Part shown: piece by piece, positions 1-64,000 of the stretch
How positions within the stretch are numbered: position 1 is the first letter of the stretch
How the letters are laid out: the number at the start of each line of letters is the position of its first letter
Made by a program: the position numbers and the translations under genes
IMG/VR virus record: IMGVR_UViG_3300021399_000119
Coordinates: 51,544-115,543 of that record
DNA from: a virus
Lineage: Duplodnaviria > Caudoviricetes
Length of the DNA: 64,000 bases
Strand: one strand, 5' to 3'
Notes under the pieces: model-generated
What the model saw: only the letters and a program-made list of their open reading frames with translations
The model's database searches: none
Told to the model about the DNA's origin: nothing

Positions 1-2
1 TT

Positions 3-275
3 TTATTTTTCTTCTCCTGTGTTTTCTTTTTTACGCAAAGTCAAAAGAATATTATTTGTAGCTTTTCCTGTTTTTAAAGAAACTCCATTACCCATATAAA
101 TAATATCTTTAATATGTGAAGCTTTAAAATGATAATTAACCCAAATTGTATCAAATGGTAATATAACATAATCTTTATTTAAACCTGGGACGAACCAGCC
201 TCTATATTGATCATTATCATCATCAATTAAAGTGACAGCTTGGTATAAAGCAAATTCAATTAAATCTTTTTTCAT
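3..275 (-). CDS. hypothetical phage protein
   Basis: 90-aa ORF with GAGGA RBS directly downstream of the promoter at 302-330. Confidence 0.7.
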   Translation of the reverse strand: MKKDLIEFALYQAVTLIDDDNDQYRGWFVPGLNKDYVILPFDTIWVNYHFKASHIKDIIYMGNGVSLKTGKATNNILLTLRKKENTGEEK

Positions 276-301
276 GACTTTTCCTCTCTTTGTATACCTA
301 T

Positions 302-330
302 ATTATACTATATTTTTATTATAATGTCAA
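302..330 (-). promoter_or_regulatory. sigma70/sigmaA-type promoter
   Basis: TTGACA-17 nt-TATAAT on the minus strand with an A/T-rich upstream tract. Confidence 0.85.
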
Positions 331-348
331 GAAAATTTTAAAAAATTT

Positions 349-585
349 TTAAAAGCAACCTTGTTTGGAGTCAGGATAATCTGTAGAAGACGAAGCTAAA
401 TTTCCCATATCTTCGTCGTAGGTTCTTGTGTCTACAAATTCTCTTGGTTCGTCATAATTAGTTCCAAAAACTTTATTGTAAGCTTGAGTAAAAGTTAACT
501 CTGGATGCTTACGTCTATACAAATCAACTTTTCGACGTATTTTACGATTTGTAAAAGGAATAGTATTATAATGTGGATTAAACAT
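349..585 (-). CDS. hypothetical protein
   Basis: 78-aa ORF coupled to the upstream gene. Confidence 0.6.
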   Translation of the reverse strand: MFNPHYNTIPFTNRKIRRKVDLYRRKHPELTFTQAYNKVFGTNYDEPREFVDTRTYDEDMGNLASSSTDYPDSKQGCF

Positions 586-1099
586 TTTTATCTTCCTCGA
601 ATAACCTTTGTAGTCTTTTCATTAAAGAAGGAGATTTAAGTTGCACTTCTTTAAATTCAACATTTAAAGTTGGGTCATTTAATATCTCTAAATTTGTTAA
701 AACTCTCAGTATGGCATTAAAGTCTGAAGAATTAATACAAAATTTCATAATCGAAATAATAATTTCTTCATGAAAATCAACTCCATCAAAATTATAAGTG
801 TTTGCGAATATTAATCCTTCGAGTAAGTCTTTTAATAAGCGCACATCTTTGGTATCATAAAATAATTGAAGGATATTCTTAAATACCTCTTTGTTTTCTT
901 GATATAGACAAGATAAAAACCAAATAACAGCATTTCCAGCATTATCACTTTCACGCGAACACAAAAGCAAATTCTTAATAATATTAAAAAGAGTATTTTC
1001 ATATTGCTCTTTATCTATATATGTTTGAATAATATCTTCTTTTATGCCATCTGCATAATATACATTATCCAAATAATACTGTATATCTTTTACCTTCAT
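578..1099 (-). CDS. hypothetical alpha-helical protein
   Basis: 173-aa ORF in a tightly packed operon. Confidence 0.7.
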   Translation of the reverse strand: MKVKDIQYYLDNVYYADGIKEDIIQTYIDKEQYENTLFNIIKNLLLCSRESDNAGNAVIWFLSCLYQENKEVFKNILQLFYDTKDVRLLKDLLEGLIFANTYNFDGVDFHEEIIISIMKFCINSSDFNAILRVLTNLEILNDPTLNVEFKEVQLKSPSLMKRLQRLFEEDKNV

Positions 1100-1109
1100 T
1101 TTTATTATC

Positions 1110-1631
1110 CTACTTTCCGAGAGTATACGTTAAATTTTCTAAAGTTTCATCAGTTATCGATTGATATGCTGGACAAATAAACCAGTTTACCCAAGGGTTA
1201 TTTAAATTATATTGATTTTTTTTAACGTTTATTTTAAAATCATATATTTTTTTATTATAATCATTGACCTTAGCATAATAATTTTCAGTTGAAATGACTT
1301 CAAAAGTTATATCACTTGTAAAAGTTGTTTTTTCTCCGTCATTAACTACATGATAACTTTCTAATATATTTTTTTCATTTTGAAATAAAGTAATTTGTTC
1401 TGTTAATTCATACTCTTTAACTTGGATATGATATTTATTATGTTCTACAAGGCAAATAGCTCCGCAAATACACACTGCAAAAAGAAAAATCATTCCAAGA
1501 GTTCCAAAAACCATTTTTTCTCCTTCGTAATCACTCCACCAACCAGAATGTCCAAAATCAACAACGAAAAAATAAATAAACAAAAATAAATTTATTAAAA
1601 AGAAGGCACTTAATATAATTATAATTATCAT
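1110..1631 (-). CDS. membrane protein (paralog of 44958-45488)
   Basis: Two N-terminal hydrophobic helices; NPWVNWFICPAY motif shared with 44958-45488; start moved to MIIII. Confidence 0.75.
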   Translation of the reverse strand: MIIIIILSAFFLINLFLFIYFFVVDFGHSGWWSDYEGEKMVFGTLGMIFLFAVCICGAICLVEHNKYHIQVKEYELTEQITLFQNEKNILESYHVVNDGEKTTFTSDITFEVISTENYYAKVNDYNKKIYDFKINVKKNQYNLNNPWVNWFICPAYQSITDETLENLTYTLGK

Positions 1632-2035
1632 AATTTTTCTCCGCATAAATCATATAATACAAAATAAGTTATAGTTGAAAAAGTATTACCAACTAGCTCA
1701 TCTTCTGCTTTTAGCTCTCCAAGAGTTTCTAATTTTGGATAATTATTGTATCCAGCTTTTCTCCAAGCTGCACCGTATATCCCAACAATAGGATTGTTGC
1801 TCGGAATATCTTGAGCTAAAATATGAAGTTCTTCTTGTATTTCATATAATGAAAAAGCCGTATAAGGTTTTTCATCATGTTGTCTTACTATGATCCATAA
1901 GTCACATAATTCTTTTGGGTCACTTACAGGACCTTTAATAACTTGATTTGGACTGATGCATGGCAAATCTAATACATCTGCAGCATCATCATATTTAATT
2001 ACTTGTCCGCCATCTGTTAATACATATTTAATCAT
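1628..2035 (-). CDS. hypothetical protein (paralog of 12443-12943)
   Basis: Shared pattern KYVLTDGGQVI / ELCD / YGAAW; start moved to MIKY. Confidence 0.7.
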   Translation of the reverse strand: MIKYVLTDGGQVIKYDDAADVLDLPCISPNQVIKGPVSDPKELCDLWIIVRQHDEKPYTAFSLYEIQEELHILAQDIPSNNPIVGIYGAAWRKAGYNNYPKLETLGELKAEDELVGNTFSTITYFVLYDLCGEKL

Positions 2036-2045
2036 TTTTTGTTCT

Positions 2046-2327
2046 CTACTTTCTTTCACAATTTTCTAAAACGCTAGCAGGAGTTTCTCCTCTTTTGTAA
2101 GCTTCAATTATTTCTCTATCTTTGGGGTTCATACCAGAGCTACTTTTTGTAGGATATTTGAATTTTTCTTTCATCTTAATTTTTCTTTCGTAGCATTCGC
2201 ATTTTTTGCTTCCACCCATGAATAGAGGCCAAGGGATTTCTTCTTCTGTTAAATCACAAACAGCATACATGATATCCAAACCTACCCAGCTTATATTTTT
2301 ACAATTTGTACAATGTTCTCTTCCCAT
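2046..2327 (-). CDS. Cys-rich hypothetical protein
   Basis: CxxC..C..C; GGAGG RBS. Confidence 0.7.
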   Translation of the reverse strand: MGREHCTNCKNISWVGLDIMYAVCDLTEEEIPWPLFMGGSKKCECYERKIKMKEKFKYPTKSSSGMNPKDREIIEAYKRGETPASVLENCERK

Positions 2328-2353
2328 TTTATTTCCTCCTCTTCCTAACGTAA

Positions 2354-2548
2354 TTATTTAAAGCATTCAACAATTTTTTGTTTTAAATCATAAAGGTCGT
2401 TTCTACTTATAAAGAAAAAACCATCACTAAGATAACCATTCATAGAATCCAATAGATTCTCGCCAAGATTAAAAAGTATTGTAAGAAGAGTTTGCTCTTC
2501 TTTTGTTAATTTATTAGAGTCAATTTGATCCATTATATTATACCTCAT
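2354..2548 (-). CDS. hypothetical protein
   Basis: ORF from MRYNIM. Confidence 0.55.
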   Translation of the reverse strand: MRYNIMDQIDSNKLTKEEQTLLTILFNLGENLLDSMNGYLSDGFFFISRNDLYDLKQKIVECFK

Positions 2549-2552
2549 TACA

Positions 2553-2918
2553 TTATTTAAGTTCCTCTTTGGTAAGAGCCCAAGTTTTACCATAACCAAC
2601 TGGCCCTATGAATGGCAAACTAACGCCATGAATAGGAATATTGATTCTATATTTTTCCAAACTTAAAAAAGAACCATCAATATATCCATAATCTTTTGTA
2701 TAAATTCCATAAAGCAATGCATTACAACCTATTTGTAAATCAAGGCCTAATTTTTCCTCTTTATCTTCCAATTGGCCAAGCTTTCTATAACATTCTAAAT
2801 CTGTAACGTCTCGTTTTTCAACATAATCTCCTTCAGAATATTTTGATCCTGAAGGTCTAGTTGGATTAAAAAGTTTAATTTCAGATTTTGTAATTGGTCT
2901 TGTTAATCTTTCTTGCAT
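2553..2918 (-). CDS. WALT-motif family phage protein
   Basis: KLGQLED..LGLDL and C-terminal YGKTWALTKEELK. Confidence 0.75.
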   Translation of the reverse strand: MQERLTRPITKSEIKLFNPTRPSGSKYSEGDYVEKRDVTDLECYRKLGQLEDKEEKLGLDLQIGCNALLYGIYTKDYGYIDGSFLSLEKYRINIPIHGVSLPFIGPVGYGKTWALTKEELK

Positions 2919-3307
2919 AGTAATTCCTCTTCTGTCAGCGCCCATGTAATGCCTATATCTTTAGTATCAAATTGTTTATATACAATTTGTGCTCTTACAA
3001 TACGCCCATTCTCAATATCTTTCATGAAGTCCCAGTCTAATTGTCTGTATACAAAAATTTTCTTTTTGTCAATTTTATAAACATCTCCTCGAACTATTTC
3101 TCCAGAAGGAGTTTTATAATATATTCCAAACTTTAATATTTTATCTACCTTATCAAAGCTAATACCATTTTCTTCTTCCCAAGACTTGTATTGTAATAAT
3201 TCTTGTAGAATTTGGTGACTAATTTGTTTTCCAGCTATTCTACCTAATGCAATGTATTGATTAGATGCTACAATTTTTAAGATATCGTCTTTTGTTAATC
3301 TGTCCAT
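2903..3307 (-). CDS. WALT-motif family phage protein
   Basis: C-terminal DIGITWALTEEEL. Confidence 0.75.
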   Translation of the reverse strand: MDRLTKDDILKIVASNQYIALGRIAGKQISHQILQELLQYKSWEEENGISFDKVDKILKFGIYYKTPSGEIVRGDVYKIDKKKIFVYRQLDWDFMKDIENGRIVRAQIVYKQFDTKDIGITWALTEEELLCKKD

Positions 3308-3480
3308 GTTTGTCTGCGACCTCGAATCTTTACTTTAGCTACAACGTCGCCTCTATAATTTATTATAGTAGTTTTACGACGTGCATATAAATCATGGATA
3401 TTAATGCTTTCTAATACTCTTCTAGCTTCATTTTCGGTAAAAGGTCTAAATTTTTTACTAAATTTAATTATTATTTTCAT
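3295..3480 (-). CDS. small basic hypothetical protein
   Basis: 61-aa ORF overlapping both neighbours. Confidence 0.55.
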   Translation of the reverse strand: MKIIIKFSKKFRPFTENEARRVLESINIHDLYARRKTTIINYRGDVVAKVKIRGRRQTWTD

Positions 3481-3694
3481 ATGTCAATTCTCCGATTTTT
3501 TCTGGATCAAATAATCTTAATTGTTTTCCTACATTATATTTTTTAATTTCAGCGCCACTAGAACGATAATATATTTTTCCATCTTGGTCTCCGCCATTTA
3601 CAGTGACGGTCATAAGTTTTGGATTTACTACAACACCATTACAGATAACATCTGTATGTCCTTTATCTACATGTTTTATTCTTATCAATAACAT
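3464..3694 (-). CDS. hypothetical protein
   Basis: 76-aa ORF with RBS. Confidence 0.6.
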   Translation of the reverse strand: MLLIRIKHVDKGHTDVICNGVVVNPKLMTVTVNGGDQDGKIYYRSSGAEIKKYNVGKQLRLFDPEKIGELTYENNN

Positions 3695-3695
3695 T

Positions 3696-4082
3696 TTAAT
3701 TCTCCTTATGTTCTGCCAATTTTAATACACTAAAAAAGTATTCTAATGATACTGCTAAAGCATCTAAATCTTTTATGCTTTTAATTTTTTCTTCTTCTAC
3801 AATAGTTTTTCCTCTTGTCGAAATAAAAGTAAATATCCTAATCTTTTCATCAAATATTTCTATATCAAAATCTTTGGCTTGAAAAGATATTCCTCCATCA
3901 AAATGAAGTGGAAAAATAGCAAAAGGAAAACTACCATAATTTAACATTATATACCCAGCAATCATTTTAGCTAAATCTATTGCTTTACCATTGATAATTT
4001 CTGCATCATAAGAATCCCAACCTTTTTCTAATTCATAAAAGCTGTCTAATTCTGTTTTAATTTCTTCTAACGTATTATACAT
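3696..4082 (-). CDS. hypothetical protein (GWDSYDA motif)
   Basis: 128-aa ORF with an L..GWDSY.A motif. Confidence 0.7.
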   Translation of the reverse strand: MYNTLEEIKTELDSFYELEKGWDSYDAEIINGKAIDLAKMIAGYIMLNYGSFPFAIFPLHFDGGISFQAKDFDIEIFDEKIRIFTFISTRGKTIVEEEKIKSIKDLDALAVSLEYFFSVLKLAEHKEN

Positions 4083-4424
4083 TTACCATTCTCCTTTTGA
4101 ATCTGGATCTTTTTGATAACAAGATTTATTTAATTGTTTCCAAGTTAATTTTGTAAAAGCTTTTAAAACTTCTTCAAAATTTTCTATATAGTCGCCTTCA
4201 TTAAAATCTTCAAAGCAACCATAGTTGCCTGTAATTCTATGCGTTTTTTTATTTACAGAACAATATAAAGTTGTAGGAATATTCATACCGCCAAAACCAT
4301 CATAGCTTGGCATGCCATAATAATAAAAGCAGTGTTCAGTGTTAGTGTTACAGTATACAGGGTCATCCCAAGTAGAATGAGTATTTAATCCTTCAATAAA
4401 TTCTTTGCTTGTTATTGTTTTCAT
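4083..4424 (-). CDS. hypothetical protein
   Basis: 113-aa ORF. Confidence 0.7.
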   Translation of the reverse strand: MKTITSKEFIEGLNTHSTWDDPVYCNTNTEHCFYYYGMPSYDGFGGMNIPTTLYCSVNKKTHRITGNYGCFEDFNEGDYIENFEEVLKAFTKLTWKQLNKSCYQKDPDSKGEW

Positions 4425-4442
4425 CTTGCATTCCTTTATAAA

Positions 4443-4874
4443 CTATACTCCAAAATTTTCTTTTATTTTATCATACCAAGTATCTATAAACTTAATATAT
4501 TTTCCTTTTCTTTTATAATCTCTATACAATTTAACGTTTATTGCGACATGGCTTCCATAAGGACCAAAAGCAGTACCAAAAATAATAGAACTATTTTCTT
4601 TATTTGACAAATCAAATTCAAAAATTAATGTTCTTTGCCATTGATAAGAGGCTTCTGTACCAATCATCATAACATCTTCATTTAACCAACCAAAATCACA
4701 TCCATCAACATCTATAGCTAAACAAGAAAATAATTTTGTGTAATTCTTGCTAACTCGTTGTAATGTTTTATATTGATTTCTATTTAATTTACCAAGATCA
4801 TTGTCTAAATTAAAATCAGTTCCTATAGAACGTCCTAAACAAAGGCTGTTTGCACATCCAATTCTATATCTCAT
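4443..4874 (-). CDS. hypothetical protein
   Basis: 143-aa ORF with ATGA overlap. Confidence 0.7.
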   Translation of the reverse strand: MRYRIGCANSLCLGRSIGTDFNLDNDLGKLNRNQYKTLQRVSKNYTKLFSCLAIDVDGCDFGWLNEDVMMIGTEASYQWQRTLIFEFDLSNKENSSIIFGTAFGPYGSHVAINVKLYRDYKRKGKYIKFIDTWYDKIKENFGV

Positions 4875-5347
4875 TTTTCTACCTCAACCATTTGATCAAT
4901 TAATTTTGTAGTATTTATAACTGCTTTTTGTAAAATATCCATGTTGAATTCAAGAGGTCTTATTTCTCCACTCCTAGCTTTACCAGCACAAACACAATCA
5001 ACTATTGTTTCAATAATATCTAGTAGATTAATATCATCATGACAATAACTAAATGGGTGATGTTTTTCTTCGTGGATATGTTTTTGATACCAATCTCCAC
5101 TTACAAAATCTTTTCCTTCATTCATCGTTGCTAAGAAATCTTTATAAAATTCTTCTTCATAAGCAATTTTAGTAAAATCATGAGAAATACCTTTTAAAGT
5201 TAATTCAGTTCCAAGAACACGCATTACTCTTTTTACATCTGATATATGAGAAAGATTTGCCTCATGAAACTGTTTAAAAGAAATATTTTTCAGAGCAGTT
5301 CTTGTATCCCCATTTGGATTAGTTTTAATTTTAATTTTATTATTCAT
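4871..5347 (-). CDS. HD-like (DUF5662-like) phosphohydrolase
   Basis: H..DV...HDFTK...HIHEEKHHP...DIIETIVD; similar to 26044-26526. Confidence 0.6.
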   Translation of the reverse strand: MNNKIKIKTNPNGDTRTALKNISFKQFHEANLSHISDVKRVMRVLGTELTLKGISHDFTKIAYEEEFYKDFLATMNEGKDFVSGDWYQKHIHEEKHHPFSYCHDDINLLDIIETIVDCVCAGKARSGEIRPLEFNMDILQKAVINTTKLIDQMVEVEK

Positions 5348-5384
5348 TGTGTTTCTTTCCTTTCATAAAAATAAAATTCGCATT

Positions 5385-5825
5385 TTATTCGAAAACTTTT
5401 CTTTCAACTTCTTTGTCTAATTCAGCTTTAATAGCATCCCAATCAATTGTAACGTATTTTGATTTTGATTCGCCAACGGTAGCTTTTGTAAGTTCGAATG
5501 TTTTAAAGACAGAATCATCTTGTTCTCCCTCACAGCGGCAAAAATCAAGTCTAACTAAATCATATAAAGGACAGTCTATGCAATATGTTTCTCTACAAGT
5601 AAAATCTCCGAATTTCTTTTTTACTACAATTTTCTCGGGAACTACTTTTTCCCAGTCTAAATAATATAATTTATCAAACCCAATACATGTATTATGATTA
5701 TATGCTATCAAACAATCTGTTTTAACTTCATAAATTTTAGAATCTTTAGGAAATTTAATTTGGTCTCCTACGTTTAAATCAAAAGCCCTTAATATTCTTT
5801 GTTGTTTTTCTTTAAAATCTAACAT
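5385..5825 (-). CDS. hypothetical protein, SH3-like N-terminus plus Cys cluster (paralog of 9018-9494)
   Basis: LNVGDQIK...DW...KKFGDFTC....CIDCPL...C. Confidence 0.7.
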   Translation of the reverse strand: MLDFKEKQQRILRAFDLNVGDQIKFPKDSKIYEVKTDCLIAYNHNTCIGFDKLYYLDWEKVVPEKIVVKKKFGDFTCRETYCIDCPLYDLVRLDFCRCEGEQDDSVFKTFELTKATVGESKSKYVTIDWDAIKAELDKEVERKVFE

Positions 5826-5863
5826 ATTATAATACCTCTTTCAAAATAAAAATGCCATTTTAT

Positions 5864-6154
5864 TTATTTTCTAATTTTTATTGTGCCTCTTCCTTCGAGG
5901 TCATCGAAATCAAGGTCAACCTCATAATGCTTGTTTTGTTGTTCTTTATAATCAAATTCAAAATATAAATTATCCCTATTTAACTCAATATATTGAAAAG
6001 GAGTCAGAGGACTAATATATACCTTATTATAAGCTTCTTTTATTTCTGTATAACTAATGTTATTGTTTAATATAAAACTTATTATTTCTGATGCATCATC
6101 TCTTTGTAAAAAATCTGCACACTTTTTAAGTAATTCTCTTTCTTGATTTTCCAT
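5864..6154 (-). CDS. hypothetical protein
   Basis: 96-aa ORF following the promoter at 6221-6249. Confidence 0.7.
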   Translation of the reverse strand: MENQERELLKKCADFLQRDDASEIISFILNNNISYTEIKEAYNKVYISPLTPFQYIELNRDNLYFEFDYKEQQNKHYEVDLDFDDLEGRGTIKIRK

Positions 6155-6220
6155 TGTTTTTACCCCTTATTATTTCTGGATTTTGTATTTCTCGATAAAA
6201 TAATCCTTTTATACAATAAT

Positions 6221-6249
6221 ATTATAGCATATTAGTTTACACATGTCAA
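6221..6249 (-). promoter_or_regulatory. sigma70-type promoter with extended -10
   Basis: TTGACA-17-TATAAT with TGn. Confidence 0.85.
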
Positions 6250-6282
6250 GAAAAATTTAAAAAATTTTTTTTACACTTAAGC

Positions 6283-6308
6283 AAAAAAAGAGAAAGTTTT
6301 ACTTTCTC
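6283..6308 (-). terminator. rho-independent terminator
   Basis: GAGAAAG/CTTTCTC hairpin followed by a U-tract on the minus strand, right after a stop codon. Confidence 0.6.
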
Positions 6309-6575
6309 CTATTTGTCTTCATGTTCCCAACTGTAAGCTATTTGACTTGCTTTCTCTGTTGCTTCTTCTGCTGTTTTAAAGAAATGATAATTAATGTCAG
6401 GAACATCTGGAACCCAACTTCCATAATATTTAATCACTTCTATAACCATGAAACAATCACTATTTATAAGGTCCAACGCATGAACAGATTTCATAATTAT
6501 ACAATCATTTCCATATGTTTTAAGTTCCTTATAAAATAATTCATGTCTAAAATATTCTTGTTTTTTTCGTTCCAT
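6309..6575 (-). CDS. hypothetical protein
   Basis: 88-aa ORF with GAGG RBS. Confidence 0.7.
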   Translation of the reverse strand: MERKKQEYFRHELFYKELKTYGNDCIIMKSVHALDLINSDCFMVIEVIKYYGSWVPDVPDINYHFFKTAEEATEKASQIAYSWEHEDK

Positions 6576-6587
6576 TGTTTTTACCTC

Positions 6588-7190
6588 TTAATAAGTTCTT
6601 ATAATTCTTGGTTCTCCTAAGTAATCACAAACAAGATCCCCGAAAAACTTTAACGCCATCCCTTCACGATAAACATTTATATAAGTAGATACGCCATCAA
6701 AACCACGAACGACTGTATCAGTTGTTTCATAACTCCAATATTGTTCGTCTTTGTCTATGTATTCGTCAGTCAGAGTGTTTTGAATCCATTCTTCTGTTTT
6801 TTCTCTTAAACAAGGAGCATCACTATCAAACCAACCGATCCTATCTCTTTCAACATTTGCTCCGAAAGAATAATGATGGTATGCCATACAATGATGTTTA
6901 TAATCGCCATCTTGAAGTTTCTCCACTAATTCAAACCAAACAGTATCATGAAACGAATATCCATCTGAGGCTGTAAAAGTTCCAGTGATCGCTTCTTTTT
7001 CAAGTATTGTGATTTCTTTTTTCTCAACAAAATAATCTAACATTTGATTAAGGCATTCGTCCCCTGTATTCCAAGCAGCTTCATTTTGATTATCTCTAAT
7101 TGATATTCTAATTGCGCAATCATGTTTTTTGGCAATTTCATATAAGTCAACTAGCGTATCCATATGAGCAGTAGTAAAATCTAAAAGCAT
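6588..7190 (-). CDS. hypothetical protein
   Basis: 200-aa ORF with GGAG RBS. Confidence 0.75.
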   Translation of the reverse strand: MLLDFTTAHMDTLVDLYEIAKKHDCAIRISIRDNQNEAAWNTGDECLNQMLDYFVEKKEITILEKEAITGTFTASDGYSFHDTVWFELVEKLQDGDYKHHCMAYHHYSFGANVERDRIGWFDSDAPCLREKTEEWIQNTLTDEYIDKDEQYWSYETTDTVVRGFDGVSTYINVYREGMALKFFGDLVCDYLGEPRIIRTY

Positions 7191-7215
7191 AATTTTCTCC
7201 TATAAAACCACGATT

Positions 7216-7467
7216 TTATTTAGTCACTTCAGCTGATTGGATAAAATTAACAATATATACTGTTAAAAATTCAAGCATAGCTTCTTTAAAATCTTCTTCT
7301 TCCATAAATTCTGAAGGAGGGATAGAACCATTTTCGCTTACTAAGCCGCCGAAGTCCTCAACTTTTTTATATTTTTCATATAATTCAGGTATTATAACAT
7401 CTTCAAAACCAGTAGACTCTAGGTCTAAAAGATCTTCAATTAAATGTTCTTTATTAATTTTTGACAT
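7216..7467 (-). CDS. acidic hypothetical protein
   Basis: 83-aa ORF with GGAGG RBS. Confidence 0.7.
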   Translation of the reverse strand: MSKINKEHLIEDLLDLESTGFEDVIIPELYEKYKKVEDFGGLVSENGSIPPSEFMEEEDFKEAMLEFLTVYIVNFIQSAEVTK

Positions 7468-7479
7468 AAAGTTCCTCCT

Positions 7480-7668
7480 CTATTCTTTTTTAACTTCTAC
7501 TATTCTAGTTAATACATACTCTATATATGAATAACCAGGAGCACTAACTAAAGTTGTGGCACATAAAAGTTTAAAACCTTCTTGGGCAGCTTCTTCTAAT
7601 TGTTTTACTACTTCAGAGTCACTATTTTCATAACTGCGTATTAGTTTAACTTCTTCTTTAAATTCCAT
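7480..7668 (-). CDS. hypothetical protein (DUF4177-like pattern)
   Basis: LEEAAQEGFKL...YVLTR. Confidence 0.6.
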   Translation of the reverse strand: MEFKEEVKLIRSYENSDSEVVKQLEEAAQEGFKLLCATTLVSAPGYSYIEYVLTRIVEVKKE

Positions 7669-7681
7669 TGCTTCTTCCTCC

Positions 7682-7888
7682 TTATACTATTCTTAAGTCA
7701 TCATCTGCTGAAATGACAGTAAGTTCTTTTCCTTCTTCAAGATCAAAACTGTATAACATTTCTTTTTCAGCATAATCTACGCCTCTTTTTTCTACTTGTG
7801 TGATATCTGTTGTTATCATTTCGATAGATTGTCCATGATATTCAGTATAAGTAACTATTACATATAATTTTCTTTTTTCTTTTTCCAT
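7682..7888 (-). CDS. hypothetical protein
   Basis: 68-aa ORF with RBS. Confidence 0.65.
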   Translation of the reverse strand: MEKEKRKLYVIVTYTEYHGQSIEMITTDITQVEKRGVDYAEKEMLYSFDLEEGKELTVISADDDLRIV

Positions 7889-7907
7889 AATAAAACTCCT
7901 CTTTTAT

Positions 7908-8234
7908 TTATAAAACCACTGCTGTTTCATATAAATAAATATCTTCTAAAATTCGTTTTTCTTCATTATAAACACAAAGATATTTTTTATCATCATAACC
8001 AATAATTTTCCAAACTCTTTCTACCAGAGGGCCACTTTTTGACAGCATTCTCAATGCGCAAACAGCATCTCGCAAACTTTTATATTGCTTTTTTAAAAAT
8101 CCATCTTGGATAAGACTGTGAGTTTTTTTATCATAACGTGCCCAATAAATACGATATCCAGTGCATTCGTCTTCATAAAATAAAGATTGTGCCTTTTCTG
8201 CTTGGATTTGAAAATCATCATTTGTTTTTTCCAT
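7908..8234 (-). CDS. hypothetical protein
   Basis: 108-aa ORF. Confidence 0.7.
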   Translation of the reverse strand: MEKTNDDFQIQAEKAQSLFYEDECTGYRIYWARYDKKTHSLIQDGFLKKQYKSLRDAVCALRMLSKSGPLVERVWKIIGYDDKKYLCVYNEEKRILEDIYLYETAVVL

Positions 8235-8277
8235 ATATATTTACCTTTCTGTAATCATTATATTTCTTTTCTCTTTC

Positions 8278-8787
8278 TTATTTTATTTTTTCTTCTACGA
8301 CACATATCGTATCATTATGCCAACTTCCATGTGGTACAAGTAAAATTCTTTTAATTTTAAAACCATACTTTTTTCCTATTCCACCACTATTCCAACCAAA
8401 AGTAATTACCTTACCGCCTTTTCTAACAATACGAGCTATTTCTTTTTTATGATTACTCCAAAATGAATTTTTAGTGTCTTCTTGTGTAGTTTTTAAGCCA
8501 ACACTATCATAACATTCTTTAATTTGTCTTTGAGAATAAGGTGGATCATAAAGCACTCCATCAATTGAATTATCTTCAAATAACTTTAAAAAATCCAAAG
8601 CGTCTAAATGATAATCGGTATCAAATTTCGGATTCAAATCATTTGTAATATTAGCTGTTTTATTTTTATTGGCAAAAGGATCAATCCACAATTTATCTTT
8701 TTCAACTTCTTCAGCAAGTAATTCTTTAATAGGTTTAATATCGAAGGTATTACTATTAGGCATAGCCCATGTTCTATCAATTTGCAT
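8278..8787 (-). CDS. small adenine-specific methyltransferase
   Basis: IDPFA SAM-binding motif and DPPY catalytic motif. Confidence 0.85.
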   Translation of the reverse strand: MQIDRTWAMPNSNTFDIKPIKELLAEEVEKDKLWIDPFANKNKTANITNDLNPKFDTDYHLDALDFLKLFEDNSIDGVLYDPPYSQRQIKECYDSVGLKTTQEDTKNSFWSNHKKEIARIVRKGGKVITFGWNSGGIGKKYGFKIKRILLVPHGSWHNDTICVVEEKIK

Positions 8788-8884
8788 TTTTATTACTTCT
8801 CCTCGATTTCACGAATGTCTAATTTTAGATAATTTCTTCCTGATTATTTTGTTTTACAATAAAATAATCTTTTTATACACTAAT

Positions 8885-8913
8885 ATTATAGCATATCAGT
8901 TTATATATGTCAA
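8885..8913 (-). promoter_or_regulatory. sigma70-type promoter with extended -10
   Basis: TTGACA-17-TATAAT with TGn. Confidence 0.85.
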
Positions 8914-9017
8914 GAAAAATTTTAAAAAGTTTTTTAATATATAAAATTAATATATAAAAAAAAAGAATTTATTATCTATAATAAACTCTTTTGTAACTCT
9001 CTAACGAACTTTTGATT

Positions 9018-9494
9018 TTATTTTTCTCTTCCTAAATTTATCTTAACTTCAGATTCTAAATCAATAGAATCAATTTCTGCTTTAAATTCTGTCTTAACTT
9101 TTTCCAAATAATCTTTAAATGTCATAATTCTCTCATTATCACTAGAAGGACACGATACGTGGCACAACTCGCTTAAATAGCAACCAGCACAACTAATAAA
9201 ATCATCACAACGTAAATCTTTAAATTTCTTTATGTCTGTCCTTGCCCACTCACGATCAACAATAATTGATAATAAATAAGTGTTTGAATGATAACCGCCA
9301 TCTTTATTTTCTTCTTCCATCTCTAAATAATAATCATCTTCTGTCTCTCTTATAACAAAAATCTTGTTTGTATGGACATAATTTTTTTGAGTAACTTTTA
9401 TTCTATCTCCGACCCTCAATTCGAGACTTTCTAATAATTTTTTTTGTATTTCTTTTTTCACTATTCTTCTAACTCCTCTCTTGTCAATGCCCAC
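9018..9494 (-). CDS. hypothetical protein (paralog of 5385-5825)
   Basis: LRVGDRIK...EW...KKFKDLRC....CAGCYL..C. Confidence 0.7.
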   Translation of the reverse strand: MGIDKRGVRRIVKKEIQKKLLESLELRVGDRIKVTQKNYVHTNKIFVIRETEDDYYLEMEEENKDGGYHSNTYLLSIIVDREWARTDIKKFKDLRCDDFISCAGCYLSELCHVSCPSSDNERIMTFKDYLEKVKTEFKAEIDSIDLESEVKINLGREK

Positions 9495-9949
9495 CCTCCT
9501 GGCTTTTTCTTGCCATAGTCAGTAGTAAGCAAATATTGTTGTGGCTTATTTAATGCAGACACTGGTCCATATAATATCCAGCATTTAGATTTGTCAACAC
9601 TGATTTGAAATCTTGGACATGCCCATAATACCTCAATTGTACCATTTTCTTGTATGATTGCAATAGGTTCTGTTAAAGCTTTATATAAAGTATACAAACC
9701 TATACCTATTACTTGTTCAATATCTTCTAGCTTGCCTAATTTGTTCACAGCTTTAAATATATTATGAATAGGCATTTGATCATGATTATCAGTGTCATAT
9801 TGACCACTGCCTGGTTCTAACTCGTAAGTTACTCGCTCTAACTTATAGACATCTTCTGGTGAACCAGTTTTATTATCGACCATTAGAGTCATTGTATCAG
9901 TTTTATTATCAACCATTAGAGTCATCATCGTTCTCCCTGAAGTCATCAC
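9461..9949 (-). CDS. WALT-motif family phage protein
   Basis: KLGKLED and C-terminal GGWALTREELEE; start uncertain because of a 33-bp duplication. Confidence 0.7.
   Translation of the reverse strand: MMTSGRTMMTLMVDNKTDTMTLMVDNKTGSPEDVYKLERVTYELEPGSGQYDTDNHDQMPIHNIFKAVNKLGKLEDIEQVIGIGLYTLYKALTEPIAIIQENGTIEVLWACPRFQISVDKSKCWILYGPVSALNKPQQYLLTTDYGKKKPGGWALTREELEE
9865..9924. repeat. 33-bp-period tandem duplication
   Basis: cagttttattatc(g/a)accattagagtcat twice, encoding MTLMVDNKT x2. Confidence 0.85.
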
Positions 9950-10538
9950 CTAATAATATTCTAAAATAATTTTCTAAAAAAGAATCTAGCGTATTAATAA
10001 ATTTTTCGTTTTTACTCAATTCAACTAAAAAATCATAGCACTCTTTACAATATTTAAGTTGATCATCAATTGTTCTAGGACAACGAAAGTCTAATTCTTC
10101 ATATTGGTTTCTAATTGAATTCCATTCTTTACCGAATCTTTTAAAACATCTTACAATATCTTCTAAATCAAAAGACCCTAAAGAATATGAATAATTTGTA
10201 TATCCTAGCATTGGCGAAACAATTTTTGTGAACCAATCACTAAACCATTCGCCAATGCCACTATAACTTCCAAAAATGTTTTTATATAATAAGTTATAAA
10301 TCTTATCATTACATATGTAAAAATTTCCATATTCAAAGCCAAATCCTACGAATTTACCTAAGTCAATTGCAGTATTATGTTCTAAAACCTCATCTAATTT
10401 AATTTTATTATTAAGTCTAAATCGTGTCTGCTTTAAATCTCCAAAAATAATACCTTCGCAACTATCTTCAATTTGCTCTCCGATATTTAACATTTCATCT
10501 ATTTTTTCTATTGCTTTTTTATATTTTTCAATTTCCAT
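9909..10538 (-). CDS. hypothetical protein
   Basis: 209-aa ORF. Confidence 0.75.
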   Translation of the reverse strand: MEIEKYKKAIEKIDEMLNIGEQIEDSCEGIIFGDLKQTRFRLNNKIKLDEVLEHNTAIDLGKFVGFGFEYGNFYICNDKIYNLLYKNIFGSYSGIGEWFSDWFTKIVSPMLGYTNYSYSLGSFDLEDIVRCFKRFGKEWNSIRNQYEELDFRCPRTIDDQLKYCKECYDFLVELSKNEKFINTLDSFLENYFRILLGDDFRENDDDSNG

Positions 10539-10708
10539 TATTCTTCTACCTCAACTTCATAATCAAATTCATCTAAATCAAATGCACAAACAGGATGTTC
10601 TTTATAATTAGCAGACAACATTAAGCAAGGGCAATTATTACAACTTCCTCTGCTCTTACAATAGTTTTCTATTTCTTCTGCTGTCATATCTCTAATATTC
10701 TTTTTCAT
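10538..10708 (-). CDS. Cys-rich microprotein (not in ORF track)
   Basis: MKKNIRDMTAEEIENYCKSRGSCNNCPCL...CAFD; paralog of the two adjacent ORFs. Confidence 0.7.
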   Translation of the reverse strand: MKKNIRDMTAEEIENYCKSRGSCNNCPCLMLSANYKEHPVCAFDLDEFDYEVEVEE

Positions 10709-10883
10709 TTTCTTCTACCTCGATTTCTGCATTAAGAACTTTTATAACATTATAATCTATCAAACAAACAGAATCAAAATCTTCATGTAATAGTAATGGA
10801 CAATTGCTACAATTTGGCGTATTATTGCCACAAATCTTTTCAATTTGTTCGTAAGTCAAATCTTTAATTTTCTTTTTTGCCAT
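10692..10883 (-). CDS. Cys-rich microprotein
   Basis: MAKKKIKDLTYEQIEKICG....CSNCPL...C. Confidence 0.75.
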   Translation of the reverse strand: MAKKKIKDLTYEQIEKICGNNTPNCSNCPLLLHEDFDSVCLIDYNVIKVLNAEIEVEENEKEY

Positions 10884-10885
10884 AT

Positions 10886-11053
10886 TTATTCCACCAGATT
10901 TATTTTTTCTTCAAGAATGTCTTCATTTTTTATAATAATATCTTTAAAGCAAGTATTATAACGAAGATTTAAAGGACAATTTTCACACTCACATTCGCCG
11001 CAAATGGCAATTGCTTCTTCCTTAGTTAAATCCTTAATTTTCTTTTTTGCCAT
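10886..11053 (-). CDS. Cys-rich microprotein (not in ORF track)
   Basis: MAKKKIKDLTKEEAIAICGECECENCPLNLRYNTCF; GAGGAG RBS. Confidence 0.75.
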   Translation of the reverse strand: MAKKKIKDLTKEEAIAICGECECENCPLNLRYNTCFKDIIIKNEDILEEKINLVE

Positions 11054-11068
11054 TTTTTAACTCCTCTT

Positions 11069-11353
11069 TTATTTTGACATTCTATAAAGTTTATCATGAA
11101 GAATTTTATTTAATCTATCATTCTCTTCGTAGTCTTTATTTGTTGGAAATGGAAGTGAATTTTTCTCATAAACTTCAATATAATTTTCAGCGTTTTTATC
11201 ATTTACAGTATGTATTGGCGTTAAACCTATAGAAAAACTAAATCTATTATTTACTAAAAATTTAATTATTCTTTTAGGAACTTTATTATATCTTTTTGCT
11301 TCATATTTTCCATTACTGTCAATAATTTGTTTAACTTTAACTGTGTATTTCAT
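11069..11353 (-). CDS. hypothetical protein
   Basis: 94-aa ORF. Confidence 0.65.
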   Translation of the reverse strand: MKYTVKVKQIIDSNGKYEAKRYNKVPKRIIKFLVNNRFSFSIGLTPIHTVNDKNAENYIEVYEKNSLPFPTNKDYEENDRLNKILHDKLYRMSK

Positions 11354-11356
11354 TTT

Positions 11357-11662
11357 TTAATTTCCTCTTTCATTTTTCTTAGTGTTTTTCAAGCCTATTG
11401 TTTCTTTTGCTAAATTGTCTAAATTGTGATTTGAAATAACATGGGCTTCAAATGTATCGTCATCCCAAAAATGTCTATCATATAATTCATCAGTATTTCT
11501 ATTTTCTTCACTGTGATTTAATACAAATAAATCTTCACAAACAGTTGTCATCACACCGAAATAGACTTTGTTATTATATTTTCCTTTGACATACAATCTA
11601 CCATATTCATCTTCTTTTGCTTTTCTTAGCAATTTTAAAAAATCATTTTTTTTCATTTTCAA
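11357..11662 (-). CDS. hypothetical protein
   Basis: 101-aa ORF. Confidence 0.65.
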   Translation of the reverse strand: MKMKKNDFLKLLRKAKEDEYGRLYVKGKYNNKVYFGVMTTVCEDLFVLNHSEENRNTDELYDRHFWDDDTFEAHVISNHNLDNLAKETIGLKNTKKNERGN

Positions 11663-11882
11663 ATCCCTCGCTACCTGATGTTGTTATATTGTCTTTTTTG
11701 GGAAAAGCATTAACTAATTGTTCGATAATACTAAAAAAGAAGTCACATTTTATATCTTCTAGTTCTTGTATTGTTTTTCCTTCTGTAGATGGTATTGTTA
11801 ATTCAATTTCAATTGGGAAATTAATCTTTTTTCCCTTATAATTGAGTATGTTGATAATTTCCACTTTTTTTTGTTCTTCCAT
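11643..11882 (-). CDS. hypothetical protein
   Basis: 79-aa ORF with GGAGG RBS. Confidence 0.65.
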   Translation of the reverse strand: MEEQKKVEIINILNYKGKKINFPIEIELTIPSTEGKTIQELEDIKCDFFFSIIEQLVNAFPKKDNITTSGSEGFENEKK

Positions 11883-12074
11883 TTTTTAACCTCCGTTTAT
11901 ACTTCTGTAAATCTCCTATTTTTTATATTCTTTAATTGTCCTTATATCTCTCTTATCTTTCATCTTTAAAAATTTTTATTATATTTATAATGCCGAAGAA
12001 CACTACAAATATAGCGAAAAGTGCAAGCAACGATAAAATTACTATTAAAAATACTGCAAAAAATGATTCTAACA

Positions 12075-12446
12075 TTATTCTAATTCCTCCCTTGTAAGTG
12101 CCCAAGTAATACCATAGTCTTTAAAATAAAGATTTTTATCCGCCATATAAGTACCTCCCCAAAAATATGCTGCATGGATACATAAATTTTTAAAATCAAT
12201 ATATTTTTCTACGATTTCTCCATTATTATACTTTGTTGTTCCCATATGAACCTCATAAATATTACCATCGTCACCTTTAGCATAAAATGTACCAAGATTT
12301 ACAATAGTATTTAAATCAATTCCAAGTTCTTCTTCATTGTCTTCTAACTTTCTTAATTTTTTTTCTATATTGATATAATAATTTTGCTTCCATTTTGCAA
12401 TATTTTTTGGAGGCAAAAAAGAAAATCTTTTATCTGTTATTCTCAT
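12075..12446 (-). CDS. WALT-motif family phage protein
   Basis: KLRKLEDNEEELGIDL and DYGITWALTREELE. Confidence 0.75.
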   Translation of the reverse strand: MRITDKRFSFLPPKNIAKWKQNYYINIEKKLRKLEDNEEELGIDLNTIVNLGTFYAKGDDGNIYEVHMGTTKYNNGEIVEKYIDFKNLCIHAAYFWGGTYMADKNLYFKDYGITWALTREELE

Positions 12447-12943
12447 AATAACTCCCAATCTATTTCACCGTTAGGTAAAATTTCTTTCATTTTAGCCACA
12501 TATTTTAAACCCCATTCAGTCCAAATAGCAGCATAGAATATATCAAACTTTTCTACTGCCGCTTTATGAGTTAGTTCTTCAAAATCATCATAGAAAACAT
12601 TTTTTTCCTTATCATACTGGTATTCTTCATGAGCGTCTTTTTTCTCATTTTCGAAATAGTTTATCCAGACACCTCTAAACTCATCGCTCAATTCTTCAAT
12701 TGTGTCAGCTTGAGCAATAAATGGACTACTTACCGTAGCACCAAATTGGCATCTTCTTCCTACTTGGTCTTTTTGAGAATTTTCTTCTGTTCCGATAGCA
12801 GTCCAATAGATAGAACAACTATCTTCTTCGTTTTTTATTTCTTCAAACTTATAATCAGTATAATAAGGATTTTCCTTTTCTTCTTCTATAAACTTTTGCA
12901 AGTCAATTATTCTTCCGTCTTTTGTTCTAAGGTATTTATTCAT
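12443..12943 (-). CDS. hypothetical protein (paralog of 1628-2035)
   Basis: KYLRTKDGRII / ELSD / YAAIW. Confidence 0.75.
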   Translation of the reverse strand: MNKYLRTKDGRIIDLQKFIEEEKENPYYTDYKFEEIKNEEDSCSIYWTAIGTEENSQKDQVGRRCQFGATVSSPFIAQADTIEELSDEFRGVWINYFENEKKDAHEEYQYDKEKNVFYDDFEELTHKAAVEKFDIFYAAIWTEWGLKYVAKMKEILPNGEIDWELL

Positions 12944-13265
12944 TTTCTAATACCTCTTTTAATAAATTAAACTCTTCTTGAGTTAAGACTTCTCCACTTA
13001 TGTTCTTAAAAATATGCTTATGCCAATTACCCCATTGTTTAATATATTCTTCATAAGATAAAGATAAACAACATTCCATAAAAGCACCAACATTAACTTT
13101 TTTCTCTTTAATAATCTCCAATGCTTTTAGTTCTTTTTTAATATCATCACAATATCTATAAAAACATTGTTTAGATTTCTTTTGGTCTTCATTTAGTGGC
13201 TCTTTATCACTATAATGTTCCATTATTAAATATTTAATATCTGCTATTTTTTCTTTATTTGTCAT
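12936..13265 (-). CDS. hypothetical protein
   Basis: 109-aa ORF; KELKALEIIKEK..LTQEEFNLLKEVL. Confidence 0.7.
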   Translation of the reverse strand: MTNKEKIADIKYLIMEHYSDKEPLNEDQKKSKQCFYRYCDDIKKELKALEIIKEKKVNVGAFMECCLSLSYEEYIKQWGNWHKHIFKNISGEVLTQEEFNLLKEVLENE

Positions 13266-13920
13266 TTTCTATCATTCCTTTCAATATATTTTTCTTAACA
13301 ATAATAGTACATTCTCCATTTAAAATTTTGCATAGCAATTCAGGATGGACAGGAATTAAAATGTTTGTTTTATAGTAATCTTCAACAGAAGTTGAGTGAT
13401 CATATTCACAAATATACATCATATTTTGTGGCGCTTTTTTTAATGGTTCTAATATGCGGTAAACAGCAAAATATTCACTAATAATAACAGGAACATTCAA
13501 CCATTCTTTTGGCCTATAACCTAATTCATCTATTTTAGTATAATATTCTTTTGAAGATAATCGTTTATAATAATCCTTTAACTCTTTTGGATTATCAAAC
13601 ACATTAAGATTTTTAATACGAATTGCGTAGCTATTTTCACCTTTTAAATAATCATCTAATTCATCAGCAGTTAAACAACTTTGCTTACACAAATCATCTT
13701 CTTGCAATGTTTTAGTTTCATAATATGTTTTTGAATAAATAGAGTCATTATAATCATCATATTCTTCTAAATATATTTCTTCTACCTCGTAGTCACATTC
13801 ACAAGGTATTGTACCATTTATTCCTTCACAGTCAAATACATAGTCTGGATAATCAGTAATATCATTTCCACGTTTATTTATATAAGGTTTATTTTTACAA
13901 CAATATAATAATGCTTTCAT
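13255..13920 (-). CDS. ASCH/PUA-like protein, apparently circularly permuted
   Basis: ASCH-like segments (LYCCK, GTIPCE, CLT..EL..Y, IKNLNVFDNPKEL, APQNMMY); the usual N-terminal strand-helix (ILIPVHPELLCKILNGECTIIVKK) is at the C-terminus. Confidence 0.6.
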   Translation of the reverse strand: MKALLYCCKNKPYINKRGNDITDYPDYVFDCEGINGTIPCECDYEVEEIYLEEYDDYNDSIYSKTYYETKTLQEDDLCKQSCLTADELDDYLKGENSYAIRIKNLNVFDNPKELKDYYKRLSSKEYYTKIDELGYRPKEWLNVPVIISEYFAVYRILEPLKKAPQNMMYICEYDHSTSVEDYYKTNILIPVHPELLCKILNGECTIIVKKNILKGMIENDK

Positions 13921-13976
13921 TCTTTAATTGCCTACTTTCTATATTCTCAATAAAACAGCAGTTTTATTCTGATAAC

Positions 13977-14005
13977 ATTATATCATATTAAATTTTTCTT
14001 GTCAA
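13977..14005 (-). promoter_or_regulatory. sigma70-type promoter
   Basis: TTGACA-17-TATAAT with TGn. Confidence 0.85.
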
Positions 14006-14052
14006 GTATTTATTTAAAAAAGTTTTTTAACAACCAAAAACGGTTGAAAAAT

Positions 14053-14080
14053 AAAAAAAACAACCATTTTTGGTTGTTTT
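14053..14080 (-). terminator. rho-independent terminator
   Basis: AAAAACAACCA/TGGTTGTTTTT hairpin flanked by A/T tracts. Confidence 0.6.
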
Positions 14081-14436
14081 TATTTTTTATTTTCATTTAT
14101 AATATATCTTTTAGCCTTCTTGATACATTTGTTTAATTCGATGCGTTTGAAAATGCTAAAAATAGATCCTTTCGCCTTTTTCAATCTATCATCAACTGCT
14201 TCAACAAAAGGCTTGCATGCTATTGGGCTCCACTTAACAAAAGCCACAACATAGTAGATATTCTCATCTCCTCTCTGTTCGATCTTTTGCTCAATTGCTA
14301 TGATTTCTTTTAGAGGGCGGTAGTCCACTTTAATAGAAGTGCGCCCAGCTGTTGTGGTAATTTTATTTATATGAGCAACTGAAGACACCCTAAAATTTTT
14401 GGTTTGATAAATTGTTACAAAATTATTCTTTTTCAT
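14080..14436 (-). CDS. basic hypothetical protein
   Basis: 118-aa ORF. Confidence 0.7.
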   Translation of the reverse strand: MKKNNFVTIYQTKNFRVSSVAHINKITTTAGRTSIKVDYRPLKEIIAIEQKIEQRGDENIYYVVAFVKWSPIACKPFVEAVDDRLKKAKGSIFSIFKRIELNKCIKKAKRYIINENKK

Positions 14437-14629
14437 TTTCTTTTCCCTCCTGTACCAATCTATTGTAAGCCTGTGTAGGAAAATGTTTTATATCGCTTAG
14501 TCCTTTTAGAACATCTTCAATATCAACTAAGGTTTGTTTTAGTTCACAATATTCACACAAACCAAATTCTTTACATTCTTGACAATAACTTTCGTTAAGT
14601 GCTTTTCTTATTTTTTCTATTTTAGTCAT
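14423..14629 (-). CDS. small Cys-rich protein
   Basis: CQEC....CEYC. Confidence 0.65.
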   Translation of the reverse strand: MTKIEKIRKALNESYCQECKEFGLCEYCELKQTLVDIEDVLKGLSDIKHFPTQAYNRLVQEGKENEKE

Positions 14630-15020
14630 GATTGTTTTCCCTTTCTTTTAAAAGACATTGATCAATATCAATTATATATACGCTTCTATCTTGGATATTA
14701 AAACGATAAAAATAACTATTGCCATATTCAACTTTTTTATTGAAACTTTTTGCTGATTCAATAGTAGCATAAGTTGGTTTAGTTGTAAGACGATATTCTA
14801 AATCTTCTTTTTCTTCTAATAAGTTTTTATATTTCTTTGCTGGATCTTGACCGATAGCTAAAGCTGCAACTACTCCGATAGCAATTAATATAACACAAAA
14901 AAAGAATTCAAAATCAAAAAGAGAAGGCCTTTTAACTACTGCTTTTAATTGTTTATTAAAATAACTTACAAGTATAGAAATTATTACTATTGTTAAAAAT
15001 CCTAATATAAAAGCAATCAT
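14622..15020 (-). CDS. membrane protein
   Basis: Two hydrophobic helices. Confidence 0.7.
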   Translation of the reverse strand: MIAFILGFLTIVIISILVSYFNKQLKAVVKRPSLFDFEFFFCVILIAIGVVAALAIGQDPAKKYKNLLEEKEDLEYRLTTKPTYATIESAKSFNKKVEYGNSYFYRFNIQDRSVYIIDIDQCLLKERENNHD

Positions 15021-15023
15021 TGT

Positions 15024-15200
15024 TTATTCCTTTCTCTTATCATAAACTTCTTCAAATATACCTAATATTTCTGCTATTAAAAATAGCGCACTTAAACAAA
15101 AAATAGCAACAACTACATTAAAAAATACGACAAAAGCTGATATTATACAACCAATTATCCTAATCGCAGATTTTATAGTTGAAATTTTAAAATGATTCAT
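15024..15200 (-). CDS. small membrane protein (not in ORF track)
   Basis: MNHFKISTIKSAIRIIG...AEILGIFEEV; fills the gap between genes. Confidence 0.65.
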   Translation of the reverse strand: MNHFKISTIKSAIRIIGCIISAFVVFFNVVVAIFCLSALFLIAEILGIFEEVYDKRKE

Positions 15201-15699
15201 TGTTTGCCTCTTTATCTTTTTTTCGGAAGTTCATAATATTATGGTCCCAAATTAAGCCATAATTGTTTTCCATATCATCTTCAAATCTTATGATTTCTTT
15301 CATAATCCTTTTTCTTAATTCCTCTTTGCCTTCTTTCCCCGCTTTAGCGTGTAAGTCAAGCATATTAAGATATTGTTTTTTTTTAACATCAATAACTGGT
15401 TTATTAAATTTTTCTTGAAGAGTGGTAAATAAATTATTAAACTCTTCATCTTCGCAAGGATTAGATATATATGCTGTTTTAGAAACAATAAATTCAATAG
15501 TTGTTGTATTGTCAAATTCTCGAGTTATGGTAGGTACGCTTTGAATATTGTTTAAAATTGCTTCTAATAAAAGTAAATCTTTTTTAATACTTTTGTATTC
15601 TTTTGTATCACTAATTTTTTCGTCACAAATAGCATCGTCTTCATCTAAAAAACTTATTTCAAATCTACCTAATTCTTTAAGATCATCTAAACTTTTCAT
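15187..15699 (-). CDS. hypothetical protein
   Basis: 170-aa ORF. Confidence 0.7.
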   Translation of the reverse strand: MKSLDDLKELGRFEISFLDEDDAICDEKISDTKEYKSIKKDLLLLEAILNNIQSVPTITREFDNTTTIEFIVSKTAYISNPCEDEEFNNLFTTLQEKFNKPVIDVKKKQYLNMLDLHAKAGKEGKEELRKRIMKEIIRFEDDMENNYGLIWDHNIMNFRKKDKEANNESF

Positions 15700-15868
15700 T
15701 TTTTCTACTCCTCAATTCTTTCGTAAAATCTTTTTTATTAGTAAAGCATTTAAAATTATACTGTTCATAATGCTTAATTGCTAGATCTAATGCTTCTTTT
15801 GTATTAATAGTCAATTTATCAGTATCATTATTATCCTTACTAATTACATATAGTTTATATTTTTTCAT
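15683..15868 (-). CDS. hypothetical protein
   Basis: 61-aa coupled ORF. Confidence 0.55.
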   Translation of the reverse strand: MKKYKLYVISKDNNDTDKLTINTKEALDLAIKHYEQYNFKCFTNKKDFTKELRSRKNEKFR

Positions 15869-16575
15869 TTCTCTAACTCTTCTAATGCTTTTTGAGCTTC
15901 TTCTTCAGTTAGATAGATATCTTTTCTATCAAATGACTTAGAGTCTTCTTTAAAAGGATTTCCCCTAACTAAGTTTAACCAAATTTTCCATTCAGAAGTA
16001 TAGTCATATTTCTTTAATAATTCTTGACTTCTAACATTCCAATATAATCTTACAGATATATCACTAACTGTTCCAGAAGTGATTTGATAACTATATTTAA
16101 AATTATTACCAGCTCCTTTACATTCAGGACATTCTGCTTTGTAAGTTAAACCATCAATAACTTTTTCAAAAGTTTTACTTCCATTGCAACGAGGACAAGT
16201 AGAATATTCAGTATTGCGATAAATCACATAAACCTTTTGCCCAGGTTTTAAATCTAAACCAAACTTAGTTAGCATCTGAGAAATAATCTCATTGTTCTTC
16301 TCACTTATTTTACTCTCTCTTTGAGCAAGTTCATTCTCTTGTTCTCGAAGTTTTTGCTCTTTATAATATAATCTTTGCCTCAATTCTTTGAGTTCTTCAT
16401 CACGAGTTTTCACACTCTCTATATAGTCCTTAAAACTACTAAGAAAATGTTTCTTTGCTTCTTCAGTGTATTCTTCTAAAATTTCATCTAGTACACTTTT
16501 TTCAACTGGATAATCATAATCATAATCGTACATATTTATTTTACCTCTTTCATCAAAATATATTAATCCCACCAT
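15865..16575 (-). CDS. coiled-coil plus DnaJ-type CxxCxGxG zinc-finger protein
   Basis: CPRCNGSK...CPECKGAG. Confidence 0.75.
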   Translation of the reverse strand: MVGLIYFDERGKINMYDYDYDYPVEKSVLDEILEEYTEEAKKHFLSSFKDYIESVKTRDEELKELRQRLYYKEQKLREQENELAQRESKISEKNNEIISQMLTKFGLDLKPGQKVYVIYRNTEYSTCPRCNGSKTFEKVIDGLTYKAECPECKGAGNNFKYSYQITSGTVSDISVRLYWNVRSQELLKKYDYTSEWKIWLNLVRGNPFKEDSKSFDRKDIYLTEEEAQKALEELEK

Positions 16576-17261
16576 TCACGAATATGTTTGGAAACATACA
16601 AGAAGAATTTATCTAAAGCTTTTTGTTCGTTTTTCGTAGCTTGTTTATATAATTCTTTTGCTTTTTTTTGGTTTTCTTCACTGTCCCACTCAGCTCCAAA
16701 TGCCTTAATTAAATTTTTATCATAAAGCACTTCTATTGGAATACCTGCTTTTACAGCATATTGTTCAGCTTTCTTTTTTTCCTCATCAAATACGCCACAG
16801 TTTAAATCATAAAAAATTAAATTATCTTTTTCAGTTGAAAGTATATATTTATATTCTTTTTCTTTAAACGCACTAATTTTTTCAGAAAAATAAATATAGT
16901 GGCAAGTATGTTCTTTTGTAAAAGTTTGTTCTTCTTCAAAGAAGTTAGTATCTTCAAATACTTTATAAAGTCTAATTGCTTCTTCCATTTCAGCAATTTG
17001 CTTGTTTTTTTCTTCTTCAATCGTATTTCCAAAATATTTAATATATAATTTAGTAAGCTCTATTTTATATATTAGGGTCTCAATAATAAACCCCCAATCC
17101 CAATTATAATCATATTTTATAAAAGGTAGCCAATCTCTTTTGGCATTTTTGTTCACTACTTGATCCCATTTTTCAGGCATGTGATTTTTTTGGAGTTCTT
17201 TTAGTTCTTTTCTATATTCTCTGTTTCTTTTTCTTCTTTCTTTGTTTCTGGTGAAAAACAT
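16563..17261 (-). CDS. hypothetical phage protein
   Basis: DYNWDWGF...C-terminal EWWD. Confidence 0.75.
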   Translation of the reverse strand: MFFTRNKERRKRNREYRKELKELQKNHMPEKWDQVVNKNAKRDWLPFIKYDYNWDWGFIIETLIYKIELTKLYIKYFGNTIEEEKNKQIAEMEEAIRLYKVFEDTNFFEEEQTFTKEHTCHYIYFSEKISAFKEKEYKYILSTEKDNLIFYDLNCGVFDEEKKKAEQYAVKAGIPIEVLYDKNLIKAFGAEWDSEENQKKAKELYKQATKNEQKALDKFFLYVSKHIREWWD

Positions 17262-17908
17262 ATCTCCCCCTTGTCAACTCTTGTAGCCCACATTTGAATA
17301 TCTGCAGCTATTTTTTGAAAATTAAAACCATAAGTAATTGTATTCCAAGCTGATTCGCCTTCTTGATAAATAACTTGGTATCCTGCTAATAATGTTAAAT
17401 AATTATCTGTATTAGCATTAGGAAAAACAGGAATGTATACATGAACTAATTGTTTCTTGTAAACAAATTCAACAGCATATGCTTCTTGATAACCATACAT
17501 ACTGATACTATTATAAATAAAATCTTCATTATTTAAGAAAAATTCTTTTTTAATTGTATCTACAATTGTATCTCGAGCATTAACTTGTTGTCTTTCTTTT
17601 TCTGTTAATTTTTCTTTTGTTTTATAAGATTTTTGGCATGAGTATGCTTCAAAACATAACTTTGTTAAATCTGCCCAACAAAATAAATTATTCTTTGATT
17701 TAGTTAAATCTTGTTGAATAATATTTATAATATCTTCGGTAATTAAAGTTTTTTCATAAGATAGATTATCTATCTCTGCTTGTTTCATTCTAGTTTTTTC
17801 TACACGAAAATTAATTTCGCTAAGTACAAATTGTTTTTGTGCCTCTTCTTGCTTATCAACAGGCACTCCGAAATTCATTTGAGATAATTTACTGTAGTCT
17901 AAAGACAT
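17201..17908 (-). CDS. hypothetical protein
   Basis: 235-aa ORF with GGAGG RBS after a promoter. Confidence 0.75.
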   Translation of the reverse strand: MSLDYSKLSQMNFGVPVDKQEEAQKQFVLSEINFRVEKTRMKQAEIDNLSYEKTLITEDIINIIQQDLTKSKNNLFCWADLTKLCFEAYSCQKSYKTKEKLTEKERQQVNARDTIVDTIKKEFFLNNEDFIYNSISMYGYQEAYAVEFVYKKQLVHVYIPVFPNANTDNYLTLLAGYQVIYQEGESAWNTITYGFNFQKIAADIQMWATRVDKGEICFSPETKKEEKETENIEKN

Positions 17909-17941
17909 GTTCGTTCCTCCTATATAGACTTATCTGATATT

Positions 17942-17970
17942 ATTATAACATAAAAAAAAGAGCTTGTCAA
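17942..17970 (-). promoter_or_regulatory. sigma70-type promoter overlapping a terminator hairpin
   Basis: TTGACA-17-TATAAT; the -35 box lies in one arm of the inverted repeat 17957-18013. Confidence 0.85.
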
Positions 17971-18013
17971 TAGAAAAATTAAAAAATATTTTTTTTCTAT
18001 TAACAAGCTCTTT
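17957..18013 (-). terminator. terminator-like inverted repeat
   Basis: aaaagagcttgt.aatagaaaaa / tttttctatt.acaagctctttt. Confidence 0.6.
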
Positions 18014-18029
18014 TGTTAAAATTCTTATT

Positions 18030-18488
18030 TTATAGTGGTTTACCACTGCTTAATTTAGATGATTTAAGTTCTTTAGATTCAATTGCACTACTAGTAGAAT
18101 TAACACTAGAAGGGAAAGATGCATAACGACAAGTTGGTGTATACGGATAAAATAAACACCATTGACAAGGAATGTCTCCAGCAGTAGTCTTATCTCCATG
18201 CAAATAATGATAATTTGGACAAGTTTCATCACAACCAAGTCTAGGCTCTGGAACTGGCCATCCACTTGTTCCATCTTTTGTTAGCGTTGGAATATAATCT
18301 TTTAAATTATTATCTAAATAATGTTTACATTTAACCTCTACATAAATAGGTTTTTCTTCAAGATTGGCCTTTTCCATGATCTTTTCTACTTTTTGAGCCA
18401 TATCTTTAATTTGTTTTTTGGCAGATTCAAAAAGTTCTTTATATTTACACACTCCATCGTGTTTACATACGTTACATAGTTGTTCCAT
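18030..18488 (-). CDS. Cys-rich hypothetical protein
   Basis: CNVCKHDGVCK...C; CDETC...CQWC...C. Confidence 0.7.
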   Translation of the reverse strand: MEQLCNVCKHDGVCKYKELFESAKKQIKDMAQKVEKIMEKANLEEKPIYVEVKCKHYLDNNLKDYIPTLTKDGTSGWPVPEPRLGCDETCPNYHYLHGDKTTAGDIPCQWCLFYPYTPTCRYASFPSSVNSTSSAIESKELKSSKLSSGKPL

Positions 18489-18490
18489 AA

Positions 18491-19414
18491 TTATTCCTCC
18501 ATGATTGTTTCAATAAGATATTCTCTATGATTATGAGGCTCCAAGCTCATATCTTCATTTATAACTAAGACATTACATCCATAAGTCGCTGCAGTGCAAG
18601 CATCAATACCAATTAGTCCTGGATATTTTTTAGAAATAAAAATAGGATTAAAATCGCGATAATTATATTTTTTATCCTCTAATGTGTTCCAAAAATCTGA
18701 TGTGTGCCAATGTCCACAAACTACAATTCTATTTTTTAGTTCTTCAGAATCTTTTGTGTCTAAATAAATTTTATATGGGCACTCCCACGCAGCTTCTCTC
18801 CATTCTCGACTAGTAAGTCCATATTGCCTCCAATTTTCGCGCACACTATGTTTTACGCCCTCATCCTTAATATCTATTTCAGTAGGAATAAAAGCATGTA
18901 CGAAGATATAAGGGCCTAATTCATAATATGGAACCCACTCATCTGATTTTAGCCATTTTAATATTTCATTGATTTTACGATTATGATATAATCTATGTTC
19001 TAATTTATCTCTTTTTTCTAAATATTTATTATATTTTTCTTGAAAAGCAGGAGTCCCCCACAATGAATATATTAAAATATCTTCTTTTCTTTTTTCTTCT
19101 TCATAATCTTTTCCAATAATTTTGAATAAGGTTTGATATGTGCCATTGTGCAAATCATGATTCCAACATTCTTCTCTTTTTACTAACGCTTCTAATAGTT
19201 CTTCATGATTTCCTCTGATTAATATTCTTCGTTCTTTTGGAAAGTTTCTTAAAAAATTGTAAACTTCTAAAGGCTGGTCTCCTCTATCAAATATATCTCC
19301 GCAAACAATAAGTATATGGTCGGGATTTTCTTCTTCAAAGCCAGCCTTTAATAAAGCTTCATGAAAAATATCATAGAAACCATGAATATCTGAGGTAACA
19401 AAATACTTTTTCAT
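18491..19414 (-). CDS. calcineurin-like metallophosphoesterase
   Basis: SDIHG, GDIFDRG, RGNHE, FVHA and GHWH motifs. Confidence 0.93.
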   Translation of the reverse strand: MKKYFVTSDIHGFYDIFHEALLKAGFEEENPDHILIVCGDIFDRGDQPLEVYNFLRNFPKERRILIRGNHEELLEALVKREECWNHDLHNGTYQTLFKIIGKDYEEEKRKEDILIYSLWGTPAFQEKYNKYLEKRDKLEHRLYHNRKINEILKWLKSDEWVPYYELGPYIFVHAFIPTEIDIKDEGVKHSVRENWRQYGLTSREWREAAWECPYKIYLDTKDSEELKNRIVVCGHWHTSDFWNTLEDKKYNYRDFNPIFISKKYPGLIGIDACTAATYGCNVLVINEDMSLEPHNHREYLIETIMEE

Positions 19415-19425
19415 GTGATTATTTC

Positions 19426-21435
19426 CTACTTCTCATTTACTAAAGCAACTAATTTTTCCAATTCATATGAATGAATTACTTTTACGTTGTCTGATTCAGG
19501 CTTGTAATTATCATCACAAACAACATCTGCATCTGCAGGATTATTTACAACTTCTCCTCTGCACTCAAGAATTGAACCAATGTTAACTTCTAAGAAATTA
19601 GGATCTAAATATTTTTTAATATTGTCTATATTAAAATCATCAACAACCCTTGATTCATCTTCTACCATTAGATTTAAAATTATCATTTCTTTAGTATCTA
19701 AATCAATTACAAATGCCATGCATGCACGAGTATCTCCAAAAACTTTGAATTGGAGTTCAATATTTTTAGGATCCCAAGCTATAGTATTAAGATTATTTTT
19801 ATTTTGATAACCGCAATAGATCTCTCCCTGATTTAGTCTACCAGAGTATCCATGAAAAGATTGAACGATATATTTATAACCCTTGTTTTTCATTTCATCT
19901 AATTTAATATCAAAATATTCTGTTCCAGTTTTGTCCCTACAATCTCCAGAGAAAAGTATACTTTCTCCAAAAGGTTTAACGGAATAATTCCAGAAATTAA
20001 TTGTATCAATGCAAACTATTTCGCCATCTTCTTTTATACAAGAAAGTTCTGAATCAATATCAAAAACGTCTTTCCATGTAACAAAAGTTCTTATATAGTC
20101 TCCTTGACAAGCTAATCTAGAACCAGTTGGAATTACATCAATTCCTTTGCCTCCAGCTGAAGTATTAGAAGGAACGCCTAATTTATAAAATGAATCACTA
20201 ATATAAATCTTGCCTAAAGATGGGAGTTTTCGATAATATTCAAAAATCTTTTCAAGACAAACTTTGTGTAAGAACTTTATTGTTCCAGAACTTAATCTTG
20301 ACTTTCTCCATTTTGTTTCATATTCTGTTTCAACATGATGCTTAACTAAGCGGTTTTTAAAGAAAGTAAATATTCTTGGTTTTCCAGCTTCTTCTTCTAA
20401 AGAATTAACTAATTGATATAATACCATAGGATTTTTTACTTGAATCATATCAATAATTCTAATTGATTCTTCTGGATTAGCTCTAGATAATAACATTCTT
20501 AGATTACGTTCTAATAAAGAACCATTTGAAGCATAAACTTTTGCTGCTTCTAATACCTTACCTTCTTTTAATAAAGCAGTAGCCTTCTTTTGAGGAGAAT
20601 TATGAACAGCACGTGCTAATGTTTTATCATCAAGAGATCTATTAAAAGCAGTTAAAGAAAGTAATTTATTATAGTATTTTACTTGTTTTTTAGTCAAACG
20701 GCAATCTTTAGCATAATGTAAACATTCACTGAGTAATTGTGCAGATTTTGTATCCATAGCATCTGCCAAATCTTTTTTATGTTCTCCAAGCAATTTAATA
20801 GAGAGCTTTACTAAATCTTTTTTATCCAAAAAAGAAGCAAAACTAACATCATATTCTAATAAATTGAAGACATTATCTTTGCATCGAATATCCCATTCAG
20901 GATCTACGAAGCCTTGTTTATACAATTCTTTAAATTCTTCAACCTCATCATTATTAAAAGGTCTTGTATAATCACAGTAAGCTTTTGCGATATCGGCATA
21001 AATATTTACTGCTTGTTCTAAACTAATAATTTTAAATTCACGTAATTTAATTTCATCTCCTTGCTTATATTCAGGAAGATCTTTTTTAAATAATTCTACT
21101 CTATCATAAATACCTGTTCCAGTTTCTACTAAAAAATAAGATACTAATTGTTCTATTAAAAGTTCGCTTTTAGTATAATATCTTGTATCCTGAGGATTTT
21201 TATAAAAAGAATCTGGGACATTAAGAAGAAAAACATCTGATATATCTTCTACCATTTCTGGAGTTAATGCTTGTGGTTTATCTACCACAATTCCAAAATT
21301 AGATAATAAATATGCATTTAAATATGCAACTTTATTAGCATCTAAACATTTTGAATTGTTTTCAGCAAAACACTTCAAATTGCTTGCAACAAGAAAACGT
21401 CTTGTTACTAAAATTTTGTGTAAAAATGTGATCAT
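19426..21435 (-). CDS. large helical protein with C-terminal TerD-like domain
   Basis: Long alpha-helical N-terminus; C-terminal FVTW..FDIDSE..FSGD..EYFDI resembles TerD-type beta-sandwich motifs. Confidence 0.65.
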   Translation of the reverse strand: MITFLHKILVTRRFLVASNLKCFAENNSKCLDANKVAYLNAYLLSNFGIVVDKPQALTPEMVEDISDVFLLNVPDSFYKNPQDTRYYTKSELLIEQLVSYFLVETGTGIYDRVELFKKDLPEYKQGDEIKLREFKIISLEQAVNIYADIAKAYCDYTRPFNNDEVEEFKELYKQGFVDPEWDIRCKDNVFNLLEYDVSFASFLDKKDLVKLSIKLLGEHKKDLADAMDTKSAQLLSECLHYAKDCRLTKKQVKYYNKLLSLTAFNRSLDDKTLARAVHNSPQKKATALLKEGKVLEAAKVYASNGSLLERNLRMLLSRANPEESIRIIDMIQVKNPMVLYQLVNSLEEEAGKPRIFTFFKNRLVKHHVETEYETKWRKSRLSSGTIKFLHKVCLEKIFEYYRKLPSLGKIYISDSFYKLGVPSNTSAGGKGIDVIPTGSRLACQGDYIRTFVTWKDVFDIDSELSCIKEDGEIVCIDTINFWNYSVKPFGESILFSGDCRDKTGTEYFDIKLDEMKNKGYKYIVQSFHGYSGRLNQGEIYCGYQNKNNLNTIAWDPKNIELQFKVFGDTRACMAFVIDLDTKEMIILNLMVEDESRVVDDFNIDNIKKYLDPNFLEVNIGSILECRGEVVNNPADADVVCDDNYKPESDNVKVIHSYELEKLVALVNEK

Positions 21436-21483
21436 AATTTTTTTGCCTTCCTTAAAAATTTTAAAAAATTAGAGTAGCAAAAA

Positions 21484-21538
21484 AGGCCCAGCTAAAATAA
21501 AAATTCCTATATTTTTGTACGAAATAAGCATGGGCTCT
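21484..21538 (-). ncRNA. novel bulged-stem RNA motif, copy A
   Basis: AGAGCCCATGCTTATTTC-...-AGCTGGGCCT; covaries with copies B and C. Confidence 0.7.
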
Positions 21539-21545
21539 GTTGTCT

Positions 21546-21604
21546 AGGCCTAACTTGGGTATTATCCGAAGAATGAAGGGTAAAATGAAATAAGTATAGG
21601 CTCT
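21546..21604 (-). ncRNA. novel bulged-stem RNA motif, copy B
   Basis: AGAGCCTATACTTATTTC-...cUUCGg...-AGTTAGGCCT. Confidence 0.7.
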
Positions 21605-21625
21605 CTAATTTGTTTTAGCTATTTT

Positions 21626-21860
21626 GGTAAGAGGTCGCTACCCCGACGTTTGTTCTTTTTACGAATGAACGAAGTTCCGTCATCTTGCATATACGGATAA
21701 AGATTCACGATTCATTATCAGACCGCCTCTTTTTCGATGTCCGCAGACAGAAGTAACGACGCTATAACCTTAGCGTAAGAGTGTATTTAAACATAACACA
21801 CAAGTCTTTCTATTTGAATTACCAGTTCGAGGTCGAAAAGACCCCGCGGTAAGAACCGCC
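21626..21860 (-). ncRNA. putative ~235-nt structured RNA
   Basis: GC-enriched, ORF-free segment with at least five hairpins. Confidence 0.5.
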
Positions 21861-21864
21861 TAAA

Positions 21865-22164
21865 TTAAAACCAACTTTTATTGGCTTGGCGTTTTTTAAA
21901 ATTATAAGTATTATTTTTACCCATAAACACTTCTTGTCCATCTCTGTGATAAGCAGAAACTTTTCTACCTTCGCGATATTCTTCTTCTGTTATCTCGACA
22001 GTTTTTAGAGGAACTTTGCTATGCTTAACGCTTGGCATCTTTCTTGCTAAACACATAGCATGATAAGCATTTTGAGCTTTAAAATAAAACACAGTTTCTA
22101 AAGAATTACCCATTCCCATGTGACCTCTTTCGACAGTCACTTTATAATATTTTAAGTTTTCCAT
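21865..22164 (-). CDS. basic hypothetical protein (GH.G / P.VKH motif)
   Basis: YYKVTVERGHMG...ARKMPSVKH; GAGGTG RBS. Confidence 0.75.
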   Translation of the reverse strand: MENLKYYKVTVERGHMGMGNSLETVFYFKAQNAYHAMCLARKMPSVKHSKVPLKTVEITEEEYREGRKVSAYHRDGQEVFMGKNNTYNFKKRQANKSWF

Positions 22165-22195
22165 TAAATCACCTCTTTCATTTACTTACACTAAT

Positions 22196-22224
22196 ATTAT
22201 ATCATATTAAGTAAAACATGTCAA
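22196..22224 (-). promoter_or_regulatory. sigma70-type promoter
   Basis: TTGACA-17-TATAAT with TGn. Confidence 0.85.
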
Positions 22225-22275
22225 GAACTTTTTACAAAAAAATAAAAATAAATAAAATCGGCCTTTTATTGACTT

Positions 22276-22345
22276 CGTTTGTGAGAAGATTAACTTTTAA
22301 ACCTGATTAGTTGTACAGTTAATCTTCTCAGAAACGCATTTTAGG
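22276..22345. repeat. dispersed imperfect palindrome, copy 1
   Basis: cgtttgtgagaagattaac...gttaatcttctcagaaacg followed by cattttagg. Confidence 0.65.
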
Positions 22346-22366
22346 AGGGTATAATATTAGGACAAA

Positions 22367-23062
22367 CTAAAGAATATCGTCGATATCTTTGATAACTTCG
22401 TCTACAACTCCAAGTTCTAATAATTGAGCTGCAGGAATGTACCATTGCTTGTCTTTATATTTTTGTAACATCTTTGCATCAATCTTTGAATGAGCCATGA
22501 TGTTTTCTTTGATCAATTTTAATTGTCTTTCGTAATTGCTTTGAGCACTACGAACGTCTTCTGCATTACCTTGCATTTGTGCAGAGCCTTCATGGAATAA
22601 TCCTGTAGAATTTTCTAAAGCAAATCTCTTATGGCCGTTGATTAAAGTCATAAAAGCTCCACTATAAGCAATACCCATATTATAAGTATAAATAGGAGTC
22701 TTGCTAATATTCATAAGTGAGACTAAAGATAAAGTTGCATTTAAATCTCCACCATAGCAATAAATCAATAATTTAATTGGTTTTCTTTCTTCTACTGGAA
22801 GTCCTTTATCTTCTTTGTTCCATTGTAAAATTTGTTTCTCAATATTTAAAATAGTTGGTGAAATTGAATTTTCTTCAATATTAATTTCTAAGTCAATCCA
22901 AATTGTTCTATCTTTTAAATTTGAAATAAATAAATTCTCTGCGTGTAATTCTAAAGCGTCTTTTGAACCATCTTTAGCGAATTGATCCATGACATCGTCC
23001 ACAATCTTATCAATATCAAGTGGTGCGCTTGTCTCTAATACTATATTTTTGTTTTGTTTCAT
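22367..23062 (-). CDS. clpP: ClpP-like serine protease subunit
   Basis: IKLLIYCYGGD, GIAYSGA (catalytic Ser), KRFALENSTGLFH, LELGVVDEVI. Confidence 0.88.
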   Translation of the reverse strand: MKQNKNIVLETSAPLDIDKIVDDVMDQFAKDGSKDALELHAENLFISNLKDRTIWIDLEINIEENSISPTILNIEKQILQWNKEDKGLPVEERKPIKLLIYCYGGDLNATLSLVSLMNISKTPIYTYNMGIAYSGAFMTLINGHKRFALENSTGLFHEGSAQMQGNAEDVRSAQSNYERQLKLIKENIMAHSKIDAKMLQKYKDKQWYIPAAQLLELGVVDEVIKDIDDIL

Positions 23063-23086
23063 TTATTATAAACCGAACCTTTCTTT

Positions 23087-23290
23087 CTAATAATCTTTTT
23101 GATTTTTTCTTACGATTGATGCTTTTAGTTTTTTAGCGCGACGTGCTTGTTCTTTTCTGATATCGCTTGGCTTCAAAAAATATTCACGTCTACGACATTC
23201 ATTCATAATATCGTCTTTCATGACTTTTTTGTTGAAACGTTTTAAAGCACTATTAATGTCTTCGCCTTCGTGTAAAACAATTTTTGCCAT
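23087..23290 (-). CDS. rpsU: ribosomal protein bS21
   Basis: EGEDINSALKRFNKK...ECRRREYFLKPS. Confidence 0.92.
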   Translation of the reverse strand: MAKIVLHEGEDINSALKRFNKKVMKDDIMNECRRREYFLKPSDIRKEQARRAKKLKASIVRKNQKDY

Positions 23291-23295
23291 AAGTT

Positions 23296-24063
23296 TTATT
23301 CTTCGCCCCCTTCAGTAGTTTTTTCTTCTACAACTTCTTCTGCAGCAACTTCTAAACCATCTTCTTGAGGTTGTTCTTCTGTCTCTGGAGTAGTTGTTTC
23401 TTTTTCTAAAATATTTTGAAGAATAGAATCCATGTTTTGCCATTCTACTGGGTCAGCAATAACTTTCTTTCCATCTTCGTGTTCTTCTAAAGCTTCTCTG
23501 ATGCTTACGATTTGTTTAGTTTCTTCATAAGTGTCGATATCTAAAGCATCACATAACTTTAACGACTCTTTTACATTTGCAATTTGATTTTCTAAATCTT
23601 CTATTTTTTGAGGATTTACATAAGTATTTTCTAATTCAGAATAAACAAATAAATCTGAATATAAATCAAAAAGTAAAGTTTTACTAAAATCAGTGTCTTT
23701 TTCAGCATCTACATAATGTAAAGCTAAAAGACCATTTCTATTTTTATCTTCTGGATCTCTGAAAAGAGTGAATTCTTCTTCTTTATTTTCTTCAACCCAT
23801 GCTTTAAATTCATCTGATAAATATTTTGGTGGTCTAGACATTATACCTTCATAATTTAATTTTGCCTTAGTTCCATCAGGGAATAAATCCCAGTTATCCT
23901 TATGTGCAATTAAATCCATAGGTAAATAAGGTTTTAACCATGAAATGTCTTGACCTTTTTGAATTCCATCTATTGCATACATTAAAGCAAAATCTTGCAA
24001 AGTGTAATGTGTTTTATGTGCTTTATTATAAGCTTTTCTTTTATCTCTGTTTGGTAATCTCAT
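23296..24063 (-). CDS. hypothetical protein with acidic tail
   Basis: 255-aa ORF. Confidence 0.75.
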   Translation of the reverse strand: MRLPNRDKRKAYNKAHKTHYTLQDFALMYAIDGIQKGQDISWLKPYLPMDLIAHKDNWDLFPDGTKAKLNYEGIMSRPPKYLSDEFKAWVEENKEEEFTLFRDPEDKNRNGLLALHYVDAEKDTDFSKTLLFDLYSDLFVYSELENTYVNPQKIEDLENQIANVKESLKLCDALDIDTYEETKQIVSIREALEEHEDGKKVIADPVEWQNMDSILQNILEKETTTPETEEQPQEDGLEVAAEEVVEEKTTEGGEE

Positions 24064-24072
24064 TATTTTCTC

Positions 24073-25050
24073 CTAATTTGCAATATATTTATAATTCGAG
24101 AATTTATATGAAACCTTATCTTGTCCCCCCAAAGTTTTGTATAGAAGGTCTAAAGATTGAGGTTGCATAAGTAACCCTATTTTATCTAAAATTTCTGCTG
24201 TCACTGTTTCTGCATCAGCGCTATTTTCTAAACGTAAAATTCCATCTGTTAAATCATTACCGTTCCCTGTTCTTGGATTCATCTGACCAAAAAATCCTCT
24301 ATTATCTGTGACTCTTTGTTGGATGTTATCAATGTTTACAGTTGGAATGAATTTGATGGTGATACCTTGTTCAATAACTTCTGTAGCGCCAACCCCCTCT
24401 GGAGTAAATATATATAATTTATTTAAACCTTGTCGTTGGGCATTAACAATAACATTTTGTCTAATCCAATTCATTTTTGCTTGTTCTGAAGTAATAGGAA
24501 CGACACCATCTCCATTACGGTTGATCAAACCAAACCCCGTAGAGAATCCATCAACTCTTGTTGTTAATTGTTTGAATTCTTCATTATCAGGAAAATCTCG
24601 CACCCATTCATACAAGTCTCTATCATTGATTGGTTTATCAACCCCCCAAGGAAATCGTTCGTGTTCTAATTTTTCTCTTTTTGCACGGATTACTTTTTCA
24701 CATGCTTGGGCAAGCAAACCTCTTTTACAGTCACAATTAAGAACACCGATTTGGTCTGAACCACCTGGGTTGACATCAACACGAGTTGTGAATATTTTTG
24801 AAAATTCACTATAATCCAAATCCAATGTAGTTTTTTCTGACGTTGTATTTTGGTTAATCATATCTTTATCATTTAGAATAGGATAATTTTTTACAAGTGA
24901 ATAGACATTGTTATCAAAAATAGTTTTTACTTGTGCAGCGTTAATTAGCTCAGGAGCAATAGACCTAGCTTTTTGTTGCACGAATGCTTTTGTATGCTGT
25001 GCTTGAACTTGTACACTATAATGTACTGACCCGTTTTCTAAAACTCCCAT
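24073..25050 (-). CDS. hypothetical protein
   Basis: 325-aa ORF. Confidence 0.75.
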   Translation of the reverse strand: MGVLENGSVHYSVQVQAQHTKAFVQQKARSIAPELINAAQVKTIFDNNVYSLVKNYPILNDKDMINQNTTSEKTTLDLDYSEFSKIFTTRVDVNPGGSDQIGVLNCDCKRGLLAQACEKVIRAKREKLEHERFPWGVDKPINDRDLYEWVRDFPDNEEFKQLTTRVDGFSTGFGLINRNGDGVVPITSEQAKMNWIRQNVIVNAQRQGLNKLYIFTPEGVGATEVIEQGITIKFIPTVNIDNIQQRVTDNRGFFGQMNPRTGNGNDLTDGILRLENSADAETVTAEILDKIGLLMQPQSLDLLYKTLGGQDKVSYKFSNYKYIAN

Positions 25051-25051
25051 A

Positions 25052-25411
25052 TTAGTTCTCCCCCAAGAATTGTTCTACAAGCTGTGGAAGATTTTCTTTT
25101 GGTGAAGCAATAACAGCTTTGAATAGTTCTAAAGATTTATTATATTCAGGAGTGGCACCTTGAGTTGCAACATAAATATCATATTTAACACCCTTACGGT
25201 TTGTAAATATTAACATAATATATTCTGGTTCAAGCTCCTCTATACTGACTTCATATTCATCGTCTGAAGAATAAGAAAGTTCAATTGTTCCATCTCCGAA
25301 AGGAACTTCATATCCATCTGTTGAATTAATCCATGCAATTTCTCCAGCTTTTGTTTTCTTAGTTAATTTATCAATAACTAACGGCATTTTCTTTTCTAAT
25401 TCTTCTGTCAT
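25052..25411 (-). CDS. hypothetical protein
   Basis: ORF from MTEEL with GGAG RBS. Confidence 0.7.
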   Translation of the reverse strand: MTEELEKKMPLVIDKLTKKTKAGEIAWINSTDGYEVPFGDGTIELSYSSDDEYEVSIEELEPEYIMLIFTNRKGVKYDIYVATQGATPEYNKSLELFKAVIASPKENLPQLVEQFLGEN

Positions 25412-25413
25412 GA

Positions 25414-26022
25414 TTATTCTCCTTGCTTGATGCAAAGCTCAACAAAAGAAGGAAGAGATTCGCACCATTTACAAAATTCTTGCCATTCTTTTAATTTATG
25501 ATTTTTTCTTTGCAAATACATTGTTTTCAATTGACGATAATTAGTAGTCATTGTAGCTCCTAAAACAAAACCACTAGGTAAGGAAGCTACTAATACTCTC
25601 CATGCTTTCTTTAATTCTTCTTGGCTGTAATCGCCCAATTGCATTTCATTATATTCGTTTAATAATTCTTTGTATCTATAAAGAATTATGTGGTCAGTAT
25701 CAGACACACATTGATCTTCAACACCAAATTTAGCTAATCTATGCATCGTAGATTGAGAAGAAATAAAATCTAAGAAATGGTATCTTTGAATTTGCTTCCA
25801 CATATACAAAGGTGCATATAAATCAAATTGGACTATCACACCGTTAAGAAAATTATCGTGGCCTTCCCCAGTGCCTGTTAATCCTAAATTAATGGCTCTT
25901 TTTAAGTCTTTTTCTGTTGGATCTCCAGTGTTATCTACCATCTTTGTTCTCATAGCATTTCCAGATGCTATGATTGATTTATTTAAACCATATACTTCTG
26001 TATTTTCGATATGAAATTCCAA
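25414..26022 (-). CDS. ThyX-fold-like phage protein
   Basis: GHDNFL..VQFDL.APLY.WKQ..RYHF...SQSTMH...NYRQLK..Y.QRKNHKL.EW. Confidence 0.6.
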   Translation of the reverse strand: MEFHIENTEVYGLNKSIIASGNAMRTKMVDNTGDPTEKDLKRAINLGLTGTGEGHDNFLNGVIVQFDLYAPLYMWKQIQRYHFLDFISSQSTMHRLAKFGVEDQCVSDTDHIILYRYKELLNEYNEMQLGDYSQEELKKAWRVLVASLPSGFVLGATMTTNYRQLKTMYLQRKNHKLKEWQEFCKWCESLPSFVELCIKQGE

Positions 26023-26043
26023 AATTATTTACCCCCGTTATTT

Positions 26044-26526
26044 TCATTTGATAAGTGCTCTTTTTATTTTTTCTAAAATATCTTCAACTAATTTTCTAGT
26101 ATTTTTATGTAAAACCATATCTTTATGATTCTCATACCAACTAAAAATTTCATCTAACTTATTAATTTTAAAACTAAACGACCACCAGTCACAAATCATT
26201 TCATAAACATAATTTTCAGGCATTTCTAATGCTTCTTCTGGTTCATCATCATGCTTTAAAACCCAATATTGCCAATGATGAGGGTTTGCATGGATATGAT
26301 GAAGCCAAGCATAATTAAAATCTGACTCTACTTTTTCAGTTTTTTCTTTACCATAAAAATATTCATCATAAGCGGAATATTCTTCCTCACTATACTTTGA
26401 AATGTCGTGCATAGTGATTTGTACATCTAAATTTTTAGTAATTATTTTATTTTCTCTTAACCAATTATAAGCTTTTTTAACATTGCTTCTATGTGTTATA
26501 ATATAATCTGTATAAGCTTTACTCAT
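26044..26526 (-). CDS. DUF5662-like HD-domain protein
   Basis: H..NV, HDISK, HHIHANPHHW, EMICDW. Confidence 0.8.
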   Translation of the reverse strand: MSKAYTDYIITHRSNVKKAYNWLRENKIITKNLDVQITMHDISKYSEEEYSAYDEYFYGKEKTEKVESDFNYAWLHHIHANPHHWQYWVLKHDDEPEEALEMPENYVYEMICDWWSFSFKINKLDEIFSWYENHKDMVLHKNTRKLVEDILEKIKRALIK

Positions 26527-26552
26527 TTCCTATTCTCCCAGCTTTCTAATCT

Positions 26553-26996
26553 TTATTCATCCTCATCAATAAACGCACTGATGATATGGTCGATGTCTTT
26601 AAAAGAGACACCCATTTTGACATAACCATCCATGTGGCCTTTTTCTGCTTTACGGCGAACTCTCTTTAATCTTGCAAATACAGAAGCAAGTTGAGAGTTA
26701 ATGTATCCTTCAAATTCTCTCTTTGTTGAAAGTTTGATTCCTTGAGCAGAACTAATAATGATTTTTTCGTACTCGTCACTATCATTAATTTTTTGGATAT
26801 CCTTTGTCATAGTCATTCTAGCTCGGCTGTCATGAAAATTATAATTACTATCATAAGGATAATACTTTGGAAGTGCATCAGCAATTGTTTGTTGAAGAGT
26901 ATAGTTGTTTCCTCTTCTCTTTAAAAAATTAAAAAGTTTTCTTTGGCGTCTTTCTTCTAAAGACATTGGAGCGTTAATTTCTGTAAAATTAGCCAT
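26553..26996 (-). CDS. putative winged-helix DNA-binding protein
   Basis: LFNFLK...IADAL...R..TKDIQKIN...IISS..G.KL pattern. Confidence 0.55.
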   Translation of the reverse strand: MANFTEINAPMSLEERRQRKLFNFLKRRGNNYTLQQTIADALPKYYPYDSNYNFHDSRARMTMTKDIQKINDSDEYEKIIISSAQGIKLSTKREFEGYINSQLASVFARLKRVRRKAEKGHMDGYVKMGVSFKDIDHIISAFIDEDE

Positions 26997-27072
26997 TTTT
27001 TATGATTTTTTCCCTTTCTGATAAAATGCTAGTTTTATCGTGATTTTAGACCTAAAATAGCCTCTAAAATCA

Positions 27073-27141
27073 TTTTGTGAGAAGTTTATGTTTATAAGTG
27101 CCCACCTATAAAAATTAAGCTTCTCACAGAGGCATTTTAGG
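27073..27141. repeat. dispersed imperfect palindrome, copy 2
   Basis: ttttgtgagaagttta...taagcttctcacagagg followed by cattttagg. Confidence 0.65.
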
Positions 27142-27161
27142 CCTGTTGTTTTTATGATATA

Positions 27162-27190
27162 ATTATATCATATTTTAGACAACTTGTCAA
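27162..27190 (-). promoter_or_regulatory. sigma70-type promoter
   Basis: TTGACA-17-TATAAT with TGn. Confidence 0.85.
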
Positions 27191-27207
27191 GCGATTTTGA
27201 TAGTTAC

Positions 27208-28575
27208 CTAAAGTTTTTTCTTTTTTATAAAATTCATCAAGACATCATGGTCATTTTCAATTTGTTCGTCAATAACAGCCTTCAATAACAAATTTAAGGC
27301 TTTCCCAATTTGTTCCCCTTGCAAACCAATTTGCATCATGTCATAACCATTGACCTTTAATTTCTTAAGGGTGAAGCATTGGTCTTCATTTAGAATTTGA
27401 TCCAAGATATCATTCAATTGATTGAACTTAGAATATTGCCATGTTTTGAAAAATTTATGATCTCTTACATCAGCAAGTTTTAAAACAAACAATTTTCTTA
27501 AGCGTTGTTCGTTTCCATCAAATTTTGTTAATTTTCTTTTTACCCATTTAGTATTTACTTTTGTTGGGTCATTATGATAACGAATTAAAAGAATAATTTC
27601 TTCAATTTCTTCTTTACTATATTTTAGACGACGAAGAATGCCATAAGCAATTTCTGCACCTTTTATATCGTGATTATAAAAAGTTATTTTCTTTTTATTT
27701 TCATCATAAGCAAATGTAGATGGTTTACCAATGTCATGAAAATAAGCTGCAATTCTTAAAATATAATCTTGCATCTCTATATTTTTTACAACATTACATA
27801 AGTGTTCATATACTTCACTATTGTGATAAGAAATTTCTTTGATAGGTTCCATACATGGAATTAATTCAGGAATAATAACACTCATAATATCTTTATATTC
27901 CTTTAATAAATAAGAAAGATTATTTGAATCTGCGCATCCCATCATTTTATTAAATTCTACACGAACTCTTTCTCTGGATACTCTATCTAAAGTTTCTTTT
28001 AACTCTCTCATAGCTTTTGCTGTCTCTGTTTCAATAGAAAAACCTAATTGAGCAGAAAATCTTAAAGCTCTTAATATTCTTAAACTATCTTCTTGAAATC
28101 TATGAATCGGTGTACCGACACATTTCACAACTTTATTTTTTAGGTCTTCTAAACCTCCGTAATAATCAATCACATTACCATTTTTATCACATGCTAAAGC
28201 ATTGATAGTAAAATCTCTTCTTGCTAAATCTTCTTGTAAAGACCTAACAAAAGTAACAGAATCTGGATGACGGCCATCTGAATAGGCACCGTCTGTTCTA
28301 AAAGTAGTAATTTCTCTACCTTCTTCTCCTGTCATTACAGTTACTGTTCCATGTTGTAAACCAGTGGGAATAATTCTATATCCTTTAAATACTTCTATTG
28401 TTTCCTCTGGAGTAGCACTAGTTGTGATGTCATAGTCATTTACTGTTCTACCCAATATAGAATCTCGGACAGCTCCTCCTACAACATAAGCCTCATAACC
28501 AGCTTTTTCTAATTTTTTTAAAAGAGATATTACATCTCGTGGTAATATGATACTTTTATTTTTATTTAGCATCAT
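27208..28575 (-). CDS. cca: CCA-adding tRNA nucleotidyltransferase with HD domain
   Basis: VGGAVRD, DYDITT, EITTFR, DLARRDFTINA, EDSLRILRALRF, HDIGKP. Confidence 0.93.
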   Translation of the reverse strand: MMLNKNKSIILPRDVISLLKKLEKAGYEAYVVGGAVRDSILGRTVNDYDITTSATPEETIEVFKGYRIIPTGLQHGTVTVMTGEEGREITTFRTDGAYSDGRHPDSVTFVRSLQEDLARRDFTINALACDKNGNVIDYYGGLEDLKNKVVKCVGTPIHRFQEDSLRILRALRFSAQLGFSIETETAKAMRELKETLDRVSRERVRVEFNKMMGCADSNNLSYLLKEYKDIMSVIIPELIPCMEPIKEISYHNSEVYEHLCNVVKNIEMQDYILRIAAYFHDIGKPSTFAYDENKKKITFYNHDIKGAEIAYGILRRLKYSKEEIEEIILLIRYHNDPTKVNTKWVKRKLTKFDGNEQRLRKLFVLKLADVRDHKFFKTWQYSKFNQLNDILDQILNEDQCFTLKKLKVNGYDMMQIGLQGEQIGKALNLLLKAVIDEQIENDHDVLMNFIKKKKL

Positions 28576-28592
28576 ATTGTTATTTCCTTTTC

Positions 28593-28862
28593 TTAAAAAT
28601 TGTATTTTACGTTTTCTATATATTTGTAATTTAGTATTGTTATTTGTATTTCCACATCAGCAGAAGATGCTTGTGGGTTTTGCTTAATTATTTCTCTCAT
28701 TATGAATAGTCGGAGATCTTCGAGAAAATCCTGTATGTTAGAAGCGTTTACCTCTTTTTCCCAATCAAATACCCCATTACCAGAACCACCTGAGATAATT
28801 TTTCTGTTTTGTTTATTTATAATATCACTTAAATAAGAAAAAAAGTATAGAAATTTTTTCAT
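28593..28862 (-). CDS. hypothetical protein
   Basis: 89-aa ORF in the operon. Confidence 0.6.
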   Translation of the reverse strand: MKKFLYFFSYLSDIINKQNRKIISGGSGNGVFDWEKEVNASNIQDFLEDLRLFIMREIIKQNPQASSADVEIQITILNYKYIENVKYNF

Positions 28863-28883
28863 AATTTTACGCCTTTCCTAAGA

Positions 28884-29825
28884 TTAATAATTAATTAATT
28901 TTTCTATATATTCTCTTCCTTCGTCAACAAAACGAGGAATATTATAATCTAAAATCCATTTAGATATTTCTTTAACTTTAATTTCCTCACCTTTAAGTTC
29001 CATTTCACCATCTATTTTCTTTAAATAAAATATTGGACAAAAGTAAAAACCAAGATTGTCAAAATAAAAGTAACCTATTCTATCTTTATAAGTAATTTGA
29101 GAATTATTTTCTACAACTTGCCCATCATCTAAAAGATATTTTACATATTTAATGCAGCAAGTTCCACGCTTTTGTGGTGTTGGCAAATTACCCCAAATAA
29201 TTCCTTTTTCAAGTTCTAACTTAGCTACTAATTCTTTACAAGATTTACCTTCTAACTCTTTTTGTGAATAGTTGACCTGAGCTACTGATAAAATAGAATT
29301 TCTTTCTGCATCTTTTTGTCGCCAAAGTACACAATTAGTAACTTCTTCTTTTGGAATATTAAATACTCTGCTATCAAATAAAGCGCCTTTTCTACGAGCT
29401 CTATCATAAACTAAATCATAATTATCTGCTTCACCTTTTTCAGCAAGTTGGTCAAGATAAAATTCATTAAAGTATTTATTAAAAGCAAATGTTGCCATAG
29501 CTGCTGAAATAGAAGTCATTTTTTGAACTTCGTAATCAAACCATGCAGAAGTATCTAATTTATTATAATCAACTAATACTAATGTAATTTCATCTGATTG
29601 AGTATAACCTAACACACAACCTTGAATATTTTCACATAAATATTTCATAGTTTCTTGCATAGTTTTCATAAAAATATCATCAAATGGTTTTTTAAATCCT
29701 CTTGTAAAAGTATGGAAGGCTTTACCATCTAACCTAATAATTACAGGCATTCTACGAGTAAGCTTTGTTTTAGAGACTTCCTCATAATATGTCTTCATTC
29801 TATTTCCTAAATTATCTTTAACCAT
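28884..29825 (-). CDS. thg1: tRNA-His guanylyltransferase Thg1-like protein
   Basis: RMKTYYE, IRLDGKAFHTFT, YTQSDEI, FDSR, WRQKDAERNSI. Confidence 0.93.
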   Translation of the reverse strand: MVKDNLGNRMKTYYEEVSKTKLTRRMPVIIRLDGKAFHTFTRGFKKPFDDIFMKTMQETMKYLCENIQGCVLGYTQSDEITLVLVDYNKLDTSAWFDYEVQKMTSISAAMATFAFNKYFNEFYLDQLAEKGEADNYDLVYDRARRKGALFDSRVFNIPKEEVTNCVLWRQKDAERNSILSVAQVNYSQKELEGKSCKELVAKLELEKGIIWGNLPTPQKRGTCCIKYVKYLLDDGQVVENNSQITYKDRIGYFYFDNLGFYFCPIFYLKKIDGEMELKGEEIKVKEISKWILDYNIPRFVDEGREYIEKLINY

Positions 29826-29861
29826 ATTTGTTTCCTTTTCTAAGATCTATTTTATATTTTA

Positions 29862-30341
29862 TTATTTTCCCCAAATATCGCGCCCATACATATAATAATC
29901 ATCTTCATCGAATTCATCTCTGATTCGAATTCCATCTCGTTTCCGAATTTCATTTCGTTTTTTCTCTTTTTCAATTGCATCATTAATTACATGCCAAGCC
30001 TCATAACCAGAAACGCATTTGTAACTCTTTCCTTGTCTTGCATACCATTCTTTTTGTTTGTCAGTTAATTCCTGAGCATAAACATATTTTTCATTGAGGT
30101 CTTCAAACTTAACTATCTCATAAGTATCTACTTCATAATCAAAGTCATCTTTATTATATACAGTAGTATAACTTCCCAAAATAACATAGTTAGGTCCAAA
30201 ACCGATGACCTTATAAGAATGATACTTACTATAAATATATTTGCAATCTGAATCATCACGACAAACCATGCAAGGAATTAGGCTCATAAGTTCTTCATAA
30301 GTTCTGTTTTTAATTACATCTTTAAAAAGAATTTTTTCCAT
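29862..30341 (-). CDS. hypothetical protein
   Basis: ORF from MEKIL. Confidence 0.7.
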   Translation of the reverse strand: MEKILFKDVIKNRTYEELMSLIPCMVCRDDSDCKYIYSKYHSYKVIGFGPNYVILGSYTTVYNKDDFDYEVDTYEIVKFEDLNEKYVYAQELTDKQKEWYARQGKSYKCVSGYEAWHVINDAIEKEKKRNEIRKRDGIRIRDEFDEDDYYMYGRDIWGK

Positions 30342-31047
30342 TTTTTTCTCCTGATTTAAGATTTTTTTCAAAGTTTTTTAATATTTCAGAATTATAATTT
30401 TCTGGTTCATAATTAATTATAGCAGCTTGTCCATAAGCTTCGTAATTTTTAATTCTACCACAAATTGTGCAATATTGCATTGTTTCAATAACGCCAGCTT
30501 CATCATGATAATTTTTAGAAACAAGATGTTTATCACAGTTATGAAACGGATTTATTTCAAGTGGCATAGTTTTTGTTAGAAGACTTCTTGTACTTGTTTT
30601 ATTTAAAATCTTTCCTTTACTTTTAGCTTCTTCAAGCTCTTTTTTAATCGTGTATCTTTCTAACCAACCATATTTAATATATTCACAAGTAATTCGCACA
30701 ATATTTGCATGCCACTTAAAAATAGTCTTTATACTTTCATTTTCACATTCTGCAAATGTGTTTATTTTTTTCTTATTTACTTTAAGATAGTCATCCACAA
30801 TTGCCCCTGTATATAAATCGACAATGATTTGCGAATTACAAGTAATACCAGCTAATTCAGGTAGGATTGGATTATCTTGATGATTTAAATCTTTTGTATA
30901 TAAAGCATAGAAAGGATTATCTGAGCGATTATATCTATTGTACTTAAGTATATTTTGGAAATATCTATCAATCATTTTTGGACAAGGAGCAGTTATATTA
31001 CTTTTCCCTGTATCAATACCCATTCCTCTTTTTCTTTTCTTTCCCAT
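30322..31047 (-). CDS. hypothetical protein with C-terminal CxxC
   Basis: 241-aa ORF; C.H...CTICG. Confidence 0.7.
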   Translation of the reverse strand: MGKKRKRGMGIDTGKSNITAPCPKMIDRYFQNILKYNRYNRSDNPFYALYTKDLNHQDNPILPELAGITCNSQIIVDLYTGAIVDDYLKVNKKKINTFAECENESIKTIFKWHANIVRITCEYIKYGWLERYTIKKELEEAKSKGKILNKTSTRSLLTKTMPLEINPFHNCDKHLVSKNYHDEAGVIETMQYCTICGRIKNYEAYGQAAIINYEPENYNSEILKNFEKNLKSGEKNGKNSF

Positions 31048-31072
31048 AATTATATACCTTTCTTAAAAATTT

Positions 31073-31429
31073 CTAACTAATTGACCAAGCGCATTTATAT
31101 CGACAACAGTCTTCTAATTCTTGTGCTATTTGTGGCGATATTTTTTCAACTTCTTTCCACTTAGTTTTTAAAAAAGTATAAACTTCTTTTGTTTCTTTTG
31201 ATGTGAATTTTCCATAAGGATTATTAGCCCACTTCATAAAAACTTTTGGAGTTCCTTCTTTAAATTCATATTTAAGTGGCTTTTCCATAAAATATTCTGA
31301 CATAGTGCATTCTGAAGCGGGTTTCCTTTGTGTAGTCATTGTGCCACCAAATAATTCTACTATTTTTTTCATTTCATCATTAAATCTAGGATAACTAGCT
31401 GAACCGCAAAAAATAAAATCCATTCCCAT
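31073..31429 (-). CDS. hypothetical protein
   Basis: 118-aa ORF; GMDF...GSASYPRF. Confidence 0.7.
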   Translation of the reverse strand: MGMDFIFCGSASYPRFNDEMKKIVELFGGTMTTQRKPASECTMSEYFMEKPLKYEFKEGTPKVFMKWANNPYGKFTSKETKEVYTFLKTKWKEVEKISPQIAQELEDCCRYKCAWSIS

Positions 31430-31444
31430 AATTATATACCTTTC

Positions 31445-32470
31445 TTATAATTCAAATTTTTCGTCTTTGAATTCGCCGTTAATAATTCTCTTATTAACTG
31501 ACATTACCCATTCTTCAATTGCCTTCATATTTGGCTTTTCAGGTAATTTTGAACTTTCATAAGCTTCATTCATTCTTTTATCTAATGAATCAACCATATC
31601 ATAAAATTCTTTAGTCATATTACCATTTTCGTCCATATACTTACCATTTCTAATATCCATTAATAAATCGTGTTCTTTTTCACGATAAGTATGAACTTCA
31701 CCAGTTTCTAACATTTCAATACACATTAATAATAATCTGACAAGATGCATAGCATGTTTATTCAAATGTGCGTCATCTTTCTTTCTATTTCTATTTAATA
31801 ATTCTTTATAGTTTCTTGTTGTATTAGAAACTGTTGAGTAGAAATCTTCAAATTCTCCGCTTTCAATATCAATATCTAACTTAAATCTTAATTTGCCAGC
31901 CTCGTCAACATAAGCAAAAGCAGGATTGATGTCTGTATTATGTTGATTATTAAAAGTAGTTAATGCGCTTTGCAAAGAAATAGAAATATGTTCATTTTTT
32001 TCTTTTTCAGGATAATTATCACGAGCTAAAGCATTTTGTAATCTTTTTAAATTAGCTTTTGCGTAACCGCCAAATGTATATTTGCATCTCTTACTTAAAA
32101 ATAAATCTTTATGATCTAATAATTCTTGCCCTAATTTAGAAACATATAAATATTGGTCAGGATTTAAACCAATAATTTCAACAATATTAGGATTGTTTTG
32201 CATCAATAATTGAATCATTTTATTAAAAGCAAAAACAGTAGTATCAGTCTTTTCATTAATAAATTGTTCAAACTTTTGATAACCAATTAATTCCTCTGGC
32301 TTTTCAATAGCAATACCTCTAATATCTAAATCAGAAGTTGGTACATTTGTTCCATACGCATGCGATCCACCCAACCCCAATAATATAATATTATTACCAA
32401 GATGTTCGTTTTCCCATAAAAATTTATATTCAGGTTTCTTTAATTCTTGCTTGTATGTATCTATTGACAT
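31445..32470 (-). CDS. Pol-beta-family nucleotidyltransferase (Nuc-transf/RlaP type)
   Basis: GGSHAYGTNVPTSDLDIRG, NPNIVE, KHAMHLVRLL. Confidence 0.88.
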   Translation of the reverse strand: MSIDTYKQELKKPEYKFLWENEHLGNNIILLGLGGSHAYGTNVPTSDLDIRGIAIEKPEELIGYQKFEQFINEKTDTTVFAFNKMIQLLMQNNPNIVEIIGLNPDQYLYVSKLGQELLDHKDLFLSKRCKYTFGGYAKANLKRLQNALARDNYPEKEKNEHISISLQSALTTFNNQHNTDINPAFAYVDEAGKLRFKLDIDIESGEFEDFYSTVSNTTRNYKELLNRNRKKDDAHLNKHAMHLVRLLLMCIEMLETGEVHTYREKEHDLLMDIRNGKYMDENGNMTKEFYDMVDSLDKRMNEAYESSKLPEKPNMKAIEEWVMSVNKRIINGEFKDEKFEL

Positions 32471-32886
32471 TATTTCTTCTGTCCTTTCTCTAGAATAGTT
32501 ACTTCTGCCATATTATCCATAAGATGTTCTAATTGCCAAGATTTCCACGCCGATTCAAGAGAACTTCTAGTGTACTCTTTAACGTCATCTAATTTAAATA
32601 CAGCTCCTATAAAAGAAATAGCGAGAAGACCTATGACTCCATCTGACATGAAAAAATCTATATAAGTATCTCCAAATTCTTTTTGAAAATCAACTAATGT
32701 ATCAGGCAGCTGTTTTTGATTCTCTATAACTTGTGTAACAAATTTTTCTTTTGCATCTTGAGTTAATATAAGTATTCCTGTATCTAAAATTTCTTTTTGA
32801 AAAATATCCAATACTTTTTTACTAAATTCTTCTGCAACATATTCTAAATAATTGTGGTTGTATTTAAGTGGTTTCATAATTACCAA
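32470..32886 (-). CDS. hypothetical protein
   Basis: 138-aa coupled ORF. Confidence 0.65.
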   Translation of the reverse strand: MVIMKPLKYNHNYLEYVAEEFSKKVLDIFQKEILDTGILILTQDAKEKFVTQVIENQKQLPDTLVDFQKEFGDTYIDFFMSDGVIGLLAISFIGAVFKLDDVKEYTRSSLESAWKSWQLEHLMDNMAEVTILEKGQKK

Positions 32887-33722
32887 TCGCTTTCGTTAAA
32901 ATTATTATAATTATATAAAGTAAACTGATCGTTCATTTTTGCAATTTTGTCTTTTATACCAAAAGAGTAATAAGACACTCCCTCTTGAGTTAAACGTTGC
33001 CATGTGGGGATTTCATAACAAGGATTATAATATATTTTATTAAAATATCTAGTATAATCTAAATCTGGATATTCTTCTATAATTTTATCTAATACGGCTA
33101 ATGTCCATTGTACATCACTTAAAGCATCATGGTCTTGCTCTTGAGATGCAGACACTACTCCTAATCTATGAGCTACATCTTCTAACTTATATTGAGAAAA
33201 ATATGCCTTATTAAGAGAACGATTATATCCGTATTTAATATAACTTGGAATTGATCCATAAATATCTAAAAATATACCCATAACGTCTACTAATTGAATA
33301 GATTCAAAAGGCAATCCACATCTTTTGTAAGCTTCTTTTAAAGTTCTTACGTCGTATGCAATATTATAACCAATAATTAGCCCATCTGTAAAACCATATT
33401 GAACTAATTCACATTCACTAATTCTTTGGTCTTTATATTCTGGACTTTGCAAGTGATCTTTTGTAACTCCTGTTAAATCTGTAATAGAAAAGAATTTATC
33501 TTTAGTTTGAATCATATCCGTTTCAGGATTATATTGCCCCTGATTTACATATTTAGACAGCTCTGTTAAATTATGTTGTTCATCATAACGTAAAGCCCCC
33601 ACTTGAATAGGCATCCCAACATTTCCATCTTTAGAGCTTGAAGTTTCAAAATCTAAAATAGCAAAAGGTTTTCCCTCTAGTTTAAAAGCTTTTATTACTT
33701 TTTCTGCACTAATTGTTTTCAT
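32880..33722 (-). CDS. DEDDh 3'-5' exonuclease
   Basis: LDFETS, YNIAYD, HDALSD. Confidence 0.88.
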   Translation of the reverse strand: MKTISAEKVIKAFKLEGKPFAILDFETSSSKDGNVGMPIQVGALRYDEQHNLTELSKYVNQGQYNPETDMIQTKDKFFSITDLTGVTKDHLQSPEYKDQRISECELVQYGFTDGLIIGYNIAYDVRTLKEAYKRCGLPFESIQLVDVMGIFLDIYGSIPSYIKYGYNRSLNKAYFSQYKLEDVAHRLGVVSASQEQDHDALSDVQWTLAVLDKIIEEYPDLDYTRYFNKIYYNPCYEIPTWQRLTQEGVSYYSFGIKDKIAKMNDQFTLYNYNNFNESDW

Positions 33723-34786
33723 TTATTAATTTGCTCACTTTCTGTTCCACAAGCTTCTTTATCTATCTTGTTGAACTCAATTAAATCATGCATCAACACA
33801 TCACCAAAAGTGTTTAACGCTTTTCTTATAGCTTTTTCAGTATTCCAATCGAATGGTCTCATATGATAATTCACATAAGCCAATACTCGAAGTATTTCAT
33901 GTACCTCCAAATCTTTTTGAGGAATTAGTTCTAAATGAGTTAATAACTCATAAGTTCCTACCTCAGCATGACTGTAATAAATAGCTATACCGCTATCATT
34001 ATAACTTTTTGTATAATATTTGCCCCAATCATGCACAATAGCCGCAACAGGCATCCAACGTTGTCCATAAAAATTTTGTATTCTTTCAGAAACTAATTGT
34101 TGACAAGCAACCATATGGAAACCTAAAGTGTATTTATGGTGAGGATTTTCTTGATTAAAATTAATCATTTTGAACATTAACGCTGCATAATCCTTTGCAT
34201 TGTGTTTTATTTGCACTATAGGATTAAAAGTAATTCCATTAATAATTATAATTCTAGTAAAACCCTCTTCACTAAAAGGAATACAAAATTTTTTTCTATA
34301 CGAATAAACAACTTCTTCTGGAATAATTTTCCCTGTTTTTTCTGCTCTATCTTTAACACGTTGTAGACACACATCAAAAGGAGTTGCCATAATAACTGCA
34401 GTTACAACATAAGTTAAATTTGGATAAATTTTTTCCCATTTCTTTATATGATTAAATGTTTCTGCTCTATCTTTAATTGTGATGTTAGTATTATCTAAGA
34501 TCACAGGCCTATTTTCTTCTCTTCCAAAATAAATGTCCATAATCAAATTATCAAGGTCTTGATAAAAACGTTTAAAAATTTGATTATTATCTTCTTCAGG
34601 AAAACGAACTCTATAGTCATCTGCACTAAAATACCAACTTGGAGTCATTTTTGCATAAGTACTTTTCCCGCTTCCTTGAAGACCGACCATCATAAATAAA
34701 TCAATTATTTCAGGACCATTTGTTGGTCTTCCAAATTCATCTACTATTTTTGAACCTTTAAACATACTTATTCTTCTCCTCCCCAA
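33719..34786 (-). CDS. polynucleotide kinase (P-loop) fused to HD phosphohydrolase
   Basis: GLQGSGKST, SADDYR, LDNTN; C-terminal NPHH...HDWGK...HAEVG...YHM. Confidence 0.88.
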   Translation of the reverse strand: MGRRRISMFKGSKIVDEFGRPTNGPEIIDLFMMVGLQGSGKSTYAKMTPSWYFSADDYRVRFPEEDNNQIFKRFYQDLDNLIMDIYFGREENRPVILDNTNITIKDRAETFNHIKKWEKIYPNLTYVVTAVIMATPFDVCLQRVKDRAEKTGKIIPEEVVYSYRKKFCIPFSEEGFTRIIIINGITFNPIVQIKHNAKDYAALMFKMINFNQENPHHKYTLGFHMVACQQLVSERIQNFYGQRWMPVAAIVHDWGKYYTKSYNDSGIAIYYSHAEVGTYELLTHLELIPQKDLEVHEILRVLAYVNYHMRPFDWNTEKAIRKALNTFGDVLMHDLIEFNKIDKEACGTESEQINK

Positions 34787-36090
34787 GAATTGATATTGTT
34801 ATAAATATCAGGGTCAATTTGAGACATTTTGGTATATTGATAAACCCCTTTGCCACGATCTCTTTTTAAGAAATTATTAGGTTTTCCTAAATAAACATTT
34901 CTAACAGCCCCTTTAAGATTATTAGGAACGCTATTTTCTACCCAAATCATGAAATCTTTTCTTTCTCCTTTTGGAGCCATTTCATAATATTCTTGAGTCA
35001 TTTTTTGATTAAATTTTTCATAATCATAAATAATGGCAGCAATTTTTTGGATATCAGCTTTAAAAGTTTCTGGAACTTTTGCTAATAAATCATCATATAC
35101 CCCATCTGCAATGGCACGAATTAATACATTAGGAGCACTTAATTTACTAATTATTTTATGAACTTTGACATAATCGTCTGTTTTTAATTTAAATAAATGT
35201 CCATCAATATTAATAACAAAACCTTCCATCTCATCAGATTTTTTTGTTTTTATGATTTCCATAACTTCGTCTAAAGAACCTTTAAATACAGAGGTTACTT
35301 TAATCTTTTTTACTTGTGCAAGACTACGTAAAACTGCATAAGATGCTAAGATGCCAGTTTCATTATATCTTAATCCTATTAAGTACAATCCTTCTTCTGC
35401 TTTTGAATATTTTACAACAATACGATTATCTACTGAAATATACTCAAACATGCAAGTATATTCACGAAATTCTTTTACAAATTCACGCAAATTAGCATTT
35501 TCAGGTGCATAGAATACTTTTTTAACATCTCTTAATACAGTAGCTTGTTCATCAGAATCATCTAAAGAGCCACTTGTGGTGATAAAAAATTCGTTTTCTC
35601 CAATATATCTAGCAATACAAATTGATCCATCAAGTTTATTACTGAATTCAATATTTACAGCTTTTTCCATTAATCTTTTAACAACGTCCCAGCTTGTAGA
35701 TTCTAATTCTCCAACATTAAAGAATTTGTCAAAAGGACAAGTAATAATGGTCTCTTTTTTCACATCAATAGTAATACTTCTGCATGATTGTAAAAAACCA
35801 TCCCACGCATTCCATAGTTGGTCTGTAGTTGTCATTCCTTTTTCCTCTGCTAAATCGCTTAAAACAGCTAAGTTGCCGTATTTAAATAATACGGCTGTTT
35901 TATATTGTTTTATAATTAAGAATGGACGAACATCAGACCAAAAAGAATCTTGGGTTTTTTCAATCCACTTGTCAACACAAGTTTTATATCCTGTTGCATC
36001 ATAAATATCTTTAGTTGGACCAACTGCAGATATATAAGATTCTTTTAATCTCATTATTTCCCTGAACACTGGGTTCCATGTAAAATCCAT
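34768..36090 (-). CDS. T4 Rnl1-like RNA ligase
   Basis: PFDKFFN, KLDGS (motif I), FEY, EGFV, FKLK. Confidence 0.9.
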   Translation of the reverse strand: MDFTWNPVFREIMRLKESYISAVGPTKDIYDATGYKTCVDKWIEKTQDSFWSDVRPFLIIKQYKTAVLFKYGNLAVLSDLAEEKGMTTTDQLWNAWDGFLQSCRSITIDVKKETIITCPFDKFFNVGELESTSWDVVKRLMEKAVNIEFSNKLDGSICIARYIGENEFFITTSGSLDDSDEQATVLRDVKKVFYAPENANLREFVKEFREYTCMFEYISVDNRIVVKYSKAEEGLYLIGLRYNETGILASYAVLRSLAQVKKIKVTSVFKGSLDEVMEIIKTKKSDEMEGFVINIDGHLFKLKTDDYVKVHKIISKLSAPNVLIRAIADGVYDDLLAKVPETFKADIQKIAAIIYDYEKFNQKMTQEYYEMAPKGERKDFMIWVENSVPNNLKGAVRNVYLGKPNNFLKRDRGKGVYQYTKMSQIDPDIYNNINSWGGEE

Positions 36091-36105
36091 AACTATATCC
36101 TTTCT

Positions 36106-38589
36106 TTATTCTTCTTCTCTTTCTATTATATCACAATCTTCTGGACTTGTCAAGAATAATTTTTGTAATTTATCTTTTAACCAAGTTTGTTTTAATTTAA
36201 CCCTACTAATTTTGATTGCTGAAAAGAACGCTTTGTTTTGGACAACTACAGAACAGAATTTTCTTGCACGTGTAATTGCTGTGTAGCACAATTCTTTTGA
36301 TAATAACGCATAATTTGACATGTCGCATCCAAAAATAACATAAGGAGCAGAAGAACCTTGAATCTTATGACAAGTTACACAGTAAGCAAGATTTAAATCT
36401 TTATATTGTTTTTCATATAAAACAACTTCCCCTACTGATGTTAAATCAACAATCATAAAGTTACTATATATCTTTTTAATATAACCCATGTTTCCATTGA
36501 AAATAGCAATTTCTTCCCCATCTGGAGTTTGCGCTTTATAATCATTTTTAGTAACTATAACTCGATCCCCTTCTTTATAAGTAACAGTCCATTTGATACC
36601 GTTATCAGTATAAACCACTTGTGTTGATGAACGAAAGACATCTTTATTATTTACAATTTTTTGAATTTCTTCATTTAGACATCTACAAGAAATATTTCCC
36701 CTTACTCTCATTGGAACTATGACTTGAATATCTTCAGCAGGAATATGACGCTTTTCATACATTTCTTTAAATTCTTCCAGTATTTTATATTGAGAAAGAT
36801 TATAATCAGAATAAGTTACAAACTTTAAGTCTTTTAATTCTCCTCTATAATCTGCATCAATAACAGCATCAGACCCAAATGCAGCTTGTCCATTTGACAC
36901 TCTTAAAGATTCAGTAATAATACCACTTTGTTGTGCTTGTCTATGAATTTTAGTTAAAATATTACTACTAATAACACCAGAGGACATACAATCTTTAAGC
37001 ACATTTCCCATGCCGATGCTTTCTAATTGGGCAATATCTCCAACCATTAAGAACTTAGCTCCATTCGGAATTGCTTTTAGTAAAGTAGCAAAAAGCTCTC
37101 CTCCAACCATTGAAGCTTCATCAAGAATAACCATATCACAAGGGAGTTTATTCTTTTCAGTATATGTAAAACCACCTTTTTTAGGGTTATATCCTAATAA
37201 TTTATGAATTGTAGATCCATGAATATGAGTAATTTCGCCCAGTTTTGAAGCAGCACGTCCACTTAATGCACACATTTCAGGCTCTTTGCCATAAGCTTTA
37301 AGAATTTTAACAATAGCATTGACAGTAAAACTTTTACCTGTACCAGCTTTTCCTGTTAAAATTGAAACTTGGTTATTTAAAATATTCCAGATTGCATTGG
37401 TTTGTTCTTCTGTATATTCAAATCCTTGTTCTTCTTCAACTTCTTTAATAACTTTAGCGCAGAAATCTTTATCAAAATAGATAGAACTTTCAGAAGTTTG
37501 AATTCTATAAAGATTATCAGCAACTGCTTGTTCAATATTATAATATCTCATTAAACCAACTCGGTTAGTTTCAGGTTCGAAATATAATAAAGGACCTTTT
37601 TCAGTAATTATTTTTAAAGAATTATCTTCTTCTCCTTCTTCGTCTTCTACTCCAACATCATAAAAGTGTTTTTCAACTTCTTCAGTTAGCATGTTTTTAA
37701 CAGTAGCAACTAATTTTTCATCAGTAACAGGAGCACATTCTGTTTGAACAGCAGTTAGAAGAACATTGATATCCATCCATGAATGCCCATTAGCTTCGCA
37801 TTGTTCTTCTAAATAATATTCTGTATAAGCCTTTATTCTTCTTTCGCTATCTCTTTCAATACCTTGATTTAAAGCTATTTGGTCTGCTTTAGCCCACCCA
37901 TAACCTCTAACTTCTCTAATTAAAACATATGGATTTTCTTTAATACGTTCGATAGCAATATCAGGAGAATGATAAATCTTTACCAATTTTTGGATAGCAC
38001 GATTAGTTAAACCATAATCTCCCAAAGCAACAAGTGCACTGGCACTGTCAATACTTGCATCATACTTGGCAATTAATTTCTTTGCTGTTTTTTCTGATAC
38101 TCCCTTTATTTGACAAAGAGTTTGAATATCTCTGTCTTCTAATAGCTTCATTGGATTATCTGTCAACCCGAATAAAGATTCAACTTGTTTTTCAGTCAAA
38201 ACACGACTTAAGAATTTCTTTTGGTCTTCAGCTGATTCTAATGGAAAATCCATTCTCATGTTGATAACATCATATTGAACCCCCCACACAGAATCGATTA
38301 CTTGAGAAGCATGAACAATATATATTGTAGATTCTTTTTGGTCTTCAATTTTAGCAGCATAATATTCTATTCTTGGCATAGGCCCTTTAAGAGTGACAAA
38401 TTCATCTACATTAATGGTATCTTCTCCCTCTAAAACTTTAATAACATGAATTTTAACAATGGCATTTGCGCCAGGGTAATGTTCTTCAAGATTTTTAGGC
38501 CATACCACTGCAGATATAATACCTTTAAATTTTACTTCTATGCCTGTTTTTTTTGAAACAGATTTTTGTTTAGCAAATGTTGGTTTCAT
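36106..38589 (-). CDS. recD2: RecD2-like SF1B helicase
   Basis: HhH region, GKAGTGKS, DEASM, GDIAQL, HRQ, AYCVTCHKIQGS, YTAITRA. Confidence 0.92.
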   Translation of the reverse strand: MKPTFAKQKSVSKKTGIEVKFKGIISAVVWPKNLEEHYPGANAIVKIHVIKVLEGEDTINVDEFVTLKGPMPRIEYYAAKIEDQKESTIYIVHASQVIDSVWGVQYDVINMRMDFPLESAEDQKKFLSRVLTEKQVESLFGLTDNPMKLLEDRDIQTLCQIKGVSEKTAKKLIAKYDASIDSASALVALGDYGLTNRAIQKLVKIYHSPDIAIERIKENPYVLIREVRGYGWAKADQIALNQGIERDSERRIKAYTEYYLEEQCEANGHSWMDINVLLTAVQTECAPVTDEKLVATVKNMLTEEVEKHFYDVGVEDEEGEEDNSLKIITEKGPLLYFEPETNRVGLMRYYNIEQAVADNLYRIQTSESSIYFDKDFCAKVIKEVEEEQGFEYTEEQTNAIWNILNNQVSILTGKAGTGKSFTVNAIVKILKAYGKEPEMCALSGRAASKLGEITHIHGSTIHKLLGYNPKKGGFTYTEKNKLPCDMVILDEASMVGGELFATLLKAIPNGAKFLMVGDIAQLESIGMGNVLKDCMSSGVISSNILTKIHRQAQQSGIITESLRVSNGQAAFGSDAVIDADYRGELKDLKFVTYSDYNLSQYKILEEFKEMYEKRHIPAEDIQVIVPMRVRGNISCRCLNEEIQKIVNNKDVFRSSTQVVYTDNGIKWTVTYKEGDRVIVTKNDYKAQTPDGEEIAIFNGNMGYIKKIYSNFMIVDLTSVGEVVLYEKQYKDLNLAYCVTCHKIQGSSAPYVIFGCDMSNYALLSKELCYTAITRARKFCSVVVQNKAFFSAIKISRVKLKQTWLKDKLQKLFLTSPEDCDIIEREEE
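36125..36153 (-). promoter_or_regulatory. internal sigma70-type promoter for the RNA-repair operon
   Basis: TTGACA-17-TATAAT with TG extension, embedded in the last codons of recD2. Confidence 0.8.
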
Positions 38590-39113
38590 TCCATTATTCC
38601 TTTCATAAAATCAAGATTTATATCTTTGTCTGCAAACTTTTCAATGTAAGACCTTAAATTTGGCGTAGAATCATTTTTTAAGTTGTCCCATTCTTCTTGT
38701 ATACCTGAAATACAATTATAAGCAGTAACAAAAAATTCTGAAGCAATGCAAAGCATTCCTTGTTCTACCAATAAAAAACTTATTTCAAATACTTCTTTTG
38801 CAGTAGGTATCTTAGAACACAGCGTATCTCTTAAGTATGTTTTTTCATCAAAACAAGAAACGATATAACCACTATCAAGCAAGTCTCTTAATATCAATTT
38901 ATAAATGTGGGTTGAAGGAGGAATAAATTCATCCAATTGTTTCCATGAAAAATCAGTAGTCAGTTGTTCTTTATATAATACTTCTATACAATCAGGAAGA
39001 CTGATCATACCGATAAGATCCTCACGGTCATTGAAGTATTGCAATGCTTCTTGAGTTGTATTTTTTTCAAAAACTGAAGTTACAACCAAATTAACAATTT
39101 CTTTATTAGTCAT
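38586..39113 (-). CDS. hypothetical protein
   Basis: 175-aa ORF coupled between dnaE and recD2. Confidence 0.75.
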   Translation of the reverse strand: MTNKEIVNLVVTSVFEKNTTQEALQYFNDREDLIGMISLPDCIEVLYKEQLTTDFSWKQLDEFIPPSTHIYKLILRDLLDSGYIVSCFDEKTYLRDTLCSKIPTAKEVFEISFLLVEQGMLCIASEFFVTAYNCISGIQEEWDNLKNDSTPNLRSYIEKFADKDINLDFMKGIME

Positions 39114-42100
39114 TTTTATTACCAGTCTCCCTTGTAGATTTTAATTCTAAATCATACCCAGCTTTTGTAATTAATTCAACAGTATGAGTATAACCTTTGT
39201 CCCAATTTCTCTTTGGAATAAACATATTTTCACGACGAACGCCAGAAATTAGAAGTTTGTTTCCACGAGTAAACCAAGATTTTTCAATAGTTTCTTTTTT
39301 TGTTTTGCCTTTATCATCAGAAACCATTTCACTTATATTTTTATTATAATAAATATATTCTTCTTTGTAAAATTTTACATCCACTATGCCATAAGGAGTA
39401 GAAACTGTCAAAATATGTTTGTTATTGTCTGTACCGACCACTGTACCTGCAATACGAACAGTATCATAAACATTATATTCTTTTCCAGAACGACTAATTT
39501 TAGTTCCTATTGGTTTTAATGTCTCTGGAAGTTTATTAAAATCAACAATTCCATATCTAACATTATTTACGCTAAGAAGTTCGTGTTTACTCATATAACA
39601 AGTCAGCGCATCAAATTCCCAAGAACTTAAATCGCCTTGACAATATTTCTCTTGTTGTTGTGTAATATATTCATTTATTTCTGCCTCATAGAAAGCTTGG
39701 CATCCAGCTTTAGAATTTAACCAATCAAATAGAGGCTTAATCAATTCTTTATATACAGCAGTCATCTTCTTCTTGACAACCATAATCTTGCCATTCATTT
39801 CATAAAAATCACTGTTTGCTACATTAAATTTATATTTTAAATTTAGATTAAAAAAACGAATAACATCTTCATCATCGAATTCATATCTTTGACTTTGTTT
39901 ATTATATTGATATTTATCAATCCATTTGTTAAAATTATATAAACGTAATAGACTATAAAGATTTTCTGGCAAAATTTTCATTTTAACCGCTTTAGCAATA
40001 TTTGCAGCTGTCATAGCATCTTTTAATTTAATACTCTCTTTTGCCTTTAAAGTTAAATAGTCTGTCATGATTGTAAGACGATTTTTATTATCAATAGCAT
40101 CAAAAGCTCCCGCTTTAATTAAAGATAACATTTGAACATTTGTTGGTTGGACTCTTTGATAAAAATCTATTGAGCTTGTGTATGGTCTATTAGCGATAAT
40201 TTGATTAATTAGATCTTCGTTAACATCTTTTACACCTAATAAACCATAAATAATAGCATTATTTTCAACATCTGGAATAAAGTCGATTGAAGCACGATTA
40301 ATATCTGGAGGAGTAATTTTAACGCCTTGAACTTGAATATTACCAATAGCTTTTCCTATCTTTTTATAATCGGCCGCTATTGTTTTCTTTTTCTTGTCTT
40401 CAACACTATCAAAAGTTTCCTCGTAATCGTCTTCGTCTCCATATTCATCACTGGCATCTTCTATATTAGATGACCCTGTACTTCCAGCATTAACACATAA
40501 ACAACTACAAGTCCAAAAAAGTGGATTAAATTTTGAGAATAAAGTTACTTCTTGCCATGCAATTAAACTATATCCTATGTCATGTGGGATGGAGAAACTG
40601 TACCCGAGTTGAGGTTCTACAGCTTTTTTCCACACATAATCCAAAAATGCTTTAGAAGTATTAGGATTTTGCGTATAAAAATCCTGTTGCAATTGAGGAA
40701 TTAGTTTCAGTTTTTTCTTTGCTATAGTTTTACGGGCTGCATCAGCTTGTTTTAAAGTAAAATTACTGATTTCTGGGTCCATTAAAAGAAGCATTACATC
40801 TTCTTGTTCAACGGCACAACCAAACTTATATTTTAAGTATTTTTCTAGAATTTTTACTTCATGTTCTTGAAGACCCCAATCATTCATTTCTTTATACCAT
40901 TCATTGATATCATTACGGAAACGAACAAAACGATCAATTGGAGGTTCTTGCCCTTCAACAGCTTGTAATCTCATAACAGCATTTGCTGCACCCATTTGCT
41001 TAATATTTTCTGGTTTAGTTACTTTCAAGCAATGCTCTCCAACTGAACCAGCACCTAAAAATTGGAACAGGTCGGTAACCTTACAGTCATTCATGTTTTT
41101 CCACATTTGTGGATCATTATAAACCATTTTACTTGGATGTAAATAATGCATGTAAGTATTTTTAAGAGAGCCTTTCCATTCAATTTGTTTTTGTTGTAAT
41201 AATAAATCTAAACATTTCATAATTTTTTCTTCCGCATCTGTACGAAGTAAGTCAAATTTTAAAATACCACACAAATCAGAAGAATTCATATTAAGACACG
41301 TAATTAAAGTACCATTAGGAGCTCTCATTCCTGAAACATATTCATAATAAGGTTTTTTAGTAATGTAAACACATGATGCATGTATTCCCATACCATTCAC
41401 CAACCCCTCAATATTTTGAACAGTTTCAAATAAACGAGGGTATTCTTTAAGTTTTTGTATAAATTGAGGTTGAGGTTCAAATCCCAACTCATCGTTTCCT
41501 TCAAGACAATCTTTTAAAGTATACACTTTTCCTCTGTAAATAGGAACCATAGCAGAATATTCTTGAGCTAAATCATTGTTAATATTAAGTCCACGACAAG
41601 CTGTTTGAACTGCTGCTTTTAGAGTTTCATTTTTAAAAGTAATGCAATTAATAACGTTATCTTGACCAAAATAGTTTCTAAATGAATCCATAATCACTTC
41701 GGTTTTAGACCCCGCTATGTCAATATCAACATCAGGGTAATTCCCTGCACCAGATCTTGCTTTATTTAAGAATCTCCAATATTTTACATCATATTCTAAT
41801 GGGTTAGACTGAACAATATCAATCAAAAAATTTGTATAGAAACTCATGGCACTACCACGAGAAATACCAATAACACTATTTTCCCAAATTAAATCTTCAA
41901 TTTTACGAACTAAATTCAAATAACCACTCATTGGTTGATTATTAGCGTCGCTTATATAGCGAAGAACGTCTAATTCTGTATTGATTCTTTCAGCTTTTTC
42001 TTCATCAATAACTATATTTTTATTAATAATTCCTTGTTCAATTAAATATATTAAATATTGATCTTGTTCGTATTGACTTTCACAAGCATAATATTTGATT

Positions 42101-43059
42101 TGCTCATATTTGTTATACCAAGGTTTTAACAAATGTTGTAATTGGAAACTTGGTAATTCAGGGGCAGGAATAATAGTAGATTGACGAAAATCAAATTCTT
42201 GTATATTTTGAGTAAAGAGTTCTGTATTACTAATAGCATTTTCTATATCTTCTTTTGAAATATTGCTGTAAGCTAAATTTTGTCTTATTTCATCTAAAGA
42301 CATTACATAAGTGAACCTATAAAATTTTTCAGTCTCTCTATCTGTATTTTCTTTACTATTAATAAAAGCAGAATGTATTTCAAAATCTTCTTTGTTTAAA
42401 TAATGACTGTCTGTGGTAACAATAAACTTTAAATCATAATGCTTTGCTAATCCTACTAAAACTGAATTAACAATAATTTGTTCGTCAGAATCAGAAGGTT
42501 GCAATTCTAATGCCACATTTTCTTTACCAAAAACTTCTATTAACCATCTAGTAAATTTATTAACATTTTCTACATTATTGGCTAAAATCATTTTATCCAA
42601 TTGTGAGCCTAAACAAGCAGTAGAACATAAAAGATGGCCAGGATTAGTTTTTACAACTTGTTCTAAATCTTGATAAGTTGTAGGAACTCTACGTTGACCA
42701 CGGTCCATATAACTACGTTTCCAACTTATATCAGAAAGTAAATTCAATTGTTTCCATCCTATTTCATCTTTAGCAATTAAAATAAAATGGTAATAATCTT
42801 TAGTATTGTGAAGATCTTTTTCATCTATTAAATATATTTCATTGCCAAAAATAACTTTAAAATCGGGATATTTTTCTTTAATTTCGTCACGAAGTTGAAG
42901 CCAATCCATTGCTCCTGAAAGACAGGCATGATCGGTTAATGCAATACCACCATATCCTAAGTCAATAGCTTTATATATTAAATTCTTAGGTTTAATAATA
43001 CAGTCAGGGAATCTTAAATTAGAATAATGACTGTGGTTATGTAGACTAATATATTTCAT
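39106..43059 (-). CDS. dnaE: DNA polymerase III alpha subunit
   Basis: PHP domain (LHNHSHYS, ALTDH), RGSA, YPDVDID, GIHAS, LKFDLL, GYSFSIPH. Confidence 0.95.
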   Translation of the reverse strand: MKYISLHNHSHYSNLRFPDCIIKPKNLIYKAIDLGYGGIALTDHACLSGAMDWLQLRDEIKEKYPDFKVIFGNEIYLIDEKDLHNTKDYYHFILIAKDEIGWKQLNLLSDISWKRSYMDRGQRRVPTTYQDLEQVVKTNPGHLLCSTACLGSQLDKMILANNVENVNKFTRWLIEVFGKENVALELQPSDSDEQIIVNSVLVGLAKHYDLKFIVTTDSHYLNKEDFEIHSAFINSKENTDRETEKFYRFTYVMSLDEIRQNLAYSNISKEDIENAISNTELFTQNIQEFDFRQSTIIPAPELPSFQLQHLLKPWYNKYEQIKYYACESQYEQDQYLIYLIEQGIINKNIVIDEEKAERINTELDVLRYISDANNQPMSGYLNLVRKIEDLIWENSVIGISRGSAMSFYTNFLIDIVQSNPLEYDVKYWRFLNKARSGAGNYPDVDIDIAGSKTEVIMDSFRNYFGQDNVINCITFKNETLKAAVQTACRGLNINNDLAQEYSAMVPIYRGKVYTLKDCLEGNDELGFEPQPQFIQKLKEYPRLFETVQNIEGLVNGMGIHASCVYITKKPYYEYVSGMRAPNGTLITCLNMNSSDLCGILKFDLLRTDAEEKIMKCLDLLLQQKQIEWKGSLKNTYMHYLHPSKMVYNDPQMWKNMNDCKVTDLFQFLGAGSVGEHCLKVTKPENIKQMGAANAVMRLQAVEGQEPPIDRFVRFRNDINEWYKEMNDWGLQEHEVKILEKYLKYKFGCAVEQEDVMLLLMDPEISNFTLKQADAARKTIAKKKLKLIPQLQQDFYTQNPNTSKAFLDYVWKKAVEPQLGYSFSIPHDIGYSLIAWQEVTLFSKFNPLFWTCSCLCVNAGSTGSSNIEDASDEYGDEDDYEETFDSVEDKKKKTIAADYKKIGKAIGNIQVQGVKITPPDINRASIDFIPDVENNAIIYGLLGVKDVNEDLINQIIANRPYTSSIDFYQRVQPTNVQMLSLIKAGAFDAIDNKNRLTIMTDYLTLKAKESIKLKDAMTAANIAKAVKMKILPENLYSLLRLYNFNKWIDKYQYNKQSQRYEFDDEDVIRFFNLNLKYKFNVANSDFYEMNGKIMVVKKKMTAVYKELIKPLFDWLNSKAGCQAFYEAEINEYITQQQEKYCQGDLSSWEFDALTCYMSKHELLSVNNVRYGIVDFNKLPETLKPIGTKISRSGKEYNVYDTVRIAGTVVGTDNNKHILTVSTPYGIVDVKFYKEEYIYYNKNISEMVSDDKGKTKKETIEKSWFTRGNKLLISGVRRENMFIPKRNWDKGYTHTVELITKAGYDLELKSTRETGNKND

Positions 43060-43080
43060 TATTTTTTCCTTTCTTAGTTT

Positions 43081-43971
43081 TTATTCTATATCGTTTTCCC
43101 AGCTCAAACCACGATTTTGATAATTTTCTTTTGCTTTTTGTTTTTTACGTAATAAAAAAATACTAGCATTATGATACATGTTATAAAAACATTCTTTTAA
43201 AAAATCTTTTTTATAAATAGTTAAACTATAATTATTAATTTTTCTATTTGCAATATCTTTTTTACGAGTTAATTTTACATCACTATTAATTAATTTTTTA
43301 ATTCCTTCTAATACTTCTTGGGTTCCACAAATACGTATGCAACCTCGAGTATATGAACCATCCCCATCTATGTATCCACGAAGAAAATCCCAAATTAAAT
43401 GTGAAGGAATTTGTTCAGAAGTCGGAAATTGCAAAACAGTGGTCTTTTTTATAAAACATCCTTTATCAATTAACGCATCTGCTAGTTGAGGAGAAGATAT
43501 AACTATTCTGCCATATGAAGTAGTTCCATAAGTAGTTGTAGTTGTATAATATTTTATATCTCCAGTAAATTCAATATCCTCTTTAAATTTTTCTAATAAT
43601 TCCTTATCTTTAACATTAACAGAAAAACCTATACTTTTGTTTTGTTTGTTTTTTTCACTACCTGCACAAATATAGCCATCAGCATAGAAAAAACCAACCC
43701 AATATGCTTTATGTTCATTATCAATAACATCAAAATAGTGTTCATTACAAGTATTTTTTAATGCTTGCTCACGATTATTTCGGCATTTCCATCCCATTTG
43801 ATGAAATAAACCATATATAGTACTGCTACCACATTCGGAAAAATTTTTTGCAATTGTTTGAATTCCTTTGTGATGGTTATAATATTGATCATAAATAAAA
43901 TCTTTTTCTTCTTGAGAAAATTCAAATCTCCAAGCGCTAACACCATTGTATCCTGTCGGCACTTTTTTCAT
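43081..43971 (-). CDS. free-standing LAGLIDADG homing endonuclease
   Basis: AYWVGFFYADG and DFLRGYIDGDG. Confidence 0.88.
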   Translation of the reverse strand: MKKVPTGYNGVSAWRFEFSQEEKDFIYDQYYNHHKGIQTIAKNFSECGSSTIYGLFHQMGWKCRNNREQALKNTCNEHYFDVIDNEHKAYWVGFFYADGYICAGSEKNKQNKSIGFSVNVKDKELLEKFKEDIEFTGDIKYYTTTTTYGTTSYGRIVISSPQLADALIDKGCFIKKTTVLQFPTSEQIPSHLIWDFLRGYIDGDGSYTRGCIRICGTQEVLEGIKKLINSDVKLTRKKDIANRKINNYSLTIYKKDFLKECFYNMYHNASIFLLRKKQKAKENYQNRGLSWENDIE

Positions 43972-43982
43972 AATCCACCCCC

Positions 43983-44219
43983 CTATTCTTCTTCCTTAAT
44001 TTCTTTTTCTTTCCATTGATTGCAGCAGAAGAATTTCTTGGCTGCATCAGTAATTGTAATAGCACTTTCTAGTCGATATTGTTCTCCAACATCTCTTCCA
44101 TTGTCTAAAACTCTAGTCATAACAAGAAAATTTTCTCTAATGAGTTTGCACATTCCTAAACTGTTATGAATACAGTTTTCACAAGTCTTTACTTTTTTAG
44201 TTGTTTTATTTTCAGCCAT
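43983..44219 (-). CDS. Cys-rich hypothetical protein
   Basis: CENCIH...C...CC; GGAGG RBS. Confidence 0.7.
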   Translation of the reverse strand: MAENKTTKKVKTCENCIHNSLGMCKLIRENFLVMTRVLDNGRDVGEQYRLESAITITDAAKKFFCCNQWKEKEIKEEE

Positions 44220-44244
44220 TTAGAAAACCTCCTTCTCATAATAT

Positions 44245-44273
44245 ATTATAGCATAAAAAAAAGATATTGTCAA
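44245..44273 (-). promoter_or_regulatory. sigma70-type promoter for the dnaE unit
   Basis: TTGACA-17-TATAAT with TGn. Confidence 0.85.
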
Positions 44274-44315
44274 GTAAAAAATAACAATATTTTTATTTTT
44301 TGCTTATCAATATCT

Positions 44316-44729
44316 TTATTTATTGTTTTTATCTTTATCTAAAAAATAGTCAATTATACTAGTAAAATATATCCTACAATCAAAATTATAAGCCCCTCCG
44401 CCATAACATTTGCCATTAAAATATATATATTCTTGTTGCCCATAATCATCTATATATACTGGGACCTCTTGTCCACGATAACGCAATATACCGAAAGGAT
44501 ATTCTCCATCTACTTTGTATTTTTCTTTTTCTTCTTCTGTAGGTTCGTCTACTTGTGGCTTAAAATCGAATTCGTATTTTAAATGTTGGAATAAAAAATT
44601 AGCTCCATCTATATAAGCATCCCAATAATCTTTTCCCTTAGGAGCATTTTTTCTTTCTTTTTGTATTTTTGCAAGTTCTATTGCCTCTTCATAATTCTCT
44701 ATAACGACTTTAATTATTGTATCTTTCAT
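44316..44729 (-). CDS. hypothetical protein
   Basis: ORF from MKDT; VYIDDYGQQ. Confidence 0.7.
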   Translation of the reverse strand: MKDTIIKVVIENYEEAIELAKIQKERKNAPKGKDYWDAYIDGANFLFQHLKYEFDFKPQVDEPTEEEKEKYKVDGEYPFGILRYRGQEVPVYIDDYGQQEYIYFNGKCYGGGAYNFDCRIYFTSIIDYFLDKDKNNK

Positions 44730-44742
44730 TTTTTGGTTCCTC

Positions 44743-44925
44743 TTATTTTTTATGTTTTTTTCTATAATTAAATAAATATCTGTCTTTATTCCATCTTTTT
44801 CTTTCATATGTATCATCATCAAAAACTCTACAAATGCAATGTAAAAGATAGATCAAAGTAAAAATTGCTATTATTACAGATAGTACAGCTAAACTGACTT
44901 CAAAATAAGTTGATGTAAGAATCAT
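44743..44925 (-). CDS. small membrane protein
   Basis: Single hydrophobic helix; GAGG RBS. Confidence 0.6.
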   Translation of the reverse strand: MILTSTYFEVSLAVLSVIIAIFTLIYLLHCICRVFDDDTYERKRWNKDRYLFNYRKKHKK

Positions 44926-44957
44926 AATTTTTACCTCTTTCTTTTCTAAAATATTTT

Positions 44958-45488
44958 TTATATTATATGAATCATATTGCCTGTAAAGATTAATCTTGTT
45001 AACTCATCATTAGATATGTAATCATATGCAGGCGATACAAACCAATTTATCCAAGGGTTTTCTCTTTTTGATTTTTGAGATTTTATTTCAAAGATATACT
45101 TATAAACTTTATCATTATATGTATCAGTTATATCATAAAAATCTTGAAGGGACATAACCTCATTGGTAACATCACTTTTAAAAAACACTGTACGTTCACC
45201 ATCTACCATTTCTATTATTATATAATAACTATCTAAGATTTCTTTTTCATCTTGGTATATTACCATTCCATCATGCAAAGATTGGAACTTTGTTTCAATC
45301 TTAGTCGCACTATTAATAACAAGACAGAAAATAAATAGAATTAATAACAAACCGCCATAAATAGAAGTCATTATAGAACTAACATATCTATCTTCATTAT
45401 GATATCTATCTTCATTATGACGATGACCATAAATCCAACGGACTAATGCTGTTAAAAACAGTACAATTAAGAATAATGTTATAATCAT
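44958..45488 (-). CDS. membrane protein (paralog of 1110-1631)
   Basis: Two TM helices; NPWINWFVSPAY; HNEDRY duplicated. Confidence 0.75.
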   Translation of the reverse strand: MIITLFLIVLFLTALVRWIYGHRHNEDRYHNEDRYVSSIMTSIYGGLLLILFIFCLVINSATKIETKFQSLHDGMVIYQDEKEILDSYYIIIEMVDGERTVFFKSDVTNEVMSLQDFYDITDTYNDKVYKYIFEIKSQKSKRENPWINWFVSPAYDYISNDELTRLIFTGNMIHII

Positions 45489-45505
45489 AATTTTTACTTC
45501 CTTTC

Positions 45506-45973
45506 TTATTCATCTTTATCTAAATTTTTATCCCATTCTTTTAATTCTATCCCGTGTTCTTTAAACCATTCTTGAAGAACTGGTCTTTCTGCGCATTTAC
45601 GCCAAGGTGCTTCATGGACAATTAAAACGAACACAAGATTTTCCATATTTGAATTATTGTAAAATTCTTGAAAACTTTCTATGAATTCGTCAAAGTTTAT
45701 AGTATTAAGATATTCTTTATATTTTTTCATAAATAAACAAGGAATAGAAAAAGGGCAATCTTTCCTGCATTCCTGATTATGTTTAGTTAATTCTTCCCAA
45801 AGATTTGATGGAAAATTTAAAATTGGAGCACGACATCCAATTAAAACTCCGTTTTTATCGAGATTTGGGACTTTTCTTCTATACCATTTAGGATCCCACA
45901 TAGCGGTACTAACAGGAATCATATTTGGTGTAAAAAACCTTATCTGATAAAAATAAGAGATATAAAATTTCAT
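45506..45973 (-). CDS. DUF488-like phage protein
   Basis: YISYF...DPKW...LIVHE....CAER..L. Confidence 0.6.
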   Translation of the reverse strand: MKFYISYFYQIRFFTPNMIPVSTAMWDPKWYRRKVPNLDKNGVLIGCRAPILNFPSNLWEELTKHNQECRKDCPFSIPCLFMKKYKEYLNTINFDEFIESFQEFYNNSNMENLVFVLIVHEAPWRKCAERPVLQEWFKEHGIELKEWDKNLDKDE

Positions 45974-46173
45974 TAATACCCTCTTTCTTCATAAGCTTCT
46001 AATACTTCAATTGCATTTTCAATATAAACTTTCAATGCATATGGAAAAGTGTTAGGTTCTAAATCTTCATCTAGTCTTCCTAAATTGAAAGAACACCACT
46101 TCAAAGACTTAATAGTATTCTCAATATTTTCTTTAGTAATAACTTTACCATCTTTTGTTTTTAAATCAACCAT
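45973..46173 (-). CDS. hypothetical protein
   Basis: 66-aa ORF. Confidence 0.6.
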   Translation of the reverse strand: MVDLKTKDGKVITKENIENTIKSLKWCSFNLGRLDEDLEPNTFPYALKVYIENAIEVLEAYEERGY

Positions 46174-46201
46174 TACTCTTCTTCTCCGAAGATTTCTTCT
46201 T

Positions 46202-46468
46202 TTAGATATTAAACTTTATATGTTCTTCAGCTAAGGCCCAGACTACACATACAAGACCAATTCCACCCATCATTTGCAGGAGCATGCCTAATCCAAATAC
46301 ACCAATCATCAAATTAACAAAATTGTCAGAAAATCTTTTATACGTTTCATTTGCATCCATGGACACGACATGATTTGTACAAACCATACAAATAATGCCA
46401 ACAATTAAAATTACTAAACTAATGATAAAAAGTTTTTTTCTTGTTATTTCCATATATGTTTTCTCCAT
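46202..46468 (-). CDS. small membrane protein
   Basis: Two hydrophobic helices. Confidence 0.65.
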   Translation of the reverse strand: MEKTYMEITRKKLFIISLVILIVGIICMVCTNHVVSMDANETYKRFSDNFVNLMIGVFGLGMLLQMMGGIGLVCVVWALAEEHIKFNI

Positions 46469-46486
46469 TTAAATTTATCTACCTAT

Positions 46487-46515
46487 ATTATATCATAGAA
46501 GAAAAAAAGTGTCAA
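46487..46515 (-). promoter_or_regulatory. sigma70-type promoter overlapping the tRNA-array terminator
   Basis: TTGACA-17-TATAAT; -35 box inside the aaaaagtgtcaagact/agtcttgacacttttt inverted repeat (46504-46552). Confidence 0.85.
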
Positions 46516-46586
46516 GACTTTTTTAAAAAAATTTTTAGTCTTGACACTTTTTAATAAAATGCGATTTTATTTCATTTTCTCTTAAA

Positions 46587-46662
<76 letters not shown>

Positions 46663-46827
46663 ATTTTAATTAAAAAGAAAAGGTTGCTTTAAGGTGAACC
46701 CGCTAACGCCTCGGTTCAGGGCGACACAACCTATTAAATGAATACACCGTTTCCAGCCATTTAATAGGACAAATATTTCTATTTGGCTTTTTGAAAATAT
46801 TTATGACCGATATTATAACCTTTTTAC

Positions 46828-47076
46828 CTAATAAATAGCTTCAAGATAACTACTATCTATTTCTTCTCCATCTAGTTGGAGTTCATAACTTATATCATTT
46901 GCAATTTCTTCACAAACTTGATCTTCTAAACTTTCGTATTCACAAGGTCTGGTATCTCTTATTTCTAAAAAACTATTCAACGAACCTGTTAACTCTTTAA
47001 TTCTATCAGAAACATCTTTTTTGTATATTTCATTACCAGACTTATTACAAAATACAGCCATTACTTTAATTTCCAT
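46828..47076 (-). CDS. acidic hypothetical protein
   Basis: ORF from MEIK with GGAG RBS; the ORF-track start overlaps the tRNA CCA. Confidence 0.65.
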   Translation of the reverse strand: MEIKVMAVFCNKSGNEIYKKDVSDRIKELTGSLNSFLEIRDTRPCEYESLEDQVCEEIANDISYELQLDGEEIDSSYLEAIY

Positions 47077-47099
47077 AATTTTCTCCTTGTTATTATACA

Positions 47100-47176
47100 T
47101 GGCGCCCCAACTAGGACTTGAACCTAGGACCCCCTGATTAACAGTCAGATGCTCTAACCAACTGAGCTACTGAGGC
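47100..47176 (-). tRNA. tRNA-Asn(GTT)
   Basis: Cloverleaf, loop CTGTTAA, CCA. Confidence 0.95.
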
Positions 47177-47187
47177 ACTAAGTATTT

Positions 47188-47376
47188 AAAATTATCGAGT
47201 AAAGGTTTAACGGCCGAGCTTACCTTTCTACTTCCTCAAAAAGTTACAACATTATTTTTTTAATGTTCACTATAACAGAATACACTTAAGTGCAGAGCTG
47301 GGGAAGGACAAGACGCTTATTCTATAGGTCGTGTTGTAAAGACCATCTTCGTCGTCAGGCTAACCTCGATAATTTT
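47188..47376 (-). ncRNA. putative ~190-nt structured RNA
   Basis: Closed by a perfect 12-bp stem aaaattatcgag/ctcgataatttt between two tRNAs. Confidence 0.5.
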
Positions 47377-47379
47377 AAA

Positions 47380-47456
47380 TGGCAGCCCCGACGGGATTCG
47401 AACCCGCGATCCCCTGCGTGACAGGCAGGTGTGATAAACCGCTACACCACGGAGCT
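47380..47456 (-). tRNA. tRNA-Asp(GTC)
   Basis: Cloverleaf, loop CTGTCAC, CCA. Confidence 0.95.
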
Positions 47457-47514
47457 ATAGTAATAAGTTCACTGCGACGAATAATTATAAGTTTTATATT
47501 TATTAAAATTTTTT

Positions 47515-47648
47515 ATAGGCAGGTGATTGGCCATCTACTAAATAGACTCCTCTATCGTTCGCTCCGTTCTCCTTTTAGTATTCTACTTATGTGACGAGTT
47601 ATCAGCCGTAGTACTCGGTGGTTGAACACCCCCTCTTGCCTTACCTAT
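47515..47648 (-). ncRNA. putative ~135-nt structured RNA
   Basis: GC-rich; closing stem ATAGGTAAGG/CCTGCCTAT. Confidence 0.4.
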
Positions 47649-47654
47649 GAATAT

Positions 47655-47849
47655 TTAAGCTTCAATTAAACCAATCTTTACTGGCACTAAATCCTTATAT
47701 CGAAATTTAATCCAGTTTGCTTTCCATAAAGCTTCACCTTTTCCTATAAATACCAAAGCATGGTTTATATTAGAAGTAAGATTATAAGTATTAGATAGAT
47801 ATAAACCTTGTCTATTTTTTAATATATAATTATCTTTTTTCTTTCTCAT
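47655..47849 (-). CDS. hypothetical protein
   Basis: 64-aa ORF with strong AGGAGGT RBS. Confidence 0.7.
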   Translation of the reverse strand: MRKKKDNYILKNRQGLYLSNTYNLTSNINHALVFIGKGEALWKANWIKFRYKDLVPVKIGLIEA

Positions 47850-47911
47850 ATAACTTACCTCCTTAACTAATTTTATAAGCTCTCGCTCTAGTCAATCTAC
47901 TACTAGTCAGT

Positions 47912-47985
47912 TGGAGCATCGAGTCAGAGTCGAACTGACGATCAGGGTGTTGCAGACCCTTGCCTTACCACTTGGCTACCGATGC
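47912..47985 (-). tRNA. tRNA-Cys(GCA)
   Basis: Cloverleaf, loop CTGCAAC, U73, CCA. Confidence 0.93.
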
Positions 47986-47992
47986 ATAATAT

Positions 47993-48071
47993 TGGTGCCT
48001 CGCATAGGATTCGAACCTATACTTTTTAATGGGTTTGAGCCATTCTTCTCTGCCAGTTGGAATAGCAAGGC
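47993..48071 (-). tRNA. tRNA-Leu(CAA), short variable arm
   Basis: AATGG-CTCAAAC-CCATT arm; TTCGAAT; CCA. Confidence 0.85.
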
Positions 48072-48074
48072 ATC

Positions 48075-48157
48075 TGGTGCGCCTGGCAGGACTCGAACCT
48101 GCATGCCGAAGCACTAGATCCTAAGTCTAGCGTGTCTGCCAATTTCACCACAAGCGC
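48075..48157 (-). tRNA. tRNA-Leu(TAG)
   Basis: Cloverleaf with variable arm; CCA. Confidence 0.95.
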
Positions 48158-48162
48158 ATATT

Positions 48163-48240
48163 TGGCGGACAGAGACGGGGTTGCACCGCCGACACTTGGA
48201 TTTTCAGTCCAATGCTCTGACTACGCTGAGCTACCTGTCC
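48163..48240 (-). tRNA. tRNA-Phe(GAA)
   Basis: Loop CTGAAAA; atypical T-loop TGCAACC; CCA. Confidence 0.9.
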
Positions 48241-48246
48241 ATCTAA

Positions 48247-48333
48247 TGGTGGCCCTGATCGGACTTGAACCGATACCCCCTTACGAAGAAGGGATTTTAA
48301 GTCCCTCGCGTCTGCCTATTCCGCCACGGGGCC
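48247..48333 (-). tRNA. tRNA-Leu(TAA)
   Basis: Cloverleaf with variable arm; CCA. Confidence 0.95.
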
Positions 48334-48339
48334 AAAAAA

Positions 48340-48940
48340 GAATCCCAGCATCTCATATGTATCCCGAAATTCTTGTCAGAAATATTCTAATTAAATTATC
48401 TCGCAAGCTAATTTATTATATATTTCCCGAACTACACTTTCGTGTATCCACTTCAGCGACGCATCGCTTAGTGTCTTAAAACATAATACTTTAAGGTAAG
48501 AGTAGAGTCAATTAAGACTCTTCCCGTTTCATAGTTTTTGTTCCATTTAATTAGCGTTGAAAACATTACTCTCACATAAACCCTTTCTCAACTTTTATAA
48601 AACTTACCTCCACTCGCTAATAGGATTGTGCACTCTAGCTAAACGAGTGTTAAAGTATTACAACAAAGATTTTTTCAAAACTCATCATCTAACGATAATG
48701 TTGATGGATAATCTTCAACCTGCTTCACTTCCCTCTTCGAGACGCACTGTTAAAGTAATCGAAGTCTTTGATTACACATCTACGGAATACGGTCTCCCGC
48801 AACCGCATCTATAATAATAGTATAGACTAATTTTACTTGCAACCTATTATTTAGTCAAGGCGACTTACAATAATTTCGTTACTGCGCCATTTCTTCTATT
48901 ACCACAGCTTCCCAAGAATATTTCTATTCAATTTAGACCG
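48340..48940 (-). ncRNA. large structured RNA, ROOL-like
   Basis: ~550-600 nt between tRNAs; long-range stems 48378-48388/48915-48925 and 48484-48494/48650-48660; size and context match ROOL, family unverified. Confidence 0.55.
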
Positions 48941-48950
48941 TGCTTTGGTG

Positions 48951-49032
48951 TTTCGGTACTCAGGAGTCGAACCTGGTATCGCTAGGTTATGAGCCTAGAA
49001 TGGTTTATAGATTTCCGTTCCACTCTACCGAA
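48951..49032 (-). tRNA. tRNA-Met/Ile2(CAT), atypical
   Basis: CTAGG-CTCATAA-CCTAG; TTCGACT; enlarged D-loop; 3' end ACACCA rather than ACCA. Confidence 0.75.
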
Positions 49033-49039
49033 GTTTATA

Positions 49040-49435
49040 TTAAAATTCTTGCCTTTTTAATTCTTCTAAACGTTTTTTGGTAGGTTCAATTGCTTCTAAT
49101 AACATTTCTTTTAACACATCTAATTCTGCGACTAAATCTTCTACATATTCAATAGCATCTGATGAAGTTTTTATTTCTGCTTTTGAAGCAGCTACTTTTT
49201 TGCCAATCTTTTTGTCGTATTCGTCGCCTTCACAAAGTCTAGCTATTTTTTTTGTTACAAAGCCCATGCTTGAATATTGTCCGTTAACAGTATTAAGTGC
49301 TTCTCTAACATCTTTAATTTTTCTATCTAATTTGGTGCCAAATCGGTCTTTAAAATAAGAAAAACCTTTAACAATAGTAGTAGTTCCATTATAAATTTCT
49401 TTTTGATTTTGATAACAAATAATTCCTTTTTTCAT
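49040..49435 (-). CDS. hypothetical phage protein
   Basis: ARLCEGDEYDKKIGKKVA..KA motif. Confidence 0.75.
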   Translation of the reverse strand: MKKGIICYQNQKEIYNGTTTIVKGFSYFKDRFGTKLDRKIKDVREALNTVNGQYSSMGFVTKKIARLCEGDEYDKKIGKKVAASKAEIKTSSDAIEYVEDLVAELDVLKEMLLEAIEPTKKRLEELKRQEF

Positions 49436-49463
49436 GCTAATGAAATCCTTTCTTATAATTAAT

Positions 49464-49706
49464 GAAAGTTTTTTGACTACAGGATAACTTTCAACCTGCC
49501 CACCATCCAGTGCGATTTATTATATTCTCACTTACGAATACGCTTTGCACAAACATTTGAAGGAAAAATTTTCCAAATAAATCGCAGTAGGCTTTCCTGT
49601 CACGGTAAACCTCTTAAAATGCCTGATCTTGAATTTATATAGCGAAACGCAGGGTTTTTTCGCTGGCCAGATTTTCTCAATTATGGATAGTTAGAAAACC
49701 TCAACC
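49464..49706 (-). ncRNA. putative structured RNA / leader with a 3' pseudoknot
   Basis: Stem tgcgatttatt/aataaatcgca; H-type pseudoknot CAGG/CCTG plus GAAAGTT/AACTTTC. Confidence 0.45.
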
Positions 49707-49717
49707 TTATAAATCAT

Positions 49718-49792
49718 TGGTGGAGGTGGCTGGAATCGAACCAACATTGTACAGGCGGTACCACTTCCTGACCTTTGCCAAAATTCACCCCC
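49718..49792 (-). ncRNA. tmRNA tRNA-like-domain-like mini RNA (Ala acceptor)
   Basis: GGGGGTG/CACCTCC-ACCA with G3:U70; T-arm TTCGATT; no D-stem or canonical anticodon arm. Confidence 0.6.
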
Positions 49793-49796
49793 ATAT

Positions 49797-49873
49797 TGGT
49801 GGAAGCGGAAAGACTTGAACTTTCAACCTCTCGGTTATCAGCCGAGTGCGCTAACCAGTTGTGCCACGCTTCC
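49797..49873 (-). tRNA. tRNA-Ile(GAT)
   Basis: Cloverleaf; CCA. Confidence 0.95.
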
Positions 49874-50136
49874 AGAGACCTCGGGTCCGAAGAACACCGA
49901 AGTATGATCCTGCAGATTTAGCCTCATCTGCAAAAGCCTCAGTTCTTTTCAAACCTGAACACTGATAAAACGGTTATATCGCTTAGTATGCCATGCGCAT
50001 CTGTCGATCAATTAACCAATATTTGATCCAAGCTAAGCTAGACTGTTTACACCTAACCTCCGACACAGACAACTGGTAGCATTTCGTTTGCTCACGCTTA
50101 TCTTTCTTGGTTAGAGGCATAAGAACCATTCCTCTT
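49874..50136 (-). ncRNA. putative ~260-nt structured RNA
   Basis: Multiple hairpins filling the tRNA-Ala to tRNA-Ile interval. Confidence 0.45.
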
Positions 50137-50137
50137 A

Positions 50138-50213
50138 TGGTGGACCTGGAGGGGATCGAACCCTCTACCTCCTGCTTGCAAGGCAGGCGTTCTCCCAGAT
50201 GAACTACAGCCCC
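50138..50213 (-). tRNA. tRNA-Ala(TGC)
   Basis: Cloverleaf; G3:U70; CCA. Confidence 0.95.
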
Positions 50214-50219
50214 AGAAAA

Positions 50220-50655
50220 AGCAAAGCCATGATTCGGCTACAATAAATAAGAGTCCTTTCAGATTTCTTCGGTACCCGCGAGCTCTTTCAAACTGCAAGG
50301 CATTCCTTCTATCTTCTTCATTCTTTTTATTTAAAGTCCCTACTACACTCTTTGCCACCGTTCACATTTCACATTTCGCCTGCTGATACAGGTCGTGCTA
50401 CTAGGATTTAAACGTAGTAATGAAGAATGTCTTCGCCTCAAGTATTGGTTCAATATATACTATATCAGTAGTAGTATATCTAAGCTGCCTTCAGTTGCAG
50501 CATCACATCCCCAGTTATTAGCCAGGTCTCTACCACTTTGTGCACCTAATGTTGTTGGGTAGTGGCACCCACCTCAACCTACCGACTCTTCCAGAACTCT
50601 CAACATTAGCGTATAAGTCCATCATCTACATACGTAGGCCTTCTTTACAGAGGAA
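50220..50655 (-). ncRNA. putative ~430-nt structured RNA
   Basis: Stems 50314-50322/50419-50427 and 50546-50554/50601-50609; hairpin 50454-50479. Confidence 0.5.
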
Positions 50656-50658
50656 TTT

Positions 50659-50733
50659 GGGTCAGGGTAGGAGGACTCGAACCTCCAACTTCCACGTTCC
50701 AAGCGTGGCGGTCGACCATTGACGTATACCCTG
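50659..50733 (-). tRNA. tRNA-Pro(TGG)
   Basis: Cloverleaf, loop CTTGGAA; 3' end ACCCA. Confidence 0.9.
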
Positions 50734-50743
50734 ATATGCTTTT

Positions 50744-50772
50744 ATTATATCTTATTATAAAAACTTTGTCAA
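50744..50772 (-). promoter_or_regulatory. sigma70-type promoter for the tRNA array
   Basis: TTGACA-17-TATAAT just 5' of tRNA-Pro. Confidence 0.85.
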
Positions 50773-50794
50773 GCTTTTTTTGATATTTTTTTAA

Positions 50795-51145
50795 ACAGCG
50801 AGCACAACCTCGCTAGCAGAGCCTAACTCTGGAGTTCCCCCAACTTTTGTTTCACAGCCACTAATAAGGTATTTAAGCGCTTAAATACATTAATTAGTAT
50901 CGGGGTGGTGGACCCGTGAACCCAGAGCCCTAAGGTATTCTGAGTATGATCATATGGATGCAAGGCCCGTTACCAAAACCCATTAGAATAAAATATTCTA
51001 ATGCGACCCGTTGAGTCGATCTACCTGACGTACGGATTTTCTTGCTACTCTGGGTGGTTATAGCTATTGTCCAAAGTATAATTACAGGTTTTTTCGCCAT
51101 GATAATCGAGTTCGAAGCTACAACCTGACTCATTTCATGGAGTGG
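50795..51145 (-). ncRNA. putative ~350-nt structured RNA
   Basis: acccagag/ctctgggt long-range stem; 20-bp palindrome 50869-50888; hairpin 50981-51003. Confidence 0.45.
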
Positions 51146-51150
51146 AATTG

Positions 51151-51236
51151 CGGAGCCTGTAGGACTTGAACCTACGCGCCTTTGACAGCCTAACAGTTTA
51201 GCAAACTGTCCTCTTCACCAACTTGAGTAAGACTCC
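51151..51236 (-). tRNA. tRNA-Ser(GCT), CCA not encoded
   Basis: Long variable arm, loop TTGCTAA; ends GCAA. Confidence 0.92.
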
Positions 51237-51245
51237 ATTTTTTAT

Positions 51246-51319
51246 TGGCAGGCGCAACAGGATTCGAACCCATGTCAACGGTTTTGGAGACCGCTGTTCT
51301 ACCGTTAAACTATGCGCCT
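51246..51319 (-). tRNA. tRNA-Trp(CCA)
   Basis: Cloverleaf, loop CTCCAAA; CCA. Confidence 0.95.
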
Positions 51320-51426
51320 ATGGGGGAGTACGGTTTAACTGCTTACTTATACTCCATAAGTGTCTTATGTTCCGTTGCATCCAGAGTTTCGCTGGAACTG
51401 TTTTGGCCTTCAACAGCTCTATTATA

Positions 51427-51487
51427 AGGCCTAGCTAAAAATTGATTACAAGTCAATTGCTTCCCAGCAGAAATAAGCATAGGCTCT
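51427..51487 (-). ncRNA. novel bulged-stem RNA motif, copy C, with tRNA-Thr anticodon-arm mimic
   Basis: AGAGCCTATGCTTATTTC-TGCTgggaAGCA-ATTGActtgtaaTCAAT-TTTT-AGCTAGGCCT. Confidence 0.75.
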
Positions 51488-51492
51488 ATTTA

Positions 51493-51578
51493 TGGTGGGC
51501 AGAGAAGGAGTTGCACCTCCGTTGTTTCTATGTGGCGGATTTACAGTCCGCTGCCCTCGCTACTAGGCATACCTACCC
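51493..51578 (-). tRNA. tRNA-Tyr(GTA)
   Basis: Loop CTGTAAA; variable arm; T-loop TGCAACT; CCA. Confidence 0.9.
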
Positions 51579-51582
51579 ATAT

Positions 51583-51657
51583 TGGTCACCGCAGTCGGTT
51601 ACGATCCGACCATACAAGGTTGAAAGCCTTGTGACTTCACCAGTTGTCTATGCGGCG
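51583..51657 (-). tRNA. tRNA-Glu(TTC)
   Basis: Loop CTTTCAA; atypical T-loop ATCGTAA; CCA. Confidence 0.85.
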
Positions 51658-51666
51658 ATTTTTTTA

Positions 51667-51741
51667 TGGGGTAATCTGCCAGAGTTGGACTGACGATTTC
51701 AGGGCCACAACCTGACGTGTTACCGCTACACCAAGATTACC
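51667..51741 (-). tRNA. tRNA-His(GTG) with encoded G-1
   Basis: Loop TTGTGGC; G-1:C73; CCA. Confidence 0.9.
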
Positions 51742-51875
51742 ATATTTTTTCGGGTTTTTTGGCACTTTTTGGCCTCGAAAGCACCAAAAAACCCTAGATT
51801 TTTGTTTTAAATACCGCAAAAAATCCTTGAAAAAACCGCTTTGCTCTGTAAGAGGTTTTTCTCCTCTTATCAGCA

Positions 51876-52406
51876 TTATTTTTTACTTTTTTTGATTAAA
51901 TCCAAATTATTCCATAAATAATCCATGAATTGAACCCAATTTAATTTTACTTGAGCATAAACATCAATTTTAGTAGCTATATCAAGGCATACATCTGTTC
52001 TATAGAATTTGCCCCATTTTTTAATATGTTCTTCTCTTTCTTTGACCAAACGATCAATTTCTTCATTTTCTACATATGGAGGCCAAGAAGTTAAAATAAT
52101 TTCCCACTCTGCTTTACTTCCATAGTAATAACTTAAAGAACGATTAACTTTTTCTTCAAAGAATTTAAAAGCTTCTTTTGAAGATTGAATTTCTTCATTT
52201 TCTTTTCCAAATTGTTTTTTAAGCTCTTTTTTAATATTAATTAAATCATTAAAAAAACTACAATGTTCAAAAATATTAAGAACTACAACTTTCCTTGCAC
52301 TCCAATCTTCATAAACTATATTCCAAACTAATTTTTTAGGCTCATTTAAATCATCATAATTTTTTCCATAACGATAAAAATTTATTTCACTTTTATCTGT
52401 CAACAT
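51876..52406 (-). CDS. hypothetical phage protein
   Basis: YYYGSKAEWEII..WPP...KIDVYAQV..NW..F.DY. Confidence 0.75.
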   Translation of the reverse strand: MLTDKSEINFYRYGKNYDDLNEPKKLVWNIVYEDWSARKVVVLNIFEHCSFFNDLINIKKELKKQFGKENEEIQSSKEAFKFFEEKVNRSLSYYYGSKAEWEIILTSWPPYVENEEIDRLVKEREEHIKKWGKFYRTDVCLDIATKIDVYAQVKLNWVQFMDYLWNNLDLIKKSKK

Positions 52407-52418
52407 AATAAGTCTCCT

Positions 52419-52592
52419 TTACTCTTCTATAGTTTTATTTTTATATTTTATTTTTCGAGTGTATCTTTTTTTATTTTTAAAAATAATTTTCGGATATTTA
52501 ATTTGCGCTTGCAAATGATCAGGAGCTGATATTTCTTTTTCTATTTCAACAGTTTCACCATTAAAATCTTTAATTTTTATTTTCTTTTTCAT
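52419..52592 (-). CDS. basic microprotein with ArfA-like tail (not in ORF track)
   Basis: 57 aa; AGGAG RBS; C-terminal FKNKKRYTRKIKYK. Confidence 0.6.
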   Translation of the reverse strand: MKKKIKIKDFNGETVEIEKEISAPDHLQAQIKYPKIIFKNKKRYTRKIKYKNKTIEE

Positions 52593-52687
52593 ATTGACTC
52601 CTTTGGCAAAGTTATTTATATGAAGTAGGTAGTCTCGGATGCCCGCTCCAACAAATAACTTTATTTAAAATTGGTTAGATATAATAT

Positions 52688-53164
52688 CTAATTCTTTTTC
52701 TTTGGACTACTTATTAGTAAATTGTCAAAAGGTGAAAAAACGTCAAAGAAGAAAGGATCATCAAAGAAATTATTAATAATTCTTTCTAAAGGCGTATTTG
52801 CTTTACCGTTTTTATAAGTAATAAATACTCCATTAGGATAATCTTTATTAAAATCATCAATTACTTTCTTAATTTCTGCTTTCTTTTCAAGATATTCTTT
52901 ACTAATTTCTTCGTAATAATCTTGTAATTCCTTTTCTAATTCTTTTTGTTTTTCAGCATATTTTTTATTATATTCTTTCTTTAAATCTTCAAGCTTACCA
53001 ACAGCTTCATTAAATTCTTTAACGCGCGCTTCTCTTGTTTTTTTAAGTGCTTGTTCTTTCTTTTCTTTTTCTGCTAATTGTTCTTGATAAACTTTTTCGT
53101 CGGCTTCTTTTGCCTCTTTAGAATAATAAGATTGTTTTGTTAATTCACTATAAATTTTTTCCAT
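52688..53164 (-). CDS. coiled-coil hypothetical protein
   Basis: 158-aa charged helix; GAGGAG RBS. Confidence 0.75.
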   Translation of the reverse strand: MEKIYSELTKQSYYSKEAKEADEKVYQEQLAEKEKKEQALKKTREARVKEFNEAVGKLEDLKKEYNKKYAEKQKELEKELQDYYEEISKEYLEKKAEIKKVIDDFNKDYPNGVFITYKNGKANTPLERIINNFFDDPFFFDVFSPFDNLLISSPKKKN

Positions 53165-53262
53165 AATTTTCTCCTCGGCACACTCTTAAATCTTAGTGCC
53201 TTTCTTTTGTTTTTTAATATTATATCAGTCCCGAGGCACACTGTTATAATCTTTATACTTAT

Positions 53263-53291
53263 ATTATATCATATTAGATAATGTTTGTCAA
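53263..53291 (-). promoter_or_regulatory. sigma70-type promoter
   Basis: TTGACA-17-TATAAT with TGn. Confidence 0.85.
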
Positions 53292-53299
53292 GTATTTTT

Positions 53300-55696
53300 T
53301 TATTTTCTTGATTCAATATATCTTTTTACTTCGCTTGCATTATCATAAACATCGTAATTTTCATTATCTTTAAATACTAATAATGTAGGAGCTTTTTTAA
53401 TATGATATTGTTTTGTTAGGTCTACTTTTTCTTCAGCATCAATTACTTGATATTTAATGCCTGCTTTATCTAACATCATTTTACTCATTTTACAATTTGG
53501 ACATGTCTTTGTTGCAAAAAGAACCAATTTTTCATCAAATTTATTGAATTCTGCTTCTTTTTCCTCTTCACAACTACAACGTATCTTTCCATCGCTAATA
53601 TCTTCTTCTTTCTTTTTTAAAACAGAAGTATTAACATCGTATACTTTTCTTTCTCTGAATTCTTCAGCCTTGCCATCATTCCAGTTTTGAACTGGTCTGT
53701 AGTAACCTGTGATACGAGAATATACTTCAGTCTTTTCACCACATATTGGACAAGTATAAACTTCACCAGTGATGTAACCATGTTTAGCACATACTGAATA
53801 TGTTGGAGAGATTGTGTAATAAGGAAGTTTGTAGTTTTCCGCAATCTTTCTAACTAGATTAGCAGTAGCTTGCCAAGATGGCATCTTTTGACCTAAGAAG
53901 GCATGGAATACTGTACCAGATGTATAAAGTGTTTGAAGTTCATCTTGAATGTCTAAAGCACTGAAGATATCATCAGTATATCCAACTGGTAAATGACTTG
54001 AATTTGTATAATAAGGAACTTTATCATTTCCTGATGCAGTAATGATATCAGGGAAGTTCTTCTTATCATGTTTAGCAAGTCTGTATGAAGTAGATTCAGC
54101 TGGAGTTGCTTCTAGGTTATATAAATCACCATATTGTTCTTGATAATCTGATAATTTATTCCTCATGAAGTTAAGAGTCTTCTTAGTAAATTCTTGAGCT
54201 TCTTTATTAGTTAAATCTTTTCTTAACCATTTAGCGTTTAAGCAACATTCATTCATACCAACAAGTCCAATTGTTGAGAAATGGTTGTTGAAAGTGCCTA
54301 AATAACGTTTAGTATATGGATATAAGCCAGCTTCAAGTAATTTTGTAATAACATTACGTTTTACTTTTAAACTACGAGCTGCAATATTCATCATGTTTTC
54401 TAATTTATCAAAGAATTCTCCTTCATTATTAGAAAGATAAGCAAGTTTAGGCATGTTGATAGTAACAACACCAACAGAACCAGTAGATTCACCAGAACCG
54501 AAGAAACCACCAGATTTCTTTCTAAGTTCTCTTAAGTCTAAACGAAGCCTACAGCACATACTTCTTACATCTGATGGTTCCATATCAGAATTAATATAGT
54601 TAGAGAAGTAAGGAGTACCATATTTAGCAGTCATTTCAAATAATAATCTATTATTTTCAGTTTCACTCCAATCAAAATCTCTTGTGATAGAATATGTAGG
54701 AATTGGGTATTGGAAACCTCTGCCATTAGCATCACCTTCAATCATGATTTCGATGAATGCTTTATTAACCATATCCATTTCTTTTTGGCAATCTTTATAT
54801 TTAAAATCTTGTTCTACACCCCCAACAATAGCAGGAAGTTCAGCAAGATCATTTGGAACCGTCCAATCTAATGTTATATTAGTAAAAGGAGCTTGTGTTC
54901 CCCATCTAGAAGGTGTATTAACACCATAGACGAATGATTGAATACATTGTTTGACTTCTTTATATGTTAAGTTGTCTTTTTTTACGAACGGAGCTAAATA
55001 AGTATCAAATGATGAAAATGCTTGTGCACCAGCCCATTCATTTTGCATGATACCTAAAAAGTTAGTCATTTGATTACATAAAGTTGATAAATGACTAGCA
55101 GGAGAAGAGGTAATCTTTCCAGGAACACCACCTAGACCTTCTTGTATTAATTGTTTTAAAGACCAACCAGCACAATAACCAGTAAGCATTGACAAATCAT
55201 GGATATGAATATCACAATTTCTATGAGCATCACCAATTTCTTTATCATACACTTCTGATAACCAGTAATTAGCTGTAATTGCTCCTGAGTTAGATAAAAT
55301 CAAACCACCAACTGAATATGTAACAGTCGAATTTTCTTTAACTCTCCAGTCATTGATGTTTAGATAATTATCTACAGTGTTTTTATAGTCAAGAACAGTT
55401 TCTTGAGCTCTCAAAATATTATCTCTGTTTTTTCTATATAAGATATAATCTTTTGCTACATCTGTATAATTTGCTTGAATCAAAGTTATTTCAACAGTAT
55501 CTTGAATGTCTGCAACTGAGATGGTATTGTCTTTTATTTTTTCTCCTAAATTAGCCATGACTCTTAAACTTATTAATTCAATAATATCGTCTGTATAAAC
55601 TCTATTTACAGAAATAAAAGCTTTTTTAATAGTCGACTCAATCTTTCTTAAATTAAACTCATCTATACTTCCATCACGTTTTTTTACACTTAACAT
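53300..55696 (-). CDS. nrdD: anaerobic ribonucleoside-triphosphate reductase with ATP-cone and C-terminal glutaredoxin-like domain
   Basis: VKKRDG ATP-cone; HIHDL; SMCCRL; YSRITGYYRP glycyl-radical loop; TCPNC Grx domain. Confidence 0.95.
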   Translation of the reverse strand: MLSVKKRDGSIDEFNLRKIESTIKKAFISVNRVYTDDIIELISLRVMANLGEKIKDNTISVADIQDTVEITLIQANYTDVAKDYILYRKNRDNILRAQETVLDYKNTVDNYLNINDWRVKENSTVTYSVGGLILSNSGAITANYWLSEVYDKEIGDAHRNCDIHIHDLSMLTGYCAGWSLKQLIQEGLGGVPGKITSSPASHLSTLCNQMTNFLGIMQNEWAGAQAFSSFDTYLAPFVKKDNLTYKEVKQCIQSFVYGVNTPSRWGTQAPFTNITLDWTVPNDLAELPAIVGGVEQDFKYKDCQKEMDMVNKAFIEIMIEGDANGRGFQYPIPTYSITRDFDWSETENNRLLFEMTAKYGTPYFSNYINSDMEPSDVRSMCCRLRLDLRELRKKSGGFFGSGESTGSVGVVTINMPKLAYLSNNEGEFFDKLENMMNIAARSLKVKRNVITKLLEAGLYPYTKRYLGTFNNHFSTIGLVGMNECCLNAKWLRKDLTNKEAQEFTKKTLNFMRNKLSDYQEQYGDLYNLEATPAESTSYRLAKHDKKNFPDIITASGNDKVPYYTNSSHLPVGYTDDIFSALDIQDELQTLYTSGTVFHAFLGQKMPSWQATANLVRKIAENYKLPYYTISPTYSVCAKHGYITGEVYTCPICGEKTEVYSRITGYYRPVQNWNDGKAEEFRERKVYDVNTSVLKKKEEDISDGKIRCSCEEEKEAEFNKFDEKLVLFATKTCPNCKMSKMMLDKAGIKYQVIDAEEKVDLTKQYHIKKAPTLLVFKDNENYDVYDNASEVKRYIESRK

Positions 55697-55904
55697 ATTT
55701 CTCCTCCGTTATTTTTAACAGAAAGAGAACCAAACTCTTTATTTACTTTTTCTCTTACCTCTCTATATAAGGGGCAATGAGGCATATTTAATTTTACTTC
55801 CATAATTCATTCTCCGTCCTATATAATAATTTAAATTCAGGGGCAACGATGTGAAACCGTCACCCCAATAAAATTCTCGTTTTATTTTAATTTTTAAAAG
55901 AAGA

Positions 55905-55980
55905 TAAAAACCCGTTTCTCAGCATTTTATCTTCATGATTACCCAGTCAAAAAAGTTAAAACGCTCAGAAACGGGTTTTA
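55905..55980. repeat. dispersed imperfect palindrome, copy 3 (possible terminator)
   Basis: aaaacccgtttct.agc...gct.agaaacgggtttt; shares ctcagaaacg with copy 1. Confidence 0.6.
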
Positions 55981-56030
55981 GAGACTTCTCTTAGATTCCA
56001 TTTCTTTTCCCTTTATACCTTTTCGCGGGT

Positions 56031-57035
56031 TTAAAAATCTGATAAATCAAATATCTTTGTAGCTTGGCCATTAGAACATTGTTCATTTAAATAATGGTCC
56101 ATAACTTCTTCGTGACGACTTATACCTTTCCATTCATTCAATACTTCTCCTGTAAATTTTCCTCCAGGTTTCCACATTGAATAGTAAGGACATTGACGTC
56201 TACCTTCAGCAGGTTGTTTTGGATTCAACCCCCCAAATTCACAATAGTAACACAATGGAGAAGGAGATGGTTTCCATTGATCTTCAGAAGCGGTCTCAAT
56301 TCCATCGAACAAAGCCTTTAATTTCTTCTTAGCTCGATTTATACATCCCATTGTTCCAATTGGTTGTCGTGCATTTACGAATGGCAAATCATAGAAAAAT
56401 AGAGTTGGTTCTGTAAATAAACCTAACGCATTTTTCAAAGCCATTGCATAAATACAATGTTGCATTGGAGTTTTTGTATCTTTTTCATCGAAGAACTTAT
56501 TTTTTGTTTTAATATCGTCAATAATATATTGTTGAGTTTTGGTATCGAACCAAATTCTATCTATATAACCTTTTAAGATATGTCCTTCAAAAGTAAATTC
56601 GAAATATTTTTCTACATCAAAGATTTTATAAGTTGGGTGGTCTTGCAGAAATTTTTCTTGACGATACATTCCTTCTTTTGCGTACCACTCACAACGTGTA
56701 GCATAAGATTCCCCATTTTCATCAACAGTATAAAAATCAGATTTATATCTTTCCTTTAGGATATTTATACCGAATTGCCCATTGTCCATATCTTGCGGAT
56801 GAGTTTTAGGATTATTAATATTATAAAAATCTTCTCTCAATGCATCATAATCAGGAGTCTCCCCCCTCATTAGAGCATAAGAAATATGTTCTTCAATCCA
56901 GTGGACTAAAGTTCCTAACTCAAGCGCAAGTGTGTTTGATTCAACATAAATTAAATCTTCATACTTTAATTTATATTTCCATGGGCATTTATTATAAGTA
57001 TCTACCCTAGAGTAAGAATACTTAATTACTCCCAT
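56031..57035 (-). CDS. PD-(D/E)XK nuclease (Cas4/AddB-like, Fe-S Cys)
   Basis: SYSR...CP, GTLVH, EKYF, GYIDRI, IDDIKT, Q..IY, CYYC...C. Confidence 0.88.
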   Translation of the reverse strand: MGVIKYSYSRVDTYNKCPWKYKLKYEDLIYVESNTLALELGTLVHWIEEHISYALMRGETPDYDALREDFYNINNPKTHPQDMDNGQFGINILKERYKSDFYTVDENGESYATRCEWYAKEGMYRQEKFLQDHPTYKIFDVEKYFEFTFEGHILKGYIDRIWFDTKTQQYIIDDIKTKNKFFDEKDTKTPMQHCIYAMALKNALGLFTEPTLFFYDLPFVNARQPIGTMGCINRAKKKLKALFDGIETASEDQWKPSPSPLCYYCEFGGLNPKQPAEGRRQCPYYSMWKPGGKFTGEVLNEWKGISRHEEVMDHYLNEQCSNGQATKIFDLSDF

Positions 57036-57055
57036 GAGTTCTCCTTTCGCGAGAC

Positions 57056-58258
57056 TTAATTAAGTCTGCGCTTTCTTTCTGTATCAGCTTCTACAGCTGA
57101 CACTTGTTGTTTCTTTTTCATTAATTTTTCTAAAGTTTCTTTACCTCTATCTGCAGGACTATCTTTATATCCTAACAGACCTTCGTAGTCCATGACTACA
57201 TAAATGTTGGCGTATTTTGTTAGCGGTTTTGTAATCTTTAATAATTTCTCTTCATAAGTTTGAGTTAATTCCGATTCTTTATCATCGTCATTTTCTTTAT
57301 CATAACAGAATATTATTTCATTAACTCCCAAGTTGAGAAGTAGTTTTAATTGTTGTGTACTAAAAGAACTACCGCATGTAGCAACAGCAAAGTTATTATT
57401 TTCGTACTCATATTTGACTTCCCCTGTGTTTGGATCTCGTTTCTCAATATATCTATTGTAGTAAGTTGCGCATAGTAGAACGGATTTTTCGCCCTCAAAT
57501 ACAGCAACTTTTTTAAGTCTACGAATAACGTCTTGATTTTCATAAAGCCCATATAGATTTTGTCCAAGAGGGTGTTTATAACAATCTTTTTGAATATACA
57601 CAGGCATATATTTCTTTCCATCGGCAACTTCGTCGGGGTCAAAAGAACGCCCACGAATTCCACACAAGTTTCCATCAATATCTCTATGAGGAATAATAAT
57701 TTTTCTCATTGCAGAATCTATACGAATTCCATAATGAGCCATTGCATCGGCAGAAATACCTTCTTTTAGCCATTCTGCTGGAGCAACAGTTGGTCCGAAA
57801 TATTCCAGAATATTTTCTTGAACTTTTGGTAAAGGTTGAAGTTCTTTCTTTGGAGCATTAAAGTCTTTAAACTTTTGTAAAATGGTCCAACCATCACTTA
57901 ATTCTTCCTTTTGTTCATTTCCAAATCCAAATTGAACCCCCCCAAGATTAAAGAAGTTTTGAACGTCAACAAAAGCCTTACGAAACTCTGCTACTGGGTC
58001 ATACCCCTTTGATTTACATGTTAAGCTAAAAATATCAAAGTTTTCAGCGCACTCTGTATAGCAGTGGAATTGCTTACTTTCTACATAATAGAAAAGTTTA
58101 TGCTTTCCACAATGAGCAGGGTTGTGGCATATTGTTTGAAAAATTGGGTTGCCATTTGGATCATATTCTGGTTCATCTGAACCTAAAAATTCAGTAACAT
58201 ATTTAATCACATCTTCAACAGAAAGTTTATCCTTAAGTTCTTGCGAAGTCATAAGCAT
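57056..58258 (-). CDS. DNA primase
   Basis: CHN...CYTEC zinc finger; IIIPH; FEGEKS and YDKE TOPRIM motifs. Confidence 0.88.
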   Translation of the reverse strand: MLMTSQELKDKLSVEDVIKYVTEFLGSDEPEYDPNGNPIFQTICHNPAHCGKHKLFYYVESKQFHCYTECAENFDIFSLTCKSKGYDPVAEFRKAFVDVQNFFNLGGVQFGFGNEQKEELSDGWTILQKFKDFNAPKKELQPLPKVQENILEYFGPTVAPAEWLKEGISADAMAHYGIRIDSAMRKIIIPHRDIDGNLCGIRGRSFDPDEVADGKKYMPVYIQKDCYKHPLGQNLYGLYENQDVIRRLKKVAVFEGEKSVLLCATYYNRYIEKRDPNTGEVKYEYENNNFAVATCGSSFSTQQLKLLLNLGVNEIIFCYDKENDDDKESELTQTYEEKLLKITKPLTKYANIYVVMDYEGLLGYKDSPADRGKETLEKLMKKKQQVSAVEADTERKRRLN

Positions 58259-58267
58259 TACCTCCTA

Positions 58268-59968
58268 TTAATAATCTTGTACATTAAATTGAAAATCTTT
58301 AATTGAAATATCTTCTGAATCTTTAATTGAAATATCTTCTAATTTTTCTTTTGTTTCTTTTATTTCTTTTGGTTTTACTTCAACAGCAGTATCATCTACT
58401 AGTGTTTCAATTTCAGGTTTAGTATTATCAACAGTTTGGTCTAAGATATATTCAACATTAGTATCGTTAATGTCTACAATTTCTCCTTCGTTATTAGTAG
58501 CGAAGCAATCTGTTGTTCTACAAGTTGATCTATCAAAATGGATATATAATCTAATATTATTGAAACGTCCACGTCTTACTTTATAAATATGAATAACATG
58601 TGTTGGCTCTAATTCAAATCCTTTAGCAACGTGAGCTGCGATAACTTGTTTATCGGCTTCACGAACAGGAAGTAAAATAGCACCATTATCAACCTTGTCG
58701 GAAATAGATTTAGCTCCACGAAGTAATTGTTGGTCTGCTTCTTTTGCGCTTTTCCATTCCCCGCTTAATTGAGTAGCTGTCCAAATAAAGATATTAAGAC
58801 GTATACATAATTCTTTTAATCTTGTAATAAACATTAAAAGAATCTGATCTTCTCTTAAACCTGAAATACGAGTTTTAGAAGCTCCTTCAGCCATAATTCT
58901 CATACTACTTGCTAAATAATCATAGAAGAAATATTGAACCCCGTACATTTGGTAATATTTCTTTATGATGTTTTCAATATCATCCATATTATAATCACTA
59001 ATACGAACGAAATATAAATCAGCTTTGTCTAATAATTTAGCGGCTTTACGAACTCTCTCTTCTTCTCCTTTATCATAACGACCATCTAAGATATGATGTT
59101 CTGGGACACCTGAAATGCACGACATCCACATTGTTTGAACTTCTTTTAACTCTAATTCAATAGAAATTAATAATGCGGGCTCACGTATTCCTGTTTGTTC
59201 CCATTTACATTTAACAGTATCATAATATTCCCCCACAGCAGTTCTGCATGAAAGTTCAGCTTGTCTCCTAGTTTTGCCTACACCTTGAGCCGAAGATTCG
59301 ATGCATAGCTTTCCTAATATCATACCACGATAAATTGTAGTTAATTTAGGACTTGTAAAAGGTAAACCCATTTCAGGAACTTGTTTTAATTCATCAATTA
59401 AATCTAAAGCTCCATCTCCAGCTTTTCCTTGTACCATGTCTGCTGACATAGAGAACTTTTCTTTTATTTGAGTTAATTGAGTATCAAAATATAATAATAT
59501 ATCGTCAACACTCATTCTGTCAAAGTTCTTTTGCATTTCACTTGCTTTGACAGGGTCTAATATTTGATCGTCATAAATTGGTGTTACATCAAAACCACGA
59601 TTATCAAAATCGTTTAATACGCTCATTTTTTTCATACGCTTGTAGTAATAGTCACGATTTTTTTCGTCTACTAATTCAAGCATTTGTGTAATATAATCTG
59701 GACCTTGATTATCAGAAAAAACCTTATATTGAGTAGGATATGTTTTCAGAAATTGGTCAATATCCATATAAGAAATAGATTGAGCCCCATTGATAGCAAT
59801 ATTTTCTATTGCCCCGAAAAGAATTCGGTGAAATTGGTCTGAAAAATCCTCTATATTAAATTTATATTTACTGTCTGAAAAAAGCATAGGGTCTTTAATA
59901 AGACATCCTAAAACCTGCATTTCAGCCATTTTATCTGCATATCTATGATTTATATTGTTAATTCCCAT
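58268..59968 (-). CDS. dnaB: replicative DnaB-like helicase
   Basis: SAQGVGKT, SIEL, FFYDYL, TATQL, KSISDKVD, KVRRG. Confidence 0.9.
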   Translation of the reverse strand: MGINNINHRYADKMAEMQVLGCLIKDPMLFSDSKYKFNIEDFSDQFHRILFGAIENIAINGAQSISYMDIDQFLKTYPTQYKVFSDNQGPDYITQMLELVDEKNRDYYYKRMKKMSVLNDFDNRGFDVTPIYDDQILDPVKASEMQKNFDRMSVDDILLYFDTQLTQIKEKFSMSADMVQGKAGDGALDLIDELKQVPEMGLPFTSPKLTTIYRGMILGKLCIESSAQGVGKTRRQAELSCRTAVGEYYDTVKCKWEQTGIREPALLISIELELKEVQTMWMSCISGVPEHHILDGRYDKGEEERVRKAAKLLDKADLYFVRISDYNMDDIENIIKKYYQMYGVQYFFYDYLASSMRIMAEGASKTRISGLREDQILLMFITRLKELCIRLNIFIWTATQLSGEWKSAKEADQQLLRGAKSISDKVDNGAILLPVREADKQVIAAHVAKGFELEPTHVIHIYKVRRGRFNNIRLYIHFDRSTCRTTDCFATNNEGEIVDINDTNVEYILDQTVDNTKPEIETLVDDTAVEVKPKEIKETKEKLEDISIKDSEDISIKDFQFNVQDY

Positions 59969-60454
59969 TTAAAGGTCCTCAATTCTATAATTTGTTTTTC
60001 GTTTAGCAGAAACAGGTCTGCGAATTTTAACAGTGACTGTTTCTGTTTTATCTTCATGTTCCATGTTTTTCTTCATGATTTCTTGTTGCTTTATTGCATA
60101 TTGACGAGTTTCTTCGTAAAAACTATCTATAATATTAAGACCATAAGCAGAGAGTGGTTCATGACCTAAAATATTATAATAATAAACTAAAGTCATTTTA
60201 ATCCCCGCCAAAGTTTTACCAGAGCGTTCAAGTCGGTCAATTTTGGCGACCCACGACTCTGGTAATTCTTCTATAGCAAATAAGTCTTTAATAAAATCGC
60301 ATAATTCTTTTTTCTCGTTTTCATGATTTAAAACATCATCAAGAATTAATTTATAGCATTGGTCGCAGTACAATCTACCATTGTACAAGTGACCAGAGCC
60401 AATTATAACTTGTTGACATTTAGGACAACGTCTTCCAGCCATTACGACCTCCAC
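59969..60454 (-). CDS. zinc-finger protein, probable helicase loader/partner
   Basis: CPKC...CDQC; directly upstream of dnaB. Confidence 0.6.
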   Translation of the reverse strand: MEVVMAGRRCPKCQQVIIGSGHLYNGRLYCDQCYKLILDDVLNHENEKKELCDFIKDLFAIEELPESWVAKIDRLERSGKTLAGIKMTLVYYYNILGHEPLSAYGLNIIDSFYEETRQYAIKQQEIMKKNMEHEDKTETVTVKIRRPVSAKRKTNYRIEDL

Positions 60455-60487
60455 TAAAAATTTTTAAAATTTAATAAAAGACAGGTT

Positions 60488-61567
60488 TTATTTAGATTCT
60501 TCTTGTTTCTTTCCTAAACCAGCTTTTTCATAATAGCCTTTATCAACAAGTTGATCGTAGAAATATTGAAGTCTAGCTTTTTCTTCAGGTGAAGAATTTT
60601 CATTAACAGCTTTAGCTTTGAAGTTTTGAGCATTGCAAGCTTCTTTCATTTTATTGAAAGTTTCAACATTGCCTTCAGCTTGATTCATAGCTGCTAACAT
60701 TTCTCCTAATTCTGCAACTAAAGTTTCAATATTCTTATTTTCGTCTTTTTCAACAGCGACTTGTTGTTTAGCTTCTTCTTCTTTCTTCTTTTGGAAAGTA
60801 GTTGCTTTAACTCCTGTAGCTTGTTCTTCTAATTTGATAGCATCATCAATTGCTTTTACTAATTTTTCCCAATTCCATTCAGGAATAGCAGAAACAATTT
60901 TTCTAAAACGACTACCAGCATAGAAAGCTTGAGTTCCTTTTAAATGTAATGTCGAAAGAATTTCATTTCCATCGGCACTATTTTGAGTTTGCGCATATGC
61001 AATAATATCGCAGAAATCGCAGATGATAGCACTACAACGTTTTAAATCTCCAGATTTTGGATATAATTGATTGAATTCTTCTCCAACTTCATTCTTTAAT
61101 TTTCTTTCAACTTCATGAGCTAAGAATACTACTGTATAACCTGCAGAACATAATTTCTTTATAGGTTTTAACATTTCTTTTTCATATTCTTTCCAATTAC
61201 CAAAACCTCTGTTTCCAGCAGCAATACTACCAATACCAAAAACATCACAAATATAATCATCTGCTAAATCAGTAATTCCTTGAATAGTATCGATGATAAT
61301 TGTAGAATAGCGTTCTTTAGCTTTAGCAATAGTTGCAGGAGATGTTAATTGTTGCACTAAATTAGTAAATGTTCCCCATTTATCAATATAGAAGTGAGCA
61401 ACACCTTCGATAGCATTTAAACCTTTTTCAAAGCTTAAAAATAAAGGTTTTGGTGCTAATGATGTATTGTAAGTTTTACCAGCACGGTTTGGTCCATAAA
61501 TGACGATACTTTTTCCTTCCATACCGCCAATAACATGAGAAATTTCAGGTGAGAATAAATCTGCCAT
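60488..61567 (-). CDS. Sak4-like/AAA_24 ATPase
   Basis: YGPNRAGKT, FEKG, IIIDT, VFLAHE, YAGSRF. Confidence 0.85.
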   Translation of the reverse strand: MADLFSPEISHVIGGMEGKSIVIYGPNRAGKTYNTSLAPKPLFLSFEKGLNAIEGVAHFYIDKWGTFTNLVQQLTSPATIAKAKERYSTIIIDTIQGITDLADDYICDVFGIGSIAAGNRGFGNWKEYEKEMLKPIKKLCSAGYTVVFLAHEVERKLKNEVGEEFNQLYPKSGDLKRCSAIICDFCDIIAYAQTQNSADGNEILSTLHLKGTQAFYAGSRFRKIVSAIPEWNWEKLVKAIDDAIKLEEQATGVKATTFQKKKEEEAKQQVAVEKDENKNIETLVAELGEMLAAMNQAEGNVETFNKMKEACNAQNFKAKAVNENSSPEEKARLQYFYDQLVDKGYYEKAGLGKKQEESK

Positions 61568-61580
61568 ATTTCTTTACTCC

Positions 61581-62585
61581 TTAAAAACTATCTGGATCAA
61601 ATGCTGCTTTAGCATTGTCAGTAAAGTTAAAATCTTTTACTGGTTGTTGAGGTTGATTAGAAACTGTCTTATTACTCTTTGATTGTCTATTTTCAGTATT
61701 CTTTTGAATTAATGCATCACGAGCAATTAAACCTTTCTTTACATCTTCAGTAGTAAATCCAGCTTTTTCATAAGCAGGATCATTTGCATCAATAGTAGTA
61801 GATCTACCACCACGAACTAATCTTTCTTCAACAAAACTTGTTACTGCAGAAGAAGTAGGTTTTTGACCAAAGAATTGAGTATTTTCAACTTTTTGTTCAA
61901 CTTTCATAAGGTTGTATACCTTTCCTGTCATTTGTTGAATAGTTTCTCTTTCCCTCCAATTAGCATTAATATGTTCAGATACACCACCAGCTTCTGTGAT
62001 ATATGTAATACGATGCATTGTTCCATTATAATCAGGAGTGATAGCAGTAATCACATATCTGCCTGTTTCTTCATAATCATTGCTATTTGCAACTTTCTTC
62101 ATTTCAGGTTGAATTCTTTCAATAAAAGCATCAATTGTAAAATTAGCACCTGGTTCAAATACAGAATTTGGATTAAAAACATGAATGCTATCAAACCAAT
62201 TCTTAAGAGCAACTTCTGTCCTTGAACTAACATTTCCATTGTCATCTTTTACAGCATACTCACGGAATTCAGCATGAGCCTTAATCTTAGTTGCTAAATC
62301 TTTGACAGTGTCAAAAGTAGCAGTAGGATTAGCTTCTAATTGATCCTTAATGCTTGTTGTGTGTTCTGGTAATAAACTTTGTAATGAAACAAAAGTTTTA
62401 TTAGCATTACCTGTTGATTGACTCTTTTCAGCAGCATAAACTTTTATTCTAATGCTGTTTAAATTGTCAAAAGCCACTGTTACAGAACCTTGAATAGCTC
62501 TGCCATTCGCAGTATTTTTAAGTTCTAGGTTATTTTCACGTAGATAACCAACTACATCGACTTTGTTTTCAACTTTGTCTTTCAT
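61581..62585 (-). CDS. putative single-stranded DNA-binding protein
   Basis: NKVDVVGYL.E OB-like start; acidic-aromatic C-terminus FDPDSF; context. Confidence 0.7.
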   Translation of the reverse strand: MKDKVENKVDVVGYLRENNLELKNTANGRAIQGSVTVAFDNLNSIRIKVYAAEKSQSTGNANKTFVSLQSLLPEHTTSIKDQLEANPTATFDTVKDLATKIKAHAEFREYAVKDDNGNVSSRTEVALKNWFDSIHVFNPNSVFEPGANFTIDAFIERIQPEMKKVANSNDYEETGRYVITAITPDYNGTMHRITYITEAGGVSEHINANWRERETIQQMTGKVYNLMKVEQKVENTQFFGQKPTSSAVTSFVEERLVRGGRSTTIDANDPAYEKAGFTTEDVKKGLIARDALIQKNTENRQSKSNKTVSNQPQQPVKDFNFTDNAKAAFDPDSF

Positions 62586-62691
62586 AAATTAAAAATTTTT
62601 CTCCTTTTTCTTAAAATTTATATCTACATAACATATCGTTATTGATACCAAAATTAATCCTTTTTTTGCCTTTTTTTTCTTAGGCACCAAT

Positions 62692-62720
62692 ATAATATCA
62701 CATTATTTTTTCTTTGTCAA
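62692..62720 (-). promoter_or_regulatory. sigma70-type promoter of the replication operon
   Basis: TTGACA-17-TATTAT with TG extension. Confidence 0.75.
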
Positions 62721-62747
62721 GCGAGTTTGTCGCTTTTTTAATTTTTT

Positions 62748-63050
62748 TTATTTTGAGGATGTAATCTTAGGAGAATTACTTCCTATAATAATTGAATTGG
62801 ATAACTTATTTTGTATTTTAAGAATATACGCATAGTCTCCGTTGGTGAAGGAAAAACTAGTGCAATTCACAACATTCCTAATAATTGTATTTTCGTCAGA
62901 CAATAGTTTTATATTATAAGTCCCTGAACCATCATCATCAGAAACTATTTGACATATTTCAACTTTATCTAACATAGCTAATTTTGCATCAATTAGCGAA
63001 TTAATAACATCTAAAAATTCTTTTGAAAATCTTTCTGTGTCAAAACCCAT
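62748..63050 (-). CDS. hypothetical protein (OB-fold/baseplate-like)
   Basis: 100-aa ORF with GGAGG RBS. Confidence 0.65.
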   Translation of the reverse strand: MGFDTERFSKEFLDVINSLIDAKLAMLDKVEICQIVSDDDGSGTYNIKLLSDENTIIRNVVNCTSFSFTNGDYAYILKIQNKLSNSIIIGSNSPKITSSK

Positions 63051-63109
63051 TTTTCCTCCTTTTATTAATTTGTTAAATTATTTTTTTGCTTAAATATTTA
63101 AAACAGAGA

Positions 63110-63150
63110 GAGAAGAAACTGAAAACTGAAATTTTCAGTTTCTTCTTTTT
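63110..63150. terminator. rho-independent terminator-like hairpin
   Basis: agaagaaactgaaaa/ttttcagtttcttct stem. Confidence 0.6.
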
Positions 63151-63167
63151 TCTATTTGTTATTAATT

Positions 63168-63998
63168 TTAGTGATCGTCTTCAACAACATATGCACCTAT
63201 ATAGATATCAAGATTACTTGAACTAACAGTTACTGTAATAGGGCCTCCTGAATAATTATATCCATAAGGACTACATATACCATTGATTACACTTTGAGAT
63301 ACTATTACTTCAGTAGAAGAAACAGGTCTAGAAATACCTGTAGAATCCTCTACAATTAACCAATGTCCTAGACCGCCTTGACTAATCATATCATTATAAT
63401 CATTTACATCTGAACATATGTAATATGGAGATACAACGCTATTATTAATGCATGCAATATGGACAATATATGTAACTCGTGCTTCAGTTCTAGTAACGCC
63501 AGATAAAGCACCTAAGTTTTTAGTACTTGTAACTGAAACACTACCTAATCTATAAACATTTCCGCTAACATGAGTTCCAGAACATGTGTAAGTATACTGT
63601 TCAGTATCTGCATATTTTTCTACAAAATAGTATACTGTTGTTCCATAATCATATGTTGTCCCACTAGGATTACCAGTTGTTGCATTTATATTAGTAGAAG
63701 TAAATGCTCTTGTTACGTAGTTTCCTAAAGTAAAGTTAACTGCATACTCATTGATTGTAGCAGTTGGACTTACTGTTGTCGGATTATAAACTGTTGCATA
63801 ATGAGAAGAATCTACATAACTATCATCTCTTGTGTATCCTGTTTCACCAGGTGCATACCAATATACTCTAGATGAAGCGCTATAATTAAAAACAACTGTT
63901 TGAGAACTTGTTATACTAGTCCAGTTAGAACTATTAATTTCACGATAATAAATTGCTGATACTCCTGTGTTTTTAACAAATGAAATTGACCAAGTTGC
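63168..63998 (-). CDS. C-terminal part of a beta-rich tail/receptor-binding protein (5' truncated by the window edge)
   Basis: Frame is open to the window end; S/T/Y/V/G-rich Ig-like sequence (ATWSISFVKNTGVSAIYYR...). Confidence 0.7.
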   Translation of the reverse strand, partial: ATWSISFVKNTGVSAIYYREINSSNWTSITSSQTVVFNYSASSRVYWYAPGETGYTRDDSYVDSSHYATVYNPTTVSPTATINEYAVNFTLGNYVTRAFTSTNINATTGNPSGTTYDYGTTVYYFVEKYADTEQYTYTCSGTHVSGNVYRLGSVSVTSTKNLGALSGVTRTEARVTYIVHIACINNSVVSPYYICSDVNDYNDMISQGGLGHWLIVEDSTGISRPVSSTEVIVSQSVINGICSPYGYNYSGGPITVTVSSSNLDIYIGAYVVEDDH

Positions 63999-64000
63999 AG

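What the first reader, a model, noticed from the sequence alone, without database searches (positions are those of the whole stretch)
18030..22224. Candidate new RNP system: covarying small-RNA motif co-transcribed with a helical/TerD-like protein (Ro60/Y-RNA analogue?)
Seen: one promoter (22196-22224) drives a 99-aa basic protein, a ~235-nt structured RNA, two tandem copies of a 55-59-nt motif, a 669-aa protein, a metallophosphoesterase and a Cys-rich protein, then a terminator. A third copy lies 30 kb away in the tRNA array (51427-51487). Consensus is AGAGCCYATRCTTATTTC-[variable]-AGYTRGGCCT. The ends pair as a stem with bulged A3 and U9, and both variable positions covary: GCCCA/TGGGC vs GCCTA/TAGGC, and GCT/AGC vs ACT/AGT. 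An invariant unpaired UAUUUC follows. Cargo differs per copy: an AU-rich hairpin, a cUUCGg hairpin, or a tRNA anticodon arm. Established: Y RNAs use a bulged terminal stem to bind the helical Ro60/TROVE ring, tether an effector module, and occur near RNA-repair genes. Inference: the 669-aa protein binds this stem as a family of adaptor/decoy RNAs, and the leader copies may also autoregulate the gene.
Basis: partly seen in the sequence, partly recalled or inferred. Interest (0 to 1): 0.9.

Follow-up and report, generated by a model that had tools for sequence, protein, structure and literature searches.

The report
Y-RNA-like handle RNAs with TerD protein
The three repeats are real small-RNA genes of a large, undescribed family related to bacterial Y RNAs (tRNA mimics), and in phages and gut bacteria they almost always lie just upstream of one uncharacterised helical+TerD protein where the usual partner Ro60 is not found, which points to a second kind of Y-RNA particle.

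Summary
Observation confirmed. The motif AGA-N5-U-RCU-UAUUUC...AGY-N5'-C occurs three times on the minus strand (21546-21604, 21484-21538, 51427-51487). In relatives, 46 of 46 independent 5' halves have a perfect 3' complement, against 2.3 for shuffled stems, with 25 stem variants.

The same "handle" often carries a circularly permuted tRNA-like module: T arm, closed acceptor stem, D arm. Rfam's YrlA (Y RNA-like) model matches that module below threshold (32-47 bits; cut-off 69). The window's copies are short forms. Copy 3 displays a copy of the phage's own tRNA-Thr(UGU) anticodon arm.

The handle RNA lies directly upstream of the 669-aa gene down to about 25% protein identity: 66 of 76 bacterial loci, against 10-15 in controls. 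No TROVE/Ro60 gene was found in the carriers searched.

The protein has a helical N-terminal part and a TerD-fold C-terminal domain, and is not recognisably Ro60. RtcB ligase flanks some loci. Four rumen or gut metatranscriptomes hold 300-347-nt contigs covering only the RNA region.

Physical binding is untested. One complete phage has the RNA without the protein. The metallophosphoesterase and Cys-rich genes are not conserved neighbours.

The scan had already reached a similar reading for copy 3 of this genome (e1-5839764).

The parts
22196..22224 (-). Sigma-70-type promoter (TTGACA, 17 nt, TG-TATAAT) ahead of the 99-aa ORF
   Evidence: 12/12 consensus match
21865..22164 (-). 99-aa ORF of unknown family; not a conserved neighbour of the system
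   Evidence: ORF list; no Pfam or PHROG match; absent beside homologs
21605..21864 (-). ORF-free, ~260-nt RNA region upstream of copy 1. It is held in RNA libraries on the same contig as copy 1. Its family is unknown.
   Evidence: MFE z -2.2. No Rfam hit. No similarity in relatives. Whole RNA contigs of 300-347 nt from 4 studies span 21461/21532 to 21796/21878.
21546..21604 (-). Handle RNA copy 1 (short form): AGA-GCCUA-U-ACU-UAUUUC-[31-nt cargo]-AGU-UAGGC-CU
   Evidence: CM R1 scores 46.4 bits. Covered by RNA contigs of 4 studies; three of them end at 21532-21537, just 3' of this copy.
21479..21538 (-). Handle RNA copy 2 (short form, stem GCCCA/UGGGC, GCU/AGC). A T run at 21479-21484 follows directly, so the stem doubles as a terminator-like hairpin about 45 nt ahead of the start codon of the 669-aa gene.
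   Evidence: CM R1 scores 54.3 bits. RNA contig X15 runs through it and ends at 21461. Relatives show the same arrangement: the handle nested in an outer stem plus U run, between promoter and SD.
19426..21435 (-). 669-aa protein, the presumed RNA partner. N-terminal helical part (1-405; residues 277-405 solenoid-like), then a TerD-fold beta-sandwich (about 444-606), then a small C-terminal alpha/beta part.
   Evidence: AF2 pLDDT 90.4, pTM 0.91. TerD fold Z 13.9. No Pfam match. Partial match to NF041916 at 6e-16. 862 cluster representatives at E<=1e-3.
18491..19414 (-). Metallophosphoesterase (NinI-like). Adjacent here but not a conserved member.
   Evidence: Pfam Metallophos 2.4e-13; phrog_246 1.3e-27; found near the gene in only a few relatives
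18030..18488 (-). 152-aa Cys-rich ORF; not conserved beside homologs
51427..51487 (-). Handle RNA copy 3, in the tRNA array 5 nt after tRNA-Tyr. Its cargo is a GCUGGGAAGC hairpin plus an anticodon arm AUUGA-CUUGUAA-UCAAU.
   Evidence: CM R1 scores 52 bits. The cargo matches the phage's own tRNA-Thr(UGU) arm at 19 of 21 positions; the two differences form a compensatory pair.
27208..36090 (-). Context: tRNA-repair cluster of the same phage (CCA-adding enzyme/HD, Thg1-like, RlaP, RNase T-type exonuclease, AAA_33 kinase, Rnl1-type RNA ligase)
   Evidence: Pfam

Best explanation
The three copies are short-form genes of a large family of Y-RNA-like (YrlA-like) noncoding RNAs.

Anatomy. Every member has a constant 'handle': a terminal stem of 8-9 bp (in this phage lineage with bulged A3 and U9) that closes on an invariant unpaired UAYUUC. 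The handle holds a variable cargo. The cargo ranges from a small hairpin, through an anticodon-arm copy, to a complete circularly permuted tRNA-like module (anticodon-like or V hairpin, T arm, acceptor stem closed by a loop, D arm).

Proposed mechanism. The RNAs are genetically coupled to the 669-aa helical+TerD protein. I propose that this protein recognises the handle and forms an RNP analogous to Ro60-Y RNA, while the cargo presents tRNA parts to tRNA-binding enzymes (repair ligases, nucleases, modification or processing enzymes).

Leader copies. The copies in the gene's leader are made from the gene's promoter and end at a terminator built on the handle stem. RNA and protein supply are therefore coupled, and protein binding could tune read-through (autoregulation).

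What is shown:
- the RNA family, its structure and its covariation;
- its kinship with the YrlA tRNA-like module;
- conserved adjacency to the protein gene in phages and bacteria;
- no TROVE found in the carriers searched;
- presence of the RNA region in RNA libraries.

What is inferred:
- physical binding;
- which RNA element is recognised;
- the role in tRNA damage, repair or phage-host conflict.
For: 1. Structure.
- 46 of 46 unique 'GA-N5-N-RCU-UAUUUC' 5' halves have a perfect 8/8 complement within 260 nt. Shuffled stems give 2.3 of 46. There are 25 stem types.
- Pair counts on 28 and on 97 copies show compensatory changes at 7 of 10 pairs, and no pairing when the partners are slid.

2. Kinship with YrlA.
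- The long forms match Rfam YrlA at E 2e-7 to 4e-3 over the T arm, closed acceptor stem and D arm.
- An independent RNAalifold run on 44 long forms recovers the terminal stem, T arm, 7-bp closed stem and D arm. 19 of 24 pairs carry compensatory changes.
- The UUAU/UUAC inside UAYUUC fits the conserved YUAY that begins the V loop of YrlA (PMC4201824, read).

3. Coupling to the protein.
- The motif lies directly up- or downstream of the gene in the 20 viral loci at 47-59% identity scanned with the exact motif. UACUUC variants occur at 39-43% identity, variants without the bulge at 24-30%, and most of 20 MAG loci carry it.
- 66 of 76 bacterial loci have it within 400 nt upstream on the same strand, against 10-15 of 76 in three control regions.
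- In one bacterial family, the two strong long-form hits among 151 genomes are both beside the gene. A third carrier has a short form in its leader.

4. No TROVE found: none in 6 phage records, 3 of them at least 90% complete; none in 5 bacterial carriers; none in 201 genomes of that family.

5. Repair context.
- RtcB lies on both sides of the gene in L171 and next to it in 5 other loci.
- In phage G005, RtcB sits between handle RNAs.
- This phage has an Rnl1/Pnk/Thg1/CCA cluster.

6. tRNA mimicry by the cargo.
- Copy 3 matches the phage's tRNA-Thr(UGU) arm at 19 of 21 positions, with one compensatory pair.
- Anticodon-type 7-nt loops occur in 46 of 257 cargos, against 6.5 expected.

7. Expression. 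One whole RNA contig of 300-347 nt per run, in 4 studies, covers 21461/21532-21796/21878.

8. Trans-acting use. Further copies lie inside tRNA arrays, far from the gene and on the tRNA strand.
Against: - No binding data exist. Adjacency does not prove an RNP.
- The helical part has no detectable likeness to the Ro60 ring. Only generic solenoid matches were found (Z <= 7.3).
- TerD domains are not known RNA binders.
- One phage rated 100% complete (G006) has a strong handle RNA in its tRNA array but no homolog of the protein. Positive controls rang in the same search.
- RtcB adjacency is rare (6 of 100 loci), and some of those loci are related to each other.
- Many loci come from related gut or rumen lineages, so the counts overstate independent events.
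- The expression evidence comes from assembled contigs, which cannot give exact ends, strand or level.
Confidence: 0.6

Rival explanations
1. Purely cis-regulatory leader. The handle and tRNA mimic upstream of the gene would be an operator or attenuator, as in thrS-type autoregulation by tRNA mimicry or a sensor of another factor. No trans-acting RNP would exist. The copies in tRNA arrays would be by-products or would serve another purpose.
For: - The position 50-440 nt upstream on the same strand is nearly constant.
- In several lineages the handle is nested in an outer stem plus U run, between promoter and SD.
- Copy 2 here ends in a T run about 45 nt before the start codon.
Against: - Many copies lie far from the gene inside tRNA arrays, or downstream of the gene.
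- Up to four tandem copies carry different cargos.
- RNA contigs in 4 studies cover the RNA region only.
- The long cargo is homologous to that of trans-acting YrlA RNAs.
Confidence: 0.15
2. The RNAs act independently of the 669-aa protein, with host factors such as RNase P, PNPase, tRNA-modifying enzymes or a host Y-RNA partner. The gene would merely share the neighbourhood.
For: - Phage G006 has the RNA but not the gene.
- Handle RNAs are common in tRNA arrays.
- YrlA RNAs are substrates of tRNA enzymes (PMC4201824).
Against: - The adjacency persists in bacterial chromosomes without tRNA arrays, while all other neighbours change.
- Both elements are rare (about 1.5% of one family), yet they coincide.
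- All copies within a lineage share the same loop variant, UAUUUC or UACUUC, which is the pattern expected if they share one reader.
Confidence: 0.12
3. Permuted or split tRNA genes that are processed (cut in the closed acceptor loop, ends joined) into working tRNAs; or RNA-processing or terminator signals such as RNase III sites.
For: - The long forms contain every tRNA arm in permuted order.
- The phage encodes an RNA ligase, a kinase and a CCA-adding enzyme.
- M. smegmatis YrlA is cut by RNase P and receives CCA (PMC4201824).
- Some handles are followed by U runs.
Against: - The acceptor-like stems are closed by 4-10-nt loops without a discriminator or CCA.
- The short forms keep the handle but lack the T, D and acceptor arms altogether.
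- Neither ARAGORN nor the Rfam tRNA model calls them.
- A mere processing site would not need an invariant unpaired UAYUUC, nor a fixed place beside one protein gene.
Confidence: 0.05

Closest known systems
YrlA / bacterial and phage Y RNAs with Ro60 (Rsr) (Rfam RF02553; Chen et al. 2014, PMC4201824)
   Same: - A terminal stem serves as the protein-binding module, joined to a permuted tRNA-like module (V hairpin, T arm, closed acceptor stem, D arm).
- A conserved YUAY follows the stem.
- The RNA is encoded next to, and on the strand of, the presumed protein partner.
- There is an occasional link with the RtcB repair ligase.
- Both systems occur in phages.
   Different: - The RNAs score 32-47 bits, below Rfam's cut-off of 69.
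- The GNCGAAN0-1G Ro60-binding motif is absent. A different constant element replaces it: AGA-N5-U-RCU-UAUUUC in this phage lineage, or AGCUA-N8-UACUUC...GAUAUC in bacteria.
- No TROVE gene was found in the carriers searched.
- The neighbouring protein is helical plus TerD, not a HEAT ring plus vWA.
- Many members are miniaturised to handle plus hairpin.
- There are several copies per genome, some inside tRNA arrays.
Metazoan and Deinococcus Y RNAs (Ro60 binds a bulged conserved helix; loops tether effectors such as PNPase)
   Same: A modular design: a constant bulged stem for one protein and a variable module for others.
   Different: There is no sequence likeness in the stem, the presumed partner protein is different, and effector tethering is untested here.
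MXAN_6230/SCO0854 family RING-domain proteins (NCBIfam NF041916)
   Same: Residues ~288-600 (distal helical part plus TerD domain) match the family profile at E 6e-16, and up to 4e-31 for distant members. The ESM Atlas structure likeness is TM 0.78.
   Different: The score is far below the family cut-off (58 vs 600 bits). No RING domain is present. The function of that family is itself unknown, and I did not test whether it has RNA neighbours.
tRNA-mimic operators of autoregulated genes (E. coli thrS leader; from general knowledge)
   Same: A copy of a tRNA arm sits in the leader of a gene and could bind the gene's product.
   Different: Here the mimic also exists as many free-standing genes with a constant handle, and the protein is not an aminoacyl-tRNA synthetase.

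Membership tests
YrlA (Rfam RF02553) | Score at or above Rfam's gathering cut-off (69 bits) | tested here: not met
   The window has no hit at all. Long-form relatives score 32-47 bits.
YrlA (Rfam RF02553) | Permuted tRNA-like module: T arm, acceptor-like stem closed by a loop, D arm | tested here: met
   Met for long-form members of the same handle family. The window's own three copies are short forms without it.
YrlA (Rfam RF02553) | GNCGAAN0-1G motif near the 5' end (presumed Ro60 contact; PMC4201824) | tested here: not met
   The 5' parts read AGA-N5-U-RCU-UAUUUC or AGCUA-N8-UACUUC. The outer stems of the YrlA model do not pair in the alignments.
YrlA (Rfam RF02553) | Encoded within about 4 kb of a TROVE/Ro60 gene, on the same strand | tested here: not met
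   PF05731 was not found in 6 phage records, 5 bacterial carriers or 201 family genomes. Controls rang.
YrlA (Rfam RF02553) | Bound by Ro60/Rsr in vivo | not testable with these tools
   Needs immunoprecipitation.
Ro60 / TROVE protein | TROVE domain detectable by sequence (PF05731) | tested here: not met
   No Pfam hit at E <= 0.1 for the protein or for 52 relatives. No PDB sequence hit with the family profile.
Ro60 / TROVE protein | Ring of HEAT-like repeats | tested here: inconclusive
   Only generic solenoid matches to residues 277-405 (Z <= 7.3). No Ro60 chain is listed.
Ro60 / TROVE protein | C-terminal vWA domain with a metal site | tested here: not met
   The C-terminal domain has the TerD fold (Z 13.9 to 2qz7, Z 11.8 to 2kxt).
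TerD domain | TerD beta-sandwich fold | tested here: met
   Foldseek probability 1.00 to TerD structures. VIA Z 13.9, rmsd 2.2 A, 147 residues aligned. Invariant D459, D461, S496-G497-D498, G504, E506 and D509 lie within this domain. That they correspond to TerD's Ca-binding residues is my recollection and was not tested here.
TerD domain | Match to Pfam TerD (PF02342) | tested here: not met
   No hit at E <= 0.1. Only 22% of one related Atlas cluster carries it.
MXAN_6230/SCO0854 RING family (NF041916) | Full-length match above the 600-bit cut-off, with a RING domain | tested here: not met
   57.8 bits over profile positions 396-707 of 842. No RING family in Pfam scans.
tRNA | Cloverleaf called by ARAGORN or the Rfam tRNA model | tested here: not met
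   None of the three copies is called. Copy 3 has only the anticodon arm.

The most novel reading that the evidence does not exclude
A second, Ro60-independent class of Y-RNA particles. A helical+TerD protein would hold a constant RNA handle, and the RNA's exchangeable cargo would display whole tRNA mimics or single anticodon arms (Thr-UGU here; loops that read as Lys-UUU, Pro-UGG and other anticodons elsewhere). Large phages would carry small libraries of these as decoys or adaptors for tRNA-cutting defence nucleases or for repair enzymes. Gut Bacillota would use the same particle with RtcB.
Probability: 0.3. Interest if true: 0.92.

Novelty: new variant of a known kind. Interest (0 to 1): 0.85.

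Why it matters
Y RNAs have so far been defined by their partner, Ro60. This family keeps the YrlA tRNA-like module but replaces the Ro60-binding element. It sits beside a different, uncharacterised protein in genomes where no Ro60 gene was found.

If the pair is an RNP, three things follow:
- Y-RNA-type particles are not tied to Ro60.
- A TerD-domain protein family of at least 862 clusters, about 280 bacterial species loci and many large gut and rumen phages gains a first functional lead.
- A natural, modular scaffold for displaying tRNA parts comes to light.

The system can be tested directly, because cultured carriers exist: Lachnospiraceae bacterium C6A11 and AC2031, Eubacterium ruminantium FB3002 and Ruminococcaceae bacterium YRB3002.

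Tried and rejected
- Megablast of the region against 50,697 phage records: no match.
- Rfam at gathering score on the window: only tRNAs. A permissive scan of 21400-22250 gave only noise.
- 669-aa protein: Pfam gave nothing; PHROGs gave one unknown family at 3e-7; a PDB sequence search with the family profile gave nothing.
- Fold searches of the whole model and of residues 1-405 alone (Foldseek, VIA wide, VIA second look) list no Ro60 chain. The helical part found only generic repeat proteins at Z <= 7.3. This does not show that the folds differ.
- The search for related loci with the 52-sequence alignment failed because the alignment was too diverse.
- Search for longer fused forms of the protein: none. 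This is weak evidence. Longer family members (721-897 aa) have no Pfam domain.
- The 235-nt region has no similarity in any relative's locus.
- The 99-aa, 307-aa and 152-aa genes are not conserved beside the 669-aa gene.
- The fourth motif hit, at 59877, is chance.
- 35 of the 80 listed viral loci (92 stretches matched) hit by the 18-mer pattern lack a 3' partner and are chance.
- The long-form model R2 gives a cloud of 48-60-bit hits in many genomes. Those checked are junctions of tandem tRNA genes (Pro/Gly), not handle RNAs.
- Read laying: the coding flanks carried only short, partly fitting pieces.
- The RNA runs hold small shares of the stretch's words. I name no habitat beyond what the laid contigs show.
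- Seven full-text literature searches found no description of YrlA-like RNAs paired with a TerD protein, and nothing on SCO0854/MXAN_6230. The 2020 Annual Review on bacterial Ro60 is not held in the library.

Full report
**What is in the window**

The window is part of a 115.5-kb IMG/VR virus record, rated 71% complete: an AT-rich phage with at least 16 tRNA genes.

On the minus strand, in transcription order:
- a perfect sigma-70-type promoter at 22224-22196;
- a 99-aa ORF (21865-22164);
- an ORF-free stretch of about 260 nt (21605-21864);
- two tandem motif copies (21546-21604 and 21484-21538), the second followed by a T run at 21479-21484;
- the 669-aa gene (19426-21435);
- a metallophosphoesterase (18491-19414);
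- a 152-aa Cys-rich ORF (18030-18488).

A third copy lies at 51427-51487, 5 nt after a tRNA-Tyr that Rfam finds and ARAGORN misses. The 18-mer occurs three times exactly, against 0.31 expected by chance. A fourth hit with 2 mismatches lies inside a DnaB-like ORF and is chance.

**The motif is a real structured RNA**

Relatives of the 669-aa protein were fetched from viral contigs. In the 20 distinct viral loci at 47-59% identity, the same motif stands beside the gene, often in arrays on both sides of it.

A test that does not presuppose pairing:
- Of 53 unique occurrences of RCTTATTTC, the 46 preceded by GA-N5-N all have a perfect 8/8 complement (AGY-N5') within 260 nt.
- The 7 not preceded by GA have none.
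- Shuffling the five stem letters gives 2.3 of 46.
- There are 25 different stems.

Pair counts agree. On 28 short copies and on 97 model hits, 7 of 10 pairs carry compensatory changes (for example U:A 45, A:U 28, C:G 7, G:C 5 at one pair). Pairing collapses when the partners are slid. The first position (A1 with the last base) does not pair across the family. The unpaired UAUUUC is invariant in this lineage.

**What kind of RNA it is**

The cargo between the two halves of the handle varies from 19 to about 120 nt. The long cargos contain, in this order: a small hairpin, a T arm (GGUUCGAAUCC), a 7-bp stem closed by a short loop, and a D arm (GUAGCUCAGUGGUAGAGC). This is a circularly permuted tRNA-like module.

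That is the architecture of YrlA, the bacterial and phage Y RNA that partners Ro60 (PMC4201824, read). Three results tie the two together:
- Rfam's YrlA model hits exactly these long forms at 32-47 bits (E 2e-7 to 4e-3), below its cut-off of 69. It aligns the T arm, closed stem and D arm, while its outer stems find no pairing.
- RNAalifold on 44 long forms independently recovers the terminal stem, T arm, closed acceptor-like stem and D arm, with compensatory changes at 19 of 24 pairs.
- The UUAU/UUAC inside UAYUUC corresponds to the conserved YUAY that begins the V loop of YrlA.

The GNCGAAN0-1G motif thought to contact Ro60 is absent.

The window's three copies are therefore miniaturised members: handle plus hairpin. 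Copy 3's cargo matches the anticodon arm of the phage's own tRNA-Thr(UGU) at 19 of 21 positions, and the two differences form a compensatory C:G to U:A pair. Across the family, 46 of 257 unique cargos begin with a hairpin closing a 7-nt YU-NNN-RN loop (T loops excluded), against 6.5 expected from shuffles.

**Coupling to the protein**

The protein family is large: 862 cluster representatives at E <= 1e-3, mostly 650-720 aa. The RNA follows the gene across the family:

| Protein identity to the window's protein | Loci | Form of the RNA |
|---|---|---|
| 39-43% | L023, L028 | All copies read UACUUC; they flank the gene |
| 38-46% | Clostridia MAG contigs | Inner stem is UCU/AGA. Some handles are nested in an outer stem plus U run, between promoter and SD |
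| 24-30% | L035-L037 | 1-3 copies directly upstream: GCUA-N8-UAYUUC...N8', most without the bulge |

A scan of species-representative genomes found 279 loci, mostly rumen and gut Bacillota, including cultured isolates. Among the best 80:
- 66 of 76 with enough upstream sequence have the handle within 400 nt upstream on the same strand;
- three control regions give 10-15 of 76;
- 36 carry the long tRNA-like form.

Every other neighbour changes. The 99-aa, metallophosphoesterase and Cys-rich genes of this window are not conserved.

In one bacterial family the gene occurs in 2-3 of 201 sampled genomes. A long-form covariance model gives only two strong hits in 151 genomes (105 and 95 bits), both beside the gene. 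The third carrier has a short form in its leader. The weaker hits that I checked are junctions of tandem tRNA genes.

The reverse test, starting from the RNA, has one exception. Phage G006 (230 kb, rated complete) has a 55-bit handle RNA in its tRNA array but no homolog of the protein, while positive controls rang in the same search.

**No Ro60 found**

No TROVE domain was found in this record, in five related phage records (three at least 90% complete), in five bacterial carrier genomes, or in 201 genomes of that bacterial family. Control genomes rang.

**The protein**

AlphaFold2 with 52 relatives gives a confident model (pLDDT 90.4, pTM 0.91).
- Residues about 444-606 are a TerD-fold sandwich (VIA Z 13.9, rmsd 2.2 A over 147 residues to 2qz7; Z 11.8 to 2kxt). 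Acidic and glycine residues within this domain are invariant.
- The helical part (1-405), folded alone (pLDDT 88), finds only generic HEAT/TOG-like repeats for residues 277-405 at Z <= 7.3. That is within the noise for helical repeats, and no Ro60 chain is listed.
- There is no Pfam match.
- Residues 288-600 match the body of the NCBIfam family MXAN_6230/SCO0854 (RING-domain proteins) at 6e-16, and up to 4e-31 for distant members. No RING domain is present.
- Several arginines are invariant in the helical part (R158, R310, R354, R377). This would suit nucleic-acid binding but proves nothing.

**Context**

- In Lachnospiraceae bacterium C6A11 the gene, with its upstream long-form RNA, lies between two RtcB ligase genes on the same strand. 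RtcB is adjacent in six of 100 loci.
- In the complete phage G005, RtcB sits inside the tRNA array between handle RNAs.
- This window encodes, 6-15 kb away, an Rnl1-type ligase, an AAA_33 kinase, an RNase T-type exonuclease, RlaP, a Thg1-like enzyme and a CCA-adding enzyme.
- Handle RNAs outside the gene's neighbourhood lie within tRNA arrays on the tRNA strand.

**Expression**

Four metatranscriptome runs from four studies (sheep and bovine gut, and an unspecified gut metagenome) each hold one whole contig of 300-347 nt at 98-100% identity:
- X15: 21461-21796
- X16: 21537-21836
- X17: 21532-21878
- X19: 21534-21840

These contigs cover the ORF-free region plus copy 1, and in one run also copy 2. 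Three of them stop within 6 nt of each other, just 3' of copy 1. Contigs cannot give strand, exact ends or level, and DNA carry-over cannot be excluded formally. Still, contigs that begin and end inside the RNA region in four studies fit a stable RNA of about 300 nt or more that ends at the handle(s), ahead of the 669-aa gene. The 235-nt part itself remains unassigned.

**Reading**

The motif is the constant handle of a YrlA-like RNA family whose presumed partner is not Ro60 but the helical+TerD protein.

Most likely mechanism (confidence about 0.6):
- The protein binds the handle.
- The cargo presents tRNA parts to tRNA-binding enzymes, in the setting of tRNA damage, repair or phage-host conflict.
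- The leader copies couple RNA supply and gene expression through a handle-based terminator.

Rivals: a purely cis-acting leader (0.15); RNAs that work without this protein (0.12); permuted tRNA genes or processing signals (0.05).

The library searches found no earlier description.

A follow-up of this scan on copy 3 (e1-5839764) reached a like view. I rebuilt the evidence independently here and extended it to bacteria, RtcB, the search for TROVE and the RNA libraries.

Noticed in passing
window 51496-51578 (-): A sixteenth tRNA (Tyr, anticodon GUA, long variable arm). The Rfam tRNA model finds it (43.9 bits) but ARAGORN does not. It ends 5 nt before handle copy 3.
   Followed up: partly
window 51395-51420 (-): Right after copy 3 lies a small hairpin, AGAGCUGUU-GAAGGCCAAA-ACAGUUC. 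It starts like a handle (AGAGC...) but has no UAUUUC. It may be a decayed or minimal handle. A further ~75 nt of ORF-free, hairpin-rich sequence follows before tRNA-Trp.
   Followed up: no
window 21676-21677: RNA contigs from two studies (X15, X17) carry the same adjacent double change (T>C, C>T) inside the unassigned 235-nt RNA. X19 has three changes confined to the cargo of copy 1 (21571, 21573, 21576). The handle itself is unchanged in all four runs.
   Followed up: no
window 27208-36090 (-): tRNA-repair gene cluster confirmed by Pfam: CCA-adding enzyme with HD domain, Thg1-like, RlaP, RNase T-type exonuclease, AAA_33 kinase, T4 Rnl1-type RNA ligase.
   Followed up: partly
window 17942-18011 (-): A 9-bp inverted repeat (AGAGCUUGU...ACAAGCUCU) plus T run ends the 152-aa gene. 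Its long loop contains the -35 box of the next perfect promoter (17970-17942), so terminator and promoter overlap.
   Followed up: no
L010 6594-6742; L019 5626-5777: tRNA genes in related phages with an insertion of about 80 nt in the anticodon loop (Rfam tRNA alignment with an 80-nt gap). These are possibly intron-bearing phage tRNAs.
   Followed up: no
L028 6180-6571; L087 2900-2995: ARAGORN calls a phage-encoded tmRNA (tag SPEYRIRLLTNTKW) in one relative and a tRNA-SeC (UCA) in phage G006.
   Followed up: no
G006 (L087 683-744): A phage rated complete (230 kb) has one strong handle RNA between tRNA-Asn and tRNA-Ala but no homolog of the 669-aa protein. It is the only such case seen among complete records.
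   Followed up: partly
L228 2302-2416: One bacterial handle RNA carries a tRNA-like cargo in the normal order (D arm, anticodon arm, T arm) rather than the permuted order. This suggests that cargos are exchanged or re-acquired from tRNAs.
   Followed up: no
window 22367-23062 (-): ClpP-like protease gene (Pfam CLP_protease, 1.8e-20) just upstream of the promoter of this locus.
   Followed up: no

Follow-up and report, generated by a model that had tools for sequence, protein, structure and literature searches.

An anticodon-less alanine-type RNA gene in the tRNA array of a rumen phage and its probable relation to the tag-less tRNA-like RNAs of other phages

The tRNA array of a rumen phage carries a 75-nt RNA gene (the element) with the acceptor stem, T arm and encoded CCA of an alanine-accepting RNA and with no anticodon arm. 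It is very likely a real, selected gene for an anticodon-less RNA of the alanine type. To the fuller reading, in which it is a functional small RNA gene and a divergent member of a class of phage RNAs that have alanine identity but neither tag nor anticodon (prototype, mycobacteriophage DS6A), we give about an even chance. The gene lies on the minus strand at 49718-49792 of the window, by which we mean the whole 64-kb stretch of DNA that was analysed. Within a 115.5-kb IMG/VR record, the window occupies the 3' 64 kb. Its GC content is about 29%, and nearly all of its transcription is from the minus strand; DNA of the window is also present in sequencing runs from sheep and cattle gut.

RNA positions are numbered 5' to 3', nucleotide n lying at window coordinate 49793 - n (Table 1). 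The acceptor stem (nt 1-7/65-71, GGGGGUG with CACCUCC) forms 7/7 pairs, including a G3:U69 wobble that is the equivalent of G3:U70, and is followed by discriminator A72 (the A73 equivalent) and by CCA encoded at nt 73-75. The T stem (nt 48-52/60-64) forms 5/5 pairs, and the T loop reads UUCGAUU. The 5' strand of the acceptor stem and the T arm are 38 nt apart, and the sequence of the element does not allow an anticodon arm with a 5-bp stem and a 7-nt loop. The original prediction of a 75-nt RNA with a G3:U70 acceptor, CCA, a normal T arm and no anticodon arm was thus borne out in every part. The D-loop equivalent contains UUGG followed by CAAAG, without the UCGAC motif; A8 stands where tRNAs have a near-invariant U8, and there is no D stem.

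Table 1. Window coordinates of the element, its parts and the neighbouring array members
Feature	Coordinates	Strand	Basis or remark
Anticodon-less alanine-identity tRNA-like RNA gene (element)	49718..49792	-	sequence; RF00023; R1; homologue L255/L264
Acceptor stem 5' strand, nt 1-7 GGGGGUG	49786..49792	-	7/7 pairs with 49722-49728
D-loop equivalent, nt 8-20	49773..49785	-	R1 alignment; starts A8 A9
Helix replacing anticodon arm (P2, nt 21-26/38-44)	49749..49772	-	R1 alignment
T arm, nt 48-64	49729..49745	-	sequence; identical in L255/L264 homologue
Acceptor 3' strand nt 65-71, discriminator A72 and CCA nt 73-75	49718..49728	-	sequence
tRNA-Ile(GAU)	49797..49873	-	ARAGORN and Rfam; same cassette as element
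Cassette non-coding spacer, 263 nt	49874..50137	-	80.5% identical in L255; absent from five closer relatives
tRNA-Ala(UGC), normal	50138..50213	-	ARAGORN and Rfam; upstream cassette boundary

In place of an anticodon arm, the original prediction had drawn a short CAGG/CCUG helix. This helix lies at nt 23-26/38-41 and gains two pairs when the element is aligned to R1, a covariance model of related phage RNAs that is described below. The model draws the pairs G21-C44, U22-A43, C23-G41, A24-U40, G25-C39 and G26-C38, with U42 bulged and an 11-nt apical loop at nt 27-37 (P2). The D region, which had also been described as unpaired, is left unpaired in the R1 alignment; RNAfold instead favours a 7-bp hairpin across nt 10-27, which is weaker in a homologue from another phage. 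The family-type fold with P2 reaches -20.4 kcal/mol against an optimum of -23.7 kcal/mol in RNAfold, and the pair probabilities of P2 are at most 0.07. With a z-score of only -0.63, the fold of the element is no better than those of shuffled sequences.

ARAGORN called neither a tRNA nor a tmRNA on the element, and the RF00005 tRNA model scored it lower than the best clan hit, which had 18.5 bits. The tmRNA model RF00023 matched it with 28.6 bits (E 1e-8), which is below the 47-bit gathering threshold, over model positions 1-374 with the middle deleted. In the cmscan alignment it is the acceptor and T arms alone that contribute to the score. The acceptor stem and T loop equal the bacterial tmRNA consensus (GGGGguGA ... 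CCacCUCCACCA), which likewise has no anticodon, and the near-universal tmRNA D-loop motif of the GGAUUCGAC type is missing, this motif and helix 2 being aligned as deletions. In contrast to bacterial tmRNA, the element also has no mRNA-like domain, resume codon, tag frame or pseudoknots; a search for tag-like frames across the array returned one unconvincing hit, ending at 50791. Because an ordinary tRNA-Ala, that of the window, scores 23.6 bits on RF00023, the Rfam tmRNA hit alone discriminates poorly. The layout originally proposed, that of the tmRNA tRNA-like domain (TLD) without its message, stands as a layout, while the likeness to tmRNA behind it is one of acceptor and T arms and does not extend to the D-loop motif.

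The tRNA array extends over 46.5-51.8 kb of the window, and 15 tRNAs were called in it by ARAGORN and 16 by Rfam, all of which encode CCA. Among them is a normal tRNA-Ala(UGC), the separate alanine tRNA that the original prediction had noted. The canonical tRNA-Ala (50138-50213 in the window; L108:3476-3551 in another phage) and the element have in common the alanine identity set, the T arm, CCA, their length and their place in an array; unlike the tRNA, the element has no anticodon arm or D stem and has A8 for U8. It may thus be asked whether the element is an anticodon-less derivative of tRNA-Ala that acts independently of SmpB, either, charged or simply folded, as an acceptor/T minihelix decoy or sponge for a factor that recognises the acceptor ends of tRNAs, or as a non-ribosomal donor of alanine. 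Conceivable targets would be AlaRS, EF-Tu, CCA-adding or repair enzymes, and a host anti-phage toxin acting on the acceptor stem or CCA end by modification or cleavage. The tRNA-like size of 75 nt, the place in a tRNA array, acceptor and T arms as near to the phage tRNA-Ala of L108 as to the tmRNA consensus, and the missing tmRNA D-loop motif are all in keeping with such an origin. We nevertheless regard it as unlikely: the interior of the element is identical to tRNA-Ala at 11/40 positions (27.5%, about random in this ungapped comparison), A8 replaces a near-invariant base, R1 places a family-type bulged helix at the family position, and this reading comes without a candidate partner or target of its own. 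Intact ends combined with an interior so unlike tRNA-Ala also argue against neutral decay.

We scanned both strands of the 64-kb window for minihelices, defined as a 7-bp acceptor stem, a 5-bp T stem, a T loop and NCCA. The scan yielded only known tRNAs, the element and one tRNA-Tyr missed by ARAGORN. The latter, tRNA-Tyr(GUA), is 86 nt long with an encoded CCA (51493-51578, minus strand) and was also found by Rfam with 43.9 bits.

RNAs of comparable plan occur in many other phages. A scan of IMG/VR with one restrictive pattern matched at least 118 stretches, and the first 80 loci listed included 55 with normal tRNAs and about 19 with TLD-only RNAs of 77-88 nt. Fifteen IMG/VR RNAs, the DS6A copy and a copy from a 318-kb phage were aligned (alignment A2, n = 17), and R1 was made from these 17 TLD-only RNAs with the element left out. 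They share an acceptor stem, followed by a D-loop of about 12 nt that is left unpaired, a helix, a 3-nt linker and the T arm. The helix, the counterpart of P2, has 5-8 bp with a one-base 3' bulge, together with an internal UAA(A/G)CC loop and a small inner hairpin of 3-4 bp. It covaries at 6/6 pairs, and 89.6% of its cells are paired, against 70.5% in shuffles and at most 54% when the partners are slid.

The element scored 51.7 bits on R1 (E 3.6e-10, model positions 1-82) and its homologue in a second phage 46.4 bits, compared with 65-83 bits for training members and at most 30.2 bits for the tRNAs of the window, of which tRNA-Ala was the highest. Because the tRNA-Ala of L108, which has the same acceptor stem as the element, reaches 44.2 bits, the interior of the element is worth only about 7.5 bits on this model. 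The R1 alignment draws the same helix pairs in the element and the homologue and puts the bulge at the family position; A8 and the opening GGGGGUGAAUU..GG of the element likewise agree with the family and with the tmRNA consensus. The element lacks the UAA(A/G)CC loop and inner hairpin of the family, the hairpin being aligned as deleted with the 11-nt loop instead, and it contains no D-loop motif of the UUCGAC or UUAGAC type. Because both the D-loop motif and the inner hairpin are missing, recognition of the element by SmpB is doubtful. From these alignments we judge it rather likely that the element belongs with the phage TLD-only class, a membership that is probable but not secure.

TLD-only RNAs of uncultured phages often have a GGGGGUG/CACCUCC acceptor and an opening, GGGGGUGAAUUGG, identical to those of the element, and their one-base 3' helix bulge is at the same place. 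They are 77-88 nt long and have the covarying 5-8-bp helix, the UAA(A/G)CC loop and the 3-4-bp inner hairpin, where the element instead has its 11-nt apical loop and the CAAAG segment in the D-loop. Most of them stand alone, in phages of 43-66% GC, whereas the element is part of an array. A canonical example is the stand-alone, 81-nt TLD-only mini-tmRNA of IMGVR_UViG_2061766007_000586 (127213-127293; L068:1501-1581, minus strand), which scores 45.8 bits on RF00023 and is missed by ARAGORN. This 318-kb phage encodes an NrdD that is 71% identical to that of the window phage. At three further loci (L103, L127 and L113), ARAGORN called full-length tmRNAs of about 300-340 nt with unidentified tags; these calls are spurious, the genes being in fact TLD-only genes of 78-85 nt, and calls of this kind are a likely source of mis-annotated phage tmRNAs.

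The prototype of the class is that of DS6A, the one phage in which tag-less tRNA-like heads of tmRNA had been described. Hudson, Lau and Williams list 'Mycobacterium phage DS6A (TLD only)' (PMC4131195), and the 2025 tmRNA database contains nine 'Standard, no CDS' sequences (PMC11915505). According to the former paper, tmRNA is strongly inhibited by a molecule of similar kind, which may act through titration of SmpB (Mao 2009 as cited in PMC4131195); the latter likewise reports that E. coli tmRNA is inhibited by the DS6A form (Mao 2009 as cited in PMC11915505). What defines a TLD is an alanyl acceptor together with a T arm and a D-loop that has no stem and is bound by SmpB (PMC3968760). We located the TLD-only gene of DS6A at NC_023744 28478-28560 (tmRNA Website tmID 11587). 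Like the element, the DS6A RNA is phage-encoded and small (about 75-83 nt for the two), with a 7-bp acceptor stem, G3:U70, A73, a UUCGAUU T loop and a short helix for the anticodon arm, and with neither a tag frame nor a phage SmpB; a search for an SmpB gene found none in the record of this phage, in DS6A or in the 318-kb phage. Both RNAs also have GGUACCG just 5' of the 3' strand of the helix. The DS6A RNA keeps a GGUCGAC D-loop motif and the inner hairpin, both of which are absent from the element, and it scores 43.2 bits on RF00023 against 28.6 bits. It ends in CUA, where the element ends in CCA, and its gene lies alone between protein genes in a stretch of 69% GC, while the element lies in the tRNA array of a phage of 29% GC.

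Other small RNAs offer parallels as well. Stable RNAs C and D of phage T4 (species 1 and 2) are small stable RNAs of the T4 tRNA cluster that are released by tRNA processing. They are longer than the element, at about 120-140 nt, and no alanine identity is known for them. The CDS-less tmRNAs of jakobid and oomycete mitochondria and of Mallomonadaceae plastids likewise have the tRNA-like part without a tag frame and are thought to still help at stalled ribosomes (PMC11915505). These organellar RNAs, which we liken to the element by description only, are mostly in two pieces (permuted) and occur together with an imported SmpB (PMC11915505).

To find other copies, we scanned metagenomes for the junction formed by the tRNA-Ile 3' end, AUAU and GGGG. 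Two contigs (L255 and L264) of another rumen phage carry a 74-nt homologue that differs from the element at 8 positions (89.3% identity), with no pair broken. In the acceptor stem, G5A and C67U together form a compensatory change from G:C to A:U, and A66G converts U6:A66 to U.G; in P2, A24G converts A24:U40 to G.U. The run of U residues at nt 10-13 is one U shorter, and the remaining differences are the D-loop change C16A, the apical-loop change G37A and U47A in the linker. Four of the 8 differences thus fall in stems and preserve pairing, the deletion and both transversions fall in loops, and G3:U70, A73, CCA and the T arm are unchanged. When the same changes were placed at random, all 18 pairs survived in 4.1% of trials, and 18 intact pairs were combined with at least 4 stem hits in 0.36%. 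One further variant, A27G in the loop, occurs in a DNA contig from another sheep sample, bringing the known variation of the element to two distinct sequences and one SNP. The tRNA-Ile is 100% identical between the two phages, with 0 changes against the 8 in the element. As judged from this small sample of substitutions, the element is under selection on its structure rather than in random decay, and it evolves faster than its tRNA-Ile neighbour. A consensus of the two homologues computed with RNAalifold was discarded as an artefact of a MAFFT gap at column 1.

These changes bear on whether the element could be a non-functional pseudo-tRNA or pseudo-TLD, left behind in a mobile cassette with its ends intact only through youth. 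Such a remnant would fit with the absence of the element from five close relatives, with its faster evolution than that of tRNA-Ile and with a fold no better than shuffles. It would not easily account for an interior that has diverged to saturation from any tRNA next to 35 end positions that are perfect, for four stem substitutions that all keep pairing (one compensatory pair included) while the indel and transversions sit in loops, or for the retention of G3:U70, A73 and CCA in both copies. We consider a remnant improbable. No full tRNA or tmRNA occupies this site in any of the relatives, and the single homologue retrieved retains the anticodon-less form, with changes that all preserve structure. 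The combination that the original prediction had named as counting against it, a full gene in relatives and random decay in this copy, was not observed.

The surroundings of the element indicate how it is exchanged among phages. It starts 4 nt past the CCA of tRNA-Ile(GAU), a spacing similar to that of other junctions in the array, and lies at an array boundary in the window, 283 nt before an ORF at 49040-49435. Contigs that encode an identical product of this ORF are 100% copies of the same phage from several samples, and its homologues (73-95% identity) led to five contigs with the same flanks. In these five closer relatives, similarity to the window ends right after the CCA of tRNA-Ala (50138) and restarts at 49717, just past the CCA with which the element ends. 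About 200 nt of unrelated filler take up the whole stretch in between, and the element is absent. Because filler replaces this stretch in all five, 49718-50137 is an exchangeable cassette and the element is dispensable. The homology breakpoints at 49717/49718 and 50137/50138 (loci L083-L087) are the 3' CCA ends of array members, and this suggests, from the alignments, that tRNA arrays are reshuffled as cassettes bounded by tRNA ends. In L084, tRNA-Ile is followed by a tRNA-Ser(UGA); an origin of the element from this tRNA-Ser was considered and rejected, as the two have no similarity.

In the phage of L255, the block of tRNA-Ala, spacer, tRNA-Ile and element is kept whole between different flanks, and a tRNA-Met begins 2 nt past the CCA of the homologue. 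The tRNA-Ala of the cassette is 74% identical between the two phages. The 263-nt spacer has near-identical flanks around a hypervariable centre and looks like a structured RNA of some kind; a contig from a metatranscriptome library (X6) spans 49959-50100 within it. Four relatives were fetched through the HAD-family neighbour of the L255 copy, and 4/4 are without the element.

A boundary position of this kind could also be read as tRNA-like processing punctuation, in which the minihelix only directs cuts by RNase P and a 3' nuclease and so frees a spacer RNA, a tRNA or a downstream mRNA. The location 283 nt before the ORF at the edge of the array, and inter-phage breakpoints that fall exactly at CCA ends, are as such a signal would have them. 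We think it quite improbable that the element is no more than that: G3:U70, A73 and the encoded CCA are conserved though processing needs none of them, and in L255 the tRNA-Met 2 nt past the CCA would supply the cut.

Wider searches did not bring further copies. Exact patterns for the 5' 21-mer, the 3' 25-mer and the 33-nt conserved core of the element had no match in IMG/VR, and only the tRNA-Ala, not the element, was matched in a phage GenBank collection. A pattern on the shared motif GUGGUACCG was set aside, since it retrieved only L111 and noise from coding sequences, and the 10-nt match in L111 may be due to chance. Of 61 loci fetched as NrdD-anchored relatives, a large tRNA array is present in only one, which is without such an element; the relative MT835493 has a single tRNA.

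The 3' ends of tmRNA and tRNA genes are common integration sites of phages, and a temperate phage might carry a fragment of a host ssrA or tRNA gene as an attachment site. The chance that the element is such a fragment seems very remote. Both halves of the acceptor stem are present, which makes it a complete small gene; it lies in the middle of a tRNA array; and neither its 25-nt 3' end nor a 27-nt internal pattern has an exact match among 185,579 prokaryote species represented by one genome each. Because no exact match exists in these genomes, the element is very unlikely to have been copied from a host gene as an attachment site.

What the RNA may do can be approached from its parts. RNase P needs only an acceptor/T minihelix, AlaRS charges minihelices, and EF-Tu binds charged acceptor/T helices. 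Because of these minihelix requirements, the element should be excised, alanylated and bound by EF-Tu, and because it has no anticodon, it cannot decode. The element would be transcribed together with the tRNA array, a cut by RNase P 4 nt past the CCA of tRNA-Ile would free its 5' end, and its 3' end would be trimmed back to the encoded CCA. Host AlaRS, which needs G3:U70 and A73 (PMC3968760), could then charge it via G2:C71, G3:U70, G4:C69 and A73. The resulting Ala-RNA would bind EF-Tu and, if its elbow is recognised, host SmpB, and would compete for SmpB and stalled ribosomes with the tmRNA of the host. Either ssrA tagging would then be blocked, or the stalled peptide would be taken up without a degradation tag.

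Competition with host tmRNA, as reported for DS6A, is by this analogy the best-supported use of the element, which we put forward tentatively. The mechanism itself, in which SmpB and tmRNA are the parties competed with, is possible but somewhat doubtful for this RNA: the reading is weakened for this copy because the D-loop motif is missing and SmpB holds that loop (PMC3968760). It is also conceivable, if rather unlikely, that the element is no SmpB decoy and instead acts from its mobile cassette as an alanine-charged anticodon-less RNA, in tag-less rescue or as a sponge for enzymes of the acceptor end. In the first case it might sustain phage protein synthesis while mRNAs or tRNAs are being cut by host defences; in the second it might sequester an anti-phage enzyme of the host whose target is the acceptor end of tRNAs.

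The SmpB-decoy idea has already been published for phage DS6A (PMC4131195, PMC11915505), and the element is a stripped-down variant of a published, little-studied phage RNA class. With about 19 TLD-only RNAs in the first 80 loci listed, this is a common and almost unannotated phage gene, which standard tools miss or mis-call as full tmRNA. The element widens the class to low-GC rumen phages and shows a stripped-down form inside tRNA arrays that moves as a cassette. If TLD-only RNAs are charged and reach the ribosome, they would give phages a direct handle on bacterial ribosome rescue, which would matter for the conflict between phage and host and for trans-translation as a target of antibiotics.

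Transcription signals were found upstream in the array. A sigma-70-type promoter with 12/12 consensus positions lies at 50772-50744, ahead of tRNA-Pro, and no consensus promoter was found directly before the cassette. The upstream promoter serves tRNA-Pro and a roughly 430-nt spacer (50240-50772, minus strand), a region that contigs from two RNA libraries (X6 and X8) cover from 50240/50253 to 50724 at 100% identity, and a terminator-like hairpin is located at 50239-50225, just before tRNA-Ala. The Logan contigs of libraries X6 and X8 do not span 49718-49792, which is neutral, as small structured RNAs assemble poorly.

Several other RNAs of unusual form were observed in this array and in those of related phages. 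At about 48945-49036 of the window (minus strand) lies a tRNA-like RNA. It combines a clean CAU anticodon arm (CUAGG-CUCAUAA-CCUAG) and a GGUUCGACUCC T-loop region with an odd, long D region and an odd 3' end; neither ARAGORN nor RF00005 calls it, and it is 84% conserved in L264. The arrays of related phages include a 115-nt tRNA with an interrupted anticodon region (L070:1374-1488, minus strand), an 80-nt tRNA-like RNA with an oversized anticodon loop (L076:12102-12181, minus strand) and a 93-nt 'tRNA-Phe' with a long extra segment (L069:1501-1593, minus strand). At L284:457-1002, the translation of a related HAD_SAK_2 gene matches its database protein only when TGA is read as Trp, a reading that hints at a recoded relative or host.

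What the first reader, a model, noticed from the sequence alone, without database searches (positions are those of the whole stretch)
51427..51487. Motif copy C displays a tRNA-Thr(UGU) anticodon arm as cargo
Seen: inside the conserved bulged stem are a GNRA hairpin (TGCT-GGGA-AGCA) and ATTGA-CTTGTAA-TCAAT. The phage tRNA-Thr has AGCA-ACTGA-CTTGTAA-TCAGT, so the arm is identical apart from one compensatory C:G to U:A pair. There is no T-arm or CCA. It sits just downstream of tRNA-Tyr. Inference: a protein-tethered anticodon-loop decoy or sensor for anticodon nucleases, linking the TerD-like RNP to the tRNA-repair operon.
Basis: partly seen in the sequence, partly recalled or inferred. Interest (0 to 1): 0.8.

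Follow-up and report, generated by a model that had tools for sequence, protein, structure and literature searches.

The report
Anticodon-arm mimic on phage handle RNA
A 59-base RNA gene in a large gut phage's tRNA cluster mounts a copy of the lower half of a threonine/lysine tRNA on a conserved stem that almost always lies beside one uncharacterised protein gene, which points to an undescribed RNA-protein particle that imitates tRNAs.

Summary
At 51428-51486 (minus strand) a 59-nt element folds into a bulged terminal stem enclosing a GGGA-capped 4-bp hairpin and a 5-bp/7-nt arm. That arm matches the phage's own tRNA-Thr(UGU) anticodon arm apart from one compensatory base pair.

The stem ("handle") defines a real RNA family:
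- 80 of 87 unbiased anchors have a fully complementary partner strand, against 0.5% for shuffled stems. There are 30 covarying stem variants.
- I found 104 unique copies in phage contigs of about 15-240 kb and in gut Clostridia metagenome bins.
- 34 of the 36 fetched homologue loci have a copy within 4 kb of a 669-aa helical plus TerD-fold protein gene, usually just upstream of it. No other neighbour is conserved.

Anticodon-like cargo is general. 23 of 48 short cargoes have a 7-nt anticodon-type loop, against 2 expected. The commonest loop is Lys(UUU), which sits on seven different stems. Copy C is the orthologue of these Lys-type elements, changed only at anticodon position 35. Other copies carry YrlA-like permuted tRNA bodies.

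There is no Rfam family, no TROVE/Ro60 gene and no paper for this. Protein binding and a decoy role are untested, and linkage to the repair operon is not conserved. This scan has met the same family before on other DNA.

The parts
51428..51486 (-). Copy C, the whole 59-nt handle RNA element
   Evidence: It sits 6 nt after the CCA of tRNA-Tyr, inside the tRNA array.
51470..51486 (-). 5' handle strand: G1, bulged A2, five covarying bases, bulged U8, R9-C10-U11, then the conserved single-stranded UAUUUC
   Evidence: 80 of 87 anchors are paired and there are 30 stem variants. One search adds an invariant U11:A pair.
51458..51469 (-). 4-bp hairpin with a GGGA loop. It is the counterpart of the shortened D-arm-like hairpin in related class-ii elements.
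   Evidence: Relatives have GCUC-AAUA-GAGC and similar hairpins at the same place.
51441..51457 (-). Anticodon-arm mimic: a 5-bp stem and the 7-nt loop CUUGUAA (Thr UGU)
   Evidence: The stem is identical to the Lys-type cargo of L006, L029 and L048.
51436..51440 (-). Linker UUUUA. Its final A was present in all 80 paired elements in which it was counted.
   Evidence: A in 80 of 80. The later scans required this A, so they do not test it.
51428..51435 (-). 3' handle strand GCUAGGCC
21547..21603 (-). Copy A of the handle RNA (cargo has no clear hairpin)
21485..21537 (-). Copy B of the handle RNA, ending 49 nt upstream of the 669-aa gene
19426..21435 (-). 669-aa protein, the presumed partner. 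The N-terminal part is helical. Residues 444-606 have the TerD fold.
   Evidence: The gene lies beside handle copies in 34 of 36 homologue loci.
46587..46662 (-). Phage tRNA-Thr(UGU), whose anticodon arm copy C resembles
51496..51578 (-). tRNA-Tyr(GUA), directly upstream of copy C
   Evidence: Rfam, 43.9 bits. ARAGORN missed it.
22196..22224 (-). Consensus sigma-70-type promoter upstream of the 99-aa ORF, copies A and B, and the 669-aa gene
   Evidence: 12 of 12 matches with a TG extension.

Best explanation
Copy C is a stand-alone small RNA of about 59 nt. It is probably cut out of the His-Glu-Tyr...Trp-Ser tRNA transcript by the enzymes that release the neighbouring tRNAs. It belongs to an undescribed family of 'handle' RNAs.

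The handle has these parts:
- a terminal helix with a bulged A and a bulged pyrimidine;
- three further base pairs;
- a conserved single-stranded UAUUUC.

The handle is the constant part. I infer that it is the binding site of the 669-aa helical plus TerD-fold protein encoded beside other copies.

The variable cargo of copy C imitates the lower half of a tRNA: a shortened D stem plus a full anticodon arm. It presents a Thr(UGU) loop, where relatives present Lys(UUU), in the sequence context U36-A-A-U-C-A41. I propose that the particle offers this loop to a factor that normally reads those tRNAs. The most likely such factor is a host anticodon nuclease. The RNA would then act as bait or decoy, or report the attack, alongside the phage's spare tRNAs and repair enzymes.

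Shown: the family, its structure, the cargo mimicry and the gene linkage.
Inferred: expression, protein binding, and the identity of the factor that reads the loop.

My step odds are: real structured RNA 0.9; tRNA lower-half mimic under selection 0.8; forms a particle with the 669-aa protein 0.55; acts on an anticodon nuclease 0.25-0.3.
For: Structure:
- 80 of 87 anchors, defined only by unpaired conserved bases, have a fully paired 3' strand within 220 nt.
- The controls gave 9 of 1740 for shuffled stems and 0 of 87 when searching upstream.
- Six of eight pairs show double compensatory changes, with 30 stem variants.

Linkage to the protein gene:
- 19 of 21 phage loci have 1-4 copies on the same strand within about 50-700 nt upstream of the homologue's start. 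Many have more copies directly downstream.
- The two apparent exceptions carry a lineage-specific variant (CUUACUUC) in all 13 copies found in those two loci.
- 13 of 15 loci from gut metagenome bins also have a copy upstream of the gene, and one has copies only downstream.
- None of the window's flanking protein genes is a conserved neighbour.

Cargo:
- 23 of 48 short cargoes have a stem of at least 4 bp with a 7-nt Y-U-NNN-R-N loop, against 2.0 +/- 1.35 for shuffled cargo.
- Seven is the loop size most clearly enriched on 5-bp stems: 25 observed against 9.2 expected, shuffle maximum 17. Five-nt loops are marginal at 18 against 10.2, maximum 17.
- CUUUUAA is the commonest loop and sits on 7 different stems. 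The loop is therefore held constant while the stem covaries.
- Eight of the 12 class-ii elements carry a Lys(UUU)-type loop (one of them reads CAUUUAA); the others carry Thr UGU (copy C), Ser GCU (two) and a GCA loop.
- By hand reading, 18 of 19 class-ii and split-stem loops end in U36-A37-A38.

Orthology: copy C shares its arm stem, handle variant and trailing UUAUAAU with the Lys-type elements L006, L029 and L048.

Position: class-ii elements occupy tRNA-sized slots 2-13 nt from the flanking tRNAs.

A known enzyme fits the loop set. [quoted passage not shown] Copy C carries that hexamer.

The phage encodes Rnl1, a kinase, Thg1, RlaP, an exonuclease and a CCA-adding enzyme.
Against:
- No RNA-protein binding test is available here.
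- The fold energy of copy C alone is unremarkable (z = -0.65).
- The elements counted are partly orthologues, so the statistics overstate independence.
- One complete 230-kb phage (G006) has a single handle copy and no detectable homologue of the protein.
- Many short cargoes have non-Lys loops (UUUGGGA, CUGCAAA) or no clear hairpin, including the window's copy A.
- Several Lys-type mimics lack the UAAUCA context.
- The AriB data come from E. coli, while these phages appear to infect gut Clostridia-like hosts.
- The phage's own tRNA-Thr also carries UAAUCA, so the mimic is not obviously a better or worse target than the real tRNA.
Confidence: 0.35

Rival explanations
1. This is a Ro60/Y-RNA-like quality-control or repair particle with no decoy role. 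The handle binds the TerD-domain protein. The tRNA-like cargo (anticodon half here, permuted tRNA bodies elsewhere) would tether tRNA-processing, modification or repair enzymes. Alternatively it would occupy the protein's own tRNA-binding site as a gate, as proposed for YrlA with Rsr.
For: - The topology matches Y RNAs: the 5' and 3' ends form a helix with a bulged pyrimidine.
- The ~90-nt cargoes of relatives hit Rfam YrlA at 31-43 bits (E from 3e-6 to 5e-3) over the T arm, closed acceptor stem and D arm.
- Each genome holds several RNAs, some simple and some tRNA-like, as with YrlA and YrlB (PMC4201824).
- Repair genes are present in the same phage.
- Jumbo phages with TROVE proteins and a tRNA-like partner RNA are known (PMC7824862).
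Against: - It does not explain why the exact Lys(UUU)-type 7-nt loop is held constant over seven different stems. Known YrlA RNAs mimic the D arm, T arm and acceptor stem, not the anticodon.
- No TROVE gene is present.
- No Ro60-like fold was detected for the protein.
- Linkage to repair genes is not conserved.
Confidence: 0.25
2. The anticodon arm is a relic. Handles repeatedly capture or recombine with pieces of neighbouring phage tRNA genes. On this reading copy C's arm has no function beyond being a stable hairpin that fills the cargo position.
For: - Cargo is highly heterogeneous: simple hairpins, minihelices, normal-order and permuted tRNA bodies, and nested handles.
- Some permuted bodies still carry an encoded ACCA plus spacer, as expected after tandem duplication of a tRNA gene.
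- Elements lie inside tRNA arrays, where recombination with tRNA genes is easy.
Against: - The loop is conserved while the stems covary (CUUUUAA on 7 different stems).
- Anticodon-type loops show an 11-fold excess over shuffled cargo, and 7-nt loops are preferred.
- The class-ii layout (short D-like hairpin plus arm) recurs in contigs whose protein homologues are only 39-54% identical to the window's.
Confidence: 0.12
3. The motif is a cis-acting element rather than a trans-acting RNA. Near the 669-aa gene it would be an autoregulatory operator, in the way the thrS leader mimics the tRNA-Thr anticodon arm. Inside tRNA arrays it would be a processing or stability punctuation mark.
For: - Copies lie 50-200 nt upstream of the protein's start codon in most loci, downstream of a consensus promoter in the window.
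- No separate promoter or terminator flanks copy C.
- Anticodon-arm mimicry in a leader is an established regulatory device (E. coli thrS; from my own knowledge).
Against: - Copy C is 30 kb from the protein gene.
- Many copies lie downstream of the gene or in tRNA slots with no coding sequence to regulate.
- Elaborate tRNA-body cargoes are unnecessary for punctuation.
Confidence: 0.1
4. The element is a tRNA precursor or a minimal tRNA. Class-ii elements would be T-armless tRNAs whose handle serves as the acceptor stem. Alternatively, handles would act like the bulge-helix-bulge signal of permuted or split tRNA genes, cut and rejoined by the phage Rnl1/kinase to make working tRNAs.
For: - Elements have tRNA-sized slots in the arrays.
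- Some permuted bodies keep ACCA plus a spacer and a G3:U70 acceptor stem.
- The phage encodes a ligase, a kinase and a CCA-adding enzyme.
- The layout of copy C (stem, D-like arm, anticodon arm, short replacement loop) equals that of T-armless mitochondrial tRNAs (from my own knowledge).
Against: - The same handle joins cargo at three different tRNA positions (acceptor, anticodon stem, minihelix base). It also carries plain hairpins that can never become tRNAs.
- The break point in the anticodon stem or loop varies, and no consistent 7-nt loop can be rebuilt across elements.
- The handle has two bulges and a 6-nt spacer, and lacks CCA.
Confidence: 0.05

Closest known systems
YrlA / bacterial and phage Y RNAs with Ro60 (Rsr) (Rfam RF02553; Chen et al. 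2014, PMC4201824)
   Same: - It is a small RNA whose 5' and 3' ends form a helix with a bulged pyrimidine.
- It carries a modular tRNA-like domain.
- Several different RNAs occur per genome, encoded beside one large helical-repeat protein.
- It occurs in phages that also carry RNA-repair genes.
- Relatives' permuted tRNA cargo scores 31-43 bits on the YrlA model.
   Different: - The handle sequence is unrelated to the Ro-binding motif (GNCGAAN0-1G or GGUCCGA).
- No match reaches the Rfam threshold, and the window copies give no YrlA match at all.
- No TROVE gene is present in five genomes.
- The partner protein has a TerD-fold domain in place of vWA and no detectable Ro60 fold.
- Copy C mimics the anticodon/D half of tRNA, which YrlA does not.
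tRNA-Thr(UGU) and tRNA-Lys(UUU) of the same phage clade
   Same: Copy C matches 18 of 19 bases of the anticodon arm of the phage's own tRNA-Thr. It has the canonical 5-bp stem and 7-nt loop with U33 and A37.
   Different: It has no T arm, no normal acceptor stem and no CCA. Its D arm is reduced to 4 bp plus a tetraloop. Neither ARAGORN nor Rfam recognises it as a tRNA.
E. coli thrS mRNA operator (anticodon-arm mimic bound by ThrRS; from my own knowledge)
   Same: Both are non-tRNA RNAs that display a tRNA-Thr-like anticodon arm to a protein that reads that arm.
   Different: The thrS operator is a cis-acting leader of a synthetase gene. Copy C lies in a tRNA array on a conserved handle shared with about 100 other cargoes.
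Phage T5 tRNA variants that neutralise PARIS (PMC11464382, PMC12409363)
   Same: Both are phage-encoded RNAs carrying Lys(UUU), Thr(UGU) or Asn(GUU) anticodon arms in the context of tRNA-targeting host immunity.
   Different: The T5 molecules are complete, functional tRNAs that resist cleavage. Copy C is not a tRNA and keeps the cleavable UAAUCA context.

Membership tests
YrlA / Y RNA (RF02553) | Scores at or above the Rfam gathering threshold of 69 bits | tested here: not met
   No YrlA match to any window copy even at E up to 10 for copies A and B and up to 5 for copy C. Relatives' large cargoes reach only 31-43 bits.
YrlA / Y RNA (RF02553) | Ro60-binding motif on the 5' strand (GNCGAAN0-1G, or GGUCCGA in metazoa) | tested here: not met
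   The handle 5' strand is GAGCCYAURCUUAUUUC. In the cmscan alignment the model's Ro-binding stems are unmatched. The motif is taken from PMC4201824.
YrlA / Y RNA (RF02553) | Encoded next to a TROVE-domain (Ro60/Rsr) gene | tested here: not met
   PF05731 is absent from G000 and from four 96-100% complete relatives. The control genomes were positive.
YrlA / Y RNA (RF02553) | tRNA-like domain with a T arm, a closed acceptor stem and a D arm | tested here: not met
   Copy C has only a mini D-like hairpin and an anticodon arm. The feature is met by other family members in related phages.
YrlA / Y RNA (RF02553) | Terminal helix formed by the RNA's two ends, with a bulged pyrimidine | tested here: met
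   A covarying helix with bulged A2 and bulged U8 (C8 in the variant from Clostridia bins).
tRNA (RF00005) | Cloverleaf with acceptor stem, T arm and a 3' CCA or discriminator base | tested here: not met
   No tRNA match at 51428-51486 by Rfam (E up to 5) or by ARAGORN.
tRNA (RF00005) | Anticodon arm: 5-bp stem, 7-nt loop, U33 and a purine at 37 | tested here: met
   AUUGA-CUUGUAA-UCAAT in RNA terms reads AUUGA-CUUGUAA-UCAAU. It matches 18 of 19 bases of the phage tRNA-Thr arm.
TerD family (PF02342), for the 669-aa protein | TerD beta-sandwich fold | tested here: met
   Residues 444-606 align to 2qz7_B with Z 12.9, rmsd 2.4 over 147 residues. Foldseek gives probability 1.00 to TerD structures.
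TerD family (PF02342), for the 669-aa protein | Passes the Pfam TerD model | tested here: not met
   No Pfam family matches the window protein. Only 3 of 34 homologues give weak TerD hits, best E 0.005.
Ro60 / TROVE, for the 669-aa protein | TROVE sequence signature or a Ro60-like HEAT-repeat ring | tested here: inconclusive
   There is no sequence signal. No Ro60 chain appears among the listed Foldseek or VIA rows (about the best 50 of each) for the full model or the N-terminal model. The best N-terminal Z is 6.2, to generic helical repeats. The N-terminal model is only moderate (pTM 0.48).
Type III toxin-antitoxin RNA repeats (ToxI-like) | Tandem near-identical short repeats directly upstream of a small endoribonuclease toxin gene | tested here: not met
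   Copies share only the handle, and their cargo differs completely. The protein is 669 aa and matches no Pfam family of any kind. The defence-system library (PADLOC) was not searched.

The most novel reading that the evidence does not exclude
Large gut phages, and some mobile DNA of Clostridia, encode a previously unknown RNA-protein particle. A helical plus TerD-fold protein holds a universal RNA handle. The exchangeable cargo displays tRNA parts, above all the Lys(UUU)/Thr(UGU)/Asn(GUU)-type anticodon arms. The particle would soak up, block or report host anticodon nucleases of the PARIS-AriB or PrrC kind. That would make it an RNA-based counter-defence working alongside spare tRNAs and tRNA repair.
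Probability: 0.25. Interest if true: 0.85.

Novelty: new variant of a known kind. Interest (0 to 1): 0.7.

Why it matters
tRNA cleavage is emerging as a main route of bacterial immunity. The known phage answers are spare tRNAs and healing/sealing enzymes. A protein-held RNA that displays only the targeted anticodon arm would be a third answer: a molecular decoy or sentinel.

Independently of function, the handle is a compact, portable, apparently protein-specific RNA tag. It tolerates cargo from 20 to 150 nt, which makes it a natural scaffold for RNA display.

It also shows that Y-RNA-like architecture (terminal bulged helix plus tRNA mimic plus large helical protein) exists without Ro60. That bears on how such particles arise. 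The family has about 100 sequenced variants and hundreds of protein homologues, so direct biochemical tests can start from natural diversity.

Tried and rejected
- Rfam 15 at the gathering threshold over the whole window, and at permissive E-values over both loci, gave no family for the handle.
- GenBank phages gave no DNA match to the locus, and only two weak matches confined to the C-terminal part (residues 392-654) for the protein.
- PDB sequence searches with the protein and with its profile found nothing.
- Pfam found nothing for the protein. PHROGs gave only a weak hit to a family of unknown function.
- Ro60/TROVE was sought by family search in five genomes, by Foldseek and by VIA on two models. 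It was not found. I treat this as inconclusive for fold.
- The ESM Atlas structure search of the N-terminal 420 residues only linked the protein to other TerD-annotated proteins and to an actinobacterial RING-domain family. I did not follow this up.
- The single-sequence folding energies of copies A to C are not significant.
- MAFFT plus RNAalifold on ten class-ii elements recovered only the handle, because the arms were misaligned. I read the arm covariation directly from the sequences instead.
- A fourth ACTTATTTC site in the genome, outside the window, lies in coding sequence and is not a copy.
- Self-cleaving ribozyme, type III antitoxin repeat and retron readings were considered. I dropped them for lack of any model match or matching partner gene.
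- Literature searches found no description of this RNA or protein.

Full report
**What is there.** All genes in this part of the window run on the minus strand. The window is the right-hand 64 kb of a 115.5-kb virus record estimated to be 71% complete. A tRNA array spans about 46.5-51.8 kb.

Six bases after the CCA of tRNA-Tyr (Rfam, 51496-51578) a 59-nt element begins at 51486 and ends at 51428. It consists of:
- the 5' strand GAGCCUAUGCUUAUUUC;
- a 4-bp hairpin capped by GGGA;
- a 5-bp stem with the 7-nt loop CUUGUAA;
- the linker UUUUA;
- the 3' strand GCUAGGCC.

The unconstrained minimum-energy fold is exactly this three-way structure. Its energy is ordinary for the composition (z = -0.65), so single-sequence folding is not evidence for the structure.

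The phage's tRNA-Thr(UGU) at 46587-46662 has the same arm apart from one compensatory pair. The repeat finder gives 18 of 19 identical bases (family D12). No T arm, CCA or tRNA is detected here.

**The stem defines a real RNA family.** Two more copies lie at 21547-21603 and 21485-21537, the latter ending 49 nt upstream of a 669-aa ORF.

An exact 16-mer from the 5' strand found 72 stretches in IMG/VR. About two thirds of them had the matching 3' strand. Many came from contigs of 140-237 kb that hold several copies.

For an unbiased test I anchored only on bases that are not in the variable helix (GA.....U.CUUAUUUC). Of 87 unique anchors, 80 have a fully complementary 3' strand within 220 nt. 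Shuffled stems gave 9 of 1740, and searching upstream gave 0 of 87.

Six of the eight pairs show double compensatory changes. There are 30 stem variants. The A before the 3' strand was present in all 80 paired elements, and RNAalifold pairs it with U11.

The handle is therefore made of these features, in order:
- the pair G1:C;
- bulged A2;
- five covarying pairs;
- a bulged pyrimidine;
- three further pairs;
- six conserved single-stranded bases.

All copies lie on the coding and tRNA strand, and a few G:U pairs occur. Both points fit an RNA-level element. With the variants included, 104 unique elements are now in hand. Complete relatives hold 4-8 copies each.

**The conserved neighbour.** The 669-aa protein has hundreds of homologues and no Pfam domain.

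Its AlphaFold model (pLDDT 76) has a helical N-terminal part and a C-terminal beta domain. The beta domain has the TerD fold (Z 12.9, rmsd 2.4 over 147 residues against 2qz7; Foldseek probability 1.0). The N-terminal 420 residues match nothing specific (best Z 6.2).

In 19 of 21 phage loci fetched through the protein, 1-4 handle copies lie on the same strand within about 50-700 nt upstream of the start codon, the nearest usually within 200 nt. Often more copies follow the stop codon.

The two apparent exceptions are the most divergent proteins, at 39-43% identity. They carry a concerted variant, CUUACUUC, in all 13 copies found in those two loci.

Thirteen of 15 homologue loci in gut metagenome bins (Clostridia, Christensenellaceae, Lachnospiraceae and others) also have a handle upstream of the gene. 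One has copies only downstream and one has none. In these bins the usual variant has a bulged C and a UC/GA pair.

None of the window's thirteen flanking protein genes is a conserved neighbour. Only the metallophosphoesterase recurs, in 4 of 21 phage loci.

One complete 230-kb phage has a single handle and no detectable homologue of the protein.

This RNA-protein gene pairing, together with a handle variant that tracks the protein lineage, is the main argument for a particle. It is an inference, not a demonstration.

The cargoes fall into five classes:
- (i) single AU-rich hairpins of 20-35 nt;
- (ii) a shortened D-arm-like hairpin followed by a 5-bp/7-nt arm, as in copy C;
- (iii) circularly permuted tRNA bodies of about 87-118 nt, ordered as anticodon 3' part, variable loop, T arm, closed acceptor stem, D arm and anticodon 5' part;
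- (iv) T arm plus closed acceptor minihelices;
- (v) tRNA bodies in normal order with the handle in place of the acceptor stem.

Among 48 short cargoes, 23 contain a stem of at least 4 bp closing a 7-nt Y-U-NNN-R-N loop. Shuffled cargo gave 2.0 +/- 1.35, with a maximum of 8 in 500 shuffles. Seven is the loop size most clearly enriched on 5-bp stems, and 5-nt loops are marginal.

The commonest loop is CUUUUAA (Lys UUU). It sits on seven different stems, so the loop is held constant while the stem covaries. Lys accounts for only 17 of 359 true tRNA calls in the same DNA.

Of 12 class-ii elements, eight carry Lys UUU (one of them reads CAUUUAA), two Ser GCU, one a GCA loop and one, copy C, Thr UGU. 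The split-stem permuted bodies add Thr UGU, Asn GUU, Lys UUU, Arg UCU and Ser GCU. By my hand reading, 18 of 19 such loops end in U36-A37-A38.

**Where copy C comes from.** Its arm stem (AUUGA/UCAAU), its handle variant and its trailing UUAUAAU are identical to those of the Lys-type elements in L006, L029 and L048. It differs from them in the arm only at anticodon position 35.

Copy C is therefore the orthologue of a conserved Lys-type class-ii element that has become Thr-type. A new copy of tRNA-Thr is less likely, although gene conversion from tRNA-Thr cannot be excluded.

[quoted passage not shown] Relatives with Lys-type elements carry two or three tRNA-Lys genes.

Class-ii elements occupy tRNA-sized slots 2-13 nt from the flanking tRNAs. 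They would therefore be released by ordinary tRNA end-processing. No separate promoter or terminator flanks copy C.

**Comparison with what is known.** The closest known system is Ro60 (Rsr) with its Y RNAs, especially YrlA. YrlA has a terminal helix with a bulged base, a tRNA-like module and several RNAs per genome. It is encoded beside a large helical protein, often near RNA-repair genes, and also occurs in phages (PMC4201824; PMC7824862).

Rfam's YrlA model does hit the permuted-tRNA cargo of relatives, but only at 31-43 bits against a threshold of 69. It hits only over the tRNA-like domain, and the Ro-binding stems do not align.

The handle sequence differs from the Ro-binding motif. No TROVE gene is present in five genomes, although the controls were positive. 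The partner has a TerD-fold domain and no detectable Ro60 fold. The element works like a Y RNA in layout but fails four of the five membership features tested.

Display of an exact anticodon arm is not a YrlA property.

A documented enzyme fits the loop set. [quoted passage not shown] It requires U36AAUC|A41 (PMC12409363). Copy C and its three Lys-type orthologues carry exactly UAAUCA. This is circumstantial: the hosts here are not E. coli, other Lys-type mimics lack that context, and the phage's own tRNA-Thr has it too.

**The phage's tRNA-repair genes.** The phage encodes a CCA-adding enzyme, Thg1, RlaP, an RNase T-like exonuclease, a kinase and an Rnl1 ligase at 27.2-36.1 kb. It is therefore equipped against tRNA damage. 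That cluster is not physically or phylogenetically linked to the handle loci: it lies about 6 kb from copies A and B and 15-24 kb from copy C, and the window's genes flanking the protein gene are not conserved near homologues.

I rank the readings as follows:
- a trans-acting handle RNA, in a particle with the TerD-domain protein, that presents a Thr/Lys anticodon arm to an anticodon-reading factor, most plausibly a host nuclease (0.35 for the whole chain);
- a Ro/Y-like repair or quality-control scaffold without a decoy role (0.25);
- a relic arm (0.12);
- a cis-regulatory or processing element (0.10);
- a tRNA precursor or minimal tRNA (0.05).

No paper or database family describes the handle or the protein.

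This scan has reported the same handle and TerD-protein family on other DNA, with 19 matching notes in at least 15 genomes and similar conclusions. The new points here are:
- the general, statistically supported anticodon-arm cargo;
- the conservation of the Lys-type loop across covarying stems;
- the orthology of copy C with those Lys-type elements;
- the lineage-specific handle variants.

Noticed in passing
window 49718-49792 (-): A 75-nt tRNA-like sequence that ARAGORN does not call. Rfam aligns it to tmRNA at 28.6 bits, below the threshold of 47, spanning the model ends only. That looks like a tmRNA tRNA-like domain without a message part.
   Followed up: no
window 48334-48940, 49874-50137, 50214-50657, 50735-51149 (-): Long stretches inside the tRNA array that look non-coding on the sense strand; a 67-aa ORF overlaps 50930-51133. 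None matches an Rfam family at E up to 5. They may be large structured RNAs.
   Followed up: no
window 51320-51427 (-): A 108-nt spacer between copy C and tRNA-Trp that folds into four hairpins (-20.3 kcal/mol, z = -1.0). It matches no known family.
   Followed up: partly
window 48949-49030 (-): A sequence with a tRNA-like 3' end (T arm plus acceptor strand) that appears in the repeat families. Neither ARAGORN nor Rfam calls it a tRNA.
   Followed up: no
window 27208-36090 (-): A full tRNA-repair gene set, confirmed by Pfam: CCA-adding enzyme with HD domain, Thg1-like, RlaP, RNase T-like exonuclease, AAA_33 kinase and Rnl1-type ligase. It lies downstream of a RecD2-like helicase gene.
   Followed up: partly
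L048:10895-11072 and L006 around 1029-1100 (-): A handle element nested inside another. A permuted tRNA body ends in ACCA, and the loop that closes its acceptor stem contains a complete second handle with a simple hairpin cargo.
   Followed up: partly
L047:968-1090: A permuted tRNA cargo with a G3:U70 acceptor stem, discriminator A and an encoded CCA plus a 6-nt spacer. If cut by RNase P it would give a two-piece, possibly alanine-accepting molecule, reminiscent of two-piece tmRNA.
   Followed up: no
L088 (8 copies) and L093 (5 copies); L100-L112: Lineage-specific handle variants. All 13 copies found in the loci of the two phages with the most divergent proteins read CUUACUUC. Most copies in gut Clostridia bins have a bulged C and a UC/GA pair. 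This is consistent with co-evolution of the handle and the protein.
   Followed up: partly
G006 (IMGVR_UViG_3300028591_000080), L038:680-743 (-): A complete 230-kb phage with only one handle copy, next to a tRNA, and no detectable homologue of the 669-aa protein. It is an exception to the RNA-protein pairing.
   Followed up: partly
window 19426-21435 (-), residues 1-420: The ESM Atlas structure search links the N-terminal domain (TM 0.69 over about 388 residues) to actinobacterial 'putative TerD family' proteins and to MXAN_6230/SCO0854 RING-domain proteins. The helical-plus-TerD architecture may therefore extend well beyond phages.
   Followed up: no
window 21626-21860 (-): An ORF-free, GC-richer stretch between the 99-aa ORF and handle copy A. 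It contains two terminator-like hairpins and matches no Rfam family.
   Followed up: no
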